Assembly: GCA_016933575.1 (NCBI GenBank) | Contig: JAFGAR010000101.1 | Location: forward strand, 129,296-193,295 | Reading direction: 5' to 3' | Length of the DNA stretch: 64,000 nucleotides | DNA from: Candidatus Thorarchaeota archaeon | Lineage (GTDB): Archaea; Asgardarchaeota; Thorarchaeia; Thorarchaeales; Thorarchaeaceae | In this document: positions 1-64,000 of the stretch, piece after piece | How the letters are laid out: each line of letters starts with the position of its first letter | How positions within the stretch are numbered: position 1 is the first letter of the stretch | Program-made: the position numbers and the translations under genes | The notes under the pieces: model-generated | What the model was told of the DNA's origin: nothing | The model's input: the letters and a program-made list of their open reading frames with translations, nothing else | The model's database searches: none

Positions 1-2
1 CT

Positions 3-3000
3 AATGGTCGTTTCTGGGGTCAGCACACTAATTTTGAAACAAGATGGTCAAGTAATAGACTAGTTATTGATTGGGGCGGCGACACAACTCTCCAAGGCAC
101 TAAGAACAATTGGATTGTTGATAAATGGTATTTCATTGCCATCACTTGGAATCAAGACACCAATTCTCTGGGAATATACTGGGGCGATGAAGAATTACTA
201 CCCATTGAAGACGCATCTTCCTCAATATGGACTGGATCTGTCATCGGTTTACTTTCAGAGAACGATATAATGTGTTCTAGAGGTTCAACCAGTTATCGAG
301 TTGATGGTCACGTAGACGATTTTAGATACTATTCCGTAGAACGAAGTATTGATGATTTGCAGAGTGATTACAAAACACCATTGATTGGCGATGAGCCATA
401 TCTTGAGCATTACTATAATTTTGAGAATAATCTTCTGGATTCTGCTGGTACTTCCAATTTAATGCAGAGCGGGACTACATTCTTCAGTCAGGATGTGGTC
501 TACGAAGTAGGTGGATGGCAAGGGGAGCAGATTGAAGTTGATATTCAAGAATTACACAGTCTTTATGCATTGTATGGCTCTTTTGAAACGGGTCTGCCCG
601 GAACGAATGTGGACTGGAATGGAGATGGAACATACTATGCAAACGGATGGCGAGCTCGTCGAGATGTTATAACTTACCAAGGAAGACAAAGGACATCATA
701 TACTAGTACAGGTTCTAAATATATCACTCTTGAAAATGAAGGCTATGAAGATCCCAGCTCCCCCAATGCTTATCGTCATTATAACAGCACATACATCTAT
801 TGGTACCAGAATATCGACAACTCTGACCAAGCAGAAGAATTCGAATTTAGCATGAGCTATCTCTATCAGAGAGGTCCCATTGGGTCTAATTTCTCTGGTA
901 ATTTCATGTTTAGTTTTGAGATCTTTAATGGTTCCTTACTTCTCTGGAATTGGTCCATTGACCCAACAGAGATCTCACAGAGAGGTTTGTGGTATGTACT
1001 CAATCCAATACCTGTAGAACTTCCTAGTCTCCTTTCATCCTTTCAAGCACGAATAAGTTTGAACGTAAACACAAGCTCGTCATATATTGAAATTCCCGAT
1101 GACGATTCCGATTTGGATGGGGATTCAGCGAATGGTATGTTCATCACTTTTCAGGTTGATGATATTTCCTTAATTTCAGTGAACACTCCCAGTTTTGAAA
1201 GCGTTGAACTAGAAATAGACACCCCTCCTTTAGGTACAATTCCCGTCAATGGATCAACTGGTTCGACTACTATATTACTGAATTACAGCTACTGGGATAA
1301 GGCAGCAATTCCCTTTAGCTTCTCATCAAATTCGAGCATCTCATTCGAGTTCTCTGCACGAGTCAGTATTATGTCCAGATACTCCAACTCAACATTTTCG
1401 CAGAATCTTGAGCATCATGGAATTGCTTATGATATCGAGCTTAATCAGAATGCTTCGCTGTCATTCTACACCTATATGCCATCTTACTCTGGTGTTACTG
1501 ATATTGGCTTCATAGTATCTTTTCCCAAAGATTGGAGTGATCCGCTCGTTGAAGATCCTTTTGGCCACGATGTATCTGACATAATGGAATGGAATTGTGG
1601 ATGTATTGAAGCTCCTCCAGGTAGTGTGGGCTTTGTTGGTTGGTGGAAAATCAGTCTGAATGGACCTAACTATGCAAAGTCATTAGCCACTGAGCAGCAT
1701 ACTTGTACTTCATGGGTGACTTCAGCAGGCTATAGAAGTAATGATCAACTTCGGACTAGAGCAGTAATTGGTAGCAGTACAAGCTATCCAAAAGATGTAA
1801 TCGACGCAGAATTTGTCTGGTATAATCCATCAGGTAACCCTTGGTATTCCTGTATCAGCAGTAGCTCCAATACTTCGACGGTAATAAGTAGTAGCACCAC
1901 TTTCGGTGCAAATAACGCATCTGTGGGCATCTGGTCGATAACATTGTTTTGGAATAATGGTACAGAGATTGGTTTCGGATTAACACAGTTCCAGCTCTTT
2001 CATCGGCTAACAATTTTTCCACAAACTCCAAGTTTTGAAATCGAACCTGGTGAATCATTCACTGCGGCTATTTTTCTTTATGACCATGACAATGGAAATC
2101 CCATTCTGAGTGATGCTACTATTGTTGGTAATTGGTCGACAGAAACTATTCAATTCAACCCCAACTTAGCAAAAGGATGGTGGGAGGCTGATTTCAATTC
2201 ATCAGCAATTGGCACTGGTGACTTTGTCGTTGTGATCTTTGTTACACTAGATTTCTATGAGACTGAAAGCTGCACAATTAATCTTCAGATTCCTCTGGCA
2301 GAATCTCTGGCTATGATTACACTGCGTGCAAGCATCTTAGGTGCAATTTCAGTAGCAGTGTTTTTTGCAGTATTGATGGGCAGTAGAAGATTATATTTGA
2401 CTACGAAGACAAGAAGGCGTCTGGAACTACTTGAGCTTAAAGCTCGACTTGAAGATGCAAAGAACATAATTGGCCTTTTGGTCATTCATCGCTCCATGGG
2501 ACTCTCAATATACTCAAGGATTATCAAGGGTGGATTTGAAGAGTCTATGTTGAGTTCTTTTATTTCCGCACTCTCACAATTTAGAGCTGAATTTTCATGG
2601 GACGAACCAAAACTAACTGCTATCCCAATAACCGAAGTCATCACAGCTGTACTTACTGATACTATGATTTGCGCGTTAATAACGGTAGAAAACGCATCTG
2701 ACAATCTAAAAACTCAACTTGAATCATTTGGGAGAGAGATGGGCTCGTCATATGATGAGGATGATGCTACACTGCAAAAGATGGCTAAGATGTCGAACAT
2801 GAATGAATCAATAGATAGAGTATTCGAAACTCATTTTGATTGCCCATTAATGGATCGTTATATTGGAATAAAGACTGACATTCCAAAGCATCTCATGCTA
2901 CTATCCGACCTTTTTGAAACAGTGGATGTTGATACTGGCCTGTTGCCCGATGCTATGATTAAATCAATAATCGTGCTCGGTCAGAGTGAAAAACGCGCGT

Positions 3001-3086
3001 ATGAACTCGTCTTTGAAGCAATTGACCAAGGATATCTTATAGTAGCTGAGCAAGAGCCTCCATCAACCACGAGCTCTAAGACCTGA
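3..3086 (+). CDS. Single-pass surface protein, 5'-truncated by the window edge: LamG/ConA-like domain, beta-rich/Ig-like ectodomain, TM helix, cytoplasmic longin/roadblock-like domain
   Basis: The frame of ORF 270..3086 is open back to nt 3 (NGRFWGQHTNFETRW...KWYFIAITWNQ...GHVDDFRYY), a LamG-like pattern. Many N-x-S/T sequons. TM ILGAISVAVFFAVLMG followed by a basic stretch, then IIGLLVIHRSMGLSIYSR...MLSSFISALSQFRAE (longin-like). Confidence 0.8.
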   Translation, partial: NGRFWGQHTNFETRWSSNRLVIDWGGDTTLQGTKNNWIVDKWYFIAITWNQDTNSLGIYWGDEELLPIEDASSSIWTGSVIGLLSENDIMCSRGSTSYRVDGHVDDFRYYSVERSIDDLQSDYKTPLIGDEPYLEHYYNFENNLLDSAGTSNLMQSGTTFFSQDVVYEVGGWQGEQIEVDIQELHSLYALYGSFETGLPGTNVDWNGDGTYYANGWRARRDVITYQGRQRTSYTSTGSKYITLENEGYEDPSSPNAYRHYNSTYIYWYQNIDNSDQAEEFEFSMSYLYQRGPIGSNFSGNFMFSFEIFNGSLLLWNWSIDPTEISQRGLWYVLNPIPVELPSLLSSFQARISLNVNTSSSYIEIPDDDSDLDGDSANGMFITFQVDDISLISVNTPSFESVELEIDTPPLGTIPVNGSTGSTTILLNYSYWDKAAIPFSFSSNSSISFEFSARVSIMSRYSNSTFSQNLEHHGIAYDIELNQNASLSFYTYMPSYSGVTDIGFIVSFPKDWSDPLVEDPFGHDVSDIMEWNCGCIEAPPGSVGFVGWWKISLNGPNYAKSLATEQHTCTSWVTSAGYRSNDQLRTRAVIGSSTSYPKDVIDAEFVWYNPSGNPWYSCISSSSNTSTVISSSTTFGANNASVGIWSITLFWNNGTEIGFGLTQFQLFHRLTIFPQTPSFEIEPGESFTAAIFLYDHDNGNPILSDATIVGNWSTETIQFNPNLAKGWWEADFNSSAIGTGDFVVVIFVTLDFYETESCTINLQIPLAESLAMITLRASILGAISVAVFFAVLMGSRRLYLTTKTRRRLELLELKARLEDAKNIIGLLVIHRSMGLSIYSRIIKGGFEESMLSSFISALSQFRAEFSWDEPKLTAIPITEVITAVLTDTMICALITVENASDNLKTQLESFGREMGSSYDEDDATLQKMAKMSNMNESIDRVFETHFDCPLMDRYIGIKTDIPKHLMLLSDLFETVDVDTGLLPDAMIKSIIVLGQSEKRAYELVFEAIDQGYLIVAEQEPPSTTSSKT

Positions 3087-3155
3087 ATCCACTCCTAAAA
3101 ATTGCCAACATGGGTCAAAGACTCGTATTTATCAATGTAATATGAAAACTGGAGA

Positions 3156-4292
3156 TTGGTTGCAGCCTCAATGGAAGACATAGTTATTAGATATTGGAGC
3201 CCCCATGGAAGACAAGAGGAAACAAAGTTTCAAAGCAGTCACTCTAAAATTGATCTGGTCATGCGGGCTGCTCAGAGGGTTGATTTACAGAACATTACGA
3301 ATTGCACCAATTTGGAAGTACTTGATCTCTCCAATAATATGCTTGATGAAATAGACCTCTCTCCATTATCTATGTGTTCAAAACTTGTAGAACTTAGATT
3401 GAAAAATAACCATCTTACACATCTCAATCTCTGGCCTCTAGTTGATTCTACAAGCCTTAAAGAAATTGATATATCTAATAACAGAATTCATGGTCTTGAT
3501 TTAACACCTATCTTTCTAAAATCCCGTGTGCGCATGGATGCATCTGTAGTTGTTTCAGCCGATTACATTCTTCGTTTTCTTTTTGCTAGTGAATCTCTTA
3601 CTAGTTCCTTCCATCTCATTAGACCCGATGGAGCACCATGGACCGCTCCACCTGTGATCATCTGGAATACCTATGTAGACCTTTCAAAAACATTGCTTTG
3701 GCGGATAATCTATCCAAGAATAGAATCAGTACTTGCAATGGTATCCAAAGACAAGTGGTTTGGTGCACAAAGAGGATTGTTGGAGGGGATTGGCATAGGC
3801 GAACTTGCAGGATATGATGGCAATCCTAACAATCTCCTCGATAATGTTGACTCATCTGTTTCTTTTGAAGAAGCCAGACACATGATATTTGATAATGCAG
3901 TAGAACTTCTAGATGAACAGATCGAGAACAATGGTCCTACATTGTTCCTTGATATTGAACATCTGAAACGGACAAGAGCCTCGAAATTGATACCTCATAT
4001 TGTAGAAAGACGAAAACGAGAGATTGAAGAAATTACAATTCAAATGAAGGGTAGTAAGGTGTTTCTGCATCCATTATTACTTACATACTATGGCTATTCC
4101 ATTATGAAAGCCACTGGTTCTGGATTGATAACAGATTCCAATGGTTTCAATATCATCAAAAATGCATTCCGAGAATTGGATATTGAGATTATAACAAAGA
4201 AAGTCGTTTCCGTAAATAGGTCCTATCTGGGAATCGCATCAAAGAGCATGTATAACCATGTTGTAGATTTCTTTGAAGGTCGGTTCGACTAA
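3156..4292 (+). CDS. Leucine-rich repeat protein (N-terminal LRRs plus unknown C-terminal domain)
   Basis: LxxLxLxxNxL repeats (LEVLDLSNNMLDEIDLSPL, LVELRLKNNHL, LKEIDISNNRI). Start may be ATG 3171. Confidence 0.85.
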   Translation: MVAASMEDIVIRYWSPHGRQEETKFQSSHSKIDLVMRAAQRVDLQNITNCTNLEVLDLSNNMLDEIDLSPLSMCSKLVELRLKNNHLTHLNLWPLVDSTSLKEIDISNNRIHGLDLTPIFLKSRVRMDASVVVSADYILRFLFASESLTSSFHLIRPDGAPWTAPPVIIWNTYVDLSKTLLWRIIYPRIESVLAMVSKDKWFGAQRGLLEGIGIGELAGYDGNPNNLLDNVDSSVSFEEARHMIFDNAVELLDEQIENNGPTLFLDIEHLKRTRASKLIPHIVERRKREIEEITIQMKGSKVFLHPLLLTYYGYSIMKATGSGLITDSNGFNIIKNAFRELDIEIITKKVVSVNRSYLGIASKSMYNHVVDFFEGRFD

Positions 4293-4372
4293 TAGGATGA
4301 TAAATTACCTTCTTCGACAGTTTAAATTATAGAGATGTCCGAATACAGAGTTCACTGGAAGTGCTCATATCT

Positions 4373-4969
4373 ATGGCAAACGACAAGAAGATATTCTCAA
4401 CACCTCTTGTAAAAGTCAAGATTAGTAGATTTCGAGCTCCAAATATCTGTCCCGTCTGTGGTGCACCTTCAACGCACACCACAATGATATCAACCAAACC
4501 TACAAACAAGGTATGGTTACGGCCATCGTGGAATCCTGGTTATAGTCCTACCAGTAGAAGGAGATATGGAATCTCTCAACCACAATCAAAGATCTTTCTC
4601 ATCGATGTATGTGATGAGCATTATTTCACAGATGATGCAAATCTCCGTTTTCGAGGATTTACGATGTGTCTCGCAGCACTACTTATCGGTATGTCTGTTT
4701 TTGCACTGATGTTCGCAGGGTATGACTTGTCAGCAGGACATGGAATTCATCCTTTGTCGTACCTTTACATTGTTGTACTGAGTCTCTCCATAATCCTAGG
4801 TTTCTTTGCATTTCGTCCAACTGCTCTTGAATCTGCTTTCAGAATTATTGGTTTTGATTTTGATGTGCAATATGTATGGTTAGAATTGAAGAATCCTAAT
4901 TATCGACATAAATTCATTGAAGAAAATAAAGCTGGTGCTGAACTAGTTACTTGGATTGTAAAAGCTTGA
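4373..4969 (+). CDS. Membrane protein with putative Zn-binding N-terminus (CPVC...CDEH) and 2 TM helices
   Basis: CxxC and CxxH motifs, two hydrophobic helices. ORF track starts at GTG 4361; first ATG is 4373. Confidence 0.7.
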   Translation: MANDKKIFSTPLVKVKISRFRAPNICPVCGAPSTHTTMISTKPTNKVWLRPSWNPGYSPTSRRRYGISQPQSKIFLIDVCDEHYFTDDANLRFRGFTMCLAALLIGMSVFALMFAGYDLSAGHGIHPLSYLYIVVLSLSIILGFFAFRPTALESAFRIIGFDFDVQYVWLELKNPNYRHKFIEENKAGAELVTWIVKA

Positions 4970-4970
4970 A

Positions 4971-6407
4971 CTATTTTTCTCTCTGTTCCTTAATCTTGTA
5001 GTAACGGCACACTCTCGCAAGTGCATTTACGGCCTCACTAATATTTCGGAAAACTGGTAACCCTGCGTCAACAAAGACTTGCCAAGCCTCAGCTCGTGGA
5101 ATAGGGTATGCGATATCTGGAATCGCAACAAGAACTGGTTTCTTTAGTTTATCAACTACATATTTGCCTGCCTTTGCCATAGCTCTCCAATAGTCGACTA
5201 AGGAGTCCTGAGCATCCATAATAGACGCAACTTGATGCATATTGTGAACATCAGCTTCGAAGATTAATGATGAGAATCGCGGTTCTTCTCCAACTATCTG
5301 TATGACTTCAGATGTTGTCTGGTCCTGATAATAGTCTGCCGCTAAGTCTATGGGATTTCCCAATCCTGTACCCACATCTCGAATGAGTGGTTCAAGTCTC
5401 TCAAGTGTTTCTTTTGACGTCGGAGGAACTAATAATCCACTCTCAATACAGAGATCAGTATAGATAACACTCGTTCCACCACTAATAGCTACAAGTCCAA
5501 CAGCTTCAGTTTTAGGTTGTGGGCTAAGAGAAAAGATACTAAGTGTCGCAATAAGATCTTCAAGCGTATTTACAGTCAGTACATTCGCCTGATGAAATGC
5601 TGCTGCCCATATTTCTCTATTCCCAGCCAATGCTCCTGTATGAGATGAAGCCGCCCGTGATCCCTCAATAGATCTTCCACCCTTAAGTACAACCAGTGGT
5701 TTTTTCTTAGCAGCACTAATCATAGCCTCAAGAATTTCACGACCGTTCTTTGCACCTTCGATGTAAGCTCCAATTGCCTTTGTTTTTGTGTCGTCTCCTA
5801 AATAGTCCAAGAGTTCTTGTGGTCGAATATCTACTTGGTTTCCAAAACTGAATACCTTACTAAAACCGACTCCGGCCTCAACTCCTGATGTATAGGTAGC
5901 AATCGCTACGCCTCCTGATTGAGAGAGAAAACCAACATCTCCTGCCAGTCTCTTTACGGTGGGCATAAAAGCGAAGCCTAGTTCAGGAAACATGAGTCCC
6001 ATACAATTCGGACCAAACGCGCGCATTTCCAATCCATCAAGAATATTCTGAACCTCTATTTCTCGCTGCCGCCCTTCATCAGTCCCAAGTTCTGAAAATC
6101 CACTTGTGAATATCGTTACACCTTTAGCTCCTTTCTCATGGCATTCTTTCAAAGTCTGTGGGACGTATTTGTAAGGTACCGCTATGATGGCATAGTCAAT
6201 ATTCTCCGGTATTTCTGAGAGGTCTGTGTATATCTTGTGACCCATGACCTCTCCGCCACGTTTTGAAACTAACCAGATCCTAAGTTCATGATCCCATTGT
6301 AACATAGAATGAACCCAATAATAGCCAAGCTTCGCTGAAACTCCAACTATGGCAACTGATTGTATCTTGAGCATTTCTTCAATAGTTGGTCGTTTCTTCT
6401 GTTTCAT
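4971..6407 (-). CDS. acdA: Acyl-CoA synthetase (NDP-forming) / acetate-CoA ligase alpha subunit
   Basis: CoA-binding domain (VAIVGVS, DYAIIAVP), SGFSELG, GPNCMG, SQSGG, phospho-His motif SHTGALAG, NPIDL. Confidence 0.85.
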   Translation of the reverse strand: MKQKKRPTIEEMLKIQSVAIVGVSAKLGYYWVHSMLQWDHELRIWLVSKRGGEVMGHKIYTDLSEIPENIDYAIIAVPYKYVPQTLKECHEKGAKGVTIFTSGFSELGTDEGRQREIEVQNILDGLEMRAFGPNCMGLMFPELGFAFMPTVKRLAGDVGFLSQSGGVAIATYTSGVEAGVGFSKVFSFGNQVDIRPQELLDYLGDDTKTKAIGAYIEGAKNGREILEAMISAAKKKPLVVLKGGRSIEGSRAASSHTGALAGNREIWAAAFHQANVLTVNTLEDLIATLSIFSLSPQPKTEAVGLVAISGGTSVIYTDLCIESGLLVPPTSKETLERLEPLIRDVGTGLGNPIDLAADYYQDQTTSEVIQIVGEEPRFSSLIFEADVHNMHQVASIMDAQDSLVDYWRAMAKAGKYVVDKLKKPVLVAIPDIAYPIPRAEAWQVFVDAGLPVFRNISEAVNALARVCRYYKIKEQREK

Positions 6408-6497
6408 CTGGCTAGCTCCGCGTTAAGCGACGAAAATAGTCTTCGATTTAAGACTACCTGATTGGTGTAATGATTAGAAAAACAAGGGTGAGGAGAG

Positions 6498-6607
6498 GCG
6501 TCGGTTGATTTCGAGGACTCGAGGAGTTAAAGTCTGCCTGCGGAAACAGACTTGGACCTGGGAGGGTTTCCATGAAGTCAATGTTCGATTTTATAACTAA
6601 CCGACGC
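6498..6607 (-). ncRNA. Candidate structured RNA (~110 nt, multi-branched), family unknown
   Basis: GC-rich island in an AT-rich spacer. 9-bp closing stem GCGTCGGTT/AACCGACGC (6498-6506/6599-6607) and inner 9-bp stem (6530-6538/6545-6553) whose G-U pairs favour the minus strand. A pyrimidine tract follows on the minus strand. Confidence 0.4.
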
Positions 6608-6701
6608 ACTTATTGTTATATACTATTAACATATAATATATAGTATGTTGGTATATATCATACCAGTGTAATACGTATACCGTTCGATTAATACGTCTAA
6701 A

Positions 6702-8870
6702 ATGCAGGGCAGAAACATGCGTCGCGCCTGGGTTTCAATGATTGTTGTATTCTTTCTTACTGTTCTTGTATCTGCACCATCAACTAATTCTACTATTTCG
6801 CCATCATATTCGGATCCTAACATCCGGGGACAGATTACTTTCTCTATTGAGAGAAACTGGACTGCGAATATAGTCCTTGTGAATTATGATGATTCCATAA
6901 TCGACAAATCTGTTCTTCTATCAGGTTTGCCAACAGAGAGAGTGTATGCAACATCGATGGGCTACATCAAGTACTGGATTGAATACAATGTGTATTTTGC
7001 CAGCTCATTATTCGTTACGCAACTCACAGATGTTATTCTGGATAACTCCATGAATGGCACTGATACTGGAACCTGTGTAAATGAAACTTCCTTATTATAT
7101 CAACAGGCAAATCCGGATGAACCACAGACTATCTTCTATTCTCGTGATGGACGTAAGATTGATGGATATGTAATTGAGGATTGGCTTGAAGATAATCCTG
7201 TTATCGATCCTCCAGATCTTGGATATACGCTATATCTGTTCAATTTCTCCTCTCTAGATAGCTCAGGTCATTCTCTTGAACATTGGTATGATTATCACCC
7301 AATTGATCCTGATACTGGGCAATCTCAAAACTGGTTTAGATTAGAATGGGACAATGAACTGAATCCTGATGTTTCTCTGGACTATCCTTTCTTTGGTGGA
7401 CGGTATAATTCATTCATTGTTGACCCAAGCGCCCATCAATGGTACCTGAAATGGTGCCGAATCTGGTGGAGTTCATCTATTAGCACTGAATACAATTTCT
7501 GGACGAAGGACCTTGAAGATATTCTCTCAGAGATTGATGTAGAATCGCCAGCTGGTATTACTGCTCTGAATGTGTATCTACGTGAATGTATCTGGGATCC
7601 TATAACACAGTTGTTTTTCCCATATCAACACCAACCTGCAAAGTATGTTGAATCTGGTCTTTTGAGGTCTCTTGTTTTCTGTATGGATGTTGATGAAGGA
7701 ATCTCAATTGATAGCTTAACATGGATTACAGATGCAGAGATGCAAAAGACCCATCTTGAGGAGTTGTATCCTTTCATAACTTGGGATGTGCAGGTAGACT
7801 TCCTTGACATTGATGACCATCTTGATTGGAATAATACGTTCTGGGCTGATGCTATAGTGGAACCTAATGGTACAGTGATTGCAGATGGATACAATATGTT
7901 CTATGCAATCTATGATGATATGAGACCTTTGTATATTGATGTTGATGATGAAAATATCAATGTCTTTGGAGTGGTCTTCATAAAACAACAAATGGAGATG
8001 CATTACTTTGGTCTGGCGTACACCGGACTTGGTGGTGGTGGTCAGACTGTCATTTGGAAATCGCATGAGCGATATTATCGTCCTGATGGTGTGACTCAAA
8101 AAGATGGTATTTCATCAGTTCAACTTCATGAGACCATGCATGCAGTCGGATTTCATCACACTTGGCAGCATGAGCACTACGCTAGTGATTTTTGTTATAG
8201 TCCGATGGGTTATTTTGCATTCCATAATGGGACATCAACTTTTGACAAGAACTGGGTGCAAGGAACATACCTTGATCAGATGGAAATCGAGCTCTTTGAG
8301 AACTTCACTACAGAACAGGAAAATGTTGGTCCGGATGAACGTGCCGAGACGTATCTAGCTGAGAGTAATGCAATATCCAGTTTTAACAGAGTGAGGACAC
8401 TGTATGATAAAATGGACTGGTTGGGGGCTTTTGATGCTCTCTGTGATGCTCGAGACTGGACTCGACGTATGAAGTTTTCAATGCTAGACACAACCCCTCC
8501 CATAATCAATGACTGGAGCATCACACAAACAACATCAGGAGCTTTCAGTCTTTGGGCAGATATCGCTGATGATCTATCAGGGATTGAGAATGTAAGTATC
8601 TACTATCAGGTAGATGGAGCTGTCCAAGAGTATTCGGCTGCATGTGTTTACAATGGGAGTCACTGGATAGGTACTATTTCATCTACATCTGCAAGTCAAT
8701 CTATTATTTCTTGGATCAAAGTCTGGGATTGGGGTATGAACTCCGCAGAGAGTGAAAGAATTAGATGGACTGTGGCTGCAGCTGCGCCTCCTTGGTATTT
8801 GTATATCTTGCTCTTCACCGGAGTCGCTTTAGTTGCAATAGTCATTATCTTTGTTATTAGGCGTAGATAA
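6702..8870 (+). CDS. Membrane-anchored extracellular zinc metalloprotease (metzincin-like)
   Basis: Signal peptide, HETMHAVGFHH (HExxHxxGxxH), Met-turn SPMGY, C-terminal Ig-like module, TM helix and RRR. Confidence 0.8.
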   Translation: MQGRNMRRAWVSMIVVFFLTVLVSAPSTNSTISPSYSDPNIRGQITFSIERNWTANIVLVNYDDSIIDKSVLLSGLPTERVYATSMGYIKYWIEYNVYFASSLFVTQLTDVILDNSMNGTDTGTCVNETSLLYQQANPDEPQTIFYSRDGRKIDGYVIEDWLEDNPVIDPPDLGYTLYLFNFSSLDSSGHSLEHWYDYHPIDPDTGQSQNWFRLEWDNELNPDVSLDYPFFGGRYNSFIVDPSAHQWYLKWCRIWWSSSISTEYNFWTKDLEDILSEIDVESPAGITALNVYLRECIWDPITQLFFPYQHQPAKYVESGLLRSLVFCMDVDEGISIDSLTWITDAEMQKTHLEELYPFITWDVQVDFLDIDDHLDWNNTFWADAIVEPNGTVIADGYNMFYAIYDDMRPLYIDVDDENINVFGVVFIKQQMEMHYFGLAYTGLGGGGQTVIWKSHERYYRPDGVTQKDGISSVQLHETMHAVGFHHTWQHEHYASDFCYSPMGYFAFHNGTSTFDKNWVQGTYLDQMEIELFENFTTEQENVGPDERAETYLAESNAISSFNRVRTLYDKMDWLGAFDALCDARDWTRRMKFSMLDTTPPIINDWSITQTTSGAFSLWADIADDLSGIENVSIYYQVDGAVQEYSAACVYNGSHWIGTISSTSASQSIISWIKVWDWGMNSAESERIRWTVAAAAPPWYLYILLFTGVALVAIVIIFVIRRR

Positions 8871-9055
8871 AAGTAAGACATAAGGATAGCACGAGTTCGC
8901 AAAAACGACATTCATATTACTGACGATTTTTCGAGAGAGATTCAATTTTTCGAAAGGGATTCAATCAGCATCTATTCATATAGTAGAAGGCACAACACTC
9001 CACTGTCAATAGCATAGGTGTAACTATAGCTATGACCATGTAGGAGACCATCCAA

Positions 9056-12000
9056 ATGAGAATAACGAGACTGATGGGTTTGCTTCTTATACTCCTCCCT
9101 CTACTTCTAGGTGTCTTCATCACCCCGCCTGTTTGGAGGGCTGGAACACAAGATTCTGCGGAAAGCAAGACCGTCGAACTCTCAAATGGAGAGAAGATTC
9201 AGATCGCTCCAGATGAGTATATCGAAGAGTATCATCTTTCTGATGCTCCCACACAGATGTCAGGAACTGGAGACTCACTCAGAGCCAATGAGTCTGGAGT
9301 TCGTGTAGACACTTTCACAGATGAACCACTTTACTATAATTCAGCAGGTTCTACAACCACTACAGCTAATCTATCTGTACCGATTGGAGAAGGCTGGGAG
9401 TCGTATGCTGTCTACACTGATGTGACGAGCATTACAGAAAACAGAACATGGGTTCAAAACTCTGGTCTTGATGACTCATCAAGTTGGACATTTCTATCTC
9501 ATGATGAACCTTCAGTCTTTGGTCCGTCTTATACAAACGCTATGACCTCTCAATGGGAAAATAATGGTCATGGCGCTGGAGATGGTTGCGCATATTTCTA
9601 CATGGATGGTTATTACTATGATTTAGGTGGAGGTCTTAGAGGTGACTGGTATGATGTTGGTGATAAAGCCTACATGGTTCAGGATCTTACAATTGATCGT
9701 GGTGATGTTTCTAAGATAGGAATCTCATTGGACTACTGGGGTGATGTTGCTTGGGGTATCATGACAGGTTTCTTCGAGTTGTTCGTTTCCATCGGAGATC
9801 CTGATAATGGCGGAACATATCTTTGGAACATGCCTTTTGATGCTTTCACAGATGATCTCACATGGTACTCAACTGGCTACATTGAAATCGATATCTCTTC
9901 TGTAACACTGCCCAATATCCCACTCTGGGTAGGTCTACGAACGACAGCTTTTGAGTGGTGGCGTCCTGACATCAATCCTGTTGGCCGAATGGACAATATT
10001 GTGGTGTATGTCACAGCTAAAGCTGCTCCATCAGATATCAATTTGCAGATGAATGGAGTAGATGTATCAGATGTCATTCAGGGTTCAAATCCAATTTTTG
10101 GTCTTGGCACAGCTTGGTACGTCCCAGTTGTTCCCTGGACTGAAGGTGCTGCCTATGCTAACTTTTCTTGGACTCCTATTCCTAATCCTCCTGATCCTGA
10201 CTTCAATATCAATATCGCACTAGATGTGGATGTGTATGTGTTTGCACGAAAAGTAAACAGCTTGACTGTAAATGACACAGAACTAATTACATTAGGTGAC
10301 AACTTTGTGGTCTCAAATGCGACTTCTGTTAGCTGGGAAACAAATTACTATCTCACAATACCTGGTGGATATGAAGACCAATTCTTCTTCAATTTATCAA
10401 TCCCGCTGAATCGGGATATCACATTTGTTTCTGAACCTGCTCATCGATATACAAACCTTACAAGTGATTGGTATTTTGGAAATCCTGGTGATGGGGTTGT
10501 TAACATTTCAGTATATGATATGGGACTTTCTGACCCTAACGGTTTCTGGATGATTCGTGGAACTTCACCAAATATGGTTACAAACTTGCAAGTCTGGGAT
10601 GACACTCTAAGTCAGTGGGTCCAAACAAAGACTTTCAGAGCAAACGAAGACACGCGATTTAGAGCAGTCCTACCATCATTCTATGAAGATGATGTAGTGA
10701 CATTTACCATTTATGATTCAAATGGTAACATTTGGGATACAGTAACAGGTACAGTTGATTCATCAGGTTTCGCAGTATCCACCTATGTAAATTTGGATGC
10801 TGTCACCGCTGAGGTTGGATCTTGGGAAGTTCAAGCATATGTGGGAGATAGCATCTCCAGTCCAGATGTCCATAACATTGGATTTTATCGAAGATCTTTC
10901 AGCATAGTCCATAGTACACAATTGAGTATCAAGTATCCTATTGCAAGCCGTATAACATGGAGTATCAATGTGACATATGGTTCAATAGTCTTCCTTCAAT
11001 TACGCGTGAATGATACTGATAATGGAGACCTCCTAGCTGGTGGAATGCTGACTTACACTGGGGGTCTTGGCAGCGGCACTGCAAATGATCTGGGTACAGG
11101 TGAATACAGTATCACATTGAGCACAACTCTACACACAAATGGCGCTTATAGTATGAATCTTGCTTGGTCAAAAGGCTACTATGATTCTCTCATCGATACC
11201 TTTACTGTAAATATCATTTATGAAACAGAATTCCTCTCTCCTGATGCCCCTGGAATTGATGTAGCTAGTGGGAACGATGCAGTCCTTCATGTTCATTTTG
11301 AAGACATGCTAAATCAACCAATTGATGGGGCTTCAATTGTATGTAACTGGTCACAGAGTTATGCAATAACACCTGAAGGCTCTGGAGATTATGTACTTAG
11401 TCTAGACACTTCTGGAATGACTCTCGATCTCTATCCGGTTCTCATAACTATATCAAAGGACTATTATCAGACTCGATCAATTATTCTTAGAGTTGAAGTA
11501 AGAGAATTGCGTGCTTCTGCGATACCATCTTCGAGCTTACTCTCACTTCCAGTTGGCTATACTACTTCATTCACGATAACATATACCGATACAGATCTTC
11601 AAGCTCCAATAACTGGTGCTGCAGGAATTATCAAGTGCAATTGGTCTGATATTCATTCGTCTGGAGATCAAAATTATACAGTGACCGAAACTACACCTGG
11701 AATCTATGAGGTTGTTATCTTCTCGATGGATGACGATGTTCTTGATTCTTACGATGTATTGTTCACAGTTGAGCGCTATGGCGCACAGAATCAATCGTTT
11801 GTTGTGACTGTTGAGTTACGAACCCATTTGACTTCTCTATACCTAGAGAATTCAGTGGAACCTACTGCATATACCGGAAATATCACTGTCAATCTCGTCT
11901 ATTATGATGTAGATGCTGATACGGGAATTGTTAATGGTACGACAAGTGGTGGTTATGTTGAGTTAATTATAACGAGTCCTACCCTTGTTTCTCCGACCTT

Positions 12001-15000
12001 CTATGTGTATTCAATATCGCCGGAAGGACTCTATGTAATCCATATTCCAGCCAATCAATGGGGAAATATTGGAACTAAGACTCTTAACATTGAAGTCAAC
12101 TGGATAGGAGTGAACCTGAAATATTCCAATCTAACTCTCTCAACCCCTGCCACGATTACCGATGCTCCAACGGATATCTTCATTGGAGAGAGCCCTGTCG
12201 TAACAGCTTTTGGTGAGAATATCACATTCACAATAATATACTATGACATTAGTGCACTTACAGGCGTTGTTAATGGAACAGGTCCGTTCTCAGGAAATGT
12301 TCACATCTATATTGATGTCTTAACAGCTGGGGAAACAATTACACAAGCTGATATGACTATCACTGAAATTGATTTTGTAACAAATCCCGGTGAATATAGA
12401 ATTACATTCAATTCCACACTGCTTAGTGGACTAGGTACAGTACAACTAAGACTCTGGTTCAATTGGACTGATGCGGCACTACCTTACTATCAGAATCAAG
12501 TGATAGTGATTGCTGTCATCACTTCACATCGCTTAACAACTGTTGATCGGAATCCACTCCCTCTGACCCCATTTGATGAAATGGTAAATCTCACATTCAC
12601 ATATCGTGATTCGCTCAGTGGTTTAGCGATTCTAAACAGTTCTCAACTCTCGGTCAGTGTACCAGGTTACCCGTCTTTCAACATCTACTATCTTGGTGAT
12701 ATCTCAGGTATCTTTGTTGTAGAAATTAATACCTCTGTATTTATTGTCGGTAGCCATTCATTCTACCTAGACATTGTCTGGGTCGGTGCCCCTTATTATC
12801 AAAACAGGACAAATGTGCAGATTTTCATTACAGTGAGAGAGCGCTACACTGATTTGACCCATGGTACCTATTCGCCTATCCAAATTGGCAATACACTCAA
12901 TTTGAACTTCACTTACCGCGACCTAGATGATTACACATCTATCGGAATGGATGGCGCAACTCTTTCCTTGGATGGATGGTTAACTGGTAGTTATTCTGTT
13001 GAAAATATTGGAAATGGCATATACACCCTACATCTTGACACGACCGCATTCAGTAATACAGGAACATTCTTAGTAAATGTCACAATTATCTACGGTGGAT
13101 CACGTAATTGCGCTGATGCATCAGATGTATTCTATCTAACACTTACTGTCCGACGTACACAGCTCACAAGTGACCTACCTGAATTGGCTCCCTTCCTAAC
13201 AAATGCTACTATCGTGGTTTATTATACTGATGATACGACTGATGCTGGAATTTCCGGTGCCGCTGCGAATGCATCTTGTTCAGCAGCCATTGATCCACTG
13301 CAATATGGTGTAAATTATTGGGTCATAGATAATATGGATGGTAGCTATACTATTATTATTGATACTGCAGCGTTAGGCAATTTTGGACCCTATACAATCG
13401 CAATAACAGTGACATGGAACTCCGGTTGGCCTTTCTATCAACAGCGTGTTCGCAATGTTAACATCGAAGTTTCTCGCCGACCAGTTTCACTTACCGTTTC
13501 AAAGTCTCCATTGAATACTCCATTCCTATCTAATGCTACCTTTGAAATCACTGTGACAGATCAACTAGATAGTTTTGGAATCACCTTGGTAAAGAATAAT
13601 CTAATTCTTACTCATGGTATCGGAGGTACACTCATCACAAATAATCAATACTCCATAATAGGATCCAATGGTGTCTATACGATTTCTATCAATTCTCAGA
13701 TACTCACTAGCATTCTAGAAAATGAACATCCTATATTCATTCTATTTGTTTGGGGTGATGCAATCCCATATTATTCGAATGCATCTTCTACCACTGAAGT
13801 ATCTATAATTACAAGATACACTCAAGCTGTTGTTTTGCAGACTCCACCAGGTTATTACTACTTCAACATGAGTGCTCTATTGCGATATAATGACTACTTG
13901 ACGGGTACAGGAATTATAGATGCAACTGTCACAATATCATGCTTGAACACAACTAGTTTCGATTATTGGTTCATAGATAATAGTGATGGAACTTATACTG
14001 TTCTTATCGATACAAACACTCTATCTGGATTGGGGCGTTACTATTTCCGTGCTAATTTTACATATTTTGGAACTCCATACTATAGGAATGTCACTAATGT
14101 TCAATTCAATCTTGTAGTTAATCCAGTTTCTACAACTCTAAGCTTTACATTACCTCAAGGAGTTACCTATTACCTTGGAGATATGGTCTATGCCAACATC
14201 TCTTACTTCTCTATTGAGTTTGGAACTGGGATTGAAAGCGCAACAATCAGTACTGATTGGGACACACTCTATGGTACTAGTAGCACCATCAGCGTTCTAG
14301 CGCCTGGAATTTATCAAATAGCTATAAACACATCTGGTTTGAATGCTCAGCAGTACCAGTTCACTGTGAATGCAAGTAAGTACCTTCACCTAAGCAAATC
14401 CATTCAAGCAGAAATCCTAATAGCTGCAATTCCAGTCGAGATTGAACTTGTGTTTACACCTCAGAATCCAATGTGGGGTGATTCAGTTCAGTTCCAAGCT
14501 AATATCACAGATGCAAGAACGGGTTTCCCAGTAATTGGAGCTTATGTTAATTTCACTCTGGAATTTACGACATTAGTCATGTCTTCTGTTGCGGATGGTC
14601 TTTACAATTGTACATTAGATACATCAACATTGACATCTGGTGAATTCAATATCAGAATACAATCCACCTTACTCAACTACGAGACAAGACAGAAGGATTT
14701 CCAGATACGGATTGAGAAAGTAGCGTCTAAGATTCTTGCTTCGATTGACCCTCAATCTGCGGTCGATGGTCAGATTGTAACTCTCGAGGTTGATTATCTA
14801 ATATATTCCTCAAGTCTGTCTATTTCCACAGGTACTGTGACCTTCTCCTGGATTGGAGGTTCTGGTTCAATAAGTTGGTCCATTATCGATGGCAAATATG
14901 TTGGCACTTTTATCGTTACTGGAGCAGATGTTGGTAGCTACCAGATTCTTGTGCAAGCCTCATCTCCAAACTATAAGAGTGTGAGCTATCTTGTGACTAT

Positions 15001-16885
15001 AGAGATTACCGAGATTCAGACGGAGCTTGTTCCTATTTCTGAATCTATTGTTTCAGTGAACTACAGGGACATTGCAATAATTACTGTGTACCTCAATAAC
15101 ACTGATCTTAATCAACCAGTGACTGGAGCGTCCATGAGTTTCGGAGTTGGAACAATTGTTGGTGATCTAATTGAGTTACCAACTCCTGGTTACTATAATG
15201 CCTTGGTAAATACAAGTGAATTAAGTGTGCAAGAATGGACTGTGTCAATATCCAGTGACAAACTCGGATATACTCCAGCTTCAATACAATTCACACTTGA
15301 TGTACAAGAGATTGAAACTGAGATTGTCATATTGACCTCCGGAACAGTATCCGGGTATTATGGACAAATCGTCACTTTCTACTTCCTCTTCAACGATACT
15401 CATGCCAATCTCTCTATCCCTGGAGCAATCACTAACTATACTCTTGAAACTCTGAGGGGATCTCTTGTTGATCATGGCAATGGAACATATAGTCTGACTC
15501 TAAATACAACAGTTGTGGTTGCAGGTACTGTGCCTCATGACATCACAGTTTCTTTCAGAAAAGACAACTATGAATATTCATCTGGTCTTGTAAAATTGCT
15601 TGTCCTTCCAATTCCAACATCTATCATAGGTCCTGTTGAAGCAACATTTCCAGTGTATGATAACTATTCAATGCTATTCAGCTTCAGAGATACTTTGAAT
15701 GATGAGTGGATTACTGACGGAACTGCAACTGTAGTATGGGAATTTGGTACTGCATTATTGACAAATCTCAATAATGGATCTTATATGTTCGGGCCAGCTG
15801 AGGCTAATTTAACCAATTCTCTCCAAGATCGTTTGAATCCATATAGAGTCAGAATATCAATCTCAAGGACTAATTATTCTAGAACAGACATTGAAGTCTT
15901 TCTTACGATACGCGAAATCAGCACCCAAGTTATTCATATAGATCCTATAACACCAATCTATGTAGGAAGTCTATTTTACGTAAATGTAACATTCTACGAT
16001 ACTGATCATAATCTTGTGATATTGAATCCAGTCATCACTTTTACTTCAGACAGTGCAATCGATGATGGTCTCGCCAGAGAAACCAGCCTCGATATTGATT
16101 GGGGCAATGGAACCTATTCTATAGCGTTCAGGGCTCCAAATCTTGCATTCTACACACTGGAAATAGCTTTCACCAAGACTGACTATGTACTCGGTTCTAT
16201 TAGCCTTGACATTTATGCTAAACTGAGTCCTGAACAAGAGGCTTTGGTCAGTACTTTCCAATATAGTACAATTGGAATTCTGGCAATTGCTGCTCTGGCT
16301 GCACTCTATTTCAGAGTACTATCAGTGCCAAGGCTCCTTAGAATCTTACGTCGAATGGTTTCAAGCTTAGGCAGAGGTGTAATACCAAAACCAGCCAATG
16401 TTCCTATTAGACGTCAAATGATTCTATCAATGATGAATGAGGACCTTGCATCAATTTCTCTTGTGAAAACTATGGACGACATCTCCATATCTACGGTTGA
16501 TGTTGCGGCGATGGATGTTGAGAGTCTATTAGATGAACTAGCTTTTGTAGTTGGTCTTACTGAGAGTGACGTAGATACACTCAGAAGAGACCTGGATCAG
16601 ATGCGCCCCAGTGAGCGGGCTGGGTTCATCAATGAAGTTCTGAAGCAAGAGAGGGCTCGTCGAGCCAAAGAACTGGCTGAAGCTGATCTTGCGACCAAAG
16701 AGGGCGTTCCAAGCGAAGCCGTTGAAGAGCGGTTAAGCGAAGATGAACTACTGCATCTAAAGGAGCGTTTGATGAAGATGGGTATCGAGGAAACTGAAGC
16801 TGACCTGATGGTTGAGCAAGCTAAGAATTTGACAAAAGCAGAGATAGATGCTCTGCTTGATGAGATAGGAGGGATGGAAGAATGA
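9056..16885 (+). CDS. Giant (2609 aa) single-pass surface glycoprotein/adhesin-like protein with tandem Ig-like repeats and helical cytoplasmic tail
   Basis: GGAG RBS, signal peptide, ~100-aa beta-rich repeats (YxD...GIxGA...GxYxIxIxT), many sequons, TM IGILAIAALAALYF, ~190-aa charged tail. Confidence 0.85.
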   Translation: MRITRLMGLLLILLPLLLGVFITPPVWRAGTQDSAESKTVELSNGEKIQIAPDEYIEEYHLSDAPTQMSGTGDSLRANESGVRVDTFTDEPLYYNSAGSTTTTANLSVPIGEGWESYAVYTDVTSITENRTWVQNSGLDDSSSWTFLSHDEPSVFGPSYTNAMTSQWENNGHGAGDGCAYFYMDGYYYDLGGGLRGDWYDVGDKAYMVQDLTIDRGDVSKIGISLDYWGDVAWGIMTGFFELFVSIGDPDNGGTYLWNMPFDAFTDDLTWYSTGYIEIDISSVTLPNIPLWVGLRTTAFEWWRPDINPVGRMDNIVVYVTAKAAPSDINLQMNGVDVSDVIQGSNPIFGLGTAWYVPVVPWTEGAAYANFSWTPIPNPPDPDFNINIALDVDVYVFARKVNSLTVNDTELITLGDNFVVSNATSVSWETNYYLTIPGGYEDQFFFNLSIPLNRDITFVSEPAHRYTNLTSDWYFGNPGDGVVNISVYDMGLSDPNGFWMIRGTSPNMVTNLQVWDDTLSQWVQTKTFRANEDTRFRAVLPSFYEDDVVTFTIYDSNGNIWDTVTGTVDSSGFAVSTYVNLDAVTAEVGSWEVQAYVGDSISSPDVHNIGFYRRSFSIVHSTQLSIKYPIASRITWSINVTYGSIVFLQLRVNDTDNGDLLAGGMLTYTGGLGSGTANDLGTGEYSITLSTTLHTNGAYSMNLAWSKGYYDSLIDTFTVNIIYETEFLSPDAPGIDVASGNDAVLHVHFEDMLNQPIDGASIVCNWSQSYAITPEGSGDYVLSLDTSGMTLDLYPVLITISKDYYQTRSIILRVEVRELRASAIPSSSLLSLPVGYTTSFTITYTDTDLQAPITGAAGIIKCNWSDIHSSGDQNYTVTETTPGIYEVVIFSMDDDVLDSYDVLFTVERYGAQNQSFVVTVELRTHLTSLYLENSVEPTAYTGNITVNLVYYDVDADTGIVNGTTSGGYVELIITSPTLVSPTFYVYSISPEGLYVIHIPANQWGNIGTKTLNIEVNWIGVNLKYSNLTLSTPATITDAPTDIFIGESPVVTAFGENITFTIIYYDISALTGVVNGTGPFSGNVHIYIDVLTAGETITQADMTITEIDFVTNPGEYRITFNSTLLSGLGTVQLRLWFNWTDAALPYYQNQVIVIAVITSHRLTTVDRNPLPLTPFDEMVNLTFTYRDSLSGLAILNSSQLSVSVPGYPSFNIYYLGDISGIFVVEINTSVFIVGSHSFYLDIVWVGAPYYQNRTNVQIFITVRERYTDLTHGTYSPIQIGNTLNLNFTYRDLDDYTSIGMDGATLSLDGWLTGSYSVENIGNGIYTLHLDTTAFSNTGTFLVNVTIIYGGSRNCADASDVFYLTLTVRRTQLTSDLPELAPFLTNATIVVYYTDDTTDAGISGAAANASCSAAIDPLQYGVNYWVIDNMDGSYTIIIDTAALGNFGPYTIAITVTWNSGWPFYQQRVRNVNIEVSRRPVSLTVSKSPLNTPFLSNATFEITVTDQLDSFGITLVKNNLILTHGIGGTLITNNQYSIIGSNGVYTISINSQILTSILENEHPIFILFVWGDAIPYYSNASSTTEVSIITRYTQAVVLQTPPGYYYFNMSALLRYNDYLTGTGIIDATVTISCLNTTSFDYWFIDNSDGTYTVLIDTNTLSGLGRYYFRANFTYFGTPYYRNVTNVQFNLVVNPVSTTLSFTLPQGVTYYLGDMVYANISYFSIEFGTGIESATISTDWDTLYGTSSTISVLAPGIYQIAINTSGLNAQQYQFTVNASKYLHLSKSIQAEILIAAIPVEIELVFTPQNPMWGDSVQFQANITDARTGFPVIGAYVNFTLEFTTLVMSSVADGLYNCTLDTSTLTSGEFNIRIQSTLLNYETRQKDFQIRIEKVASKILASIDPQSAVDGQIVTLEVDYLIYSSSLSISTGTVTFSWIGGSGSISWSIIDGKYVGTFIVTGADVGSYQILVQASSPNYKSVSYLVTIEITEIQTELVPISESIVSVNYRDIAIITVYLNNTDLNQPVTGASMSFGVGTIVGDLIELPTPGYYNALVNTSELSVQEWTVSISSDKLGYTPASIQFTLDVQEIETEIVILTSGTVSGYYGQIVTFYFLFNDTHANLSIPGAITNYTLETLRGSLVDHGNGTYSLTLNTTVVVAGTVPHDITVSFRKDNYEYSSGLVKLLVLPIPTSIIGPVEATFPVYDNYSMLFSFRDTLNDEWITDGTATVVWEFGTALLTNLNNGSYMFGPAEANLTNSLQDRLNPYRVRISISRTNYSRTDIEVFLTIREISTQVIHIDPITPIYVGSLFYVNVTFYDTDHNLVILNPVITFTSDSAIDDGLARETSLDIDWGNGTYSIAFRAPNLAFYTLEIAFTKTDYVLGSISLDIYAKLSPEQEALVSTFQYSTIGILAIAALAALYFRVLSVPRLLRILRRMVSSLGRGVIPKPANVPIRRQMILSMMNEDLASISLVKTMDDISISTVDVAAMDVESLLDELAFVVGLTESDVDTLRRDLDQMRPSERAGFINEVLKQERARRAKELAEADLATKEGVPSEAVEERLSEDELLHLKERLMKMGIEETEADLMVEQAKNLTKAEIDALLDEIGGMEE

Positions 16886-19800
16886 AAACTACACACAGAC
16901 TCATCCCCATTATGTTCGTTATTGTAATGATGGTAGCACCGGTATTTCTCACCCATAATCCATCAATGGGAATGACTACAGGCCAAGATACAACCAGTGA
17001 TTTAGGAACTCGTGAAGTTGATATTGGAAATGGTGAGATGATTGAACTTGCTCCTAACGAGATTCTCCACACGTATGTACTCACCGAACAAGGGTGGGTA
17101 GAATGGAGTAGTACCAGTGATCCACTTATTGGTTCTGAATATGGAAACAGCATTAATATTTTCAATAATCGACAGATGAAATACATACCCGGTAGTGCCA
17201 CAACCTCAGTTCAAACAGGTATCTCAATTGGCACGGGTTGGGAAGCTTATGAAGCACGAGTGGCAATTAGTAGTCTTACTGAGAATAGAACATGGATTAC
17301 TAATCCTGGATTTGAAGGAGGCTACACAGGTTGGACTCGAGTGGCTACTTCTAATGCAGGATACAGTACTGTTAGCGCAAGTTGGATCGATGATGGTCAT
17401 GGAACAGGTAACGATTGTGTTGAAGTCGATATAAACTCAGATAGCACAAGTGAGCCATTCTATTATGACCAAGGTGATGATGCATGGTATCAGCAGGTTG
17501 CAACTGTAAATCGTGGTACTGTGGTTTGGGCTGCTCTTAGAATGAATTTCTGGGCCGATACTGTGGACGACACTCACTATGGTATGACCGGTTCATTCAG
17601 GTTATATGCAAATATCGAAGGAACTGATATCTGGCGAAGAGTCTTTTCCGATATTGGTGCTGAAGAAACTTGGTATGACACTGGTCTACTCACGGTAAAT
17701 CCATCAGTCTTTGGGCTACCCGGCGATACGAGCATAACCACAAGAATAGGTATGTTGTCACTAGCTACTGTTGGATATGCACCAAATATCCATCCTAAAG
17801 CCAGATTCGACAACATTGTACTCTATATGAAGACTCTAGTCAATCCTAGTGAAATCAATCTTCAGATGAATGGACTTAGTATCAGCAATAGTGGAACAAG
17901 AGGCATTTGTTCAATTACTCAAACACCTGGTACTCCTTGGACAACATCTCCAGTTACACTCACATTCACGTGGACTCCAGTACCAACAACGCCAAATCCC
18001 AATAGCGAGATAAGAATTGACTTTAACATTAATGTGAATATGTTCGCTAGGCATTACGATCTTGATAGTCTCTATGAAATTAGTCCAACATCTTTCGGAG
18101 AACGATTTACTATCCAAAATGGCACTAATGCTGAATTCACATCTTACTTTAGAGCCAATATTCCCACAGGATATGCAAATCGGTACTTCTTCAATGAGAC
18201 AATTCCAATAGATCGTGACGTTTACTTTGTAGCTCAACCATTAGCACCAACCACCAATCTTACCTCTGGATGGAATGGAGGGGACCCTGGCGATGGCTTC
18301 CTAAATGTATCAACATACTTGATTACAACCGAACCCGGAAGGTATGGATATTGGAGAATCTTGAGTAGGTCTCCAAATATGATATCAGATGTGCAGCTTT
18401 GGGATCCAAACTCAAGTATGTGGACTCGCGATGCTGATTTACGTGCTGGTGATATCAGCCGAGTATTGGTGAATGTTGGTTCACAATATGCTGGCTCTTT
18501 AGTAAACATCACTCTATACAAACCGGATGGTTCTGTTTGGCAAACATTCAGTACTACTGTGAACTCGACTGGATATGCAACAACGAGTAGCTTCACACTC
18601 TCAGGCGCAACAGCACCTGCAGGTAGTTGGATGGTACAAGCTACGACTAGTAATGTAGGTGCAGGAGGAGAATGGACATCTGTGGGTCTATTCAAGAGAC
18701 CATTTACAATAACTCATGAATCCACTATCAATCTACAATATCCTACAGACGCCATTGGGACTATGATAACCAATGTTACCTATGGTGATCTACTCCTGAT
18801 TATTCTGGAAGTAGAAGATATTGACAGCTCTGTATTGGTACCGGGTGGTACCCTTACTCTGGATTGGTCTTTTGGAATTGATACTTTTGATGATAATGGA
18901 AATGGTCAGTATACTAAAGTCATAGACACATCTGAACTACCCGGAAAAGGTCAATATACAATGGATTTGGATTGGGTGCACCCAAGTTTTGATCCATCCA
19001 ACACTGCTCTCACAATCAACATTAATTATGCAGCGACTCTGACATCGCCTGACTATCCAGGAATTTCAGGTCCTGTGGGTGATGACCAATCATTCACTAC
19101 TCGATTTGCTAATGTGAATGGCACCGGGATCACCACTGCCAATCTATGGTGTAATTGGTCGAATCCGTATACTGTTGTTCCTCTTGGTTTGGGTAATTAT
19201 GAATTCCAACTAGACATGACTGGTATACCAATTGGAGAATATCCAATTGAGGTACACGCAACAGGACCATTTGTTGAACCTCAATCCATGTTGATGTATG
19301 TTGAAGCAAGAGAAATCTATAACTCAATCTCTTACACCTCAAGCCAACTCTCTATACCCTTGGGTGAAGCAGCATCATTCGTCTTGACTTGGACTGATAC
19401 TGATCACAATGTCCTCATCTCTGGCTCAGCTTCATCTATATCATGCAACTGGACCCCATTCCACTCATCTGGAGACACAAATTATACTGTTGTTGAGATA
19501 TCTCCTGGTAAATATAACATTACCATCTTTACCAAGAATACAGATCCATTGACAGGAACAGATCTCATCACTGTTAGATTCAACGTGTTCAAGACGAATT
19601 ACAGAAGTCACATATTTGACATCGGTGTTGCGATACGAAAGAGGAACACGCTCTTTGTTCTCGATGCTCCGATAAGTCAGACTCCATTTGGAAGCACTAT
19701 CACTGTTTTGGTATTCTACCAAGATACTGATTTACGTGTAGGTATTGGTAATGCTACTAATGAAGTAAAAATCACAATAACATCAACAGAGATTGGAACA

Positions 19801-22800
19801 GTAGCATTCACATGTACGCCATCCTCTCTTGGGCTAGGCCACTACAATATTTCAATTGATAGTGGACAATGGGGAAGCATTGGTTGGAAGGACCTTAGTA
19901 TATTCATAGAGTGGACAGGAGTAGTCGATAAATTCTATAGTCAGACCATCAATACTTCAGCACGGATAACTGGTACTGATACTGACCTCTATCTTGAGAT
20001 AGCCCCAACCGCAACGTACTATCTTGACACATTTACATTCACAGCAGTCTACTATGATACAGTTGGGCTGCAAAGGATTAGTAATTTAACAAACAATGTC
20101 TTCATACTTCTCACTGCCCTAGATACTGGACATTCAGTAACTCAGAGTGATTTCACCATTGTTGAATCTGGGACAGTACCTGGTACTTACATATTCACTT
20201 TGGATAGCACTCTGTTTCCAAGTACTGATACATTCCGGTTCCAGCTTGATTTCATGTGGAAGAAGGGTGCGATCCCTAGGTATGAAAATGCAACAATGGT
20301 TGTATCATTGATTGTACTAGATCGCCCCACATATATCGACTACTCTCCCATCTCATCTACACCATACGGAGAGGATGCAGAACTTCGGTTTAGCTTTGTT
20401 GATACACTCACATCGACAAAGATTGATGATTCTGCTCAATTAATTGTGTCTTTGAACGACCTTGGAGTATCATTCTCATATTCGTTTAACGCATTAACAC
20501 ATGAATTCACACTTCTGATTGACACTGGCTCAATTGGTAGTATTGGTGTCCATATCATCCATCTGAACTTGACATGGAGTGGAAGTCCATTCTATGCATC
20601 AGTCACCAATAAACCAATTACCTTGTCAGTGATACTTCGACCTACGCAGCTTTCCCACCTGTCCTTTGCTCCAAGTCAGTGGGGAAATAACATCACCATT
20701 CAATTCGTTTATACTGATATTGTCGTTGGATCAACGGCTGGAATGTCTGGAACATTGACTCTGAATATTGCAGTTGACAAATATTCTGTTGTATATGGTC
20801 CAGAAGGGCATTTCTTTGTAACTATCAACACAACAGCGTTTGCATCTGATGGACTGTATTCAGTCACAGCTACTGTGGTTCATACAAATCCGAACTATCA
20901 GACTGCAATTGAGACCTTTGACATATCAGTTCTAAAACGTTCTACACAACTTGGTTATGATAGCCCTGATCCAGCTTCCTATGGGTCCAATGTGAGCTTG
21001 CATATCATCTACACTGATGATAGTACTGGTAGAGGAGTAGTTGGTGCAACAATTGCCGTCACAGGAAATGGCACCTATAGCTTGGTGTTGAACACTAATT
21101 ATTGGATTACCTACACAGGAGATGGGCGCTATCTTATAGAAGTCAATACAACAGCACTTGGAGTTCCTGGTGTCTACTTGTTGGAAATCGATGTGAGCTT
21201 CAGCGGAGAACCATTCTATCTTCCAGGTTCTCAGGATGTCATTGCCAGAGTTGTAGAGAGAACAACTCAGATTCTAATCACACAAACACCTGGTGAAGTA
21301 CCATTCCAAGAGAATGTTGTATTCCGATTCAAATATACTGACTTTCTATTAGGTACAAAAATCAGTATTGACCAGTCAGATATTACCCTTACTCATGGTG
21401 TATCTCACACTGTGATTACTTCTGGTCAATACACTCTCAATGAATATGCAACATATTATGAGATTATCTTTAGTTCTCTGATCATCAATCCAAGTGCACT
21501 TGAAACCGGGCATCCGATTCAGATTACAATTGATAAAGGCTCAGGAGAACCTTACTATGCTCCAAGAAGTACTTCAACATCAGTGACGATAATACAAAGA
21601 TCCACTCAAATTCTGTTACCACTCGTCGAAGATACACCATATTACGACAACATAACAATTCAATTGAGTTATATTGATTATCTAACTGAAACAGGAATTG
21701 ACGATGCATTACTTGTCATCTCAAGTGACAACTGGACTGTACCTGAATATACTCTAATACGTGAAGGAAATGGTGTTTATACAATCCTCATAAATAGCAG
21801 TTTATTTGGTGACATCGGTAATGTATACTTTGATATCACACTGAGTAAATCTGGTTCCCCATTCTATACAAGTAGGACAAGATATGATGTCCCAGCGACT
21901 ATTACAACCATCCAAACTTCTATCATTGCTGAAGCTCCAGCAGCTGGTTCTACCGCAGTTGGAGCTCCCATTGAAGTTACCATAACCCTTCGTGATTTCG
22001 ACCACGATAAGCTTCTTGAAGGTGCAATTATCTCCACGAATTGGACACAACTATTCGGAACAGGTTATACTATTGATGAATTAGGATCTGGAGTATACAC
22101 AATTACCTTAATCACTGAAGGCCTACTAGCTCAAAAGTTCACCTTTCAAGTCTGGGCGGAGAAATCTTACTATGCTACAGCGATAGCGACGGTGTCTGTT
22201 CAACCTGGAGCAGCAACTGTTGAGATATATCTGGAGAAATCAACCTATTATTCCGATTGGGGTGAAATGGTCAATATCACGTTCCAAGTGAGAGAACCAT
22301 ATTACAATACTCCAGTAACAGGAATGACTGCTACACTCCTTTGGAATGGAGTACTATATGGTTTCACAGAAGGTACGAATGGATACTATACTTTGTTACT
22401 TGATTCATCTGAGAATAATTATGGTATCTATAATCCTCGGATTACAGTTACAAAATTATACTATCAGCAGAAACAAAGAACCTTCACATTAGTCGTTTCA
22501 AAGGCCACTGGTCAGATTATACCTGAATCTTCACTCTATGAGGTCGTCGCAAACACTTCTGTGAATATTCAGATTTATCTCAACGACACCGTTTCTGCAT
22601 TACCAGTAACTACTGCTACTGTCAACATAGAATTCAATGGAACACTTTACTCTCTAACACATATTGGTGGTGGATTCTTTAGTACTAACTTACCTGTAAC
22701 CAATTTTGCTATTGGCCAGTATCCTCTGATAGTTCGCGCTAATGCAGTGAATCATGTATTCCTTGAAATCATCATAGATGTCAATATTGTGCCAATCTAC

Positions 22801-24624
22801 ACAGAATTGAAATTCACTGAATCCATATCTCTAATCACTGCATACTTTGGCGATAGTATTAACATCTTAGTGATCTATAATGATACTTACTACAATACGC
22901 TAATTTCTAATGCAAACATATCGTACACTCTTGGTAGCTTGACCGGAGTATTGACGGAAGAAGCAAATCATACCTATAGTGCATCAATTGATATTAGCTC
23001 TTTGGGTTCCCAATCGATATACCTCAGGTTGACTGCCTCAAAGGCAGGTTATGCAACTGCGCTGAGGTCAATCATTGTGACAATCCTACCAATTCCCACA
23101 TCAATAAGTGTACTACCTAGTGATGCTTTGAAGTCAGGTTACTTTGGTAATAAATTGAATTTCACATTCTTCTATAACGATTTGCAACATGGTGTCGGTA
23201 TTGCTGGTGCTAATGTTGTAGCTACTTGGGAAGGAGTTGGTTATACAGTCTATGATTTTGGAAATGGCAGATATGTCGTTCAGGTTACGTTATCAATAAC
23301 AACTCCTGGTCTATATGACTTGGCTGTAAGATTCAATCTTCAGAATTATACTGCACGTTCGATAACGACAAAAGTTGAAATCTATGCAACACCTGCACAG
23401 ATTTATGGTCCTGCAACCTACTCATCGCCTATTAATGATACAATCACTATTGAGTTCGTTATCAAGAATTCATTCACTAGTAGTATCATCTCTGACATTG
23501 TCGGAACTGCTTCTTCAGTTCAATTAGGCGATATAGACCTGCAATTACTACCAAGTGGAAACTATACTTTGAATCTTGAGGGAGACCTCCCATATGGATT
23601 CTATAGCTTTACAATTTATTTTGCTACAACAAAATACGTAATATCTCCATTCTATCTTGAAATAGAAGTTAGACAAGTAAAGAGTCAATCTCAACATGGG
23701 TCTCTAAACGTACTCACTCAACCCGGTGGTTCTGTTGAGTTTACAGTGACTTACCTAGATGCAGATCACAATCAAGGTATTCCTGGTGCTAATATCTCCT
23801 TTGTCTATGATGATAATTTAGTCCAATACTTGGAGGAGTACACTATTGATAATGATGGTACATATACCTTCTATTTCCTATCAAGAGCTGGAGGGACTGC
23901 AACGATTGAGATAACCCTTAGTAAAGATGGGTTCGACACGCAAGTTATCATTCTAAGAGTCCAATCAGATATCTCCGCCGAACAGCAGTTCCAACAGACC
24001 TTGACAATTGGTGGTGGATTTGGTATCCTCATCGTTGCCTTGCTCCTCATAGGTTATGTTAAGGTCTGGTCTATCCCCTGGTTGATTCGTCAAATGAACA
24101 GAATGATTCGTGTTCTCTCGAAGGGTCGAGTTCCAGGGCCTCCAAAAGTTAAGTCCAGACAAGATATAGCGATGGTTATCGTCAATGAAGAGATTGCATC
24201 ATTGCACCTTCAGAAACCACGAGAGGATATTGCACCTGAGCCCATTGTGACAACTGTGCCAGAAGTCAATGAACTTCTTGAAGAACTTGCTTCTATTACT
24301 GGACTTGGAGAAGCTGAGATTGAAGCTTTCCGTGCAGATCTCTCTAGGATGAAAGCCAGTGAGCGACCAGGATTCTTGAAAGAAGTCATTAATCAAGAGA
24401 GAGCTCGTCGAGCTGATGTCTTGGCAAAACCAGTAAAAGAAACAAAAACTCCAGAGCAAGTTCCTCTCTCTGAATTGCCCGGAGAACTTGAAGATCTCAA
24501 ACAGAAGCTTCTCAAGAAAGGCATGGCAAGCGATGAGATTGATATCATCATCAACGAAGCCAAGTCTCTCTCAAAGGCAGATCTCGATGCGCTTCTTGAT
24601 AGTCTTGGAATTGATCTAGATTAG
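16882..24624 (+). CDS. Giant (2580 aa) single-pass surface glycoprotein, full-length paralog of the preceding gene
   Basis: ATGA overlap with the upstream gene. Collinear shared motifs (GxGWExY, TENRTW, INLQMNG, GDPGDG/GNPGDG, SPNM, CNW, SERxGFxxEVxxQERARRA). Confidence 0.85.
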   Translation: MKTTHRLIPIMFVIVMMVAPVFLTHNPSMGMTTGQDTTSDLGTREVDIGNGEMIELAPNEILHTYVLTEQGWVEWSSTSDPLIGSEYGNSINIFNNRQMKYIPGSATTSVQTGISIGTGWEAYEARVAISSLTENRTWITNPGFEGGYTGWTRVATSNAGYSTVSASWIDDGHGTGNDCVEVDINSDSTSEPFYYDQGDDAWYQQVATVNRGTVVWAALRMNFWADTVDDTHYGMTGSFRLYANIEGTDIWRRVFSDIGAEETWYDTGLLTVNPSVFGLPGDTSITTRIGMLSLATVGYAPNIHPKARFDNIVLYMKTLVNPSEINLQMNGLSISNSGTRGICSITQTPGTPWTTSPVTLTFTWTPVPTTPNPNSEIRIDFNINVNMFARHYDLDSLYEISPTSFGERFTIQNGTNAEFTSYFRANIPTGYANRYFFNETIPIDRDVYFVAQPLAPTTNLTSGWNGGDPGDGFLNVSTYLITTEPGRYGYWRILSRSPNMISDVQLWDPNSSMWTRDADLRAGDISRVLVNVGSQYAGSLVNITLYKPDGSVWQTFSTTVNSTGYATTSSFTLSGATAPAGSWMVQATTSNVGAGGEWTSVGLFKRPFTITHESTINLQYPTDAIGTMITNVTYGDLLLIILEVEDIDSSVLVPGGTLTLDWSFGIDTFDDNGNGQYTKVIDTSELPGKGQYTMDLDWVHPSFDPSNTALTININYAATLTSPDYPGISGPVGDDQSFTTRFANVNGTGITTANLWCNWSNPYTVVPLGLGNYEFQLDMTGIPIGEYPIEVHATGPFVEPQSMLMYVEAREIYNSISYTSSQLSIPLGEAASFVLTWTDTDHNVLISGSASSISCNWTPFHSSGDTNYTVVEISPGKYNITIFTKNTDPLTGTDLITVRFNVFKTNYRSHIFDIGVAIRKRNTLFVLDAPISQTPFGSTITVLVFYQDTDLRVGIGNATNEVKITITSTEIGTVAFTCTPSSLGLGHYNISIDSGQWGSIGWKDLSIFIEWTGVVDKFYSQTINTSARITGTDTDLYLEIAPTATYYLDTFTFTAVYYDTVGLQRISNLTNNVFILLTALDTGHSVTQSDFTIVESGTVPGTYIFTLDSTLFPSTDTFRFQLDFMWKKGAIPRYENATMVVSLIVLDRPTYIDYSPISSTPYGEDAELRFSFVDTLTSTKIDDSAQLIVSLNDLGVSFSYSFNALTHEFTLLIDTGSIGSIGVHIIHLNLTWSGSPFYASVTNKPITLSVILRPTQLSHLSFAPSQWGNNITIQFVYTDIVVGSTAGMSGTLTLNIAVDKYSVVYGPEGHFFVTINTTAFASDGLYSVTATVVHTNPNYQTAIETFDISVLKRSTQLGYDSPDPASYGSNVSLHIIYTDDSTGRGVVGATIAVTGNGTYSLVLNTNYWITYTGDGRYLIEVNTTALGVPGVYLLEIDVSFSGEPFYLPGSQDVIARVVERTTQILITQTPGEVPFQENVVFRFKYTDFLLGTKISIDQSDITLTHGVSHTVITSGQYTLNEYATYYEIIFSSLIINPSALETGHPIQITIDKGSGEPYYAPRSTSTSVTIIQRSTQILLPLVEDTPYYDNITIQLSYIDYLTETGIDDALLVISSDNWTVPEYTLIREGNGVYTILINSSLFGDIGNVYFDITLSKSGSPFYTSRTRYDVPATITTIQTSIIAEAPAAGSTAVGAPIEVTITLRDFDHDKLLEGAIISTNWTQLFGTGYTIDELGSGVYTITLITEGLLAQKFTFQVWAEKSYYATAIATVSVQPGAATVEIYLEKSTYYSDWGEMVNITFQVREPYYNTPVTGMTATLLWNGVLYGFTEGTNGYYTLLLDSSENNYGIYNPRITVTKLYYQQKQRTFTLVVSKATGQIIPESSLYEVVANTSVNIQIYLNDTVSALPVTTATVNIEFNGTLYSLTHIGGGFFSTNLPVTNFAIGQYPLIVRANAVNHVFLEIIIDVNIVPIYTELKFTESISLITAYFGDSINILVIYNDTYYNTLISNANISYTLGSLTGVLTEEANHTYSASIDISSLGSQSIYLRLTASKAGYATALRSIIVTILPIPTSISVLPSDALKSGYFGNKLNFTFFYNDLQHGVGIAGANVVATWEGVGYTVYDFGNGRYVVQVTLSITTPGLYDLAVRFNLQNYTARSITTKVEIYATPAQIYGPATYSSPINDTITIEFVIKNSFTSSIISDIVGTASSVQLGDIDLQLLPSGNYTLNLEGDLPYGFYSFTIYFATTKYVISPFYLEIEVRQVKSQSQHGSLNVLTQPGGSVEFTVTYLDADHNQGIPGANISFVYDDNLVQYLEEYTIDNDGTYTFYFLSRAGGTATIEITLSKDGFDTQVIILRVQSDISAEQQFQQTLTIGGGFGILIVALLLIGYVKVWSIPWLIRQMNRMIRVLSKGRVPGPPKVKSRQDIAMVIVNEEIASLHLQKPREDIAPEPIVTTVPEVNELLEELASITGLGEAEIEAFRADLSRMKASERPGFLKEVINQERARRADVLAKPVKETKTPEQVPLSELPGELEDLKQKLLKKGMASDEIDIIINEAKSLSKADLDALLDSLGIDLD

Positions 24625-24630
24625 ATATGG

Positions 24631-24663
24631 TGAAGCTGGTTTCGAGGCCAGCTTCATTCTTCT
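24631..24663 (+). terminator. Hairpin plus pyrimidine tract after the giant-gene pair
   Basis: TGAAGCTGGTT-TCGA-GGCCAGCTTCA followed by TTCTTCT. Confidence 0.6.
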
Positions 24664-24731
24664 AATCAAATTTCATGTCTATCGAACTTGATGGAAAACA
24701 ATTAAGAGTGATTCCTTGTTCGTGTGCAACC

Positions 24732-25823
24732 ATGGACATCGATGAAAGAATCAAGCTTATTGCTGGTGTTGGCGAAGAAGTTGTCACCATAGAAGAGCTA
24801 AGGACTCTATTAGAGGAGAAGAAGAATCCAATCGCATATGATGGATTTGAACCATCCGGGATGGCACATCTTCCATTTGGCATCTACAGACCACTATTAT
24901 TGAAGGATCTTATTAAAGCTGGAATCCGATTCAAGATTTGGCTTGCTGATTGGTTTGCTTGGATCAATAATAAGATGGGCGGAGATTTAGAGAAGATAAA
25001 GACAACAGGAGATTATTTCATTGAAGTCTGGAAAGCTGCAGGAGTTCCCACTGATAAGGTTGAGTTTCTATTTGCTTCAGATGCAATGGACACCATAGAC
25101 TACTGGGAGCGTGTGATTCGTATTGCGAAGGCTACAACAATTGCCAGAGCAACCAGAGCCCTCACGATTATGGGAAGAAAAGAAGGAGAGATGTCTGAGG
25201 TGGCAGCTTACTTCTATCCTGTCATGCAAGTTGCTGATATCTTCACTCTTGAAGCTGATATCACACAACTAGGTCTTGATCAAAGACGGGCAAACATGTT
25301 AGCACGAGAAGTCGGACCTAAACTTGGACTCTGGAAACCAGTTGTAATAAGCCATCATATGCTCATCAACCTTGAAGGAGCAAAAGAACCAGAGGGCTTT
25401 GATGATGAGATGGCTCGGGATTATCATTTGATAGATTCAAAAATGAGTAAGAGCAAACCATCTTCAAGTATCTTTGTGCATGATACTACTGATGAGATTC
25501 GTTCTAAAATTATCGCAGCCTATTGTCCACCAAAAGAAGTGAACGGAAATCCACTATTGGACTATGCCAAAGAGATTATCTTTAGAAAGTATGATGATTT
25601 CACCATTGAACGAAAGACGAAGTTTGGTGGCGATGTGACCTTCACCAGTTATCAAGATCTTGAGAGTAGTTACACAAAGGGCGACCTTCATCCCATGGAT
25701 TTGAAGAATGGAATCATCCTTTATCTAGATGAAATGATTAAACCTATTCGTGAGCATTTCGAAAAGAAAGGAAGTGCTAGCGATCTATACGAGCAAGTAA
25801 AGAGCTATCAGATCACGCGATAA
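24732..25823 (+). CDS. tyrS: Tyrosine--tRNA ligase
   Basis: YDGFEPSG, ADWFAWINNKMGGD, YPVMQVADI, LGLDQRR, KMSKS, LHPMDLK. Start set at ATG 24732 (ORF track gives 24675). Confidence 0.95.
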   Translation: MDIDERIKLIAGVGEEVVTIEELRTLLEEKKNPIAYDGFEPSGMAHLPFGIYRPLLLKDLIKAGIRFKIWLADWFAWINNKMGGDLEKIKTTGDYFIEVWKAAGVPTDKVEFLFASDAMDTIDYWERVIRIAKATTIARATRALTIMGRKEGEMSEVAAYFYPVMQVADIFTLEADITQLGLDQRRANMLAREVGPKLGLWKPVVISHHMLINLEGAKEPEGFDDEMARDYHLIDSKMSKSKPSSSIFVHDTTDEIRSKIIAAYCPPKEVNGNPLLDYAKEIIFRKYDDFTIERKTKFGGDVTFTSYQDLESSYTKGDLHPMDLKNGIILYLDEMIKPIREHFEKKGSASDLYEQVKSYQITR

Positions 25824-26862
25824 TATCTGTGGGTTTGCTGGTCCTTCTTGTTCGTCTAGTTATGAATGCAAGAGCCACAAATCCTACTATAATACTAAAC
25901 CAGAGCGTGAATACACGGATTAGTATAGTTGCCGCACTTGCCAACGTTTCACTCGTTGATAGGAGGAATACTATCAAAGCCATGGATGTAATTTCGTATG
26001 TACCAACACCTCCTGGTGAGAATGTTAGTGCACCAATAATCGATGCTGCTGAATGAATAAAGGTCGCAGCTAGTAATAGGGAAAGTGACTCAATCGAAAA
26101 TGATGGTAGTGACGCATCCCGGAACAGTCCTAGAAGTATCCAGAGTTCAAGACATTCCATAAACCATCCTGGTACACTGACTGCTGTACTGATCAACATC
26201 GGTTTGGGACTTAATGTCTGAATCATAGTTGATTCAATAAGATCACAGCTGTCTTGGAATCGCTTCAGAGGACCAAATGAGGTCATCCGTTTCAATATCT
26301 TTTGATAGAATGTTCGATTTCCAAGGACAATTGCTCCAGCAAGCGCAATCCCTCCCAATAGTAGCACAGCTAGTATTTGGTCTCCTGCGTTGATACCAAA
26401 GGTAAATCCGAGAACAGCAAGTATCACTAATGCAAGAAGATCTGTAACTCGCTCTGAAACGACTACAGGCATGGTCTTCGCAACAGGTGTTCCATCATGA
26501 GTCTGCACAAAATATCCCTTTACAATTTCTCCTATTTTTCCGGGTGTAGCAGTCAGAGTGAATCCTGCAAGAAAGATGCTGAAACTATCTCTATGACTCA
26601 AGTGTACATTAATTCTATGAAGGTAGTACTGCCATTTGAAATACCTGATAATATAGTTCAGAAAGGATAGAATCATCATCAGGGGCAGGACCCAGTACCA
26701 AGGAATCGCAGCTAACGCAATCAGTACATCATCGATTTTTCCATAGAGGGCGACTAGGGCAAAGATCAACACGCTAAAGATTACAAATACGAACAGCTTC
26801 TTTGAACTGATGAACGTTGAGCCTGATAGAACCTTTTCTTCTTCACCAGGAATCATAGGCAA
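25813..26862 (-). CDS. Lysylphosphatidylglycerol synthase TM-domain / flippase-like protein (UPF0104)
   Basis: RYFKWQYYL, TPGKIGEIVK, SERVTD, SPGGVGTYE, IRVFTLW; about 8 TM helices. Confidence 0.85.
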   Translation of the reverse strand: MPMIPGEEEKVLSGSTFISSKKLFVFVIFSVLIFALVALYGKIDDVLIALAAIPWYWVLPLMMILSFLNYIIRYFKWQYYLHRINVHLSHRDSFSIFLAGFTLTATPGKIGEIVKGYFVQTHDGTPVAKTMPVVVSERVTDLLALVILAVLGFTFGINAGDQILAVLLLGGIALAGAIVLGNRTFYQKILKRMTSFGPLKRFQDSCDLIESTMIQTLSPKPMLISTAVSVPGWFMECLELWILLGLFRDASLPSFSIESLSLLLAATFIHSAASIIGALTFSPGGVGTYEITSMALIVFLLSTSETLASAATILIRVFTLWFSIIVGFVALAFITRRTRRTSKPTDIIA

Positions 26863-27532
26863 GCCTCCGTATCCTTTGCCAGAACATAGTTGGAAAATGT
26901 AAGAAGAATATCGAAGGATATCCAGTGATCTGTGTCCTTCCTCTCTTCAGTTCGTTAAAGATGTCGTCAGCACTAGTGATATCTTGCAACCAAGTTTTAG
27001 CGTGTCCCATCTCCAAAAAGGAATGGCCATCGCTTCCAGCTGTCATTGGTTTATTGAGCCTTTTCGCTAGCCTCTGTGCTCTTTTATTGAAGAGGTTAAT
27101 GATACAGCGTGAATTGATACCCTCTATGAGGTCAACATGTTTGATTATGAGTGCATCGGGCAATCCTCTCCTGATTGCAGCATATTTTCTTAGAGGATCC
27201 ATAGGATGAGGGAGAACAACAAGTCCATTCATATCATGAACATCATCCGAAATCTCTTCGAAAGTTCTGTTTTCAATATGCTCTGTGACGAATAGTCCTA
27301 TGACTTCTCCATAGTCTTTTGATTTGTACTCGCAGGCAGGAATTATGAACCGACCATCCCGTTCAATGACTTTTAGCGTAGCCGCTCTGTGGTGTTCTGT
27401 CGGAGCAACACCTCTTAGTCCCTTCTTCTTCATCATCTTAAAGAGACCATATGGGCTTTGAAAGCCGTCCTTCGAATTGAGAGTATGCATATGCAAATCA
27501 AATGCAGAAAGACGTTCACTCATTGAATTCAC
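26843..27532 (-). CDS. PHP-domain metal-dependent phosphoesterase
   Basis: DLHMHT, TEHH, LPHP, AGSDGH motifs. Start possibly ATG 27523 after GGTGA. Confidence 0.85.
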   Translation of the reverse strand: MNSMSERLSAFDLHMHTLNSKDGFQSPYGLFKMMKKKGLRGVAPTEHHRAATLKVIERDGRFIIPACEYKSKDYGEVIGLFVTEHIENRTFEEISDDVHDMNGLVVLPHPMDPLRKYAAIRRGLPDALIIKHVDLIEGINSRCIINLFNKRAQRLAKRLNKPMTAGSDGHSFLEMGHAKTWLQDITSADDIFNELKRGRTQITGYPSIFFLHFPTMFWQRIRRLAYDSW

Positions 27533-28531
27533 CTAAGGGAAAAGGGGTGGAAATAGAGTTTCCAAATAATCGAGAGCAATTTGGAACAATGATCCTACGA
27601 AATCAAGCACCATCTCCCAGAAGAACAAAGTCCAGGCTAATACCAATAGAAAGAGAATTCCTCCAATGAAAATACCCTTATCTTTGATTGCCAGATGGGG
27701 CTTTCTTCCAACCGGGCTTCCGATGTGAATTAAGTAAACGTATCTTAAGATTAATCCTGCAAGGATTGGAACTGTAAGCATTACAGGTTGTTGTTCCATC
27801 CGCTCTGCAAAGTTATTGTAGCAATAGAGTGTGTAGAATATTACAAACCATGTTGCAGACATAGAAATCCCATGATCAAGTATGGTGTCTGTGTATTGTG
27901 TAAAGACGGGTTTGTGTGTGACAGCATCTTTACCTAAGTACTGCAATTCGTTCTTACGTTTACCAAATCCGAGTACTAGTGCAAAGAAAAACACTCCAAT
28001 GACAAGCCATGATGTGAATGGAATTCTTAGCAGAACTGCTCCGGATATTGCTCTAATTACGAATCCAACAGCAATCGTTACTACATCAATAATTGCCCAT
28101 TTTCTAAGATATGCATTATAGAGTTGTGAAGTAATTATGTATAAGATAACTAAGATAAAGAAAATCCAGTAAAGAATGAAGGAAAGAAAAAGACCTCCTG
28201 CTAGAAGAATAACTGCGAATAATTTTGCTGTACTTCTCTGGATTGCTCCAGAAGGCAATGGTCTATTCCTCTTCTCTGGATGAGCCGCATCTGCTTCTAA
28301 ATCTTGGATATCATTAAGAATATATGTTGCACTTGAAACAGCACAGAAGGCCAAAAATCCTAGAATTAGTGGCAAGTGGAGGGAATAGAATCTTGTGAAA
28401 TCCAGAATTGGTGGAGTTTCAATCCATGGATATACTTGAGGTACTTGATAAAATACGATTGCCAAGAAAACAAGTAAATTCTTGTACCACTGAGCAGGTC
28501 TCATCAATCTGATAAAGTCACTAGCAGCCAT
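27533..28531 (-). CDS. UbiA-family polyprenyl-phosphate phosphoribosyltransferase (DPPR-synthase-like)
   Basis: RPAQWYKNLLVF, YILNDIQDLEADAAHPEKRNRPLPSG, GFVIRAISG and GKRKNEL match the decaprenyl-phosphate phosphoribosyltransferase subfamily. Confidence 0.85.
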   Translation of the reverse strand: MAASDFIRLMRPAQWYKNLLVFLAIVFYQVPQVYPWIETPPILDFTRFYSLHLPLILGFLAFCAVSSATYILNDIQDLEADAAHPEKRNRPLPSGAIQRSTAKLFAVILLAGGLFLSFILYWIFFILVILYIITSQLYNAYLRKWAIIDVVTIAVGFVIRAISGAVLLRIPFTSWLVIGVFFFALVLGFGKRKNELQYLGKDAVTHKPVFTQYTDTILDHGISMSATWFVIFYTLYCYNNFAERMEQQPVMLTVPILAGLILRYVYLIHIGSPVGRKPHLAIKDKGIFIGGILFLLVLAWTLFFWEMVLDFVGSLFQIALDYLETLFPPLFP

Positions 28532-28546
28532 TCTGGATTCTCCTAT

Positions 28547-29626
28547 TTATTCTGTATACGAATTCCAAAGAGCACCCCATTCAGTTTCCTCGAGGAACCA
28601 TTTGACCCATTTCTTACCCTTCAAAGGAAGCCAAATTCCATCATGATAGAGACCTGAAAGCTGTGTCGGAAGCCACATCAATGGTGACTTAAACAAGAAT
28701 GTTTCCATCCCCGGGAATTTTAAGAAACCACGATTCCATGTAATAACAGGGCTCTTTCCTGTACTAAGATGGAAGTTAGGGAGATCTTCCCATGATTCAA
28801 AATCACCCACGATTTCAATCTTTTCTGGATCAGACTCTCCTAGTCCCAAGTCTTTAGCAATTCGAAGTTTATGAACAAGTCTTTGATCAATGCCCATTAG
28901 ACGTGTTTGGACCGTATCTGCTGCGACCATATCGCTGGTAGCTATAAGCACGTTGCCAACCTTAGGAATCATAGTTCTTGGGCCTGCGCCATCTCCAATG
29001 ATCGTACCATCAGTCAAGACATATTCAGAATGCGAGATTGTTTGTTGCAAGAGTAGTAAGTCCACAAGTACTTCATGGATCTTAAGATGTGCAAGATGTC
29101 TATTCTTTGTCAGATAGAGCCCAAATGAGTCCTTTAATGCACCCGTCATCTGAGTGTGTCCATGCGTCTTGACTGTTGGAAGATGGATAATATTCGTACC
29201 AAAGATTTCCTTTGGTGCAATCGTTTCACCAAAGATGTCCTTCAGGACAAGTGTTTTTTTAGGCAAGTCAACATCGACATAGGTTGCATTGATTAGTGGC
29301 AGAAACTTGATTCCATGTTTCTTGATTACTGGATACCAGTTATTATTCCTAACTCCCGCGAATATGTTTGTTACAACTGTTTCGTTCTCAACAGCTTGGA
29401 TTTTCCGATTGTCAAAACCATCCGCAATTAATTTTCTAAGTAGCCCATCAAAGATGTAGGGATTAGTCGAACACGCTGGATACAATTTGCTCCAAGACAG
29501 GTTCAATTTGATAGTTGTGGCGACATCTTTCGATACGAACTTATCATAATCTGATAAGTCCATGACCCTAGCTATATCATCAAATATTGTCTTTGGATTT
29601 GTTTTAACAACAGCAACCTTTGGCAT
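28547..29626 (-). CDS. DUF362 family protein
   Basis: IKLNL, TNP, LPTVKTHGHTQMTGALKD, DGTIIGDGAGP, DMVAAD. Confidence 0.8.
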   Translation of the reverse strand: MPKVAVVKTNPKTIFDDIARVMDLSDYDKFVSKDVATTIKLNLSWSKLYPACSTNPYIFDGLLRKLIADGFDNRKIQAVENETVVTNIFAGVRNNNWYPVIKKHGIKFLPLINATYVDVDLPKKTLVLKDIFGETIAPKEIFGTNIIHLPTVKTHGHTQMTGALKDSFGLYLTKNRHLAHLKIHEVLVDLLLLQQTISHSEYVLTDGTIIGDGAGPRTMIPKVGNVLIATSDMVAADTVQTRLMGIDQRLVHKLRIAKDLGLGESDPEKIEIVGDFESWEDLPNFHLSTGKSPVITWNRGFLKFPGMETFLFKSPLMWLPTQLSGLYHDGIWLPLKGKKWVKWFLEETEWGALWNSYTE

Positions 29627-29761
29627 TATGGAATCAACTCAGTATGATGCATTGGGTCTATGTGCTGTTGTTTTCATCAAGTTCTTCTTAATAACTTGAC
29701 TCAATGGTTACCTTTGTACTATTGCTCCAAACTTCATCTATTGGACTTTGTCATGAATTTC

Positions 29762-30604
29762 CTAAAGACTCAGTAACTCAGTAGATAATTCAGACCCAAG
29801 TCGAACAATTTTAGGTCTAACGCGAGGACCATAAGTAGCACTAAAAATACTAATCAATCGATCATTGAAGAATAGCCTGTATCCTTCGGGAAATACTTCA
29901 TGAGCGCGAAACATCTTCTTAGCGTCAATATCTTTCATGAATCTATTGAAAGCCTCAGCACCATAGGTACGAGCTCTATCACTTCTCATGTTGGGTCTAA
30001 ATTTGAAATCATTGTCTTGGGGGTCATTCCAGACTATCTGAAAGATTACATCATCAGGAAAATTCGGATTTCTTCTGTTTCTACTCTGTATCTCTTCAAT
30101 AGTAGAGATTCCTTCTGGAATACCACCATGACATGCAAAGATAGACTTCTCATGATAGCATGCAATTGGAAGTATTTCAAACACTCTCGAATAGTGTTTG
30201 AATAAATCAAAAGAATAGACACGAGTGACCTCATTATAGAAACCATAACGAGCAGCAACATCATCGGATTCATGGTTACCCCTGAGCATTGTGACTCTTG
30301 ATGGAGAAACCAACAACAATGACATGACAAGATTGAAAGTTTCAATTTGATTAGGTCCTCGATCAGCATAGTCGCCAAGGAAGACAAAATGATGCTTCTC
30401 GTATTTTTCCATGTATCTTTTTACTGAGAGTGCGCAATCAAGTTCGCCATGAAGGTCACCTACAAATATCACATTCTTGTCAGGGATATCCACAACATTT
30501 GGACTCTCTCGATACTGATCTTGAACTAATCCAGACAAGTGCCATATTTCATCTCTCGAAAGATTGGTCTTTCCATTGAGTACAGCACTTACGGTTTCGT
30601 CCAT
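29762..30604 (-). CDS. PPP-family serine/threonine protein phosphatase
   Basis: GDLHG, GDYADRG, LRGNHE, HGG, WNDP, RAHE, SIFSATY. Confidence 0.92.
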   Translation of the reverse strand: MDETVSAVLNGKTNLSRDEIWHLSGLVQDQYRESPNVVDIPDKNVIFVGDLHGELDCALSVKRYMEKYEKHHFVFLGDYADRGPNQIETFNLVMSLLLVSPSRVTMLRGNHESDDVAARYGFYNEVTRVYSFDLFKHYSRVFEILPIACYHEKSIFACHGGIPEGISTIEEIQSRNRRNPNFPDDVIFQIVWNDPQDNDFKFRPNMRSDRARTYGAEAFNRFMKDIDAKKMFRAHEVFPEGYRLFFNDRLISIFSATYGPRVRPKIVRLGSELSTELLSL

Positions 30605-30614
30605 ATCATTACAC

Positions 30615-31118
30615 CTATTCCCAACCTAGAACCTTGACAATGATATCTAATGCCTCTTCGGGTGTTTTTGCTGAATGGACAATATCGTTTCTTCTCTCAT
30701 CGATTTGTGTTCCTGCAAGTTTTGCGGCCCATCCTCCTGAGGATTCCATTGAAACTACAAGTTTGTCCGAGAACCATGCAATAGCGATTTCACTCAAAGT
30801 ACCAGCTGAACCATCAATGGCAATAACCGCATCTCCAGCCTTTGCAACCAAGAAATTTCGCGCATATCCGAGACCGGTTGGGATTGCTATGTCGATATAC
30901 TGATTTGCATGTTCTTTGAAATCCGACGGGAGAATTCCTATGGTCAATCCATTGAATTTCTTGGCTCCTCGGGATGCTGCTTCCATGACGCCACCAAGTC
31001 CCCCAGATGCAAGGGCAATTCCCCTCTTCGCTATTTCTTCGCCTAGTTTCTCAGCAAGGGTAAGAATCTCTTCATTAGAATCTGAACCACCAATTACAGA
31101 TATTATTCTAAGAGGCAT
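30615..31118 (-). CDS. LOG family / TIGR00725 Rossmann-fold nucleotide-binding protein
   Basis: GGLGGVMEAASRGA, GILP, TGLGYARN, GSAGTLSEI. Confidence 0.88.
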   Translation of the reverse strand: MPLRIISVIGGSDSNEEILTLAEKLGEEIAKRGIALASGGLGGVMEAASRGAKKFNGLTIGILPSDFKEHANQYIDIAIPTGLGYARNFLVAKAGDAVIAIDGSAGTLSEIAIAWFSDKLVVSMESSGGWAAKLAGTQIDERRNDIVHSAKTPEEALDIIVKVLGWE

Positions 31119-31128
31119 AATCAGGCTC

Positions 31129-32268
31129 TCATTTTTTCTTCATTGATTTCTCAAGAGCATGAAGTTTTCTTTTGAGCATATTGTAAGCGGATTCAGGTAG
31201 TTTCCCATCCTCGACTCTTTTGAGTGCAATCTCCATCAATGACTTCTTTCCATAAAGGTCTCTCTTATCCGCTGATATAAGCTTGAGAAAATCATCGGAT
31301 TCAATGATTTCTGATTGTGGGTCGAATTTTCCGCAAAAGCTTGCCCGTTGTATTTGCATTTTAACATGGTTTGGTATATTTCTCTCATTGAGAGCAATGA
31401 TTTTAGCTACTGTCAATAGAGCTCTTTGACCAATTTTCTGAGAGGACCATCCAGAATCTACAGCAATTATACAGAGCTTTGTATTTCTCTTGCAGTCATT
31501 AAGGCAATAATCACATATCTTTGGTTCTAATTTTACTATTCCAGACCTTAAGGAAATCAATGCTTTTCCCTCAGTCAATTCTACAACACATGACTCGCCT
31601 ATCATACGTACTCCTTGATCCAGTAGTATCCGTTGTATCTCATCTACCTCATCATCAGTTGATTCTGGTTCAGAACTAGATTGTAGTGCTGGTTCATATG
31701 CTGGGCATCTATCCTCGTTAAGTGTAATGATTGTTGGAATGTCTTCTTCAATTTGCCCTCTTTTAGTTAGTCTTTGCGCAACAATCTGGATGATATCTGA
31801 TATCTCATGAGCATCAGAATGCTGATAGGTTTCAACCGATGATGCAATAAACTCCTTAACTCTCAATTCTGCATCATCACTCTGACCAAGAACTAATACA
31901 AATGTATTTGATTTAATATTCAGAGAGAGTGAACTGAGAATATTGTGTAGCTCAACGAGATCTTCAGATCTTAAGACAACAATAACTGCACGGTGTCCTT
32001 TTATGAAGTTCTGGCTAAGACCTGCGACCCGTTCATTTTGAGGTATTGCCCATAGTTGAAGAATAATACTAAACTCATCATAATCTTCGTATTTAGCTAC
32101 TCCAAGACTGAGACCCAGACTATTGTATAACTGATTTGACACTAAATTTCCTGATGCTTGTGATAAGAAACCGGTCTGTAAACTAAGGTTTCTACCTACT
32201 ACTAAGACTTTGTAAATCATTCTGGCTTTTAGTATCTGCGTAGACATTCTCACTAATACACTACACAT
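31129..32268 (-). CDS. Degenerate Rab/Roc-like G-domain protein with Cys-rich domain and SHOCT-like C-terminus
   Basis: YKVLVVG...LQLWAIPQNERVAGLSQNFIKGHRAVIVV follows Rab topology but lacks GKS/T and DxxG. CDYCLNDC cluster. Ends ...RVEDGKLPESAYNMLKRKL. Start probably ATG 32247. Confidence 0.6.
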   Translation of the reverse strand: MCSVLVRMSTQILKARMIYKVLVVGRNLSLQTGFLSQASGNLVSNQLYNSLGLSLGVAKYEDYDEFSIILQLWAIPQNERVAGLSQNFIKGHRAVIVVLRSEDLVELHNILSSLSLNIKSNTFVLVLGQSDDAELRVKEFIASSVETYQHSDAHEISDIIQIVAQRLTKRGQIEEDIPTIITLNEDRCPAYEPALQSSSEPESTDDEVDEIQRILLDQGVRMIGESCVVELTEGKALISLRSGIVKLEPKICDYCLNDCKRNTKLCIIAVDSGWSSQKIGQRALLTVAKIIALNERNIPNHVKMQIQRASFCGKFDPQSEIIESDDFLKLISADKRDLYGKKSLMEIALKRVEDGKLPESAYNMLKRKLHALEKSMKKK

Positions 32269-32338
32269 CTGTCAACTAATAACTATTGGTCAGAGAAGAA
32301 TATTCATTTCCCACAATGTCAATATCATTTTGATAACA

Positions 32339-32701
32339 ATGGTCCAATTATTTCGAGCGGAGAATAGTGAAGGTATTCCTCGTTCTGGTTACAGTGCAAG
32401 ATACATTGCAGATGTGAAATTCAGAACAAAAATAGAGAGTGGAGGATTTATTTTAGTAACCATCCCAACGGGCACATCATCAACTCCTCATTCTCATGTA
32501 GAATTAGAAGAGGTTTTTGTTGCTCTATCAGAAGTTGAATTGCACGTCAATGATACTATATTGCATCTTTCACTTGGTGATACTGTTATTGTAGAACCCG
32601 GGGAGAATCATTCTTTCAGAGGAATTGGTCATTCAGATAGCATTATTCTCGCTATTAAATTTCCAAATATCAAGGATGATAAGATTGTACCATCTTCTTA
32701 G
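32339..32701 (+). CDS. Cupin-domain protein
   Basis: PHSHVELEEVF and GDTVIVEPGENHSF cupin motifs. Confidence 0.85.
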   Translation: MVQLFRAENSEGIPRSGYSARYIADVKFRTKIESGGFILVTIPTGTSSTPHSHVELEEVFVALSEVELHVNDTILHLSLGDTVIVEPGENHSFRGIGHSDSIILAIKFPNIKDDKIVPSS

Positions 32702-33165
32702 TATTCATCAAGATCAAATTCATCATCATCATCATCATCAAAGATGATATCAACAGATCCGATTCCACTTCTTAGATGGGATTGGGGAACTACTCTTCTG
32801 ATTACCCTATCAAACTCTCGCCATTCTCTATGACGTTTATATCTACCAAAGAAGCCTGCAATGGTCACAGCAGCAAATGCAAGTACACCTGTGAGAATTA
32901 GTTCAATTCTTGAATCGAACATACTTGATCCTGCACTTAAGGCTAATACAAGAATTCCACCAAGAATTAGAATGTTTAAAGAACAGTCACAAGTTATATT
33001 GAGTTGTGGCGGACCAACTTGAAAATCATCGGGATCAGTACCTGGTGCTAAATTGAGATAGTAATTGAAAATAGCTGTTGCTAGAATGACTACAATCAAT
33101 ATCACAAAGATTAGTGGATCCACCTTTCTATCCTTCCGTTTCAATAGACTAATCAGGTCCTGCAA
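32698..33165 (-). CDS. Hypothetical 3-TM membrane protein with acidic C-terminal tail
   Basis: Three hydrophobic segments and tail DDDDDDEFDLDEY. Overlaps the PIN gene by 17 nt. Confidence 0.65.
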   Translation of the reverse strand: MQDLISLLKRKDRKVDPLIFVILIVVILATAIFNYYLNLAPGTDPDDFQVGPPQLNITCDCSLNILILGGILVLALSAGSSMFDSRIELILTGVLAFAAVTIAGFFGRYKRHREWREFDRVIRRVVPQSHLRSGIGSVDIIFDDDDDDEFDLDEY

Positions 33166-34957
33166 CTTTCAAGCAACTGAATCCATATTCACCTTCATAT
33201 GAAATTTCTGCATGCTCATCAGGTACGATTGTCACTACTATAGAATACTCTTTGACTACATCAGTTTTTGCATTTGAGACTTCAAATTCACCATTTGTAA
33301 GTGCAATCTTGTGTCCTGTTTTCAGGCTCCTCAGTTCTGGATGATTCTTAATACTGATAGCTATTCGTGATTGAAGACTCTCATTTCGCACGATAAGGAC
33401 TTCCTCTCCATCAATCGTTTCTAGAGACAATACATCCATCCATCCTCGTAAATCATCAGAGATCTTATCTATTGGAACAAATCCTTTTGTAGATATATTA
33501 TCAATATGAGGAAGTTGACCTTGAACTTCATTCAATATTGGAGTGACTAGGTTAGTACTCCATTCCTTCTTAATGAATGCTTTCAAAGCATGCTCGGATA
33601 TCTTCTCCAGAGCTGGTTTGAATCTATCATGAGATGATGATGATACTTTATACAGCATTCTGAATGATGAAAGAGCACCTTCCTCTTTGTTATAAGCGAC
33701 ACCTATCTTGTATGCAGTCACAGCGAGTTGCCATGCATTGTCATGATCATCAAACAGGAGGCTGTATTTTGCGATGTCATTCAATAGACCAATTGTAACG
33801 TCTGGAAATTGCAGTTTTGTCTTAGTAAGACTGAAATTCCCCAAGACTTCTGAGCGTAAAACTTGCATGGTGATGTAAAATCCTTCAGTGGTTTCCATCA
33901 TTTCATCAAGACCGATTCTATTGATCATAGAATCATAAAGACTGTAAAAATAATCAATCTCATTATAGTCCTCTCTTATGAGAGCAAGCAGGATTCTAGT
34001 GAAAAACACTGAAGCTTTGAGCTCATCATTTGCCACTTCTGCGAACATCAATAATCTGAATGCTTCTTCGCTTACGGTCAAGGCATCCTCGATTCCCTCA
34101 CGTGTGCCGCGATAAAGGTGGCAAATCATTTCCAAGTAATAGAGGAACAGTGTTAGGTCGGAGGCATGACCAACAAGTTTTCCATGCGTCTCTGCGTTTT
34201 CAGTAAGCGTAGATACTATCAGAAGTCGTTCAATCTCATTCTGTACTGCTTCAATTTCAACAGCTAGAGTATCATATTTCCCTTGTCTAAAGTCCTCGAA
34301 CATGTTGGGAATATCTGCTTTAATATCCTCCAAGAAATCTAAAACGAAAAGAGGTTGACCCTTAGATAGTTGTCTATCAACACCCTCAGCTGGCCTCTTT
34401 ACCGTTCTGAGTACGCGGAGAGCATGATCTTCAATAATACGAATTCTCGTCACGGGGTCGTACGATTCTTGTCTTGAAATACTGTATCGTACTTCCTCTG
34501 CATAAATCCGGTCTCTAATTGGACTCAATGCCTTCTTGATCTCATCATCATTGACCGATTCCATAAGCTCAAGCACGTAAGCAGAGCCTACGATGCCTTC
34601 TACTTCAACTTTGAGATCTTGAATGGTGTTGAGTAGTTTCATATCACTTGTAACTATCTTTGACTTCTTAGTACGCATCGCTGCCAATATCAGAGACATG
34701 TCATTTGGTTGAGGCAGTGATGAGTCAGGACGGTTGATGCTATCAATGAATGATTTGATATCTTTTGATAGAGTTTCATCGATTAGAATGATCTTTTCAA
34801 CTTCCCTTCTCAGATACCAACGTAGTTCCTGAAAGACCTGTCTTGTTATCCATAATTCAGCTCCAATCTTATCCGCAGCTTTTTTCACAATTGTAATGTC
34901 TGTTGGTCTATCTGCGAAGCCACTGATGAAAAAGTTGGCATCAAGGTATACTCTCAT
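33149..34957 (-). CDS. PIN-domain nuclease fused to a long helical (TPR-like) region and a beta-rich C-terminal domain
   Basis: VYLDANFF, ITRQVFQEL, NDMSLILAA, IVTSD: all four PIN acidic positions are present. Confidence 0.75.
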   Translation of the reverse strand: MRVYLDANFFISGFADRPTDITIVKKAADKIGAELWITRQVFQELRWYLRREVEKIILIDETLSKDIKSFIDSINRPDSSLPQPNDMSLILAAMRTKKSKIVTSDMKLLNTIQDLKVEVEGIVGSAYVLELMESVNDDEIKKALSPIRDRIYAEEVRYSISRQESYDPVTRIRIIEDHALRVLRTVKRPAEGVDRQLSKGQPLFVLDFLEDIKADIPNMFEDFRQGKYDTLAVEIEAVQNEIERLLIVSTLTENAETHGKLVGHASDLTLFLYYLEMICHLYRGTREGIEDALTVSEEAFRLLMFAEVANDELKASVFFTRILLALIREDYNEIDYFYSLYDSMINRIGLDEMMETTEGFYITMQVLRSEVLGNFSLTKTKLQFPDVTIGLLNDIAKYSLLFDDHDNAWQLAVTAYKIGVAYNKEEGALSSFRMLYKVSSSSHDRFKPALEKISEHALKAFIKKEWSTNLVTPILNEVQGQLPHIDNISTKGFVPIDKISDDLRGWMDVLSLETIDGEEVLIVRNESLQSRIAISIKNHPELRSLKTGHKIALTNGEFEVSNAKTDVVKEYSIVVTIVPDEHAEISYEGEYGFSCLKVAGPD

Positions 34958-35199
34958 TCGTTCATGTCTCCATCATATATTGGTCTGTCCAGCTAAGGTC
35001 CTGAATTTGAAACTTCTTCTCTCAGGGTTTTGTTTCACAGAACTGCTCTCATAAAGGTCTTCTGCTACTTGCCTTGGACTTTATACAAAACGTGTGAGTT
35101 GATGGAAAAAGGTTTTGATTACGTACTTAGTTTCTGAAGATTTCCATTAAACATGGTACTATCGAGTTAGACTGATTTCCAATGGTCGTCATAGAACGG

Positions 35200-35239
35200 T
35201 TTTTATGCATTAATGTTATCTCATATTATGATATAACAT
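35200..35239 (+). promoter_or_regulatory. TATA-like element followed by a 27-bp near-perfect palindrome (putative operator)
   Basis: TTTTTATGC, then ATGTTATCTCATATTATGATATAACAT (35213-35239) with 12 of 13 arm positions complementary. Confidence 0.4.
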
Positions 35240-35342
35240 CTTTCAAAGGGAAGATGTGCTAGCGAAAAAAGACAATAAAATATTGGAGGTCTCATCGACC
35301 ACAAGGTATAACTGTTAATGCTTCCAATGTTTTACTGACGAA

Positions 35343-35496
35343 GGGCGCAGCATATCATTATGTGAGTCGTCGTTTACTTTGGCGTGCAGTAAACAACTCG
35401 CAGCAACTTCAAAATGAGTTGACTGGAAAGCGGTGTACATAATATTTAGGTGGTGGCGCGGCAAATACACTGCTTTGCTCACATGACGTTGCGCCC
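35343..35496 (+). ncRNA. Candidate multi-branched structured RNA / riboswitch-like leader (~155 nt)
   Basis: Nested stems: 35343-51/35488-96, 35360-67/35477-84, 35372-78/35388-94, 35404-09/35416-21, 35427-37/35466-76. G-U pairs favour the plus strand. Confidence 0.5.
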
Positions 35497-35586
35497 ACCC
35501 TCTAATTCTCTAATACTTGTTCAAAGCTAAATAATGCGCTAACAAGCGAGCTAATTAAGGGAAAATTTACAGAGGGCAGGATTACA

Positions 35587-36147
35587 ATGGTCCTCCGAAA
35601 ATCCCATGTATTATTTTCCTTAATCCTCTCATTATTTCTGGTCCAAGGAATCATGATGACAAATAGTCAACCAATAGTCAATAGCGGCAATCTAATACTT
35701 TCAGAGGATAACCATCAAATCGCCGCAAGTCCATCTATCTGGAGTTCTGGAATTTTGGGTCGTGCAAATGAGAGCGATCCATTCACTGTTTGGGCTAATG
35801 TCACTGATGATGATGAGGATCTCGTCAATGTGACTGTTCATGTCAATGGTCCAAATGCAACATTGCATGAAATCATGACATTTAATGGGACATACTATGA
35901 GAGAGATATGAACCCACTCCCAAATCCTGGTACATTTGATATCTATGTGTCAGCAATTGATACCCAGAATAATACAAGAATTGGTAGACATATTTCAGTG
36001 ACCATACTTGAGGATATTCCAGATCCTGTTGATCCTATTATCACATTACCTATCGTCGTTATTTCAAGTATAGCGCTTGGTGCTGTAGTCTTCATAATAG
36101 CACTACAATATGAAAAGAGACAGCAGATGGGTAATCAATCTATTTAG
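35587..36147 (+). CDS. Small membrane-anchored protein with one Ig-like domain
   Basis: Signal peptide, FTVWANVTDDDEDLVNVTVH (similar to the Ig module of the protease at 6702), C-terminal TM. Confidence 0.75.
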   Translation: MVLRKSHVLFSLILSLFLVQGIMMTNSQPIVNSGNLILSEDNHQIAASPSIWSSGILGRANESDPFTVWANVTDDDEDLVNVTVHVNGPNATLHEIMTFNGTYYERDMNPLPNPGTFDIYVSAIDTQNNTRIGRHISVTILEDIPDPVDPIITLPIVVISSIALGAVVFIIALQYEKRQQMGNQSI

Positions 36148-36240
36148 AAAGAAATCTATCAAAATAGCAGATTTTGATATATGAATAATCCATGCGCTTT
36201 ATATACATTCAAGAAAGTGACCCCATGAGTTCTCTGAGAC

Positions 36241-39024
36241 ATGTTCAAGTATGCCTTCAAACGAGTTGTCCGCAGCTATCGACTCTTTATTGCTTTGACA
36301 ATTGGGGTTCTTCTTGCGACCACCTTCTTTGCATCAACAAATGTAGCTGCAGATATTCTTTCGAAGGATGCACTGAATGCAACTGTTGATGGAATATTAT
36401 ATGATTTTGATGTGGATTCGGTAAGATCAAACTGGACAACTAATGACATAGACGAATTGACAGAAGAAATAGAGACCTTAGATGGTATAATTGACACATC
36501 TCGTTCATCAAAATTCACTTTTGATTATAATGGCACTGGTACGAACATGACTCTTGCAGGGATACAAACAGATTCGGACCTGGCTTCGGGTCTACAAGTA
36601 ATATCTGGGAGTTCCACACTTGGTCCTAACGAGACATATGTTGTCCAAGGTTCTGAGAATGAATCGTTATTTTCACTCGGTCAGGTTATTGAAGTTGAGG
36701 TCAGTGTAAATCGAGGTTTCGCGCCTCCATATATTATCTCTAGAAATCTTACAGTAGTCGGTTATGTAGCTCTTCCAGAACGAAATCGTAATGCAATACT
36801 CCCATCTAGTGGTGGATTATTAGCATTGCTTGCTGGTCTAGGTGGTGGTGCACGAGGCTTTATGGTTGATATATCCTACAACTTACTCGTAGCTGATTGG
36901 GATATGGTGTTTGCCTCAATCCTGATAGAGGCAGAATCAATTGAGGAACATTTCTATGTAGGACTCACAAATTCAATCCATCTTCAGATTAACCGGGATG
37001 CGTATCTGAATCCATATGATATAACAAACTCTGTTGATAGAATTGGAGATCTTGGTGATATTATCAGTTCGCGAACTGATCCCTATGGCGGTGATGTAAC
37101 ATCAAACCTTCAATTTCCTCTACTTATTTATCAGATTACTCAATTGGCGATGAGTATTCAATTTCTCACACTATCTTTACCGATCTTCCTTCTTTCATAC
37201 TTTACTGGAACAATGGTCAGTGACGTTGGTTATAATTTCCGGAGAAGAGAGATTGGTCTTCTTCTCACAAAGGGGTATGAACGTGGAACAATAAAACGTA
37301 TGTTCTTAATTGAAGGTGCACTCATTGGAGCAATTGCTGGAGCTATCTCTATTTTCTTGGGTACTGCCTCAGCCTATTATATACTCGGAGTTTCAGATGT
37401 TAATATTCTACAAGCTATCGTCAATAATCTTGTATCAGTAATTCTTGCTGTCATCCTGGGTTTATTCCTAGGACTTCTTTCTGTATGGCGTCCTGCAGGA
37501 CGTGCATCAAAACTAGAGATTCTTGATGCTCTAAAACAATATATCCTAGTTGAAGAGACGTCAGAATATAAACGATTGTTACCTACCATTTCTCTGATTC
37601 TAGGGACTTACAAACTCGCAGTCTGGACACTTGGAATAGATATGAACGGACTCCTAGGAAGCATAACTTTTGGTAATCTATTCATAGCAATTGTCATTAT
37701 AGCTTGGTTATCAGTTGATAGTATATTGAACATCATAGGCCCCTTACTGTTTCTTTACGGTGCTACAAAGGTGTTCATTAGAGGATCTCAAAAGTTCCAA
37801 GAAGCCGTGATGAATGCAGGTAGAAGATTCTTTGGTGCTTTTGGTAATCTAGCGACAAGAAATGTCAAGCGTCATCCTGCTCGTAATGCAACTTTGGTAT
37901 TTATTGCTGCATTGATTGTATCATATGGGATTTTTGCAACGGGTAGCTTGTACTCTCAATATGACTACACTGAACGGATTGCGAGATTCGATGTTGGTGC
38001 CGATGTTCGTCTAGAACTCAATTTTGGTGCTAATATAACGCAAATACTGAATGACACTGCTAGTTACGATTCAGTTTTAGCAGTGACACCAGAATACGCT
38101 CTTGATCTTCAATCTGGAACTAATTCTATTGAAACCAGAGGAATCAGACCCAACGAATGGAGAAATGTTGCTTACTGGGAATCAGAATGGTTCATTGGTG
38201 ACATTGATCAGATGTTTCAGGATTTGAATGATGATGGTATCATTTTATCATTAGATGTGGCTAGAAACCTCGATCTCGAAGTAGGAGATGTGCTTTATGT
38301 ACAAGGGCCATTTAGTTCTAGCACTCATGCACTTACAATCGTAGGCTTGATTGGATATCTGTCATCAATTGAACAGATCATTGGTGGATTTGAATTTACT
38401 CAATCTGGAGATTATATCTCTCTTGTTTCTGAAGACTTCTTAAATTCCACCAACCTCATCTATACTTCAACTGCAAATATCCTGATTGATACAAATGATT
38501 CTACAAATGGCACTCTTCTTCAGGAGCAACTTGCGATTGAGATTGGTGATGTTTATGCAAGCTATTCAGTAACGACTGAACTGGCTGACTATCAAACAAG
38601 CGTCATTAGAAGTGGTACAACCAAGATTCAGTGGTTGGCAATAACATTTGCAATTATTTTAGCTATGGTTGGTACAGCACTTGTTGTGATTCTTACACTT
38701 CAGGAAAAAGATGCTGAGATCGCTCTATTATCAGTCCGTGGATTCAGTAAGTTGCAGTTGTTCAAGACACTATTGGCTGAGGTGATGGTGACCGTTCTCT
38801 TTGCTCTTCTTCTTGGTGTGTTGGTGGGTTATATAGAGAACATCGGTCAAATTGCGTCATTGAATGAGGGTGCTACAGGGTTAATACGTTATAGAATTGC
38901 TCTGGGAGGTGCTGCTGGCAACACTATACTGATACTCCTGTCTGTTGTACTACTTGCAGCTATCGTTCCTGTCTGGTGGTCCTCTCGAAGACCGGAATCG
39001 AAAGTGGACATTTTGAGGGCTTAG
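36241..39024 (+). CDS. ABC transporter permease, FtsX/MacB-like (two FtsX domains)
   Basis: RRREIGLLLTKG and EKDAEIALLSVRG motifs, two extracytoplasmic domains, about 10 TM helices. Confidence 0.9.
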   Translation: MFKYAFKRVVRSYRLFIALTIGVLLATTFFASTNVAADILSKDALNATVDGILYDFDVDSVRSNWTTNDIDELTEEIETLDGIIDTSRSSKFTFDYNGTGTNMTLAGIQTDSDLASGLQVISGSSTLGPNETYVVQGSENESLFSLGQVIEVEVSVNRGFAPPYIISRNLTVVGYVALPERNRNAILPSSGGLLALLAGLGGGARGFMVDISYNLLVADWDMVFASILIEAESIEEHFYVGLTNSIHLQINRDAYLNPYDITNSVDRIGDLGDIISSRTDPYGGDVTSNLQFPLLIYQITQLAMSIQFLTLSLPIFLLSYFTGTMVSDVGYNFRRREIGLLLTKGYERGTIKRMFLIEGALIGAIAGAISIFLGTASAYYILGVSDVNILQAIVNNLVSVILAVILGLFLGLLSVWRPAGRASKLEILDALKQYILVEETSEYKRLLPTISLILGTYKLAVWTLGIDMNGLLGSITFGNLFIAIVIIAWLSVDSILNIIGPLLFLYGATKVFIRGSQKFQEAVMNAGRRFFGAFGNLATRNVKRHPARNATLVFIAALIVSYGIFATGSLYSQYDYTERIARFDVGADVRLELNFGANITQILNDTASYDSVLAVTPEYALDLQSGTNSIETRGIRPNEWRNVAYWESEWFIGDIDQMFQDLNDDGIILSLDVARNLDLEVGDVLYVQGPFSSSTHALTIVGLIGYLSSIEQIIGGFEFTQSGDYISLVSEDFLNSTNLIYTSTANILIDTNDSTNGTLLQEQLAIEIGDVYASYSVTTELADYQTSVIRSGTTKIQWLAITFAIILAMVGTALVVILTLQEKDAEIALLSVRGFSKLQLFKTLLAEVMVTVLFALLLGVLVGYIENIGQIASLNEGATGLIRYRIALGGAAGNTILILLSVVLLAAIVPVWWSSRRPESKVDILRA

Positions 39025-39930
39025 GTGATTATGATGATGAATAACGAAAAAGCATACATTCAAGCTGATGACCTTGTGAAGGTCTTTAGACTCGGAAATG
39101 TGGAGGTGCAGGCACTACGAGGCCTTTCAATGAGGGTCTCAAAAGGTGAGATGATTGCTATAGTTGGCGCTAGTGGATCTGGAAAGACTACGCTTCTCAA
39201 CATCCTTGGTGGAATCACCAGAGCCACAGCAGGTAATACCGTCGTTGCAGGATATGATGTCACCAATGCCAGCCCTACACAATTAGTGGCTCTGAGAAGA
39301 GAGATTGTTGGTCACATCTTTCAGGAATTGAACCTACTTAGTACATTAACTGCATATGAGAACGTTGAGTTACCTATGCTTGCCGCTAAAAAAGATGGAA
39401 GTACCAGAAAGAGGCGAGTTGAGGAACTCCTGAATATAGTTGGCCTTGCAGATAGAATGCATCACAAACCAGATGAGCTCTCAGGAGGAGAACGTCAGCG
39501 TGTTGCTATTGCTGCAGCCATCGCAAATGATCCAATGGTGTTACTCTGTGACGAGCCAACAGGGGATCTTGATACAGAGACCGGTGCAATCATTGTTGAA
39601 TACCTACATAAAGTGAACAAGGAGTTTGGGAAAACAGTCATCATGGTCACCCATGACCCATCCATTGCGCGACAATGCGACCGTATCTTCAGAATACGAG
39701 ATGGTCAGATAATTTCAGTTCAAGCTCCCACATCCGACCAAGAGATGGGTGCAGGATCGAGAGTCGATGTCGTTCGTGAACGTCTTGAAGAAATCAAGAA
39801 GGAGATTAAACGACTAGATGAGGAGGCACAATCTGGGCAAATAGATCTTGGTATCTTTGCAGCTCAGAGAACTCGTCTTGCTGACAAGAAGAAGCTATTT
39901 GAAGAAGAGATGCATCGACTTGGCCTCTAG
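39025..39930 (+). CDS. ABC transporter ATP-binding protein (LolD/MacB-like) with C-terminal coiled-coil extension
   Basis: GASGSGKT, LSGGERQRV, LLCDEPTGDLD, VTHD. The true start is probably one of the ATGs at 39031-39037. Confidence 0.92.
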   Translation: MIMMMNNEKAYIQADDLVKVFRLGNVEVQALRGLSMRVSKGEMIAIVGASGSGKTTLLNILGGITRATAGNTVVAGYDVTNASPTQLVALRREIVGHIFQELNLLSTLTAYENVELPMLAAKKDGSTRKRRVEELLNIVGLADRMHHKPDELSGGERQRVAIAAAIANDPMVLLCDEPTGDLDTETGAIIVEYLHKVNKEFGKTVIMVTHDPSIARQCDRIFRIRDGQIISVQAPTSDQEMGAGSRVDVVRERLEEIKKEIKRLDEEAQSGQIDLGIFAAQRTRLADKKKLFEEEMHRLGL

Positions 39931-39978
39931 CTCGATACGTTTTTGATACCAAGTGCCTTTCGTAACCATGGTGATAAA

Positions 39979-40881
39979 ATGTCCCTTCCAGTTATGGTTG
40001 TTCATGGTGGAGCTACGGCCTTCAAAAAAGAATATCACGATGAGATCCTCGAAGCTGTTAGAAAAGCAGCCAGAGTAGGTCTTTGTGCTTTGAATAATGG
40101 AGGATCGTCTCTAGACGCTGTTGAATCAGCAATATATGTTCTTGAAGAAACCACGCTTTTCACTGCTGGAAGAGGAGCTAGTAAGAATAGAGATGGTGAG
40201 ATTGAGCTAGATGCAATGATTATGGACGGAAATCGCTTAGAGAGTGGTGCAGTGATGGCAGTCAGAGATATTGCTCATCCAATCTCTCTCGCCAGATATG
40301 TGCTTGAACGAACGAAGAACTACCAGATAGTTGGGTCCGGAGCAGATAAACTCTACAGACAGATGTTACAAGAAGGGTATCGAAAAGAGGTGGACACTTA
40401 TAGAACCACACAAGTGCCAATTGCTATTGGGTGTGATACCGTTGGTGCTGTCGCTGCCGATGCTTCAGGACGGCTAGCATCTGCCTCTTCAACTAGTGGT
40501 TGGCCGGGAAAACTCCCAGGACGAGTTGGTGATTCTCCAATCATCGGAGCAGGGGTCTATGCCAATGAGATTGCTGCCGCAAGTTGTACAGGAAAGGGGG
40601 AACAGATACTCAGAATAGTGATGGGACGAATGGCAGTGTATCATGTTGAGTGCGGATTTTCAGTCTATGAAGCAGCAAAGAAAGTAATGGCAGAGTTGAG
40701 ACAGAAGACCAGTGGCGAGGCTGGACTACTCTTAGCAGATAACAAAGGCAATGTCGCAATCGAATATGATACAAAGCACATGCCAACTGCAGTAGCTACT
40801 GCTACCTCTGATGATGTGTTTATATCAATGACTCCAAAGTGGCCATTGAAGTCAGCGAATTCATCATTTGTACACAATTGA
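39979..40881 (+). CDS. Isoaspartyl peptidase / L-asparaginase (Ntn hydrolase)
   Basis: VVHGGA, ELDAMIMDG, autocleavage site D|TVGAVA, STSG, GRVGDSPIIGAG, TGKGE. GGTGA RBS before ATG 39979. Confidence 0.9.
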   Translation: MSLPVMVVHGGATAFKKEYHDEILEAVRKAARVGLCALNNGGSSLDAVESAIYVLEETTLFTAGRGASKNRDGEIELDAMIMDGNRLESGAVMAVRDIAHPISLARYVLERTKNYQIVGSGADKLYRQMLQEGYRKEVDTYRTTQVPIAIGCDTVGAVAADASGRLASASSTSGWPGKLPGRVGDSPIIGAGVYANEIAAASCTGKGEQILRIVMGRMAVYHVECGFSVYEAAKKVMAELRQKTSGEAGLLLADNKGNVAIEYDTKHMPTAVATATSDDVFISMTPKWPLKSANSSFVHN

Positions 40882-41388
40882 TAGAGTCACTGAAAATACA
40901 AGTGCTGTCAGACTCACGGGTGCTGAGATGTAGTGTACCCAGACATATCCTCCTGGCGTTAGACTGTAGTTTTGAATCTCATCAAAAAAAGTCTGAATAG
41001 TTCCAGCACCGTGACGTATTGATAGACCCTCTTCACTCATTAACCAGTTAACTGTGGCATTTCTGGGATCATGATAGAAATCCAATATGGATACATTTCC
41101 ACCTGTGTATAGAATATAATTTAACAAAACATCTTCTGTACTTGAAAGCCCTTGACAAATCATTTGAACTCTGAGATAGGCGTCTAGACTTGGATGTTCT
41201 TTAACTTCAAATGATGCCCTGAAATAATAGGGATATGACTTGACATTGTATTCAGTATAACTGAATACCAAAGTCTCTTGACGTTGAGATTGTACTATGC
41301 CTACTGCAAAAATGACGATAATTATGACAAATATAGATCCAATGAGTGCGCGATAACGTACCTTCTTGTCAAAACTTGCGTCTCCCAT
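40864..41388 (-). CDS. Hypothetical N-terminally anchored membrane protein
   Basis: One N-terminal TM followed by a beta-rich domain; no recognised motif. Confidence 0.6.
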   Translation of the reverse strand: MGDASFDKKVRYRALIGSIFVIIIVIFAVGIVQSQRQETLVFSYTEYNVKSYPYYFRASFEVKEHPSLDAYLRVQMICQGLSSTEDVLLNYILYTGGNVSILDFYHDPRNATVNWLMSEEGLSIRHGAGTIQTFFDEIQNYSLTPGGYVWVHYISAPVSLTALVFSVTLSIVYK

Positions 41389-41463
41389 AATTGGTAATTA
41401 ATTTGAAGAAATATGAGCTTTTCCAAATCAAAGGTTTTCCGATTACTATCATCAATTAGATGG

Positions 41464-41943
41464 TTATTTTGAGACTAAGCTATCCTCAATGATCTTCAGG
41501 ACTTCTTCTTCGATTGTCGGTGTCATTTTTTGCTTTGTCTTGATCCTGCCTATCTCTTTACCTTCCTTATTGAAAATTAAAATTGTTGGACTACTAGTTA
41601 TTTCAAAAGTATCAACCTCTTGAGGTGAAGGTGGAACTGCCCAAAATTTCGAAGACCCATAGGAGGGTTTGGTCATTCCACCGAGAGCAGTAATCTTCTT
41701 TCCAGTATACTCTTCAACCAATGCTAACACAGGGATTGCCCTTCTGGCATCGCCACACCAATCTGCAAATACTGCAACGATGGTGAAATCATTACTATAC
41801 GTCTTAAGTCTATCAAGTATCTCTTGCTTTGGAGAGTATTCCTGTTTCTGCCTCAGAAATCCCCCTCTATACATCTGAGTCATAGATTCAATATATTCTG
41901 TGCATCCAATGGCATCATTTTGAATATCATCTAATGTAGGCAT
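41464..41943 (-). CDS. Thioredoxin-fold protein (monothiol WCGDA)
   Basis: ADWCGDA, SSPTILIFNKEGKEIGRI. Confidence 0.85.
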   Translation of the reverse strand: MPTLDDIQNDAIGCTEYIESMTQMYRGGFLRQKQEYSPKQEILDRLKTYSNDFTIVAVFADWCGDARRAIPVLALVEEYTGKKITALGGMTKPSYGSSKFWAVPPSPQEVDTFEITSSPTILIFNKEGKEIGRIKTKQKMTPTIEEEVLKIIEDSLVSK

Positions 41944-41988
41944 ATTGAGAAACCCCTGTGGTCGCTATTCAGGTCTGATTAAATAGTT

Positions 41989-42465
41989 TCACTCAGGATC
42001 ACATACAATGTCCGTGCCTTTCTGACCTTTTTTAGTTTGAAGTGGTGCTTGTTTTATCAAATGTACGAGCTTTCCTAGATCTGTGGAATGTGACTTTTCT
42101 TCATCCTTCATGTGCTGAAGGAGTAATTTGGCTATTGGATCATTTATCTTGTTCAAGGCTTGGTCCAAAAGACTGACCATTTTGCCTTCATCCTTAACTA
42201 AGGCTTCGAGTTCACGTTCAAGTTTAATTCTACCCGCATATCTACCCACCTTTGCTGACCATTCATCACAAGGTGTTGTCGTTAGTAGTTCTATCATTCC
42301 TTCTAGGAATTTGATATGCTTCCATGTATCCAAACGAAGATCCATGAAGGCCAATCTAACGGCTGTTTCTTTTGCTTCTTCCTCCAGCTTAACAAGTTTG
42401 TCTAAGGTCTTCTGTTCAACATCTATCTGTTTCTTGAAGATATCTTCAATCTGCGTTGTACTCAC
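41989..42465 (-). CDS. Ferritin-like / rubrerythrin-like four-helix bundle protein
   Basis: Duplicated helix pairs with E...DxxKH and E...DEEKSH ligand patterns. Confidence 0.75.
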   Translation of the reverse strand: MSTTQIEDIFKKQIDVEQKTLDKLVKLEEEAKETAVRLAFMDLRLDTWKHIKFLEGMIELLTTTPCDEWSAKVGRYAGRIKLERELEALVKDEGKMVSLLDQALNKINDPIAKLLLQHMKDEEKSHSTDLGKLVHLIKQAPLQTKKGQKGTDIVCDPE

Positions 42466-42566
42466 GTGTTTATCTCCCTGAGTTATTTAACAATAGTTAT
42501 TTTTTATTGGTACGCATATATAAGATTATGGCTGTTACAATTCTTAGAGAGGCTTCATTTTAAATG

Positions 42567-43574
42567 TTAAGTTCCAATAAACAATGACCTTCTGTAGTCT
42601 GGATGATCGAATTCTTGGTCTTTCTCGTACTCATTTCCCAAAAACTGATTCATCATCAGAGCTGCATAATTCCCAGTACCAACAGCCATAGCTACCTGCT
42701 GCGTTATAGGGCGAACATCTCCAGCAGCCCATATTCCTTCAGTGCTGGTCTTCCCTCGATGATCAGTGAGAATATTCCCTTTTACATCAGTTTCAATACC
42801 TATCTGTTGTGCAAGTTCTGACCTAGCTACATCTACGAAAGCAACAAAAAACACGTTCGTCTTCAGTTTTCTACCATCATCAAGGGTGACGGATTGAACA
42901 ACTCCTGGTCTAGGAAAGGCTATTGATTTGATTTTTCCCTTGGTCCACGGAAACGGAGAATCGTCTAATTTCGATAGATCTTGATTCTCAATTGGAACAT
43001 ATGCATCTTCTGTCATTAGAATCTGAATCTTATCTGTGAACCGGCTAAGTGAGTTGGCAACATGAAGAGCACTGCCAACAGTGCCTGCATTTACAACTAG
43101 CACTTCTTTACCTTTGCATAGGGGAGCTTCACAGTCCGGGCAATAGAACGCCCCGTTGCCTACATTTGCGACTGGCAACCATCCTCTCCATTGTCCATTA
43201 ACCTTGGGATGTTTTCGAGAGGTTCCTGTAGCAATTAGGAGAATCTTGGTGTGATATTCGTTCTTGTCATCAGCCCTATAACTTGGAGTTGTTACTATTT
43301 TGAAATCAGGATAACGTCCAGAGATCTCTATAACATCTCCCGCGACGAATTTTGCTCCTGCAGCACGAGCTTCACCCTGCATGCTACGTAATAGACTTCT
43401 TCCTTCATGATAGACAGACCCTGAGAAATTCAGGATTGAGTTTGTATGGAAGTGCATAGGACTTGTACCACGATCTATGACCAAGACAGAACGTTCATGG
43501 TATGCAAGATGAAGGGCTGCTGAGCATCCTGCAGGTCCTCCGCCAATGATTATTGCGTCGTAAATCTTAACCAT
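42567..43574 (-). CDS. Thioredoxin reductase-like FAD oxidoreductase
   Basis: GGGPAG, LIATG, YCPDCE, WAAGD. The NAD(P)H-binding motif is divergent (VVNAGTVG). Confidence 0.85.
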   Translation of the reverse strand: MVKIYDAIIIGGGPAGCSAALHLAYHERSVLVIDRGTSPMHFHTNSILNFSGSVYHEGRSLLRSMQGEARAAGAKFVAGDVIEISGRYPDFKIVTTPSYRADDKNEYHTKILLIATGTSRKHPKVNGQWRGWLPVANVGNGAFYCPDCEAPLCKGKEVLVVNAGTVGSALHVANSLSRFTDKIQILMTEDAYVPIENQDLSKLDDSPFPWTKGKIKSIAFPRPGVVQSVTLDDGRKLKTNVFFVAFVDVARSELAQQIGIETDVKGNILTDHRGKTSTEGIWAAGDVRPITQQVAMAVGTGNYAALMMNQFLGNEYEKDQEFDHPDYRRSLFIGT

Positions 43575-43768
43575 AGTAAAGAAACCTCAAGCGATACATT
43601 CATTGCCATATTAATAACTCTATGGAGATGTGCATATCAAGCTGGAGAACGAATGATAAGTCATGCTATCTTGCATCTTTTTATTACTAAAGCTCCGCTC
43701 AATATAGTAGAATGAAACATAAACGATATTAGAGAGAATTACAGTACCTCAGATAGGAGTCGGGTAGT

Positions 43769-44902
43769 ATGTCACGGAAAGTTATCATTCTATTCTTTCT
43801 ACTTGCTATTCTCTCACTCAATGTCTTGATTCAGAATAATACATCTTTCTCAACTCAGATGGAAAAAATTTACAACAATAAGCTATCTGAATCAAGCTCT
43901 CTTATCTGGCATGATGATTGTAGCAATACATCCTCATTCCCAGACTTAGCCAATGCATGGTACAATGGTGCAATGGGTGATATTGCTTCAGCTAATGGAT
44001 ACATCTATGCTACAAATTATGGATCTGCATCTGGAGAACATGGTCCAGTTTATTATCATACATTCACATCAACTATTCCAATTAGCCAACTGGATTGGAT
44101 TGAGGCGGAAATTCAACTTGATGGATCATCAGCAATAGGTGCAGCAGCTATCATGCTCTATGATAGTGATTATAAACGAATAGCTATCCTTGATGTAGCT
44201 GATTCTTGGATTGCCGATAATGAAGCCGCAGCATATGCTGGTTGGTATGATGTTGATTTCAATGCTGCATATACTCCGAAAAATCATCCCGGGGACACTC
44301 TTCTAGAACCATATCGTGAAACCTTACGATTAGAGATTAATAGTACTGGATTATTTGGATTGATTCCTCGAGTTGGCGAATACAAGATGCTTGATGTAAC
44401 TGATCTTGAACTTGAAAGAGAGATATCCTATCTTTGCGTGCAATTTAGGCAAAAGGATTCTTACACTCCTTGCCAAACAATGAAGATCTATGATATTCAA
44501 ATGAAATATCGAATTATTGAAGAAGATACGACTTCTTCAACAATTACTCATCCACCTGATATGATCATACCTCCAAGTCATACGAATTATTCAATCACAT
44601 GGCTCGCATATGATCTATATCCAGCAACCTACAATATATACCAGAATGGTTCTTTGGTTTCCTCAAGAAGCTGGGACAATGATGCTATTATCTATAATCT
44701 TACAGCATTGGAACTTGGGACATATGAGTATCTAATCGTTATTTATGATACATCAGGGAATTCAGCTGTTGATGTTGTTATGGTATTTGTTAGGGAAATC
44801 CCTAATTTATCCAATCCTCTTGATTATCAACTTATAATCTCAATTGGAGCAATTGTTGTCATAATTATTTTCGTAGGAGTCATAATCAAAAATAGAGGTT
44901 AA
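43769..44902 (+). CDS. Membrane-anchored extracellular protein (beta-sandwich plus Ig-like module)
   Basis: Signal peptide, TITHPPD...ITW...GTYEY...D.SGN...D.V module, C-terminal TM plus KNRG. Confidence 0.75.
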   Translation: MSRKVIILFFLLAILSLNVLIQNNTSFSTQMEKIYNNKLSESSSLIWHDDCSNTSSFPDLANAWYNGAMGDIASANGYIYATNYGSASGEHGPVYYHTFTSTIPISQLDWIEAEIQLDGSSAIGAAAIMLYDSDYKRIAILDVADSWIADNEAAAYAGWYDVDFNAAYTPKNHPGDTLLEPYRETLRLEINSTGLFGLIPRVGEYKMLDVTDLELEREISYLCVQFRQKDSYTPCQTMKIYDIQMKYRIIEEDTTSSTITHPPDMIIPPSHTNYSITWLAYDLYPATYNIYQNGSLVSSRSWDNDAIIYNLTALELGTYEYLIVIYDTSGNSAVDVVMVFVREIPNLSNPLDYQLIISIGAIVVIIIFVGVIIKNRG

Positions 44903-45171
44903 GATTTGTTGTTGCTACAAGAGTATAATTAGTGAAATAGTTTATTTCACAAGATTTGAAATTGATTTCCATTGGAATTTGTCGCAAATAGCATCGGTAA
45001 TATGCCTCTACCTATCACAAGAATGGGAGGTCCTGGTATGTCAGGTTCATCACTGCTTGACAATCAATAAAACCATCTATGATAAGAGAATCATACATAC
45101 TGTCGTCTGCTTTCCCAGATTTATGACGCATTTTATTTCTAGCAAATCTGCTGTGTGTTGCACTATGTATT

Positions 45172-45804
45172 TTAGTTGCCCAAGCATGTTGAACAAGTAT
45201 TACAGCCTAAGTCAAAAGCTTTTGAATTGACATCAACTGTCTTTGAGGGAACTAGGGCTAATAGTGCTTTTTTGACAATATTTGCACTAATTGGAAAGTC
45301 GGCACATGCTACGGTAGCACCAATGAGAACCGAATTCTCGGTTCGAGCATTTCCTGCTTCCAAAGCCAAATTGAGAGAATCTAAGAGAACCACATGATCT
45401 GTGACCTGATTTAGTCGTTCCATGATTTGTTCGACCGTAATGTATTTGGTTTTCTTCTCCTTGTCCAAAGCTACAGTTTTTGTTTCTGTCACAGAGGGCA
45501 TGATTCGATTACTCATGATTACTACGCTATCTTCTTTGAGATATTCTATGTATCTCAGTGCTTCACTAGCTTCCATTGCAATCATCATATCCGCTTTGCC
45601 ATAAGGAATAAGAGGTGATATTGGATTGCCCATTCGGAAATGGACATAGATTGACCCCTGCCTTTGTGAGAGACCATGCTGCTCGCCTGTCATGACCTTG
45701 AGTTCTGAATCAACAGCTGCTTTTCCAAGGATTGCTGACAGTAGCATTAGACCCTGACCACCAACTCCACAGAAGAGGATATTGTATGTATTCTCTTTAT
45801 CCAT
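45172..45804 (-). CDS. iorB: Indolepyruvate:ferredoxin oxidoreductase beta subunit
   Basis: GVGGQG, EQHGLSQRQGS, EALRY; adjacent to iorA. Confidence 0.92.
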   Translation of the reverse strand: MDKENTYNILFCGVGGQGLMLLSAILGKAAVDSELKVMTGEQHGLSQRQGSIYVHFRMGNPISPLIPYGKADMMIAMEASEALRYIEYLKEDSVVIMSNRIMPSVTETKTVALDKEKKTKYITVEQIMERLNQVTDHVVLLDSLNLALEAGNARTENSVLIGATVACADFPISANIVKKALLALVPSKTVDVNSKAFDLGCNTCSTCLGN

Positions 45805-47705
45805 TATTTCTCCACCTCCAGATGTCTGGGTGCATCAACAGGACACACTTGTCTACATTCCAAGCAACCATCGCACAGGTCCTGTTGGATAATCATCTTA
45901 TGGTCCAATTCGTCTATTGTAATTGCAGGACAGTAGAACTCCTTTACACAAGCATAGATACCCCGACATGTGTCTTTTACATTCTCACTCGGGATTATCT
46001 TTTCTCCACCCTGTTTCTTGAGACGATCTCCATATAGTGCGCATTCTCTTCTAGAGATAATTACATTGAAACCATCTCGATTGATTGCATCCTTTATTGG
46101 AGTTATACAATCACGAGTCTCATATGGATCAATAATTGTTACAGAATCCGCATCAAGAGCTTCGAACAGCTTTTCCATGTTTATCTTTCGAGCTGGATGC
46201 CCTCCAGCATTGAATGGTGAATTGGGATTATACTGTTGACCAGTCATAGCAGTTACACTATTGTCCAAGACGAAAAGGGTCACATTCGAATTGTGATGGA
46301 TAAGATTGACAATCCCAGGTAGAGCTGCATGATATAACGTGCTATCTCCAACCATTGCTATCACCTTATCTTCTAAAGCCATCTCCATTCCTGCAGAAAC
46401 TCCAAGTGAGGCTCCCATCGCTAACATGGAATCACTAAATTCATTCGGTGGAAGGAATGCCATACTATAGCAACCTATGTCGTTGTTGAATACAATTTTC
46501 TCTCTGATTCTCAGCTGTTGCAGAGCCTGTCGAAATGCCCATAATGTACCTCTATGAGGGCATCCCGGACAAAAGATGGGGGGTCGCTCTGGAAGAATAT
46601 CTTTGAGTCTTGATGCCTTTGCAAGAATAGCATCATAATCTGCACTCACCTTCTTCCCGAGAATCTCAGCCAGAGCCTTTTCGACAATTGGAACATTGTA
46701 CTCAAGCATTTCACTGAAATGTCCAGTCTTTTTGCCAAGAATTGTAAGATTTGGTTTGACCGTGTGTGCTAGTGCTGCAATTCGTGTCTCAAGGTATGGG
46801 GTTAATTCTTCTACTACAATAAGTGTGGACAATGATTTCAAAAACTCAGAGAGTTTCTTCTCTGGCAATGGGAAAATGCTTCCGAGCTTGAATATTGGCA
46901 ACTCATAATTAAGATTCTGCATTGCTTCCAGTGTATGAAGATAACAGACACCAGAAGTAAGAATCCCCACATTGCCGCTGCCTGGTACAACTCTATTGAA
47001 TTCAGTTGTCTCCATTTCTTTTTTGATAGCTTTATTCTTTTCCAGTAATTTTGCCTTGAGTGCCCTTGCGACTGAACCAACTGTAAAGTACTGCCCTTTG
47101 ACATCTTGCCACTTGTTCTTCTTGAAAGCTGTTCTATTCAATTTTCCAAGTTTGACCATTCCTCTCTGATGATTCACTCGAGTCGTAGTTCTAAGGATGA
47201 CAAGCGTCTTATGTTTCTCAGAAAGCTCGAACGCCCATTTGGTCATATCAAGGGCTTCCTGAGCTGTGGCAGGTTCGAGCATTGGCACATAGGCGGCTTC
47301 TCCGAAGTAACGTCCATCTTGTTCAGACTGAGACGAGTGAGCATATGGATCATCTGCAATTAAACAGACACATCCAGCATTAAGTCCAGTATATCCTATA
47401 CTAAACATCGAATCACTGGCAACATTCATTCCGACACTCTTCATAGATGTAAATGACCTCTGTCCAGCCATTGATGCTCCTGCAACGGTCTCAAGAGCTA
47501 CTTTCTCATTCGCTGAGATATGCATCTTGTAATCTCCAAAGTGATCTATAACTTCACTAAAAGTATCCAGAATTTCAGAGGTGGGAGAACCAGGATAAAA
47601 CGCAACAATCTTGACATCTGATTCTAAAGCTCCACGTACGACCGCTTCATTTGCAAGCATAAGTGCATAGCCAGTGTCAGTCCGTTTGACATCCTCTACT
47701 GTCAT
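45804..47705 (-). CDS. iorA: Indolepyruvate:ferredoxin oxidoreductase alpha subunit
   Basis: YPGSPTSEI, NEKVALE, DDP...SSQSEQD, RPPIFCPGCPH, DIGCY, GDST, C-terminal ferredoxin CDGCLECRQVCP. ORF track start is 47726. Confidence 0.95.
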   Translation of the reverse strand: MTVEDVKRTDTGYALMLANEAVVRGALESDVKIVAFYPGSPTSEILDTFSEVIDHFGDYKMHISANEKVALETVAGASMAGQRSFTSMKSVGMNVASDSMFSIGYTGLNAGCVCLIADDPYAHSSQSEQDGRYFGEAAYVPMLEPATAQEALDMTKWAFELSEKHKTLVILRTTTRVNHQRGMVKLGKLNRTAFKKNKWQDVKGQYFTVGSVARALKAKLLEKNKAIKKEMETTEFNRVVPGSGNVGILTSGVCYLHTLEAMQNLNYELPIFKLGSIFPLPEKKLSEFLKSLSTLIVVEELTPYLETRIAALAHTVKPNLTILGKKTGHFSEMLEYNVPIVEKALAEILGKKVSADYDAILAKASRLKDILPERPPIFCPGCPHRGTLWAFRQALQQLRIREKIVFNNDIGCYSMAFLPPNEFSDSMLAMGASLGVSAGMEMALEDKVIAMVGDSTLYHAALPGIVNLIHHNSNVTLFVLDNSVTAMTGQQYNPNSPFNAGGHPARKINMEKLFEALDADSVTIIDPYETRDCITPIKDAINRDGFNVIISRRECALYGDRLKKQGGEKIIPSENVKDTCRGIYACVKEFYCPAITIDELDHKMIIQQDLCDGCLECRQVCPVDAPRHLEVEK

Positions 47706-48074
47706 GAAAAGACCTCTCATTATCAACTTGAGTTATCCAGTATCCGTCATTTTCAAACATAAGGATTCGGAAATGACGAAGAAACTCGAATTCTTAGGAT
47801 TTATTCAGTTCCTCGTCTGTCGATTTTGTGAACGCGATTAGTCGAAGTATCTATATTTACATTGCTGATAGAATTCAAACGGGATCATTCAACATCAATG
47901 CGCAAGGACGTGCCACACTCATATTGACCTTAGAATTCAATGCCCAGAATGTAAAGGCAAAGTCTTGATTTATTTCGTGCAAATAATGCCTATAAGGCTC
48001 AGAAAAATAACAGTTATGCTTACAGTGCGTTGTAGATAGTATAGAATTTCATTTCATAATAAGGAGTCAAAAAA

Positions 48075-48359
48075 ATGCATCTGATGTTCTCCTGCCCTGA
48101 ATGCTCTTCAGGTGCTGTAATTGAGTTAACTGATGAAGAGGTCAGCTCGATAAAAAGTACAATCAAAGAAAGCGGCAGATCTCCCACTCTACTCACAAAG
48201 TGTGAAAATGGGCATGAACTACTAGTGACACTCTACTTCAGAGATGATGAACTAGGAGTTCGTGATATTGCAGTCCCAATTGGGACAAGCAAGAAGGAAG
48301 AGAAACCAAGCAAAAAGCTGTCGGGTGAACTTGATTGGGTAAAGGATGTTTTTGGGTGA
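48075..48359 (+). CDS. Small Zn-ribbon protein (CPEC...CENGH)
   Basis: GGAG RBS, CxxC plus CxxxH ligands; first gene of a four-gene operon. Confidence 0.75.
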   Translation: MHLMFSCPECSSGAVIELTDEEVSSIKSTIKESGRSPTLLTKCENGHELLVTLYFRDDELGVRDIAVPIGTSKKEEKPSKKLSGELDWVKDVFG

Positions 48360-48363
48360 TACA

Positions 48364-48735
48364 ATGGCAGTAACATTAGTAGCTAGAGTTCAACTGACAA
48401 CGATGGAACCGACTGTCCTCTATCCGATTGATGGTGGAGATGAACAACGAATTGCTATGTTAGCTGGAATTGTCCAGATAGTCTCAACTGCTCTTGAGAG
48501 AACGGATGATGCTGAGAAGGCAAATATGCACTTCATGAAATCAGAGAGAGGCGTCATTGGGTATAGCAAAAAAGGCTCTTCCGTCATTATTTGTGAAGGC
48601 GATTCTGAGTCGGAAACAAGCGATGCGCTTAAAGCTGTATTGGATTCAAAAAATGGTTCTAGTACTGATATCTCAAAGAAGATTGATAAAATCATTCAGC
48701 AACGCGGCAAGGAAATAGGTGATCTGTGGAAATAG
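48364..48735 (+). CDS. Small longin/roadblock (profilin-like fold) protein
   Basis: GGTGA RBS. Pattern of beta-beta, helix (IAMLAGIVQIVSTAL), three strands, helix, ~120 aa. The fold call is an inference. Confidence 0.55.
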   Translation: MAVTLVARVQLTTMEPTVLYPIDGGDEQRIAMLAGIVQIVSTALERTDDAEKANMHFMKSERGVIGYSKKGSSVIICEGDSESETSDALKAVLDSKNGSSTDISKKIDKIIQQRGKEIGDLWK

Positions 48736-48750
48736 ATTTCTCGGGAGGCT

Positions 48751-50142
48751 ATGACAACAATGGATTTCTCACTTTCGGTATTAGTAGCAGGAACACTCTC
48801 TACAACAATTCTATTCTTATCTCTCTTAGTCTATTATAGAAGACTTAATGGAATCTCTGACAAACTCACTAAGGAGACTCTACTCTCTCTGAGAGTTTTT
48901 GGATTCTCAATACTTTGTCTTGTAGCTATGTTTCCAATGGGACTCATTGTTCCTGAATTCGCACAAATTTTGACTGGAGCTTCATTATTTGGAATGCTAG
49001 GTTCTCAATTAGCACTAGCAGTTGGCGACAGAAGCAAGATGAGAAAATATGCCTCTGTATTCTTTTTTATGCTCCTCTTTCTTATAGGTGAGACAATTGC
49101 TAGAATGGTAATAGTTCCTTATCCATTACCAGCAATCACCATGATGATTGTGTTGGCGGCTCTTTCGGTAGCATCACTCATAGGAGCTATCTATGTGGTT
49201 CGGGAATCTCCATCTCCCTTTACTGTATCAATGATCATCATTGTTATCTTTACAGTAATTGCAGGACAGACCTCAACGCATGGCTTTATTTCAACTGTTC
49301 CGCAATATTTCATGCTACAAATTCTTCCCAACATAGTAGCTATTGGTATAACCGCTTCAATGCTGAAACCTTGGAGAAACATCATCACCATTAGTATGAG
49401 TGCACTGATTGGAACTGTTGGACCTGCACTCTTCATTCCGGCATTTATCGCTGGAAATATGACCATCTTTCTGTTCACCATCAGTCTAACTTTTGCTTTA
49501 TTCTGTTTGATAATTCCTCTGGCTTTTTTCCTGCAACAAGCTGTCGAAACACGTGCATCAACAGCACTCTATATTTCGATATCACTTGTTTCGATTGGAC
49601 TTCTTGCTCTTACTCACGGTAACAATTTCTCAATAGCCTATAGTGCAATTGGAGCATGGGATGAAACTATTCTTTTCATTGACTGGTTCTTTGGTTTACT
49701 GGGAGTAAGTGCCTTCACAATGGCAGCCATTGCTTCAAGTTTTTCAGCTAATGTAAGACATGCTAGTCGAGAGATAATAATTGGAATTGCCAGTGGTCTT
49801 CTCGTACTAGGCCATCCTATTGTTCGATGGGTAGAATTCGATGGAGAACTGATACAGAGGTGGGAACTTGATCCCTTATACCTTGGCATCTTTGCGTTGC
49901 TCATTATTGCTTTTATCGTGTTCTTCAGGGTCTCTTACCAACTTTGGAAGGTAGGTTCCGGGCGAGCTGGATTGAGATTCATATTCTTCATGCTCGCAGC
50001 CCTCTTCCTTGGGATTGTAGCAATGTTTGCAGATCTAATAGCTCTTCAGATTCTTGTGCCTCTACTCCTTCTCTCAGGAGTTATGCTCATACTTAGTAGT
50101 CCGAAAAAGAATCCGTTCTCACAAACATATCAAACCAAATAG
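48751..50142 (+). CDS. Polytopic membrane protein (~15 TM; possible 7TM+1+7TM arrangement)
   Basis: GGGAGG RBS, about 15 hydrophobic segments, no transporter signature recognised. Confidence 0.75.
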   Translation: MTTMDFSLSVLVAGTLSTTILFLSLLVYYRRLNGISDKLTKETLLSLRVFGFSILCLVAMFPMGLIVPEFAQILTGASLFGMLGSQLALAVGDRSKMRKYASVFFFMLLFLIGETIARMVIVPYPLPAITMMIVLAALSVASLIGAIYVVRESPSPFTVSMIIIVIFTVIAGQTSTHGFISTVPQYFMLQILPNIVAIGITASMLKPWRNIITISMSALIGTVGPALFIPAFIAGNMTIFLFTISLTFALFCLIIPLAFFLQQAVETRASTALYISISLVSIGLLALTHGNNFSIAYSAIGAWDETILFIDWFFGLLGVSAFTMAAIASSFSANVRHASREIIIGIASGLLVLGHPIVRWVEFDGELIQRWELDPLYLGIFALLIIAFIVFFRVSYQLWKVGSGRAGLRFIFFMLAALFLGIVAMFADLIALQILVPLLLLSGVMLILSSPKKNPFSQTYQTK

Positions 50143-50163
50143 AATGTAAGTTAAATCAAGAAA

Positions 50164-50721
50164 GTGAAAACAATGACGATAATCAAGGCTGTTGTCTTAG
50201 GTGATTCGGAAGTTGGAAAGACCAGTTTCACCAAACGGTGGACACAAGGCACGTTTCCTAATCCAGAAATGCTCAAGACAACAGTCGGTGCCTCTTTTGA
50301 TACTCTAAAGACTACTCTATTGAATGGAACTACTGTCACGTTAAGTCTCTGGGATTTTGGTGGGCAAAGACGTTTTATCGAAGCACTCAAGGGGATGATT
50401 GTTGGGGCGAAGGTCGGACTCTTCTTTTTTGATGTGTCGCATCTGGCGAGCCTAGATAGTCTTTACAACTATTGGGTCCCTCTCGCTCAGGAAAACGGTA
50501 ACTTTGATTTTATGGGTGGAGATGGTGCGAGATTTTTGTTAGTGGGAAACAAAATTGATCTGCTCTGTGATGACTGCAATTCTTTTGACAAGGTCAAGGA
50601 TGAGATGGAAGTCTTTACAAAACGCTTCGGTATCGACACAACTCTGGTCTCAGCAAAGACAGGAGTAGGGATTGAACAATTAGATTTCAAGTTCAGACAG
50701 ATCATTGAGAAAGTCCTCTAG
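50164..50721 (+). CDS. Small Rab/Roc-like GTPase
   Basis: G1 GDSEVGKTS, G2 TTVG, G3 WDFGGQ, G4 NKID, G5 SAK; no C-terminal prenylation motif. Confidence 0.92.
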   Translation: MKTMTIIKAVVLGDSEVGKTSFTKRWTQGTFPNPEMLKTTVGASFDTLKTTLLNGTTVTLSLWDFGGQRRFIEALKGMIVGAKVGLFFFDVSHLASLDSLYNYWVPLAQENGNFDFMGGDGARFLLVGNKIDLLCDDCNSFDKVKDEMEVFTKRFGIDTTLVSAKTGVGIEQLDFKFRQIIEKVL

Positions 50722-50819
50722 CCCACATAGAACCAATTCTTTTTGTTTCGCTGGTAATTGGTATAATAGCCTTTACCTGTTCATTTTCACTTTTCTAAGC
50801 GAGTAAACTTTATTGTATA

Positions 50820-51296
50820 CTATCCACCAGGACTACCATGCCATGGAGAATCTTTCCACATGGTGTCCCAGATCATGTCTTCGGTGAGGGTTTCGGGTTC
50901 AATGACAGTCTTATGGAGTTCTTTCAAGAGAGCGTGATGTCTCAATTCATCTTCTCGAATCATACTAGCAATTGTCTTGACCTGTTCATCGTCACTCTTC
51001 TTGACGAGCTCTGTATAGGTTTCAACAGCCTGCTCTTCCATCTTGATGTGTGCTTCAATTCCTTTAGCTATCTTGTCTCGTTCCTTTTCACTGATGAAAG
51101 GTGTTGGTCCCTCTACTGCTTTCTTTAGGGACTTCAGTAATGCAGCATGCTTCTGAGAATCTGTAGAGATTCCAAGAAGTAAATCTTTGACAAAGGCATT
51201 ACCAAGCTTCTCAACATTTTCTTTCACAATCTCAATGATCTTGTGCTCCAATGAAATCTGCTTATCTATGAACCTAAGAGTTTCTTCTTTGTTCAA
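50820..51296 (-). CDS. Ferritin-like domain protein
   Basis: QISLE...DSQKH and HIKME...DELRHH; paralog of 41989..42465. Confidence 0.8.
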   Translation of the reverse strand: MNKEETLRFIDKQISLEHKIIEIVKENVEKLGNAFVKDLLLGISTDSQKHAALLKSLKKAVEGPTPFISEKERDKIAKGIEAHIKMEEQAVETYTELVKKSDDEQVKTIASMIREDELRHHALLKELHKTVIEPETLTEDMIWDTMWKDSPWHGSPGG

Positions 51297-51457
51297 TCTG
51301 GTACACTCCAGTCGTTGATAGGATACAGTTCCTTCATTTCACTTAAGACTATTCACTAATGGTGTAATTCTGGACTCATTTGTGGATTCTTCAAAATGTA
51401 TATCAGTGATAGTAATATTGTAACTTTCACGTCTGTAAAGATGTGGTGATATTAGAT

Positions 51458-51700
51458 ATGCCAAAAGCGATCATTTACACCGCGCCTGACTGTCCACATT
51501 CAAAAAATCTCAAGGATTTTCTAAAGGAAAACAATATTGATTTTGAGGAAAATAATATCTTGAAATCTAAAGAGATAGCATTGGAATTGAAAGAAAAGAC
51601 CGGTCAGATGGGGATACCAGTAGCCATCATTCAGGGTGAAGTATTCATTGGTTTTGATAGACGTGTAGAACGTAGAATTAAACGTCAGGTGGGAGTGTGA
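51458..51700 (+). CDS. Glutaredoxin/NrdH-like protein (CPHS)
   Basis: IYTAPDCPHS, TGQMGIPV, IGFD. GGTGA RBS before ATG 51458. Confidence 0.88.
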   Translation: MPKAIIYTAPDCPHSKNLKDFLKENNIDFEENNILKSKEIALELKEKTGQMGIPVAIIQGEVFIGFDRRVERRIKRQVGV

Positions 51701-51704
51701 AGGA

Positions 51705-52640
51705 ATGTACGATTTAGTAATAATTGGTTCCGGTGTGACGGGCTATGGGGCTGCTATGTATGCAGCTAGACTTGATCTCAGCATTGCAGTTATTGGTGAT
51801 GTAGATGGAGGTACTATTACCCTAACAGATGATGTAGCAAACTATCCCGGTTACCTCCAACTTACTGGAAAGGAGCTATCTGAAAAAATAAAGGAACATG
51901 CACTTGACTATCCGGTCTTTATCGAATCTGGAACTGTCACAGATATATTTCGATGCAAGGAGAATTGCTTCTATGTTGTCACAGAGAACAAATCATTTCT
52001 TACAAAGTCAATCATAATCGCAACAGGTATGAAGGAGCGTGAACTCGAAGTACCAGGACATGACGAGTTAAAAAATCGGGGTGTAAGTTACTGCGCGTTA
52101 TGTGATGCTCCACTCTATAAGGACAAGATAGTAGCTGTTATTGGAGGGAGTGATAGTGCTGCAAAAGAAGCACTTCTATTGGCGAAATATTGTCCAAAGG
52201 TCTATATCATCTATAGACGGGAGAAGATTAGACCAGAACCCATTAATGCAGCTAGAATTGAAAGAGAACCAAAGATTGAGATTATTTCAAAGACAAATGT
52301 GACAGAGATACTAGGAACTAATAAGGTCACTGGAGTAAAATTGGATAGACCCTACAACGGTTCTGATGTTTTGGGTCTTGATGGTGTTTTTGTAGCAATA
52401 GGAGGAATACCCTATTCAGGACTCGCAAAGAAGTTGGGAGTAGAGGTCAATGAAAAGGGTGAGATCAAGATTGACCGCTCCAGTCGTACCAATGTCGATG
52501 GCGTATTTGCCGCAGGCGATGTTGTGGATAGCGAGTTCAAACAGGCAATAACAGGAGTTGCAGAGGGTGTACATGCAGCTTATCAAGCATACAAATATGT
52601 GAATGAGAACGAATTCATCTTTACCTATCAACAAGAATGA
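51705..52640 (+). CDS. trxB: Thioredoxin reductase
   Basis: GSGVTG, IIATG, GVSYCALCD, GGSDSA, FAAGD, KQAIT. Confidence 0.9.
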   Translation: MYDLVIIGSGVTGYGAAMYAARLDLSIAVIGDVDGGTITLTDDVANYPGYLQLTGKELSEKIKEHALDYPVFIESGTVTDIFRCKENCFYVVTENKSFLTKSIIIATGMKERELEVPGHDELKNRGVSYCALCDAPLYKDKIVAVIGGSDSAAKEALLLAKYCPKVYIIYRREKIRPEPINAARIEREPKIEIISKTNVTEILGTNKVTGVKLDRPYNGSDVLGLDGVFVAIGGIPYSGLAKKLGVEVNEKGEIKIDRSSRTNVDGVFAAGDVVDSEFKQAITGVAEGVHAAYQAYKYVNENEFIFTYQQE

Positions 52641-52671
52641 GAATATGTGATTTGTACCAATTTGCTAACTA

Positions 52672-54090
52672 TCACAGAGATTGAAGTTTGACCCTAAAGG
52701 TAGCCCCTTTCTTTGTCTTGTCATGTATCAGCTCGATACTTCCATCATATGCTTCTACCACCTTACGACAGAGATAGAGCCCAAAACCTTTGCCTGAAGT
52801 GGAGACTCCTTTTCCAAAAAGGTTGTCCTTTATGCTAGTTGGAATTCCAGGACCGTTATCGGAGACCTCGATAATTACTGAATTCTCTATTTTCTTTAGG
52901 ACAATTGATACCTCAGCTTGTGGCCCTGCATAGTCGATTACATTTCTTAGGAGATTAGTCCAGACCAAGGGAAGAAGTCGACCAGCGCTTGCATTGAGTG
53001 ACTCTTGTCCTGTTGTGTTGGAGATATTGATCTTTAGTCTTGGATTAGTCAATAGAGCTTCATCTTTCACTCCATTCAACATAGTCACAATGTCAGCTTC
53101 GTAAAATTCGGGTGGGGCTTGAAAGAGATCAAGAAGTTTTGCCATCCTCTGTGCAGCAGTTTGCACGACATCAAGGAAGTTAGAGGATTCAGTTGTGTCA
53201 TGCCTTGAAAGTCTGTGTGATTCGATTTGGGTCAATATTAGGTGAAGATCACTTCTTAGGTCATGTTGGAGTAGATTCGCATAGAGTTCCAGATCCCGAT
53301 TTGATCTCTGCAATTTTAGATTTGCAAGATATGATTCTGTAATATCCATTGTAGTTCCGAAGAACCTTGTTATCTCTCCATTTTCATCATGCTCACTCTC
53401 TCCAATTTCATGAACGTATTTTTCATTCCCATCACTAAGACGAATCCGAAATACAATATCGAATGGTGCATGTTCACTAATTGATTTCTCAACAGCATCC
53501 TTTACACTCTGAACATCATCTGGATGAATAAAATCATAAAACGTATCCGGATCTACGGGTTGAGGGTCAATGCCAAAGATATGATAGAGCTCATCAGACC
53601 ATAGATGAATGTTTTCCTTAATCCGCCAGTCCCAGTTGCCTATATGAGCTATTCTCTGTGCTTCATTGAGCGTCTTCTCGCTTCTCTGAATTCGTTCTCG
53701 CGCCCGGATTCTACCTGATATATCTCTGGCAATGGAAAGAATTGCCGGAATAGCTTGAAAATGCAAAAAAGTGCTATTTACTTCAACAGGTATTTGTTTT
53801 CCTTCTTTTGTCCAATGAATACTCTCAAACATTATCCTCTTGCGTTCTTGTAGGTCTTCTATGAGAGTGGCTGAATCCTTGGAATTATCAGTTTTATCAA
53901 TATCTCGAATTCTTAATCGCATCAATTCTTCTCTTGAGTAACCAAGTCTCTCGCACATAGTTAGATTGACGTACAGGATTTCCCCAAATGATGTATGGAT
54001 TATTATGCTATCATTTGCACTATCAAATAATTGAGAATAGATATCCTCCCCATTATGCACAATATTATTTGGAATAGAATCATTTGTCAT
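52672..54090 (-). CDS. Cytoplasmic PAS-PAS sensor histidine kinase
   Basis: Two PAS/PAC domains, H-box QHDLRS, N-box NLLRNVIDY, DNGPGIP, GFGLYLC. Confidence 0.92.
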   Translation of the reverse strand: MTNDSIPNNIVHNGEDIYSQLFDSANDSIIIHTSFGEILYVNLTMCERLGYSREELMRLRIRDIDKTDNSKDSATLIEDLQERKRIMFESIHWTKEGKQIPVEVNSTFLHFQAIPAILSIARDISGRIRARERIQRSEKTLNEAQRIAHIGNWDWRIKENIHLWSDELYHIFGIDPQPVDPDTFYDFIHPDDVQSVKDAVEKSISEHAPFDIVFRIRLSDGNEKYVHEIGESEHDENGEITRFFGTTMDITESYLANLKLQRSNRDLELYANLLQHDLRSDLHLILTQIESHRLSRHDTTESSNFLDVVQTAAQRMAKLLDLFQAPPEFYEADIVTMLNGVKDEALLTNPRLKINISNTTGQESLNASAGRLLPLVWTNLLRNVIDYAGPQAEVSIVLKKIENSVIIEVSDNGPGIPTSIKDNLFGKGVSTSGKGFGLYLCRKVVEAYDGSIELIHDKTKKGATFRVKLQSL

Positions 54091-54216
54091 AGCTATTGCT
54101 ACTCCGATTTTTGTTGACTATGTGCATGTAATTTCCTTATTTCGTGGCAGCTCAGTAGGATTTCAAATTCTTGGTACTAATAGAGCTTTGGGTGAAGAAA
54201 GTAACCAAGGAGCTAA

Positions 54217-54876
54217 TTATTCAATGGCTTCGAATAATTTATCCACGAACATCTCAGGAGGTGTCAATCCATCAGCTGATACAGTTTCATTGAAAATAGT
54301 CTTTGGCACCCCAAAGACCTCGTATTTAGATGCTTCATCTTGAAATTCCAATGATTCGAACATCTCTGAATCAATGAGTGGATTTAGAATAGCTGCTTGG
54401 TGAGCTAAACGGGTCATTCCTGGACAATAAGGACATTGTGGAGTAACAAAGACTCTGATATGAATTGGTTTGTCAATTGCCCGAATATCTTCTATTACAT
54501 CTGGGGGAAGTGGTGCTGTACCTGATGAAACATCGATAATACCCCCAATCAAAGCTGCGAATTCATGACCTGCAGGAATTCCATAGAATTTCACTTTGTA
54601 TTCATCCTTGCCATGCAGCACAATGGCTGGATGATGCTTGACTCCCATCTTCTTTGCCACATCATTATCTAAAGATCCTTCATGCTCCACAACTTTCACA
54701 AGATCTGAAAGTTCAGCCACCATCTCAACCATATCTCTTGTATCATTACAATAGAGGCATTTGTTGCCTTCAGTAAACAAGTGTATTGTCACTTCATCCA
54801 CAAGGTTTTCAAACATTTCTTTTACTTGTTCTCGTGTTGCATCATCCATCTCTACAACCATAGTAATCACATCCAA
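54217..54876 (-). CDS. Protein disulfide oxidoreductase (PDO / AhpF N-terminal-like)
   Basis: Two thioredoxin folds with CLYC and CPYC, GIPAGHEF, GVPKT. Confidence 0.9.
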   Translation of the reverse strand: MDVITMVVEMDDATREQVKEMFENLVDEVTIHLFTEGNKCLYCNDTRDMVEMVAELSDLVKVVEHEGSLDNDVAKKMGVKHHPAIVLHGKDEYKVKFYGIPAGHEFAALIGGIIDVSSGTAPLPPDVIEDIRAIDKPIHIRVFVTPQCPYCPGMTRLAHQAAILNPLIDSEMFESLEFQDEASKYEVFGVPKTIFNETVSADGLTPPEMFVDKLFEAIE

Positions 54877-54918
54877 TGAGAAGTTGGTGCAGAATTAAAA
54901 TTTAATGGCTTTGTTTTT

Positions 54919-55197
54919 TCATGGGAAGCGGTTTGATATCTCCTCATGATTCATGATGCTAGATGTCTGTTCAGCTACTTCTCCTCTAATTACTCTTACA
55001 ACTGCTTTTCCATCTATCTTAGAAATATGAAATACTTCGTTATGGGCTTTTAGGGTAAAACTCTCTCCATCCTCAAGATTCTCCATGACTCTCTTACCTA
55101 AAGGCCCATTGAGATACATCTGATACATACGGATTATTCTATCTATCTCACGCTCCCTCATTGACATCTTCAATATCCCCTGATACCAGTGGCGCAT
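54919..55197 (-). CDS. Small hypothetical protein
   Basis: Plausible composition and fills the gap between co-oriented genes. Start may be 55167. Confidence 0.55.
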   Translation of the reverse strand: MRHWYQGILKMSMREREIDRIIRMYQMYLNGPLGKRVMENLEDGESFTLKAHNEVFHISKIDGKAVVRVIRGEVAEQTSSIMNHEEISNRFP

Positions 55198-55250
55198 CTT
55201 AGATTATACTTATCTTTATTTAAATAATTAGGAGTCACATCGAATGAATC

Positions 55251-56324
55251 CTACACCCATGTAATTCTCTCATCCTCAATAAGCTCCTCTAGAGCAATTG
55301 GAATTTCTTCATAATTCTGGTACTTCTTCTTAGCAGTGATTGCAGTTTTTTTCGCGATACTAATATCCTCAAGTTCTTGGCATTTGAAAAGAGCAGTAAC
55401 ATCGATTTTCTCGAATTGATTCTCTATAGGATGTTCACTATAAAGATACAATTCAGTCAGAGATCTGCAGGTAGAGAGCGGTGTAAGGTCAATATCAACA
55501 AGTCGATTTCCAGCAATATCCAAAGCAGTGAGTTTTTTGGCTTTGGCTAGAGGGGATAAATCAATCTTCTCAATAGTATTCATTGCTAGCCCAACTCTTC
55601 GCAATTCTAAACAGGCTGCGAGAGGATTAAGGTCAATTTCCGTTAGTTGATTACTACCAAGCCTCAATATTCTGAGGTCTGAGCATTTCATAAGAGCGTC
55701 CAGTTTGATTGATTGTAATCTGTTATGATGAAGATAGAGAAATTTGAGTTTTGTACACGAAGAGAGAGGTATGAGATCTAATTCAGATAGTGAGTTATAC
55801 ATCAGATTGAGTTGTTGAAAATTTGAGCAATTACTCAATGGACTCAAATCAATATTTTCAATAAGATTATTCTCAATCTCAAGACTTTCCAATGAACTGC
55901 ATTCACTCAATGGAACAAGAGAAAGATGAGCCAGCTGGTTGTTGAATAATCTTAAACGTGTCAGTTTTTTTAATTGAGCTAGTGGGATTAGATCAATCTT
56001 TCCAATGCTATTAGAACCCAAATGCAGCTCCTTCAGGTTATCACAACCTGCCAATTGACTAAGGTCGATAGAAGTAAGATTATTCTTAAATAGACTAAGA
56101 ACTTCGAGGTTAGGTAGATCAGCAAGTGGTTTCAAATCAATTTTCGAAATTAGGTTGCTACCGAGTTGAATATCTTGAAGACTTTCAAGGTCCCTCAAAG
56201 TATCAAGTTGAATTGAAGTTATTCCTTGACGTGAGAGGTCGAGTGTACTTGTTGAATCATCATCTATTTCCACCTTTCGTTCTTTTCCCTCTTTGTCTAC
56301 AAATTTGATTGAGACTTCATCCAT
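55251..56324 (-). CDS. Leucine-rich repeat protein (~12 x 22-aa repeats)
   Basis: Regular LxxLxLxxNxLxxIDLxPLxxC repeats. Confidence 0.92.
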   Translation of the reverse strand: MDEVSIKFVDKEGKERKVEIDDDSTSTLDLSRQGITSIQLDTLRDLESLQDIQLGSNLISKIDLKPLADLPNLEVLSLFKNNLTSIDLSQLAGCDNLKELHLGSNSIGKIDLIPLAQLKKLTRLRLFNNQLAHLSLVPLSECSSLESLEIENNLIENIDLSPLSNCSNFQQLNLMYNSLSELDLIPLSSCTKLKFLYLHHNRLQSIKLDALMKCSDLRILRLGSNQLTEIDLNPLAACLELRRVGLAMNTIEKIDLSPLAKAKKLTALDIAGNRLVDIDLTPLSTCRSLTELYLYSEHPIENQFEKIDVTALFKCQELEDISIAKKTAITAKKKYQNYEEIPIALEELIEDERITWV

Positions 56325-56463
56325 TGTAATTCATTCCTTTCTATGTCAGCAGGCTCACTTTGTGAGTATTTACCAGCTATTCAATCTTTTTGAAATAGAT
56401 ATCTAGACTTTCAATGTAAGGAAAATCTTAATGCTCAGCGTATTAGGTGTTAATTGAGGAAGG

Positions 56464-57009
56464 ATGAATCAAGTGAATGATAATGTCTATCAGAGATTAG
56501 GAATAGATATGAACGTACTTGCTGGCATTCTTCTTTTGATTCAGTTCTTTCTCTTACTCATTTTTTTCAATGTCCAAGCTAATATTCTTCTGCTTGGAAT
56601 CGGATGGGTTTTATTGCTGCCGGGATTCATCCTAAGTATTTTGCCAATTACTACACTTTCTACTCATGGTCAAGTACCAGAAGGCGACGACTGGTATGAA
56701 ACAAGAATAGTAGTCAGAGCTGGGCTCTATGGAATTTGTCGGCACCCTATTATATTAGGGAGTATGATTTTATCAATCTCTCTCACGTTGATAATACAAT
56801 TCTGGCTAAGCACACTCATAACAGCCATCACAGTCCTGCTTCTAATTGACGTAGCTATCATGGAAGATAACAATAACGTTGAGAAGTTAGGATCCGATTA
56901 TTTCACGTATAGAAGAGAAGTTCCCAGGTTCAATGTGTTCCTTGGTATGTATAGATATTACAAAAGGAGAAGAATAGCTGTTTCTAACAAGGATATTGTT
57001 CGAAATTGA
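56464..57009 (+). CDS. Isoprenylcysteine carboxyl methyltransferase (Ste14) / PEMT family membrane protein
   Basis: IVVRAGLYGICRHPIILG, ED...LGSDY..YRREVPRF; about 4 TM helices. Confidence 0.85.
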   Translation: MNQVNDNVYQRLGIDMNVLAGILLLIQFFLLLIFFNVQANILLLGIGWVLLLPGFILSILPITTLSTHGQVPEGDDWYETRIVVRAGLYGICRHPIILGSMILSISLTLIIQFWLSTLITAITVLLLIDVAIMEDNNNVEKLGSDYFTYRREVPRFNVFLGMYRYYKRRRIAVSNKDIVRN

Positions 57010-57108
57010 TAGCAACAATCTAAACTTTGTTCATTTAGGTCAATTTCTTAGCCAGAAGAGTATCCTTTTTAACAGATATTTTGTCAACGGCAACACCTTA
57101 CAAAGGAG

Positions 57109-57483
57109 ATGGAACATTTGGGCAAGAAGATACTCGGCATCTTATTGATGACTTCTCCATATACATTTCAGAATAGTCATACCTTCTATGATTTGTGCAA
57201 AGCTGCACTGTCGAAGGGATATAGAGTAAAGGTATTCCTCTTTGTGGATGGAGTAAACAATGCAAAATTGAATCAGGACCCGGATCCTGATAGACCGATG
57301 AATGACAAATTCTTGGAACTGGCTAATGAAGGGATTGAGTTTCAAGCATGCGGCCTCTGCACTTCAGCTCGTGGATTTGACCAGCGTGGCGGAGATTTTG
57401 TTGAAGGCATGGAAGTCAGTGGATTAACAGAATTTGCTGAGCAGATAGGCGAGGTTGACAGATTCATAACATTCTCAATTTAG
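57109..57483 (+). CDS. dsrE: DsrE/TusD-like sulfurtransferase
   Basis: TSPY, VFLFVDGV, ACGLCTSARG, SGLTEF. Confidence 0.85.
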   Translation: MEHLGKKILGILLMTSPYTFQNSHTFYDLCKAALSKGYRVKVFLFVDGVNNAKLNQDPDPDRPMNDKFLELANEGIEFQACGLCTSARGFDQRGGDFVEGMEVSGLTEFAEQIGEVDRFITFSI

Positions 57484-57494
57484 GAGTGATAAAG

Positions 57495-57845
57495 ATGGAT
57501 TTTACAGAAAGAAAAGTATTGATTCTGGTGATCAGCAAACCCTTTGGTAAGATAATTGCTGCAGAAGGCTGGCGTGCTGCTGTTGGTATGTTTGGAATGG
57601 ACCATCAATCCCAGATGCTCTTCATTGGTGATGGCGTATATGGTCTAATGAAAGAGCAAGATATCGCACCAATAAGGATGTTTAAGTCGACATTCGAGTC
57701 CTTTGATGGCCGAGTCTGCGTAAGTAAGAAATCTCTGGATGAACGAAAAATCAACAAGAGTGAGATATTTGAAGGTGTCGAGGTTCTAGACGAAGAAAGC
57801 GTTGCCAATGCCTTAGTGGAGAATGAGGTAATTATATCATTCTAA
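57495..57845 (+). CDS. dsrF: DsrF/TusC-like sulfur relay protein
   Basis: KPFG, AEGWRAA, LFIGDGVY, SLDERKI; lies between dsrE and dsrH. Confidence 0.8.
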   Translation: MDFTERKVLILVISKPFGKIIAAEGWRAAVGMFGMDHQSQMLFIGDGVYGLMKEQDIAPIRMFKSTFESFDGRVCVSKKSLDERKINKSEIFEGVEVLDEESVANALVENEVIISF

Positions 57846-57859
57846 GGAGGAAATTTGAA

Positions 57860-58159
57860 ATGAAATATTTGATTTGGTTATCCAACGATTGTGCAAGTGT
57901 TAAGGAAATCGTATCCAGTCTGGCAAGAAAAGAAGTTCAGATTGAGATTCTTCTTCTCCAAGATGGCGTATATTTGGCAGACAGAGGTTGTCCGGAATCA
58001 AGTGAACTAAAGGAACTTGGTCTCAAGGTCCATGCACTCAAAAATCATGTCGAAGAGAGAGGTATCACCGATAGACTTCTAGTAGGTGTGAATCTGATCG
58101 ATTATGAAGATGTCGTAGATCTCATCATGGAAAAATCTGATAAGATAATCTCCTTGTAA
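57860..58159 (+). CDS. dsrH: DsrH/TusB-like sulfur relay protein
   Basis: LLLQDGVY, HVEERGI, IDYEDVVDL; GGAGG RBS. Confidence 0.85.
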   Translation: MKYLIWLSNDCASVKEIVSSLARKEVQIEILLLQDGVYLADRGCPESSELKELGLKVHALKNHVEERGITDRLLVGVNLIDYEDVVDLIMEKSDKIISL

Positions 58160-58170
58160 TAGCAATAGAT

Positions 58171-58206
58171 ATCATTCCTGTTTCGTTTCAGGGATGATTC
58201 TTCTTT
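58171..58206 (+). terminator. Hairpin between convergent dsrH and DUF22 genes
   Basis: ATCATTCCTG-N8-CAGGGATGAT followed by TCTTCTTT. Confidence 0.5.
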
Positions 58207-58207
58207 A

Positions 58208-58624
58208 CTAGATTTTCTTCCCTGGAACAATCAATACTTGACCAAGTAGGTCTCCAGGTAAGACTGAAGCTTTGATTCTAGAACTAAACATTGACATGTT
58301 AGCTGTCCGATCTTCTGAGTACATCTTCATCTCTGTACAACCTATGCATGCTAGGTCACCCATACCATTTGATCCATAGAAGGATTGAATGACCATAGAA
58401 TATGCTGGAATCTTAATCGGTCTAATTGGTACAAGATTGGTTTCGCCAACCTGAAAAGACACTTTCTCTGACGCCACAACAGGTGTGAATCTGACCTTAT
58501 TCCAATCAAGACTAATTATTGATTCTTCTAATCCCCCAACGGAACTTCGCATACGGTCCATTCCTAGACTCTCAAGGTCTTGTCTACAGCTAATGACATA
58601 GATTTTTTCTGACAACTTGTCCAC
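58208..58624 (-). CDS. DUF22 family archaeal protein
   Basis: PVVASE...GET...IRPIKIP...YGSNGMG...PGDLLGQV pattern. Confidence 0.7.
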   Translation of the reverse strand: MDKLSEKIYVISCRQDLESLGMDRMRSSVGGLEESIISLDWNKVRFTPVVASEKVSFQVGETNLVPIRPIKIPAYSMVIQSFYGSNGMGDLACIGCTEMKMYSEDRTANMSMFSSRIKASVLPGDLLGQVLIVPGKKI

Positions 58625-58813
58625 CTTGTTCTATTTACCAATGCTATGAATATTACATAACAAAGAACCTTTAGCACTTAAGTAGTTAACCAAACTGTGG
58701 TGACGTTTCATCATTGAATAGTCAATAATTGTTGAAAGCGATTCAAAATTCACTTTCGTTAGTTGTGACAAAAGCACGCCGTTGTTTGGAGTTACATACA
58801 AGAGGTAGAAGAT

Positions 58814-59119
58814 ATGAAATTTAGAGGAATGTTAGTGTGCATTCTATTCTCTGTATTGCTATTCTTGAGTACCTTGGGAATAATACCAAATACAGGAAAT
58901 GAAAAACCTTCAATTACGGATGCCTCTATGGTTACTTCCGCGCAATACGATTTTTCGAATCGAAAGAGCCCAATAGATATTCTTGTCCATACAGAATTTG
59001 CTAATCTTTCTGAGAATGGAGAATACGATCTTGTGATGGCTTTGGCACAACGCAATTCGAACCGCAATCGGTTGACTGTTATTCAAAATCAACAAGAATT
59101 AGGCTGGTCTGGAATATAG
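58814..59119 (+). pseudogene. Chimeric ORF: truncated 5' paralog of the downstream surface protein fused in frame to a copy of the small peptide gene
   Basis: RKSPIDILVHTEFANLSENGEY matches RKNDPVSILVYTQYADLSASGEF of 59397..62012. C-terminal NSNRNRLTVIQNQQELGWSGI matches peptide 62444..62569. Confidence 0.6.
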
Positions 59120-59203
59120 AAATATTTCATTTGCTTTCCTAATTGCCACATTTAGTAATGAAAGTATACAAATTAGAATGTGGTCACTCTTAGTAAAAAA
59201 AAA

Positions 59204-59247
59204 CATGAGCGGATTGTAATCTCCTCATGATTCTCTCTTTTTTTTTT
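59204..59247 (+). terminator. CATGAG/CTCATG hairpin plus T tract
   Basis: Stem 59204-59209/59224-59229 followed by a pyrimidine run and long T run; same stem sequence as 62648-62672. Confidence 0.6.
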
Positions 59248-59396
59248 ATATCTTTTATTTTAGCAAAGTTGAAATACGTTGTCTAGAAACTTGATATTGC
59301 GTCGCGCAGTTTGCTTTGAAGATGTTGTGTTTGATATTACTCAATGGCACGCAATTATTATCAAAAAAGCAGATATACCGAATAGGAGATTTAAGT

Positions 59397-62012
59397 ATGA
59401 ATAAAATTAGGATTGGATTTGTAACAGTATTGGCACTGTCACTCTTCTTAAGTCCGACCTTTCTAATTGGAGGCTTCTCTTCAATTACATCAAACCCAGA
59501 TAATTTAAGGCTTGCAGTAAATACTGAGGAAATTTATGGTCAATCAAGGAAGAATGATCCAGTATCAATACTTGTATACACGCAATATGCAGATCTTAGT
59601 GCTTCAGGTGAATTTAAGCATACTATGGATTCCATAGATGCAGAGTATGGTACATCCTATCAGTATGCAAATCTGACTGATTATCATGGACTAGCCGCTG
59701 TCATCAATGAATATGATATTCTACTTATCCTTGAACAAGAAAACGCATATGTATCAAATATGACCGAAGTTGGTCTGGCATGGGCGTCGACTCTTTCAAC
59801 ATTCATTACCAAAGGTGGCATCGTTATTGCAATGGACTGTTGGGGTCCTTTGAATATTCCAGCTGAGCGTCTAGGTATAACGAGCCATATCTATAACTCA
59901 TCAGGTCTCATGTCAATTACTGGTTTTCATGACGAACCGTATACATCAATGACTATCTATGATTTTGATGATGCATTAGCACTGGGTGTGACAACTCCTT
60001 TCTCAACTACAGATGGAGCAATAACCTATGATACAACTGATGGCGTAAAAGTTGCAGGTAGTGCGTCAGGAGCATTAGCTGTTCATAAGATAATTGGAAA
60101 GGGGCACTTGATCCTTCTTGGTTTTGACTTCTATCTTATTGAAATGAATTGTGTCAAAATGCTAGCAAATAGTATTCGACTTCATCACCATGTTGTTGTT
60201 GATGGATCCCATACACAATACATGCACGTAGCTGTAGAACTATACCAATTCGCTGTGAATCTAGCAGCAGAAGGTTTTGCTGTATCTACGATGTCAACAT
60301 TCGATCCAGCGTACCTTGCAGCATGTGATGTATTTGTTATCTCATACTGTACTGATATGTATAATGCAACTGAGGTTAACCAAATCGAGGACTTCGTAAA
60401 TAACGGGGGAGGTCTCTATATTCTGCAAGAATGGAGTGCCTTTGGTGAAGAAATGGATCCTGTTTCTGAGAGATTCAACTATGTTCGTAACAAAACTAGC
60501 TACCTTGCCGACTCAGATGACCATGTTGGAGCAAATGTTGCTTGGGTCATGTTCGATTTGGACAACACGCATAATCATTCTGCAATCTTAGATGCGACTA
60601 GTTTTGAAGTCTATGGAGCTACTATATTTGAAGAGCTTCCTGCCAATGCTTTTCCATTGATTACTGTTGATACTGATGATACTGCTACTATTGGAGGTGA
60701 TTCCAAAAATGGCTATTCATTCGCTGCAGCCTCAACTCATGGAAATGGTCGAGTCATTGTCATAGGTGATGGCAATATGATGGATGGTGTCGATGATATT
60801 GATAGCGATGCTACCACTAATTTCGATGAACAAAATAATGGCTATTTCGCAGTGAGTTGTATTCGATGGTTACTTGCTGCTGGAATTGAAGAAAAGACCA
60901 TTCTCTTCGATGAGTCGCATTCTCCATATGGATTTGTTAATGGAGCTAACCAATACCTAGCATACTTTTTGACCCTAAATGGATACACTGTCCATTGGAT
61001 GGAGAGTTTCTACGGACAACTTCTGGCGCAAGCAGACATACTCTTTGTGATGAGTGGTTCCAGTGCCTACACGCCCACAGAAATAAATCAGATTGTAGAT
61101 TTTGTCAATAATGGAAAGAGTATCTTCCTTATAGGTGACTGGGGTATTTATGGAACTAATATAGCTCCAATTGGTTCAGAGTTTGGTCTCGAGTTAAACA
61201 CGACAACTTCATACTTGGATGATACTGATGATTGGCTGCATGCAGCATCTTATCTTGTATATAATACAAGTAATTTTGCAGACCACCCAATTATGACAGG
61301 AGTGAACAGAATCGAGGTTGACCGAGGTACAGGTTTTAGTGCAGTTGGAACAAGCACTCCACTTGTGCATACCGATACGGATGGAACTGCTTTCTGGCGT
61401 AATATGACATCAGTCAATAATGGACCTGCTAATGGCATTGCCACCTTTGCATCGACTACCTATAACAAAGGTCGTGTGGTTTTCTTCACTGATGTTAACT
61501 TCATTCAAGGAACTGACGCTGATAGTGATGGTGTAATTCAGCTATATGATTCAGATAATGATCGATTTATCTCGAATGCCTTTTACTGGTTGATAGAGAA
61601 TCGAGCTCCTACTGTTGAGCTGACATTCCCGAATGGTGGTGAGGTTCTGAACGGAACTCACTTCATAACTTGGGATGCTATCGATTTCGATAACGATCTA
61701 TTAACATTCGATCTCTATTACAGCGATAACAATGGTTCAGATTGGACTACCTTGGTCATGGACCTTACTCTCTCTGAATATGCTTGGAATACAACAGTTT
61801 ATGACGATGGTAATGGTTACATGATTCGTGTTGTTGTGTCTGATGGAATCGCTACTGATCAGGACGAATCGGATGATTCATTCTCGCTTGATAATTTCGA
61901 ATCTGGTCCTGGTGGTTTCCCACTTGATACAACACTACTGTTACTTATTGCAGCTGCAGCAGGCATAATTATCGTTGTCATTGTAGTCATTATGAAACGT
62001 GGCAAGAAATAG
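59397..62012 (+). CDS. Membrane-anchored surface protein with tandem GATase-like (DUF4350/GldG-IFT52 'GIFT'-like) domains and an Ig-like module
   Basis: AGGAG RBS before ATG 59397, signal peptide. Repeated motifs VVVDGSH/ILFDESH, FVNNGGGLYI/FVNNGKSIFL, GRVIVIGD/GRVVFFTD. PTVELTFPNGGE module, TM plus KRGKK. Confidence 0.8.
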   Translation: MNKIRIGFVTVLALSLFLSPTFLIGGFSSITSNPDNLRLAVNTEEIYGQSRKNDPVSILVYTQYADLSASGEFKHTMDSIDAEYGTSYQYANLTDYHGLAAVINEYDILLILEQENAYVSNMTEVGLAWASTLSTFITKGGIVIAMDCWGPLNIPAERLGITSHIYNSSGLMSITGFHDEPYTSMTIYDFDDALALGVTTPFSTTDGAITYDTTDGVKVAGSASGALAVHKIIGKGHLILLGFDFYLIEMNCVKMLANSIRLHHHVVVDGSHTQYMHVAVELYQFAVNLAAEGFAVSTMSTFDPAYLAACDVFVISYCTDMYNATEVNQIEDFVNNGGGLYILQEWSAFGEEMDPVSERFNYVRNKTSYLADSDDHVGANVAWVMFDLDNTHNHSAILDATSFEVYGATIFEELPANAFPLITVDTDDTATIGGDSKNGYSFAAASTHGNGRVIVIGDGNMMDGVDDIDSDATTNFDEQNNGYFAVSCIRWLLAAGIEEKTILFDESHSPYGFVNGANQYLAYFLTLNGYTVHWMESFYGQLLAQADILFVMSGSSAYTPTEINQIVDFVNNGKSIFLIGDWGIYGTNIAPIGSEFGLELNTTTSYLDDTDDWLHAASYLVYNTSNFADHPIMTGVNRIEVDRGTGFSAVGTSTPLVHTDTDGTAFWRNMTSVNNGPANGIATFASTTYNKGRVVFFTDVNFIQGTDADSDGVIQLYDSDNDRFISNAFYWLIENRAPTVELTFPNGGEVLNGTHFITWDAIDFDNDLLTFDLYYSDNNGSDWTTLVMDLTLSEYAWNTTVYDDGNGYMIRVVVSDGIATDQDESDDSFSLDNFESGPGGFPLDTTLLLLIAAAAGIIIVVIVVIMKRGKK

Positions 62013-62024
62013 AAATACAATATT

Positions 62025-62056
62025 GGGCTCGAATAATCGAGCCCTCACTTCTTTTT
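62025..62056 (+). terminator. Intrinsic-type terminator
   Basis: GGGCTCGA-ATAA-TCGAGCCC followed by TCACTTCTTTTT. Confidence 0.65.
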
Positions 62057-62443
62057 ATGTTGTGTATCATACAGAAAGCTTTTGATTTGAGAATTGATGG
62101 GTAATCACTTTTTAATTTCTAATTCAGTAGTCATTTTCAATGTGCATCTTCAGAATGACCTTAGATTGACATTGAATCAGCTAGATACTCATTATCAATG
62201 TTTATTTTCATTTAATACCACAAACTTGGCAAGGCGATGAAGCCTTATCATGAAACAAAGAATAATGCAAACAGATTCATTTGGGATTCACAAGATCCAA
62301 GACACTAAGCATTATCCAACTAGTTATTTCTGGCCATACCTACATTCCGATTTGGATGAACTCTATAGAGAGAAAAATCAAGTTGAGTTCATCATCATGA
62401 AAAAGGTGTGCCTCACACATTCATCGTGTCAGGAGGTGATATA

Positions 62444-62569
62444 GTGGGTAGACATAATCACTCTAGCAGACACGAACAAAAGAGAAGGAGAAATTCTCAT
62501 CACACTTCGAATAAAAACCGAATGACTGTCCTTAGAGACGAACTGGGTTTAGGTTGGTCCGGTGCTTAG
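62444..62569 (+). CDS. Small basic His/Arg-rich peptide (41 aa): MGRHNHSSRHEQKRRRNSHHTSNKNRMTVLRDELGLGWSGA
   Basis: Strong RBS GGAGGTGA (62432-62439), GTG start, a second diverged copy at 59036-59119 with synonymous substitutions, and a downstream terminator. Below the ORF-track size cutoff. Confidence 0.7.
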   Translation: MGRHNHSSRHEQKRRRNSHHTSNKNRMTVLRDELGLGWSGA

Positions 62570-62575
62570 TTTATC

Positions 62576-62679
62576 TCCGAGTGCCTTGATATACATTGGT
62601 TCTTATTCACCATGAATAGAACACCAAGGTCTTCGGAACAGAGAAGGCATGAGCTACTTTGATTATCTCATGCTTTTTT
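62576..62679 (+). terminator. Long 3' hairpin followed by a CATGAG/CTCATG terminator hairpin and T tract
   Basis: Nested stems TCCGA/TCGGA, GCCTTG/CAAGGT, GTTC/GAAC, TATTCA/TGAATA, then AAGGCATGAG-N13-CTCATGCTTT and a T run. Confidence 0.55.
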
Positions 62680-62798
62680 CTTATTATCAGACTTCTAAAA
62701 TTATTGAAATACATCGATACGCAGTGAATATTGTTTTCACGTTGATTGCTATTTTAGAACTACATTTTTGATTTACTTCTTAGTCTTGATAGTCTAAT

Positions 62799-63071
62799 TC
62801 ATAGATCTTCATCATTGCGTTTGTATGATTTGTGAGTATCACTCTTTGCTCTTTCTACTCCAAGCCCGACTGGGAAAGGTTTGGTTACGCCCCCAAGTGA
62901 TTGACCTGAGTATGAATAATCGTACCCTCTTGCTCCACCTAGTCCTTCTACTTCTTTCTCTGATGGTCGAGTTAACACAACTCTACCCGAAGGACGTGAT
63001 TTACCAAAAGAACATGCTGCACAAAGCATCAAAAATGTAAATGCAATTATGAAACCAATCAATTCGATCAT
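62799..63071 (-). CDS. Small single-pass membrane protein
   Basis: N-terminal TM followed by a polar tail. Confidence 0.55.
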   Translation of the reverse strand: MIELIGFIIAFTFLMLCAACSFGKSRPSGRVVLTRPSEKEVEGLGGARGYDYSYSGQSLGGVTKPFPVGLGVERAKSDTHKSYKRNDEDL

Positions 63072-63214
63072 ATTCTCAAATTATATCTAAAACAAATTAA
63101 AGTTACGTATAAACCGGATGGGTAATCGCCTCATAATTACCTGCATGTTACGAATGAAAGATTAAGTTATCAAATATAACAAGTATCATTCTACTTCAAT
63201 TCTTTTTTCTTTGA

Positions 63215-64000
63215 TTACAGTTTTCGTGAATAAGATGGTCTTAATGAAGATTCAATATTGGTTGTGATAGCATTTTCCAATACTGATAGAATTCTAGTCT
63301 TATCATAAGGAAGTGTTCCACCCAAGGCAATGTAGTTAGATGCATGATTAGTTCGAAAGATGCAATTGGTTAAGTCAAAGTACTTGATCAGTAACCTTAA
63401 TTCTTTCAGGATATCCATTGGTTTCATTGGCACGAACTCACCAGAGTTTACCATATCATTGATTTGTGTGCCTGAAGGAGTCATCAAAGTAAGGGCTCCT
63501 ACATATTCAGGATCAATCTTGTTCAACACTTGAGCTGTCTTTCTAGCATGACTCTCAGTATTCGGATATCCTCCGAGACCTAAAATGATCGTGAGCGATA
63601 ATGGGATACCTGCACTTCGTATCTTTGAACAAGCCTCAATGTTCTCAGCAGAATCTACGCCCTTGTGAATCCATCGAAGTAGGTCGTCATCACCCGTTTC
63701 GAGTCCAAGATATACTATCCCCAATTTATTTGCTTTAAGTGTAACCAAATCTTCTGTAGTCTTTTCACGCAAATCTTTTGCATATCCATATACACCCACT
63801 CGTTTAAGTTCTGGCAATTCATCATTTAGAAGATCAAGCATCTCGATAAGATCCGAGGTTTGCATAGCCAAAGCATTGCCATCAGCTAAGAAGACTCTCT
63901 GAACGCTTTTCTTATACCATTCTGATAAACTGTCAAGATCCTCTTTCAGTTCATCTAATCCTCTCACGCGGTATTTCTTTTGTTTGTAAGATACACAGAA
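63215..64000 (-). CDS. Radical SAM protein (5' end beyond the window)
   Basis: Frame open to the window edge (FCVSYKQKKYR, last Cys of the cluster motif), RVFLADGNAL, YLGLETG, FRTNHASNY. Confidence 0.85.
   Translation of the reverse strand, partial: FCVSYKQKKYRVRGLDELKEDLDSLSEWYKKSVQRVFLADGNALAMQTSDLIEMLDLLNDELPELKRVGVYGYAKDLREKTTEDLVTLKANKLGIVYLGLETGDDDLLRWIHKGVDSAENIEACSKIRSAGIPLSLTIILGLGGYPNTESHARKTAQVLNKIDPEYVGALTLMTPSGTQINDMVNSGEFVPMKPMDILKELRLLIKYFDLTNCIFRTNHASNYIALGGTLPYDKTRILSVLENAITTNIESSLRPSYSRKL

Follow-up and report, generated by a model that had tools for sequence, protein, structure and literature searches.

The gene and its product

The window, a 64,000-nucleotide stretch of a Candidatus Thorarchaeota contig, opens within a gene. 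The open reading frame at positions 3-3086 of the forward strand is real, but its 5' part lies outside the window start. The complete gene on the contig spans L002:9589-13086 and specifies a product of 1165 amino acids. It starts at a TTG codon, 7 nt downstream of a GGAGG. The product consists, in order, of a signal peptide, a LamG-like domain, a β-rich head, an MG2/Ig-like core, one Ig-like repeat, one transmembrane helix and a tail of 236 residues. The start of the full protein is signal-peptide-like, and the coding sequence of residues 1-138, signal peptide included, lies upstream of the window (L002:9589-10002). Window coordinates given below are all on the forward strand.

The transmembrane helix (2310-2381; residues 908-931 of the full protein) was located by hydropathy and the positive-inside rule, with basic residues following it. 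Lysine and arginine account for 4.1% of the ectodomain, which carries 16 N-x-S/T sequons, and for 11.2% of the tail. This composition, together with the sequons, indicates a type-I, single-pass membrane protein whose tail is cytoplasmic.

The ectodomain

The N-terminal LamG/ConA-like domain (1-353; residues ~120-255 of the full protein) is truncated by the window start. It aligns to positions 14-148 of the 151 in Pfam Laminin_G_3 (E-value 6.2e-5), with a score of 23.6 bits that falls short of the 27.6-bit cut-off. Precomputed annotation places PF13385 on about 12 orthologues, and NCBI names one a LamG-like jellyroll protein. With PF13385 matched over most of the model, albeit at a sub-cut-off score, the domain is assigned to the LamG / ConA-like lectin-glucanase superfamily, in line with the first-pass annotation of this DNA, which had called it LamG-like.

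Next is a β-rich head domain (396-1148; residues 270-520) that has phmmer matches in 53 family representatives and is kept across the family of proteins sharing the tail. Searches of Pfam and of PDB sequences with it gave no match. A jackhmmer search did not detect it in two giant proteins encoded further downstream in the window, and its own-genome matches are the three tail-family genes only.

The conserved core of the ectodomain (1146-2018; residues 520-810) is weakly MG2/Ig-like, as seen from weak MG2 matches, and includes a block that aligns to the giants. The first-pass annotation had claimed this kinship, and BLASTP bears it out. The block aligns to giant A (9056-16885) with an E-value of 3e-10 and 26% identity over 167 residues, falling exactly on the strings quoted earlier, and to giant B (16882-24624) with an E-value of 3e-8 over 263 residues. 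The phmmer E-values of the core against the giants are 2e-9 and 3e-5. With an iterated profile (jackhmmer) the core common to the giants grows to about 400 residues at E-values of 1e-103 to 1e-106.

A single Ig-like stalk repeat (2001-2303; residues 805-905) sits between the shared block and the transmembrane helix according to phmmer, so the earlier count of only about one Ig repeat was correct. By phmmer it is homologous to the first stalk repeat in 70 family members, and it matches residues 728-815 of giant A with an E-value of 9e-4. Longer family members have stalk matches of the filamin, Big and invasin types. The number of Ig-like stalk repeats is the main difference among family members, which range from 1100 to 2300 amino acids. 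Variable Ig-like stalks are compatible with a purely structural surface protein too.

A predicted longin fold and a winged-helix-like domain in the tail

The tail begins with a basic juxtamembrane helix (2376-2465; tail residues 1-30), modeled as a helix at residues 2-30 with pLDDT 90-96. Its median net charge is +6; R24 is near-invariant and D27 is invariant. The longin-fold domain follows (2466-2852; tail residues 31-159), then a small acidic winged-helix-like domain (2853-3056; tail residues 160-227), and lastly a short disordered C-terminus with the stop codon (3057-3086), where tail residues 228-236 have pLDDT below 50.

The AlphaFold2 (AF2) model of the tail has a pLDDT of 87.3 and a pTM of 0.82. 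The longin part has the order β-β-α-β-β-β-α-α, and the modeled elements are strands at 31-38, 44-49, 82-84, 89-93 and 97-103 and helices at 56-72, 109-126, 130-136 and 142-154. The predicted topology, a five-stranded antiparallel sheet flanked by a single helix on one side and a pair of helices on the opposite side, is that of a longin domain. Superposition by VIA-align of tail residues 29-159 on Sec22b gave a Z-score of 12.4 with an rmsd of 3.0Å over 124 residues; synbindin (12.1) and AP-3 sigma (11.8) came close behind. In a second structure comparison all 50 rows were longin proteins. In a wide search that is independent of Foldseek, nearly all of the 50 rows were longin or roadblock proteins, with synbindin at Z 12.1. 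The longin rows of this search (Z 8-12 over 110-130 residues) rank above the roadblock rows (Z 7-8.7, ~95 residues). Roadblock chains gave Z 6.9-8.7 against the tail over only ~90-102 residues, and their alignments begin at residues 25-31, after the N-terminal helix. The Roadblock/LC7 fold (PF03259, MglB-like) has the order α-β-β-α-β-β-β-α, in which the first helix packs against the sheet and a single helix closes the domain. The similarity of the predicted model to longin proteins is thus well above background and covers the whole domain. Tail residues 29-159 are therefore predicted to adopt a longin fold. The first-pass annotation had called the tail longin-like, in agreement with the longin and roadblock proteins that fill nearly all top rows in Foldseek and VIA-align searches with the model.

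Pfam hmmscan of the tail at E-values up to 10, and of 57 aligned tails, found nothing above chance, and none of the 57 tails has a direct Pfam longin or roadblock (Robl_LC7) match. Neither phmmer nor a profile search of PDB sequences with the tail found a match. An indirect link by sequence runs through soluble paralogues of the same genome, which combine Fuz_longin_1 with a wHTH. The tail profile aligns to these in hhalign (94.9%, E-value 4.3e-8), and one of them reaches Pfam Fuz_longin_1 with 26.8 bits against a 26.1-bit cut-off. Several tail residues are invariant. R70 is arginine in 51 of the 57 tails and glycine or alanine in remote relatives; the longin core has no basic residue conserved beyond the Thor family.

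The C-terminal domain, whose stand-alone model has a pLDDT of 83.6, has the secondary-structure order E-H-H-H-E. Winged helices are three-helix bundles with a β-hairpin wing. A structure search returned only winged-helix proteins (SAMD1, MecI, RPA32C, MCM), at weak Z-scores of 5.0-5.3 that do not stand out from background, and Foldseek with the C-terminal domain alone had no significant match (best E-value 1.3). Tail residues 160-227 thus look weakly winged-helix-like in the model.

Pairing of tail and ectodomain, and distribution of the family

The same tail is found on 69 of the 76 close homologues of the ectodomain core, and the other seven end inside the ectodomain. The pairing of this tail with this core is obligate among complete close homologues. 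The proposal that the tail had been swapped in is therefore not supported, as all complete close core homologues share it. Nor is the protein simply a third family member: the genome holds six members of the ectodomain-core superfamily, three or four of which have this tail type. The tail does differ from that of the giants, as had been stated; a cross-match was searched for and none was found.

The two giants (9056-24624), each of about 2600 amino acids, share with the protein the ~400-residue core, the Ig-like stalk, the type-I topology and the single transmembrane helix. Their head domain is a different one, their stalk has far more repeats, and their tail, of ~185 residues, is helical. Such helical tails are present on open reading frames of 2200-6200 amino acids and, among the sampled genomes, were found only in the genus of the window and in a single further genome from the order.

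The tail family has 124 representative clusters, in proteins that reach 2342 amino acids. The tail is almost always the last ~230 residues, directly behind a transmembrane helix. The window's own genome has three clear copies of the tail-type gene and one divergent copy. In the window's own family the gene is present in 2-7 copies per genome in 82 of 85 genomes, often in tandem. At E-values of 1e-5 or lower, 353 of 400 genomes of the phylum have a match to the tail profile, although soluble longin proteins may account for the weakest matches. Of 12 loci with remote versions that were inspected in four further families of the phylum, 10 have the tail behind a transmembrane helix.

Gene neighborhood

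Two co-oriented genes lie downstream. The first (3171-4292) encodes a 373-residue cytoplasmic leucine-rich repeat (LRR) protein with Pfam LRR_4 and LRR_8 matches. An LRR gene is directly downstream at 17 further loci of the closest tail relatives, with a conserved start; its product is a possible partner of the tail. An Atlas search with the C-terminal half of the LRR protein gave no usable match. The second gene (4361-4969) encodes a 202-residue protein with a weak rubredoxin-like match and is found in 10 related loci.

Two GTPase-like genes named in the first-pass annotation (31129 and 50164) are ~28 and 47 kb away from the gene. The genome has about 30 small GTPases. No small-GTPase gene was found in 439 kb of flanking DNA from 40 family loci, where about 3.8 are expected from genome density. 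Asgard small GTPases seldom share operons with their regulators (PMC10933270).

Possible functions of the tail

The protein is best explained as a receptor- or adhesin-like type-I surface protein with a longin and winged-helix-like tail that would serve as a platform for interactions on the cytoplasmic side of the membrane; the chance that this is right is put at about even. Beneath the membrane the tail would engage in protein-protein interactions. Its longin domain would associate with another longin or a roadblock domain, either of a paralogue or of the protein itself, as other longin domains do. The tail would also recruit a cytoplasmic partner and so link surface binding to a cytoplasmic machine. 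Points against this reading are the lack of a small-GTPase gene in the flanks of the 40 loci, the lack of direct Pfam longin or roadblock matches in the 57 tails, the lack of a basic longin-core residue conserved beyond the Thor family, and the variable stalks.

Solved longin domains are interaction modules, mostly with small GTPases and usually as paralogue dimers. Examples are SRX-SRbeta, TRAPP-Rab1, Mon1-Ccz1-Rab7 and FLCN/NPRL2-Rag. By analogy the tail may be linked to small GTPases, as the first-pass annotation conjectured in proposing that glycan or surface recognition is coupled to GTPase control. A small GTPase would be the most likely class of partner, though this is less likely than not to be right; the tail would then serve as a platform, GEF-like or scaffolding, and not as a GAP with an arginine finger. 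A broader scheme would have paired type-I proteins acting as phylum-wide Asgard outside-in receptors, whose longin tails, in a membrane-anchored platform similar to the first longin domains of Mon1-Ccz1 or Fuzzy-Inturned, switch on a small GTPase upon ligand binding; this is improbable.

The protein could instead be a structural surface protein or adhesin in which the longin-winged-helix tail is merely an anchor or sorting handle, with no signaling or GTPase control. This is the less likely reading. In it the tail would hold the protein to a scaffold in the cytoplasm or serve as a tag for its insertion or turnover. The variation of the family mainly in stalk repeat number, as in adhesins and S-layer-type proteins, the lack of a GTPase gene in the flanks of the 40 loci, and the different, helical tail of the paralogous giants all fit with an anchor. 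The longin domains of VAMP7 and Sec22b, moreover, serve in sorting through coat adaptor binding. However, archaeal surface anchors normally have few cytoplasmic residues. In addition, conservation of the tail among the closest relatives equals or exceeds that of the ectodomain core (51-58% versus 44-51% identity), and together with the several invariant residues this argues for constraint beyond the needs of a passive anchor.

A membrane-tethered transcription regulator, with the winged-helix-like domain binding DNA at the membrane in the manner of ToxR, or after proteolysis, and the longin domain sensing or dimerizing, is very unlikely. The idea derives from the soluble paralogues, which pair the same longin type with a wHTH above Pfam cut-offs (HTH_47 28.9 bits, TrmB 28.4 bits), and HTH_47 and TrmB clusters are among the Atlas neighbors. 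The tails themselves argue otherwise. The winged-helix-like domain is acidic, with a median net charge of -3 (-2 for the putative recognition helix), and is net positive in only 12 of 57 members. HTH models match none of the 57 tails above chance, and the weak structural matches to winged-helix proteins are mixed with protein-binding ones (RPA32C, MCM, DEP). Finally, the notion that assembly or gene calling joined a surface protein to an unrelated cytoplasmic gene can practically be dismissed: contamination of the source MAG is estimated at 6.9%, and of two interrupted paralogues on the C138 contig one has a frameshift and the other an in-frame TAG, but this architecture is present without interruption in more than 100 independent assemblies.

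Prominent among the eukaryote-like features of Asgard archaea are longin and roadblock domains together with small GTPases. The family described here puts a longin domain, missed by Pfam, directly beneath the membrane on the tails of large surface proteins, with several copies per Thorarchaeota genome and remote versions in other Asgard families. Should GTPases or other switches be recruited by the tails, these would offer a concrete and testable way into signaling or membrane organization in archaea related to eukaryotes. If the outside-in receptor scheme were true, the family would represent a prokaryotic forerunner of receptor-coupled GTPase signaling and of the way longins activate Rabs at membranes. 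If the tails are only anchors, the family would still be a large uncharacterized class of Asgard surface proteins.

The longin homologues listed by Tran et al. (PMC10933270) are from Loki and Odin and include none from Thor. NPRL2-like longins, consisting of a longin and a small C-terminal domain, are reported from most Thor MAGs (Liu et al., bioRxiv 10.1101/2020.10.19.343400), and therefore the family extends rather than founds the Thor longin inventory. A literature search of incomplete coverage found no membrane-anchored longin receptor and nothing on "Roadblock-Longin"; an earlier description is possible.

Comparison with known systems

The predicted fold of the tail is that of the eukaryotic longins, represented by Sec22b, VAMP7, Ykt6, the N-termini of AP sigma and mu, COPI zeta and delta, TRAPPC1/2/4 and the SRX domain of SRalpha, with which it aligns over ~115-125 residues at Z 10-12.4. 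Like the tail, these domains are cytoplasmic and membrane-held. The tail differs from them in its sequence, with ~10% identity and no Pfam membership. It also stands behind the transmembrane helix of a type-I protein with an ectodomain of ~880 residues and is followed by a winged-helix-like domain, without a SNARE motif or a coat-subunit context. In the longin SNAREs (Sec22b, VAMP7, Ykt6) the longin domain is followed by a SNARE motif of ~60 residues and a C-terminal anchor. Assignment to this type was rejected. The order is reversed here (ectodomain, transmembrane helix, 30-residue helix, longin), and there is no heptad region of SNARE length.

The first longin domain of the tri-longin RabGEFs (Fuzzy-Inturned, Mon1-Ccz1, HPS1-HPS4) is similar in two ways. 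Fuz_longin_1 is the sole curated family that was reached, indirectly, through the soluble paralogues; and the tandem paralogous genes recall the heterodimeric design of these GEFs, in which paired first longin domains of paralogues catalyze nucleotide exchange on a Rab. The Z-scores against the tail are 9.3-10.1 for Fuzzy, 9.0 for BLOC-3 and 7.9-8.1 for Mon1-Ccz1. However, these GEFs have three longin domains where the tail has one, and no Rab-like gene is adjacent here. The tail was rejected as a tri-longin RabGEF subunit: its one longin domain is followed by a winged-helix-like domain of ~68 residues and then the end of the protein.

The NPRL2-like Asgard longins share with the tail the combination of a longin and a small C-terminal domain. 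Asgard longin domains are also fused to signal-transduction modules (Liu et al., 10.1101/2020.10.19.343400), but the same paper makes no mention of a membrane-anchored form. Pfam NPR2 (PF06218) has no match in the window's genome, but none in control genomes either, and no Pfam model matches the tail. Chains of GATOR1 and SEA align with Z-scores of 8.0-8.8, over the longin part only.

Prokaryotes use Roadblock/LC7-MglB regulators, and the Streptomyces conservon combines a membrane sensor, a Roadblock protein, a DUF742 protein and a Ras-like GTPase. A conservon-like (DUF742) reading of the winged-helix-like domain was set aside, as its sole basis is one soluble paralogue that matches DUF742 at chance level (E-value 0.028). 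The conservon components are individual proteins whose genes share an operon with that of the GTPase, whereas the protein described here has them fused, with no GTPase nearby; roadblock structures align less well to the tail, at Z 7-8.7. Both have a membrane sensor, a domain of the roadblock superfamily and an HTH-like small domain, and the conservon is the closest prokaryotic analogue of the way in which the protein might work.

Gene, topology and ectodomain

The reading frame at window positions 3-3086 (+) is real and as the first-pass annotation described it, but it is cut by the window edge and has no start within the window. The window spans G000:C78:129296-193295. The start lies 414 bases upstream on the contig, and the whole gene, at 9589-13086 of stretch L002, encodes 1165 amino acids. 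Its TTG start codon stands 7 nt after a GGAGG and is followed by a signal-peptide-like N-terminus. A hydrophobic helix spans residues 908-931, with a run of basic residues directly after it. The ~880 residues before the helix contain 4.1% K+R, many S, T and N residues and 16 N-x-S/T sequons; for the 234 residues beyond it the K+R share is 11.2%. The topology is that of a type-I protein: a large ectodomain, then a 236-residue cytoplasmic tail. On the same stretch, 5.4 kb upstream of the window (L002:2508-4577), is a gene for a 689-aa protein with a C-terminal AHSA1/SRPBCC domain (residues 548-674, Pfam E 1.7e-11).

The ectodomain block said to be common to this protein and the two giant paralogues had been aligned by eye, and the alignment proved significant. 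BLASTP gave E 3e-10 with giant A (window 9056-16885; 26% identity over 167 aa, covering the strings originally quoted) and E 3e-8 over 263 aa with giant B (16882-24624). With an iterated profile the common core grew to ~400 residues (E about 1e-103 to 1e-106). In the giants, no counterpart of the head domain (residues 270-520) was detected. The proposed LamG-like N-terminal domain was borne out by a match to nearly the whole of the Pfam Laminin_G_3 model, at E 6.2e-5 and under the curated cut-off, and by PF13385 annotations on about a dozen orthologues. As had also been noted, one Ig-like repeat lies just before the transmembrane helix. The shared block gives weak MG2 matches, and the stalks of longer relatives match filamin-, Big- and invasin-type domains.

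Predicted structure of the cytoplasmic tail

The tail has no Pfam family match and no PDB sequence match, and the domain itself is absent from Pfam. Searched exhaustively with phmmer, 1.84 billion representatives yielded a family of 124 clusters, of which 115 had E <= 1e-10. In nearly all family proteins, which reach 2342 aa, the tail forms the last ~230 residues, right after the transmembrane helix. An AlphaFold2 model built from an alignment of 57 tails was confident (pLDDT 87.3, pTM 0.82). It consists of a long basic helix (tail residues 2-30), a beta-beta-alpha-beta-beta-beta-alpha-alpha unit (residues 31-159) and, after residue 159, a small helix-rich unit with short strands.

The longin-like fold that had been proposed for the tail is what the structure searches returned for the model. 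Near the top of the Foldseek comparison with the PDB were only longin and roadblock proteins (best E 4.8e-4), and Sec22b gave a target-normalised TM-score of 0.67. VIA-align also matched Sec22b (Z 12.4; 124 aa, 3.0 Å), followed by AP-3 sigma (11.8), a COPI subunit (11.7) and TRAPP longins (10.8-11.4), and all 50 matches listed were longin proteins. The Foldseek-independent search agreed, with synbindin at Z 12.1. It placed longins (Z 8-12, 110-130 aa) above roadblock proteins (Z 7-8.7, ~95 aa), and the solved longin domain of a Lokiarchaeota Roadblock-Longin protein scored Z 8.8.

The C-terminal unit (residues 160-227), folded alone, gave pLDDT 83.6. Its matches were solely to winged-helix domains (SAMD1, MecI, RPA32C, MCM) at low Z of 5.0-5.3, and Foldseek gave no significant match; a winged-helix-like fold is thus suggested by the model, not proven. 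The unit is acidic, with a median net charge of -3 overall and -2 in the putative DNA-contacting helix, which is evidence against DNA binding.

Soluble relatives in the same genome

Seven soluble proteins of the genome were weakly matched by the tail profile. One reaches Pfam Fuz_longin_1 (26.8 bits, cut-off 26.1), and several carry wHTH domains above Pfam cut-offs (HTH_47, TrmB). Profile-profile comparison aligned the tails with these paralogues over the five strands and the first helix (94.9% probability, E 4.3e-8). By sequence, this genome repeatedly combines a longin domain with a winged helix in soluble proteins, and the tail looks like a membrane-anchored version of that design.

The nearest named relatives are a tandem pair of soluble proteins of 302 and 430 aa (L054:1-2258; G000:C156:93831-96088), each starting with a longin domain of the Fuz_longin_1 type and continuing with wHTH domains (HTH_47, TrmB). 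The pair could possibly form a heterodimer.

Distribution of the two tail classes

The ectodomain core, used as a query, retrieved 85 proteins, nearly all from Thorarchaeota and every one labelled hypothetical. The longin tail is present on 69 of the 76 new homologues and the remaining seven end inside the ectodomain, so the idea that this protein had swapped in its tail is not supported. None of the 76 bears the giants' tail. That helical, ~185-aa tail (window 16264-16885 and 24007-24624) is a family of its own, borne by ORFs of 2200-6200 aa, often several per genome. All 12 genomes sampled from the genus have it, as does one further genome of the order, and a search with it found none in seven other families. 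From these distributions, the distantly shared core bears at least two tail classes, the longin class being the widespread one.

The tail profile matches 353 of 400 genomes of the phylum at E <= 1e-5, and the weakest of these matches may be soluble longin proteins. Strong full-length matches occur in 82 of 85 genomes of the window's family, with 2-7 copies each, often in tandem, and beyond it in one genome of another family only. Among the weaker matches inspected (five genomes, four other families), 10 of 12 loci lie directly behind the transmembrane helix of a large ORF. The protein itself falls in a tightly knit group of orthologues, ~1150-1170 aa long, that have the LamG domain, which is missing from the other, longer-stalked subfamilies.

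Nor is it simply a third family member, as first described: the genome holds three clear longin-tail copies, namely this gene and two tandem genes on contig C138, and a divergent fourth. The fourth, a 1511-aa core-superfamily member (L060; G000:C45:37734-42266, minus strand), matches the tail profile at E 0.044 only, and Pfam found nothing in its tail. That tail repeats the beta-beta-alpha pattern and finishes with a wHTH-like part plus a long acidic extension.

The first C138 paralogue (L003:5092-8675; G000:C138:43038-46672) is split by a frameshift or assembly error into two overlapping ORFs of 331 and 870 aa in different frames. The second has a single in-frame TAG (L003:10358-10360; G000:C138:48358-48360) inside the conserved ectodomain block (...NYAKSIK * QIFDVSW...), which could reflect a pseudogene, a sequencing error or a read-through codon. 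Single in-frame stops also occur in a few relatives from other genomes.

Gene neighbourhood

Downstream of the receptor gene, co-oriented and with gaps below 100 nt, are genes for a 373-aa cytoplasmic LRR protein, whose C-terminal half has no assignment, and a 202-aa zinc-ribbon-like protein (together, window 3171-4969). Many related loci retain both genes, and the LRR gene comes next after the receptor gene in 17 further loci with the closest tail relatives. This adjacency is suggestive but not decisive, because the flanking metabolic genes (a PLP-dependent enzyme, pyruvate phosphate dikinase and an ADP-forming acyl-CoA synthetase-like gene) are syntenic as well.

An iterated small-GTPase profile matches 39 ORFs of the genome, about 30 with strong scores. 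Over the 439 kb flanking 40 family loci none was found, against an expectation of about 3.8; the loci are not independent of each other, and Asgard GTPases reportedly do not cluster with their regulators (PMC10933270). The GTPase-free flanks mean absent support for a GTPase link and not counter-evidence. In the window, a Ras-family gene (50164) and a weak Roc-like gene (31129) lie about 47 kb and 28 kb from the receptor gene. The sole contextual hint of a GTPase link for this longin type comes from two soluble paralogues, out of seven, that have a small-GTPase ORF within 3 kb (G000:C101:25261-28855 and G000:C140:39145-43223), too few cases to be significant.

Elsewhere in the window (29762-32268, minus strand), a SLOG cluster-4 gene (E 1.2e-44) is flanked by genes for a calcineurin-like phosphoesterase and a 379-aa protein with a weak Roc-like P-loop match.

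Proposed role of the tail

Asgard archaea are already well known to have longin, roadblock and small-GTPase families. In most Thor MAGs, Liu et al. reported longin proteins of the NPRL2-like type, and they described fusions of longin with domains for signal transduction (10.1101/2020.10.19.343400); Tran et al. listed longin homologues for Loki and Odin, not for Thor (PMC10933270). The searchable literature yielded no account of a type-I surface protein bearing a cytoplasmic, C-terminal longin domain.

The analysis shows a surface protein with a conserved, folded longin-winged-helix-like module predicted to lie ~30 helical residues below the membrane. By analogy with solved longin domains, this module would be an interaction platform, pairing with another longin or roadblock domain and binding a cytoplasmic partner. 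Small GTPases would be the single likeliest partner class, a tentative assignment. Outside Thor, none of the basic residues in the longin core is conserved: residue R70, arginine in 51 of 57 tails, is G or A in remote relatives. This speaks against an arginine-finger GAP, with a GEF-like or scaffold role remaining.

That the tail is instead a passive anchor or sorting handle is less likely but plausible. A membrane-tethered transcription factor, a reading weakened by the acidic winged helix, is quite improbable. An assembly chimera is excluded by more than 100 independent assemblies.

Mon1-Ccz1, Fuzzy-Inturned and NPRL2-NPRL3 are longin proteins that work as heterodimers, and the tandem paralogues of the tail family would fit this habit.

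Follow-up and report, generated by a model that had tools for sequence, protein, structure and literature searches.

Asgard genomes encode eukaryote-like small GTPases by the dozen, along with numerous longin and roadblock proteins, and it is an open problem which regulator pairs with which GTPase and how the unlipidated GTPases gain access to membranes. Genome layout usually gives no GTPase–regulator pairing: in Lokiarchaeon MK-D1, roadblock and longin genes generally do not share operons with GTPase genes, and longins are listed for Loki and Odin, not Thor (Tran et al. 2024, PMC10933270). A locus in the genome of a Thorarchaeota member of the Asgard archaea raises both issues. Four co-oriented open reading frames, at positions 48075–50721 of the window (the whole 64,000-nt stretch of DNA that was analysed), place a Rab-like small GTPase beside a predicted longin-fold protein, a zinc ribbon and a membrane protein of 15 modelled helices. 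Are these four genes one unit and, if so, what might the unit do? The features of the locus are as follows.

47872–48039, forward strand: start-less open frame of 55 codons in the upstream intergenic region (tblastn against related loci)
48075–48359, forward strand: gene 1, Brz-type zinc ribbon, 94 aa (read from the open reading frame)
48364–48735 (alternative start 48346), forward strand: gene 2, predicted longin-fold protein, 123 aa (129 aa from the alternative start); start placed from homologues
48760–50142 (alternative ATG 48751), forward strand: gene 3, 15-helix membrane protein, 460 aa (463 aa)
50173–50721 (alternative GTG 50164), forward strand: gene 4, Rab-like small GTPase, 182 aa (185 aa)
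50737–50748, forward strand: T-rich tract 3′ of the last stop (direct sequence reading)

The N termini of homologues (MAV or MVV in the longin, MDF in the membrane protein and M-x-I-x-K in the GTPase) indicate 48364, 48760 and 50173 as the likely true starts. An earlier, sequence-only reading of this DNA had placed the co-oriented genes 4–21 nt apart; the co-orientation stands, and the gaps become 4, 24 and 30 nt when counted from the likely starts. That reading had also seen a clear ribosome-binding site at each of the first three genes, and Shine–Dalgarno-like sites do lie before 48075 (AGGAG), 48364 (GGGTGA) and 48760 (GGGAGG), with a weak one at gene 4 (AAGTGA). The T-rich tract is likely to be an archaeal transcription end. 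Upstream, the start-less frame resembles the N-terminal CPEC end of zinc-ribbon genes from modules of another subtype (tblastn, best E 4e-4 to 1e-3) and has no ATG, GTG or TTG ahead of the CPEC motif; it is probably what is left of a module that was duplicated or recombined. PADLOC defence models returned nothing for any of the four module proteins, and no contig matching the stretch was present in the two metatranscriptomes of the source study; among the listed data sets, the stretch occurs in the probable source metagenome alone and in none made from RNA.

Several lines of evidence bear on whether the four genes belong together. First, conserved gene order among relatives, which had been named as a check, held in every locus examined. 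The order zinc ribbon–longin–membrane protein (with a second membrane protein in some loci)–GTPase is kept across 14 genera of the host's family, in contigs with different flanks, and the module is present in 39 of the family's 85 genomes; identities in these loci are 27–70% for the membrane protein, 51–73% for the GTPase, 39–68% for the longin and 40–78% for the zinc ribbon. The farthest members of the membrane-protein family come from metagenome-assembled genomes (MAGs) labelled Odinarchaeia and Asgardarchaeia, in which four homologous genes occur in the same order among unrelated flanking genes. Chance is a very poor account of this arrangement, as the same order recurs in every related locus examined, down to about 15–27% identity of the membrane protein. 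An accidental adjacency of four functionally unconnected genes is scarcely credible: the synteny survey, with the four families together in all of more than 40 loci from several Asgard lineages and amid unrelated flanks, contradicts it.

The distribution also shows where the module bends. It is missing from about half of the host-family genomes, including 14 of the 27 in the host genus (completeness 74–97%), which makes it accessory. Some genomes carry two tandem membrane-protein paralogues beside a single zinc ribbon, longin and GTPase. Three genomes of one genus keep a reduced form with the zinc ribbon and GTPase only; the module longin and membrane protein are absent, and the zinc-ribbon protein has lost the C-terminal D-W tail described below. 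In a variant form, here type II, the zinc-ribbon and GTPase parts alone are demonstrably related to those of the window module. The type II membrane protein aligns with the window family over 265 colinear columns (hhalign probability 5.5%, E 0.007), which is only suggestive of homology, and the type II longin-like protein reaches an hhalign probability of 0.1% against the window longin.

Second, the GTPase appears to be specific to the module. Its motifs (G1 GDSEVGKT, switch-I TT, G3 DFGGQ, G4 NKID and G5 SAK) are invariant in 23 orthologues, the catalytic Gln is intact, and the scores are well above the cut-offs of PF00071 (79.5 bits, cut-off 21.6) and PF08477 (63.9 bits, cut-off 27). The C terminus (...IIEKVL) has no Cys, there is no Gly2, and none of the 23 orthologues shows a conserved C-terminal Cys, bearing out the earlier description of an intact Rab/Roc-type GTPase with no lipidation signal. 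The nearest solved sequences include Ypt7/Rab7 (E about 1e-21), Rab28 and the Thor-Rab 7ezb; membership of the Rab family in the strict sense was rejected on the missing C-terminal Cys prenylation motif, and we therefore call the protein Rab-like only. In the tree, one branch separates all 26 module GTPases from the genome's 19 other small GTPases (SH-aLRT 90; 99 for the branch of the 23 Thorarchaeota rows), and the module GTPases form a clade of their own. On these sequence comparisons, the four genes make up a single conserved unit that has a GTPase lineage to itself.

Third, the protein encoded beside this GTPase is, by modelled fold, a longin domain. The model (pLDDT 78.9) has the topology β-β-α-β-β-β-α-α, with strands at residues 3–10, 16–20, 56–60, 63–70 and 73–79 and helices at 27–45, 82–94 and 100–122. 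In two independent structure searches, all 50 of the 50 best matches are longin, roadblock, LAMTOR or MglB domains, and the full-length matches are longins of Rab GEFs (among them DENND1A, CPLANE and Mon1-Ccz1), with Z scores of 8–10.2 over 105–120 residues (DENND1A longin 10.2, CPLANE 9.3, Loki longin 8yqg 8.8). A protein of about 120 aa of the longin/roadblock kind had been anticipated, and fold and searches settle on longin. Roadblock/LC7 identity was considered and rejected: the model has no N-terminal helix, and roadblock structures align to residues 1–98 only. Profile searches placed the protein in no Pfam or NCBIfam family; among 24 longin members, PF19036 (Fuz_longin_1), PF13774 (Longin) and Sedlin/Sybindin gave nothing at E ≤ 1, and PF03259 (Roadblock/LC7) matched two, at E 0.077 or more. 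On its sequence, the longin may be a GEF, a GAP or a mere scaffold.

These likenesses to Rabs and Rab GEFs bear on one alternative, in which the module would mark or remodel a membrane domain (polarity or proto-trafficking), the longin acting as a GEF that loads the Rab-like GTPase at a landmark formed by the membrane protein, in the manner of Mon1-Ccz1/Rab7 or RomRX/MglB-MglA. Ypt7/Rab7 is among the nearest solved relatives of the GTPase, as noted, and against the tri-longin Rab GEFs (Mon1-Ccz1 and Fuzzy-Inturned) the longin scores Z 8–9.3. The type II longin-like proteins add sub-threshold matches to PF19036 (E 0.0018 and 0.059), and in a feature search the window protein adjoins Asgard clusters named after that family (score 0.90). 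The locus itself speaks against this alternative, as no effector, coat or tether genes accompany the module, its flanks vary by lineage and it is accessory in the family; cultured Asgard archaea, moreover, have no documented internal membranes (PMC10933270). We consider it unlikely.

Fourth, the zinc-ribbon protein is conserved at both ends. Its layout is CPxC ... GRSPT ... C-x3-H, then a variable linker rich in K, E and S, then an invariant C-terminal D-W-x3-F-G, a motif that looks typical of a protein-docking tail. The CPEC/CENGH zinc ribbon of the sequence-only reading is borne out by the predicted ligands C7, C10, C43 and H47 (CPEC ... C-x3-H), which are invariant or nearly so across the family. 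In 23 of 27 orthologues, the first 50 residues match the Brz zinc β-ribbon family (PF23454) at E ≤ 0.01 (best 6.3e-7), and the window copy scores 24.8 bits (E 3.4e-5), below the gathering cut-off of 27.9 bits; against PDB sequences, the best match of the family profile, a Loki roadblock at E 0.57, is not significant. Brz of Halobacterium salinarum is likewise a small CPxC zinc β-ribbon protein encoded next to a 7TM-protein gene, bop, which it regulates; the window protein differs in its extra 40-residue tail ending in D-W-x3-F-G and in its partners, a longin and a GTPase where Brz has Bat and Brb (PMC2253796, PMC3184054).

The Brz match could be read more simply: the protein would be a plain Brz-like regulator of the operon, whose transcript a GTPase–longin pair shares with an unrelated membrane protein, much as Brz controls and adjoins bop. 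We find this quite improbable, since the four genes have been kept together through very deep divergence and gene-order changes, unlike unrelated passengers, and the zinc-ribbon protein retains its invariant docking-type motif. Brz itself, furthermore, is thought to act within a protein complex, and DNA binding by Brz has not been shown (PMC2253796, PMC3184054).

Fifth, the membrane protein, of a family known from Asgard archaea only, has in its model (15 helices, pLDDT 85.2, pTM 0.85) an architecture of two seven-helix bundles joined by a linker helix:

48766–49359, forward strand: N-terminal seven-helix bundle, residues 6–203; the more variable half (model)
49372–49452, forward strand: linker transmembrane helix, residues 208–234 (model)
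49459–50097, forward strand: C-terminal seven-helix bundle, residues 237–449; the more conserved half (model)

The linker helix takes the chain back outside and so gives both bundles the same orientation, which is N-out/C-in (17 K and R residues in predicted inside loops versus 2 in outside loops); the C-terminal bundle carries a β-hairpin in an outer loop (360–369). Because the Foldseek rows against the PDB were weak for the whole model (E 0.037 or more), a wide VIA-align search was used in their place. The N-terminal half (residues 1–207) matches the 7TM domain of GABA-B (9jqx_A; Z 14.2, rmsd 3.9, 196 aligned) and a designed GPCR-like fold (8oyy_B; Z 13.8), the C-terminal half (residues 235–462) matches ADGRL3 (8jmt_A; Z 15.3, rmsd 4.5, 213 aligned), and all 50 top rows for the halves are 7TM receptor folds; Z scores of 14–15 stand barely above a helical-bundle background reachable without kinship, and the 7TM likeness is one of fold only. 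The C-terminal half also resembles unannotated bacterial 7TM proteins (TM-score 0.60–0.70 by target). By its model, then, the protein consists of two receptor-like 7TM bundles in tandem, each N-out/C-in, in agreement with the arrangement of 7TM, linker helix and 7TM read earlier from the letters. The check for an internal 7TM repeat found no repeat at the sequence level: hhalign of the N-half against the C-half profile gave a probability of 0.9% (E 0.061) in an out-of-register stretch of 50 columns. Among 19 members of the family, 7tm_1/2/3, PF16927 and PF07695 are absent at E ≤ 10.

Would such a protein be the input of the module or its target? The latter is a possible reading, in which the tandem 7TM is a channel, transporter or membrane enzyme whose activity or assembly the GTPase, longin and zinc ribbon would switch. 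The loops are very short, with no ectodomain or recognisable ligand site; the 7TM fold also serves pumps, transporters and enzymes, and the window protein matches microbial rhodopsin (Z 10.5), OST-α (Z 11.0) and alkaline ceramidase (TM-score 0.37/0.49); and the C-terminal bundle has conserved polar residues within the membrane or close to it (H289, N291, N292, D304, D311 and Q263). The earlier statement that there is no transporter motif nevertheless agrees with the searches, in which transporter folds match poorly: MFS, MATE/MOP and MurJ rows for the whole model have Foldseek probabilities of 0.08–0.23 and TM-scores of 0.12–0.20, and no Pfam or NCBIfam family, transporter or enzyme, was matched. 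An enzyme of the ceramidase/PAQR type was rejected, as a single invariant His leaves no metal site of that type. A fast-evolving and sometimes duplicated membrane protein beside a slow-evolving single GTPase, further, suits an input better than a fixed effector.

Taking these lines together, we favour, at a probability of about 55%, a dedicated, co-inherited four-component small-GTPase switch working at the membrane. In this switch, the cytoplasmic side of the tandem-7TM protein, where its best-conserved loops (residues 151–156, 204–210 and 258–269) lie, would give the unlipidated Rab-like GTPase access to the membrane. The longin domain, as GEF or GAP, would be the platform that sets the nucleotide state, a part that longin and roadblock domains play for Rab, Rag and MglA. 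The zinc-ribbon protein may act as an adaptor whose body would belong with the GTPase and whose tail would belong with the longin and membrane part; the assignment of the tail follows from one loss event, the disappearance of the D-W tail in the reduced form. The tandem-7TM protein would most likely be the sensor, because it is the fastest-evolving component, its N-terminal bundle is the most variable (helices 3–4 of that half are the least conserved) and some loci carry two copies of it for one GTPase. One possible output is Brz-like control of transcription. Prediction of the four-chain complex, with the membrane protein as the scored partner, gave a median ipSAE of 0.36 (runs 0.43, 0.29 and 0.36), and in controls, substituting the membrane protein gave 0.00 and 0.00, and substituting the GTPase gave 0.31; the tool returned no verdict on these values, and they weigh on neither side of the question of binding.

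A literature search found no description of this four-gene operon, and a 2026 preprint reports structural clusters of GPCR-like and 7TM type for Asgard archaea without gene context. The earlier claim that the module matches no described system is nonetheless too strong. By analogy, the closest described counterpart is the actinobacterial conservon (CvnA–D; Mfp operon), an operon that encodes a membrane sensor together with roadblock and GEF-like proteins and a small GTPase, and that has been proposed as a prokaryotic G-protein-coupled switch (PMC13343842, PMC13621833, PMC11343762). Both have four genes, in which a polytopic membrane input protein and a dedicated unlipidated Ras-superfamily GTPase are joined by a small α/β regulator from the roadblock/longin superfamily and by a small accessory protein. 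In the window, however, the membrane protein is a tandem 7TM with no histidine-kinase/HATPase domain, the regulator has longin rather than roadblock topology, a Brz-type zinc ribbon stands in place of DUF742/CvnC, and the GTPase is Rab-like and the host an Asgard archaeon. Beyond the G domain, no component is sequence-homologous to its conservon counterpart; HATPase_c, Robl_LC7 and DUF742 match none of the four module proteins, and operon logic alone is common to both.

Other systems share parts of this logic. In MglA–MglB and with Asgard roadblock and longin proteins, a small-GTPase gene adjoins a regulator of the same superfamily, and MglB and Asgard roadblocks are among the Foldseek matches of gene 2; the window protein, however, aligns over its full length to longins rather than over the roadblock-covered part, and its module has an obligatory membrane protein and zinc ribbon. 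In the tri-longin Rab GEFs (Mon1-Ccz1, Fuzzy-Inturned/CPLANE and HPS1-HPS4) and DENN longins, the longin is a direct Rab platform (Z 8–10.2 over 111–120 residues), but the window protein is a single 123-aa longin, not a three-longin subunit, and has no significant PF19036 match. The prokaryotic 7TM receptors 7TMR-DISM_7TM (PF07695) and HisKA_7TM (PF16927) supply signalling proteins with a seven-helix input module in the membrane; in Atlas structure searches, the C-terminal half pairs with HisKA_7TM proteins (TM-score 0.38–0.49) and the N-terminal half with a 7TMR-DISM diguanylate cyclase (191 residues, rmsd 4.2). By contrast with these receptors, the window protein has no sequence match to either family, has two tandem bundles and has no fused cytoplasmic output domain, its output partners being separate genes.

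In LYCHOS/GPR155–GATOR1–Rag and SLC38A9–Ragulator–Rag, a polytopic, partly GPCR-like protein is coupled through longin or roadblock regulators to unlipidated small GTPases. For the whole membrane-protein model, Foldseek ranks LYCHOS chains first, but with weak scores (E 0.037 or more, TM-score 0.26–0.30, rmsd 15–17), and LYCHOS combines a transporter-like domain with one 7TM and a DEP domain where the window protein has 7TM and 7TM; Rag GTPases, moreover, carry roadblock domains of their own, which the window GTPase does not. A more far-reaching proposal, which we advance tentatively and hold to be doubtful, is that the tandem 7TM is a true receptor for a ligand or stimulus that steers the nucleotide state of the GTPase through the longin and the zinc-ribbon adaptor. 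It would make the module a native Asgard receptor-to-small-G-protein pathway, and possibly a relative or forerunner of the eukaryotic 7TM–longin/roadblock–GTPase couplings (LYCHOS or SLC38A9 with Rag; GPCR logic).

For the pairing and membrane-access problem in Asgard archaea, the module offers a fixed combination, in which a single GTPase lineage goes with one longin, one membrane partner and one zinc-ribbon adaptor. Such a set of membrane partner, regulator and switch is rare and testable in close relatives of eukaryotes, and all four proteins are small enough for expression and reconstitution. If the tandem 7TM should be a true receptor, longin-mediated coupling of a 7TM sensor to a small G protein would predate eukaryotes.

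The window spans positions 129296–193295 of contig C78 in a 3.47-Mb metagenome-assembled genome (completeness 85.5%) with 26 matches to the Ras family. Its label, Thorarchaeota (Asgard), derives from the names that databases give to near-identical proteins. The operon and its neighbours are arranged as follows:

45172–47726 (−): two-subunit 2-oxoacid (indolepyruvate-type) ferredoxin oxidoreductase, divergent, upstream
47872–48039 (+): start-less open frame of 55 codons, in the 348-nt gap 5′ of gene 1
48075–50721 (+): module of four open reading frames, encoding a Zn ribbon (gene 1), a longin (gene 2, start 48364), a transmembrane (TM) protein (gene 3, start 48760) and a GTPase (gene 4, start 50173)
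50820–51296 (−): rubrerythrin/ferritin-like gene, 158 aa, convergent with the operon end
51443–52640 (+): glutaredoxin-like and thioredoxin-reductase-like genes, just 3′ of the operon
52672–54090 (−): PAS sensor histidine kinase, just 3′ of the operon

The starts of genes 2–4, placed by alignment with orthologues, give intergenic gaps of 4, 24 and 30 nt. Genes 1–3 are each preceded by a Shine–Dalgarno-like sequence and gene 4 by a weaker one, and the last stop is followed by a T-rich tract; a sigma-70-style scan is uninformative in an archaeal host. The sequence-only reading had described a Zn ribbon, a longin/roadblock-like protein, a polytopic membrane protein and a Rab/Roc-type GTPase, and this description was borne out for all four products.

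The analysis shows the architecture of the four genes, their folds, a dedicated GTPase lineage and a deep history of co-inheritance. The TM family has 63 representatives among 1.84 billion proteins and, among 400 Asgard species genomes, occurs in the host family only (39 of 85 genomes, 14 genera), patchily even inside the host genus. Every TM-family locus examined has the order Zn–longin–TM(–second TM)–GTPase. The flanks vary from lineage to lineage. The three most distant members, in assemblies labelled Odinarchaeia and Asgardarchaeia, belong to loci that retain the full set of four homologues, ordered alike, among unrelated neighbours. Duplication has at times copied the whole module in tandem, with two complete modules at loci L011, L018 and L020, and at times the TM gene alone, with two tandem TM paralogues between the longin and GTPase genes in many genomes (L015, 6404–9089; L026, L028, L030, L031, L034, L036, L037 and L042).

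The flanking genes follow patterns of their own. The rubrerythrin/ferritin-like gene occupies the same place at L009, L011, L013 and L015, is absent there from more distant loci, and is probably local synteny outside the module. At L009, L011 and L015, too, the module has redox genes and FIST-PAS-GAF kinases in its vicinity, and the ferredoxin oxidoreductase is kept upstream at L009 and L010 only. The start-less open frame contains C-x3-C-H ... CPEC-KGK and is similar to the N-terminal part of Zn-ribbon genes from modules of the other subtype (tblastn E-values of 4e-4 to 1e-3 against a small locus set); a duplicated module probably left it behind as a relic.

Gene 4 far exceeds the Pfam cut-offs for Ras and Roc, and the closest solved sequences are Rab28, Ypt7/Rab7 and a crystallised Thorarchaeota Rab. 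Across 23 orthologues, G1, the switch-I TT, DFGGQ, NKxD and SAK are invariant, with neither a C-terminal Cys nor an N-terminal Gly2. In a tree of 26 module GTPases and the 19 remaining full-length small GTPases encoded by the source genome, all 26 fall on one side of a single branch (SH-aLRT 90; 99 for the Thorarchaeota set), and the module therefore owns its GTPase lineage.

Gene 3 matches no family in Pfam or NCBIfam. Its predicted model, built from 19 orthologues (pLDDT 85.2, pTM 0.85), has 15 helices, comprising seven (residues 6–203), a linker helix (residues 208–234) and a further seven (residues 237–449). Positive charges divide 17 to 2 between the two sets of loops, which places the protein N-out/C-in with both bundles oriented like GPCRs. 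When the halves were searched separately against representative structures, the C-half matched ADGRL3 (Z 15.3), and the N-half matched both GABA-B (Z 14.2) and a GPCR-like fold obtained by design (Z 13.8), Z-scores of 14–15 here barely exceeding the level reachable by unrelated helical bundles. All 50 matches listed were 7TM receptor folds, and transporter structures matched poorly. Atlas searches returned HisKA_7TM and unannotated bacterial 7TM proteins for the C-half (TM-score up to 0.70 by target) and paired the N-half with a 7TMR-DISM protein. Because the Z-scores are near the bundle level, Foldseek E-values are weak and no sequence similarity was found between the two halves, we claim for the model a receptor-like tandem-7TM architecture and not GPCR homology. 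Mean column identity is 69% in the C-half versus 53% in the N-half, and the best-conserved loops (151–156, 204–210 and 258–269) are cytoplasmic.

Gene 2 likewise matches no Pfam family. Its AlphaFold2 model (24 orthologues, pLDDT 78.9) has the longin order, beta-beta-alpha-beta-beta-beta-alpha-alpha. The best 50 Foldseek matches in the PDB were all roadblock, LAMTOR, MglB or longin structures (E around 1e-3, probability 1.0). A Foldseek-independent search gave full-length matches to longins, namely those of DENND1A (Z 10.2), CPLANE (Z 9.3), TRAPP and Mon1-Ccz1 and a Lokiarchaeal one (Z 8.8), whereas roadblock structures aligned to residues 1–98 only. On the strength of the modelled order and these full-length matches, the predicted fold is that of a longin outside any named sequence family.

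The first ~50 residues of gene 1 match the Brz zinc beta-ribbon family; the score of the window copy is slightly too low for the cut-off, and a match was obtained for 23 of 27 orthologues. A variable charged linker follows and leads to a D-W-x3-F-G end, invariant in every orthologue, that looks like a docking peptide. In Halobacterium, Brz controls expression of a gene for a 7TM protein, and it is proposed to work within a protein complex (PMC2253796, PMC3184054). At L015 (5703–5760), L026 and L028, the called Zn-ribbon gene begins 3′ of the CPEC motif; the open frame extends upstream via '...LRILFQCPEC', so translation probably begins at a start that is non-canonical or went unrecognised, with the first metal ligands not truly missing.

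The Zn-profile search also recovered variant modules, with the order GTPase–Zn–longin-like–TM or with very divergent TM proteins, one of them in another Asgard family, as well as Zn plus longin-like pairs. A divergent second kind of module, in the same archaeal family and another Asgard family (L088, G355:C1; L089, G343:C14; L090, G313:C8; L086, G001:C50), is ordered GTPase–Zn–longin-like–TM or Zn–longin-like–TM–GTPase. Its TM proteins (~460–505 aa, 12–14 predicted TMs) are hardly recognised by the profile of the window's type I module, and its longin-like proteins give sub-threshold PF19036 matches. In three genomes of one genus (L081–L083 in G375, G377 and G372), the Zn ribbon is directly followed by a module-type GTPase and a basic tail replaces D-W-x3-F-G; neither the module longin nor the TM protein was found in these genomes, which are 87–90% complete. 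These pairs, which represent one loss event, suggest that the body of the Zn ribbon goes with the GTPase and its tail with the longin/TM part.

According to Tran et al. 2024 (PMC10933270), Asgard GTPase genes (Lokiarchaeon MK-D1) generally do not share an operon with genes for roadblock or longin proteins; the longins listed in that paper include none from Thorarchaeota. Our literature search found no description of a Zn–longin–TM–GTPase operon. Among described systems, the one nearest in logic is the conservon, the four-gene G-protein system of actinobacteria. The module lacks every domain that defines a conservon and is therefore not a member. Longin and roadblock domains are established GEF/GAP platforms (MglB, Ragulator, Mon1-Ccz1, DENN, GATOR1). 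On this basis, and with the conservon as precedent, we infer a working model of a membrane-held GTPase switch, in which the tandem-7TM protein, as input, would hold an unlipidated Rab-like GTPase at its cytoplasmic face and the GTPase would be regulated there, with the longin platform and the Zn-ribbon adaptor mediating both.

Follow-up and report, generated by a model that had tools for sequence, protein, structure and literature searches.

The window analyzed here, a 64,000-nt stretch of a Candidatus Thorarchaeota contig, carries on its plus strand a microprotein gene of 41 codons with a GTG start (62444–62569), preceded by a Shine-Dalgarno (SD) sequence reading GGAGGTGA (62432–62439). Upstream on the same strand are an archaeal BRE/TATA box (62194–62206, with TTTATT at 62201–62206), a predicted transcript 5′ end (62231–62246) bearing an AGGCGA motif and a hairpin of 5 bp (AAGGC/GCCTT), and an upstream open reading frame (uORF) of 64 codons (62250–62444), the TAG of which shares 1 nt with the microprotein GTG. 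A long hairpin (62576–62637) and a terminator-type hairpin with a U tract (62641–62679) follow. The conserved promoter, uORF, and hidden start were overlooked in the initial annotation of this DNA. The plus-strand gene before the promoter (59397–62012) encodes an 871-aa surface protein with a GIFT/DUF4350 domain (Pfam PF14258, PF23355); it adjoins the microprotein solely here and in genome G017 and is a neighbor outside the unit. Genes 3′ of the microprotein vary among loci and are often convergent, which argues against an attenuator or arrest peptide. As no downstream gene is conserved and a terminator follows, we take the peptide itself to be the product.

The microprotein family and its remnant copy

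The microprotein belongs to a family of 23 distinct loci, which are related to each other, so that counts overstate independence. It is carried by 18 of 86 Thorarchaeota-family genomes, and the 314 other Asgard genomes searched gave no credible match. The dN/dS values of 0.12, 0.17, 0.38, and 0.04 in family comparisons bear out the initial annotation, which had proposed a real microprotein family under selection. The product encoded in the window has 41 aa and a net charge of +6, with GRHN at the N-terminus and D-x-L-x-L-G-W-S-G at the C-terminus. Family peptides have 36–52 aa, net charges of +4 to +10, and GRAVY values of −0.7 to −1.9, with M, S7, D, G, W, and G invariant and a conserved strand-Asp...Gly-Trp-Ser-Gly motif toward the C-terminus; conservation is densest over the final 15 residues, whose distance to the stop codon does not vary. 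Most carriers have a single copy. The tree clusters the members of genus g10, where the N- and C-terminal motifs are divided between two paralogs. Genome G010 has both subfamilies, but it also has two DUF22 loci and 7% contamination and was not counted as proof of co-occurrence.

The AlphaFold model is of low confidence (pLDDT 61, pTM 0.13) and predicts no stable fold; the microprotein is basic and, by prediction, disordered. The family has no described relative. The microprotein had no match in Pfam, NCBIfam, or PDB and no usable match in ESM Atlas, and the unit matched no known structured RNA, such as a riboswitch or sRNA, at gathering score in Rfam. Weak HMM matches (L010, L012, L013, L016, and L063–L067) were inspected and dismissed as chance, as were matches to the uL13 C-terminus (L032; HHalign probability 15%) and to poxvirus poly(A) polymerase (E = 0.7). 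Additional N-terminal pattern matches were unrelated.

The initial annotation had also described the peptide as duplicated. A homologous second copy does lie upstream, but it is a chimeric remnant and not a working gene. Its first part (58814–59047, plus strand) is the truncated N-terminus of a GIFT-like surface-protein paralog, comprising a signal peptide and about 50 aa, which matches the downstream 871-aa GIFT protein at 40% over 35 aa and the DUF22-adjacent GIFT paralogs of three relatives at E = 1e-12. Fused to it in frame is the surviving 3′ half of another microprotein gene (59048–59119, plus strand), in which the invariant Asp is replaced by Asn. Homology to the family begins only at about 59048, from where 59 of 72 nt and 18 of 24 codons are identical to homolog L055, and this copy lacks both a start and an SD. 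As noted earlier, the last 21 residues of both copies align without gaps, with 11 identical residues and aligned TAG stops; synonymous codon differences are present at 7 of these 11. tblastn with one copy recovers the other (E = 2e-4), and it found no third copy in the 3.47-Mb genome. The combination of GIFT N-terminus and microprotein C-terminus was found in no other protein and is unique to this genome. Misassembly is unlikely, as one zero-difference Logan contig spans the junction, albeit a contig from the probable source run. What lies upstream is the 3′ half left from an old paralog, joined through a deletion to a GIFT-like N-terminus; there is no second working gene.

Downstream of the remnant, hairpins and a U tract (59145–59247, plus strand) align with the sequence 3′ of the intact copy; both 3′ regions fold more stably than shuffled sequences, with z = −4.6 for the intact copy and z = −2.4 for the remnant. 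A 3′ layout common to both copies had been reported, and CATGAG...CTCATG hairpins indeed begin 79 nt (62648) and 85 nt (59204) past the respective stops, but their sequence is not conserved family-wide. Strong 3′ hairpins occur at nearly all loci without sequence conservation, and the CATGAG/CTCATG letters are confined to part of one subfamily.

Promoter, leader ORF, and predicted start occlusion

A TATA-like hexamer lies 24–26 nt 5′ of AGGCGA at 22 of 22 loci, and in a PWM scan of the genome the microprotein promoter site alone stood out (34.7 versus 17.5 bits). We infer that the unit is transcribed and, via the TATA spacing, where its transcript starts. Two RNA runs from the same study yielded no contig on the stretch, which has no bearing either way on expression. 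AGGCGA was kept in 21 of 21 aligned leaders and lost in L062, a divergent member found later. The 5-bp hairpin at the 5′ end scored z = −2.7, and subfamily B is without it. A regulon defined by the leader motif was rejected, with a single site in this genome and a relaxed pattern at background level; neither AGGCGA nor GGAGGTG occurs in this genome's KamA-linked leader. A sigma-70 promoter scan was set aside as inapplicable to archaea.

The uORF is open over 48–72 codons at all 23 loci, and its end falls between −4 and +14 nt of the microprotein start at 21 of the 23. It is stop-free up to that start at 20 of 22 loci, with all three relative frames occurring, and the chance of an open frame is 0.006–0.16 per locus. 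In L062, despite the loss of AGGCGA, a uORF of 59 codons persists whose stop overlaps the start by 4 nt; genus g10 has a third paralog with the promoter, motif, and hidden SD but with no conserved long uORF. Across subfamilies, the uORFs have no residue pattern in common and differ in length, charge (−3 to +7), and hydrophobicity, and the few recurring residues map to the anti-start helix and the SD. Weak protein-level selection on the uORF is possible, with dN/dS below 1 (0.77, 0.63, and 0.50, and 0.39 in the closest pair). Unlike amino-acid-sensing uORFs of the trpL or polycysteine kind, it contains no run of one regulatory codon, the top enrichment being 1.65-fold for Phe among related sequences. 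One uORF was predicted as a gene by the JGI gene caller. A possible near-leaderless uORF1 of 23 codons (62237–62308, plus strand) lies in a different frame from the main uORF. An ATG or TTG is present at +5 to +7 relative to the motif at 20 of 22 loci, with widely differing stop positions, and uORF1 may be a by-product of the AGGCGA motif.

A predicted hairpin (62424–62475, plus strand; −17.7 kcal/mol, z = −3.8) would bury the SD and start through pairing with the first codons, and its consensus in nine sequences includes compensatory change at two pairs. The opening energy of the 62444 start is at the 97th percentile among SD-led starts, and the family mean for the start region is 16.6 kcal/mol, versus 11.2 ± 3.6 kcal/mol for 188 SD-led starts. 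Twenty of 22 loci are at or above the 79th percentile, and the two below it are the two in which the uORF stops 49 nt early. The spacer between SD and start is the same at 22 of 22 loci. The 16S 3′ end is absent from this assembly. Burial of the SD and start is predicted through two different folds in two subfamilies; there are some compensatory pairs, with thin covariation support because many helix pairs are invariant through overlap with the SD and coding sequence. Folding with a ribosome at the uORF stop was excluded as a trivial test, since the footprint covers the start.

Proposed translational gating and rival explanations

We consider it quite probable that translation is coupled from the uORF to the microprotein, and likely that the architecture as a whole represents a real protein gated by a uORF, an effector unit resembling mok/hok. 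The unit would be self-contained, with two ORFs, and its TATA promoter would give an mRNA of ~450 nt within which the microprotein SD and start codon would be locked in a helix. A ribosome would begin at the uORF AUG, 16–18 nt from the mRNA 5′ end, and read the 48–72 uORF codons, the product of which would be irrelevant. In translating, it would open the helix and end on the microprotein start, leading to termination-reinitiation or fresh SD binding. As uORF translation would be needed to expose the start, microprotein output would be controlled at the uORF start, at the AGGCGA motif. More tentatively, the peptide may act on RNA or ribosomes, perhaps under stress; the basic RNA or ribosome binder raised in the initial annotation stays the leading guess. 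Acting in trans, it would be an effector of stress or dormancy, kept under tight repression, that folds upon binding. About 80% of the family genomes searched do not carry it, and it is therefore not a core ribosomal part. There is a slim chance that uORF1 within the 5′ motif competes with the coupling uORF or passes ribosomes to it, the initiation state setting the output of a ribosome-silencing peptide. If true, this two-tier switch would give prokaryotes an equivalent of GCN4/ATF4-type control of translation under stress, found in the lineage that is closest to eukaryotes.

Other readings of the unit were weighed against the same evidence. Its layout matches mok-hok (PMC8309996), in that, by computation, a leader ORF is coupled to a small ORF whose start is sequestered, and the hidden SD, the patchy distribution in diverse neighborhoods, and the decayed additional copy in this genome would all suit an archaeal type I toxin-antitoxin-like module. 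On this reading, the peptide would act as a toxin in the cytosol and the uORF would play the part of mok, its start being blocked by an antisense RNA that might be encoded in trans. This is distinctly unlikely, and type I membership is not supported: no cis antisense promoter was found, the minus strand at 22 loci showing no conserved TATA between the 5′ end and a point 200 nt beyond the stop; pairing between the 3′ UTR and the first 30 nt was inconsistent (0.00–0.62, and 0.02 at this locus), giving no consistent 5′–3′ fold-back; the peptide is hydrophilic and lacks a membrane helix; the N-terminal DNA pattern was unmatched in viral contigs; and the mostly single copy number and g10 clustering in the tree also count against it. 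An ordinary two-gene operon, with the upstream ORF a fast-evolving functional protein and coupling balancing both products, could account for the uORF dN/dS values and the JGI gene call. It seems improbable given the lack of common uORF properties between subfamilies and the coincidence of recurring residues with the anti-start helix and SD.

For the peptide itself, the concentration of conservation in the last 15 residues and the separation of motifs on g10 paralogs would fit a short-linear-motif regulator, in which a C-terminal strand (hydrophobic-x-hydrophobic-hydrophobic-x-Asp) and GW dock on a partner protein by β-strand addition and the basic part is a tether. We regard this as unlikely, as no neighbor was conserved as a candidate partner across the loci compared and the uL13 match is weak; binding to Argonaute through a GW/WG hook is not supported, with Piwi/Argonaute in 3 of 86 genomes and in none of the carriers. 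ATCUN sites are defined by a free N-terminal Xaa-Xaa-His (PMC7701195), and removal of Met would leave a Gly-Arg-His N-terminus as a Cu/Ni site, with His at position 3 in 18 of 21 aligned members after predicted Met removal and extra His in subfamily A. Three g10 members are without this His, the total per member ranges from 0 to 6, the GRH codons are also constrained by the SD-hiding hairpin, and no neighbor genes are metal-related. A metal-binding peptide is accordingly quite improbable, and the earlier suggestion of His metal binding is weakened by members with 0–1 His. The initial annotation had further raised a modified-peptide precursor, speculatively linked to a nearby radical SAM gene. 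That the microprotein is a RiPP precursor modified by this enzyme is scarcely credible and is not supported: the gene does lie beside subfamily-A loci, but it is convergent and flanks no other subfamily, its protein scores ≤52 bits against NCBIfam cut-offs of 180–775, RiPP-maturase models included, and the loci have no conserved gene for a protease, a transporter, or a second tailoring enzyme.

Relation to known systems and significance

E. coli Sra/S22 and egg Dap1 are small basic ribosome-associated or hibernation peptides. Like these and the SriB extension (PMC13454478), the microprotein is short, basic, and predicted to be disordered, with a short conserved motif; it has no sequence similarity to them, Sri homologs are 100–500 aa, and its ribosome binding is a proposal. 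No similarity to ribosomal proteins or hibernation factors was found in Pfam, NCBIfam, or PDB.

In mok-hok of plasmid R1 (PMC8309996), leader-ORF translation opens the hidden start of a small protein, with control at the leader start, as proposed for the present unit. The Thorarchaeota unit differs in that no antisense promoter or fold-back was found, in its basic, hydrophilic product where that of hok is a membrane helix, and in being chromosomal with an archaeal promoter. Strict coupling has been demonstrated at such overlaps in Haloferax (PMC6728339), and uORFs serving only ribosome delivery have been described (PMC12548453). As in the termination-reinitiation pairs of Haloferax and E. coli (PMC6728339; PMC12548453) and the coupling uORFs of Sinorhizobium (PMC13285730), the ORFs have 1-nt or 4-nt overlaps or very short gaps, with the SD inside the upstream ORF. 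In contrast to all three, the Asgard uORF is nearly unconstrained in sequence yet conserved across genera, with a conserved predicted occluding structure and 5′ motif. SD sequences are reported to be rare in Lokiarchaea (PMC12993045), whereas the SD of this unit is perfect but predicted to be hidden.

Conservation of the uORF for openness and end point, not sequence, across seven genera and two predicted occluding folds is strong natural evidence of regulation through translational coupling in archaea. The proposed tight repression suggests a potent product, making the peptide a good candidate for a novel effector of translation or dormancy. Gating of the microprotein would provide a compact, testable model of translation control for Asgard archaea.

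Two copies in the window and the microprotein family

The initial annotation described a duplicated small peptide, and its sequence observations were confirmed. The 41-aa microprotein with a GTG start (62444-62569, +) and the 3' end of ORF 58814-59119 share 11 of 21 C-terminal residues with zero gaps and aligned stops, and 7 of these 11 identical residues have synonymous codon differences. Downstream of both copies come a long hairpin and then a second one, CATGAG...CTCATG, with a U tract (folding z=-4.6 for the intact copy and -2.4 for the other). As only 45 of 72 nt are identical, the two are old paralogs, and no third copy was found in the window's genome. The duplication itself stands only in part, as the window has one intact copy and the other is a chimeric remnant. 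The first 76 residues of ORF 58814-59119 correspond to the signal peptide and N-terminal part of GIFT-like surface proteins (E=1e-12), which adjoin DUF22 in relatives, and from 59048 on the DNA is instead 82% identical to L055, a metagenomic family member. The remnant has no family-type promoter, upstream ORF (uORF), or SD, and Asn replaces its invariant Asp. No homolog of the chimera of similar length was found, and a Logan contig crosses the junction with zero differences. The simplest history would be an arrangement GIFT1-unit1-GIFT2-unit2, followed by a deletion from within GIFT1 to within microprotein 1.

In relatives, GTDB contigs, metagenomes, and protein collections, our searches recovered 23 distinct loci that carry the complete motif; the 12 GTDB matches carry the titles Thorarchaeota, Promethearchaeota, or uncultured archaeon. 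Every carrier belongs to the window's family (18 of its 86 genomes, some incomplete, across seven genera), and 314 other genomes of the phylum gave a single match, internal to a long frame. Members are hydrophilic, of 36-52 aa with a net charge of +4 to +10. A variable, basic linker joins a conserved GRHN motif at the N-terminus to the C-terminal motif strand-Asp-x-Leu-x-x-Gly-Trp-[SAT]-Gly-x-stop. The two main subfamilies (A, which includes the window's intact copy, and B) have a dN/dS of 0.12 and 0.17, and two other genera have 0.38 and 0.04. Called proteins do not include the window's own microprotein, the family had zero matches in Pfam, NCBIfam, PDB, Atlas, and Rfam, and a literature search found no paper describing the family, which is real and undescribed.

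In genus g10, the first paralog has the C-terminal motif but not the N-terminal His. A second, of 51 aa (L122:2567-2719, -; L123:2247-2399, +; L124:2630-2782, -), keeps the promoter, AGGCGA leader, predicted hidden SD, and N-terminal motif, without the C-terminal GW motif or a conserved long uORF. The two ends of the microprotein thus look separable. This 51-aa paralog has three strong 3' hairpins and in two genomes lies downstream of two MoaD/ThiS-like genes.

We also note several individual loci. One member (L041:5385-5540:-), located downstream of an Sm-like gene, no longer has its stop and extends 14 residues beyond the GW motif. Genome G010 (L070, L088), probably a mixed bin, holds both subfamilies and two DUF22 loci in differing gene orders. 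An unannotated ~70-codon ORF in G000:C139, between a TFB gene and a KamA-like gene (26932-27864 (-)) and upstream of the latter, does not carry the AGGCGA leader and appears to represent another family. The uL13 C-terminus (L032:1141-1590:+, genome G007) shares its Val-x5-Leu-Gly-Trp spacing with the microprotein, which we took as chance (HHalign probability 15%). Within the window, dsrE/dsrF/dsrH-like sulfur-relay genes (57109-58624) adjoin DUF22. Most relatives have DUF22 behind dsrH and co-directional; in the window's sub-lineage its orientation is reversed, and the microprotein unit or a GIFT gene stands divergent to it. The unit and the radical SAM gene are separated by an ORF of 90 aa (62799-63071 (-); zero matches in Pfam and NCBIfam), which has a hydrophobic segment at its N-terminus.

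Promoter, leader, and upstream frame

Upstream of the microprotein is a regulatory unit that the initial annotation missed. In 22 of 22 loci, which are related by descent, so that counts for leader and uORF are not independent, a TATA box lies 24-26 nt upstream of an invariant AGGCGA, and an ATGA follows 16-18 nt past its first base. From this ATG runs a uORF of 48-72 codons. In 20 of 22 loci, its end lies -4 to +14 nt from the microprotein start, and all three relative frames occur; in the window (62250-62444), its stop overlaps that start by 1 nt. By shuffling, the chance of the frame staying open is 0.006-0.16 per locus, and the other two frames contain stops at the expected level. The uORF dN/dS is 0.77, 0.63, and 0.50, and no residue pattern, charge, or hydrophobicity common to the uORFs was found across loci. 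A divergent member found later, a test from outside the set that defined the pattern, has lost AGGCGA and still has a uORF, of 59 codons, that overlaps the microprotein start by 4 nt.

Elsewhere in the window's genome, AGGCGA acts like a variant SD at 4-6 nt spacing; in the unit, it stands 10-12 nt from the uORF AUG and, in subfamily A, within a hairpin. Of the 22 loci, 20 have an additional ATG or TTG inside the motif, and the position of its stop varies. Taken over all loci, the uORFs are poor in Tyr (0.44x) and Pro (0.65x) codons, and a TTCG/ATCG motif occurs in the uORF frame ~30 nt upstream of the microprotein start. In L030 and L031, the uORF stops 49 nt upstream of that start, and a second ORF of 12 codons begins 6 nt later and terminates within the SD, as if coupling were relayed.

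A predicted hidden start and its proposed gating

The microprotein's SD-to-start spacer is the same in 22 of 22 loci and equals the genome's peak spacing. Folding placed SD and start within predicted helices in every locus, with a mean opening cost of 16.6 kcal/mol versus 11.2+/-3.6 for 188 SD-led starts of the window's genome. In 20 of 22 loci, this cost reaches the 79th percentile or higher; the two below are those with the early uORF stop, where it rises to 8-14 kcal/mol with the full leader. In subfamily A, a local predicted hairpin pairs with the first microprotein codons (z=-3.8; 2 of 16 pairs compensatory), which would partly account for the N-terminal conservation. In subfamily B and three other genera, the predicted anti-start strand lies upstream, within the uORF (5 of 17 pairs compensatory). 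Covariation is thin, but that two predicted folds reach one outcome supports a function for the hidden start.

The uORF-gated architecture, for which bacteria offer known parallels, is well supported. Translation of the uORF would open the microprotein start, and control would therefore be located at the uORF's own weak start. Overlaps of this stop/start kind give strict coupling in Haloferax (PMC6728339), and RNA unfolding by an upstream ribosome is a recognized route, and uORFs may only deliver ribosomes (PMC12548453). The layout works like that of mok-hok of plasmid R1 (PMC8309996), but membership among type I toxin-antitoxin systems fails, as we looked for an antisense promoter, fold-back, and membrane helix in the unit and found none. 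We consider it unlikely that the unit is a toxin-antitoxin module.

Possible function of the product

No conserved downstream gene was found across loci and a terminator follows the microprotein, so the peptide is the output rather than an attenuator. AlphaFold predicted no fold for it. The suggestion of a modified-peptide (RiPP) precursor failed its test, as did an Argonaute-hook reading, and a metal-binding peptide, also raised initially, appears unlikely. That the short motif serves for docking to a protein is conceivable, if doubtful. What the microprotein does we can only infer. Its basic charge and disorder, together with the short motif at its terminus and the double layer of repression, suggest, tentatively, a potent effector that works in trans and targets RNA or ribosomes. 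In archaeal hibernation factors, disordered extensions take on a fold once on the ribosome (PMC13454478).
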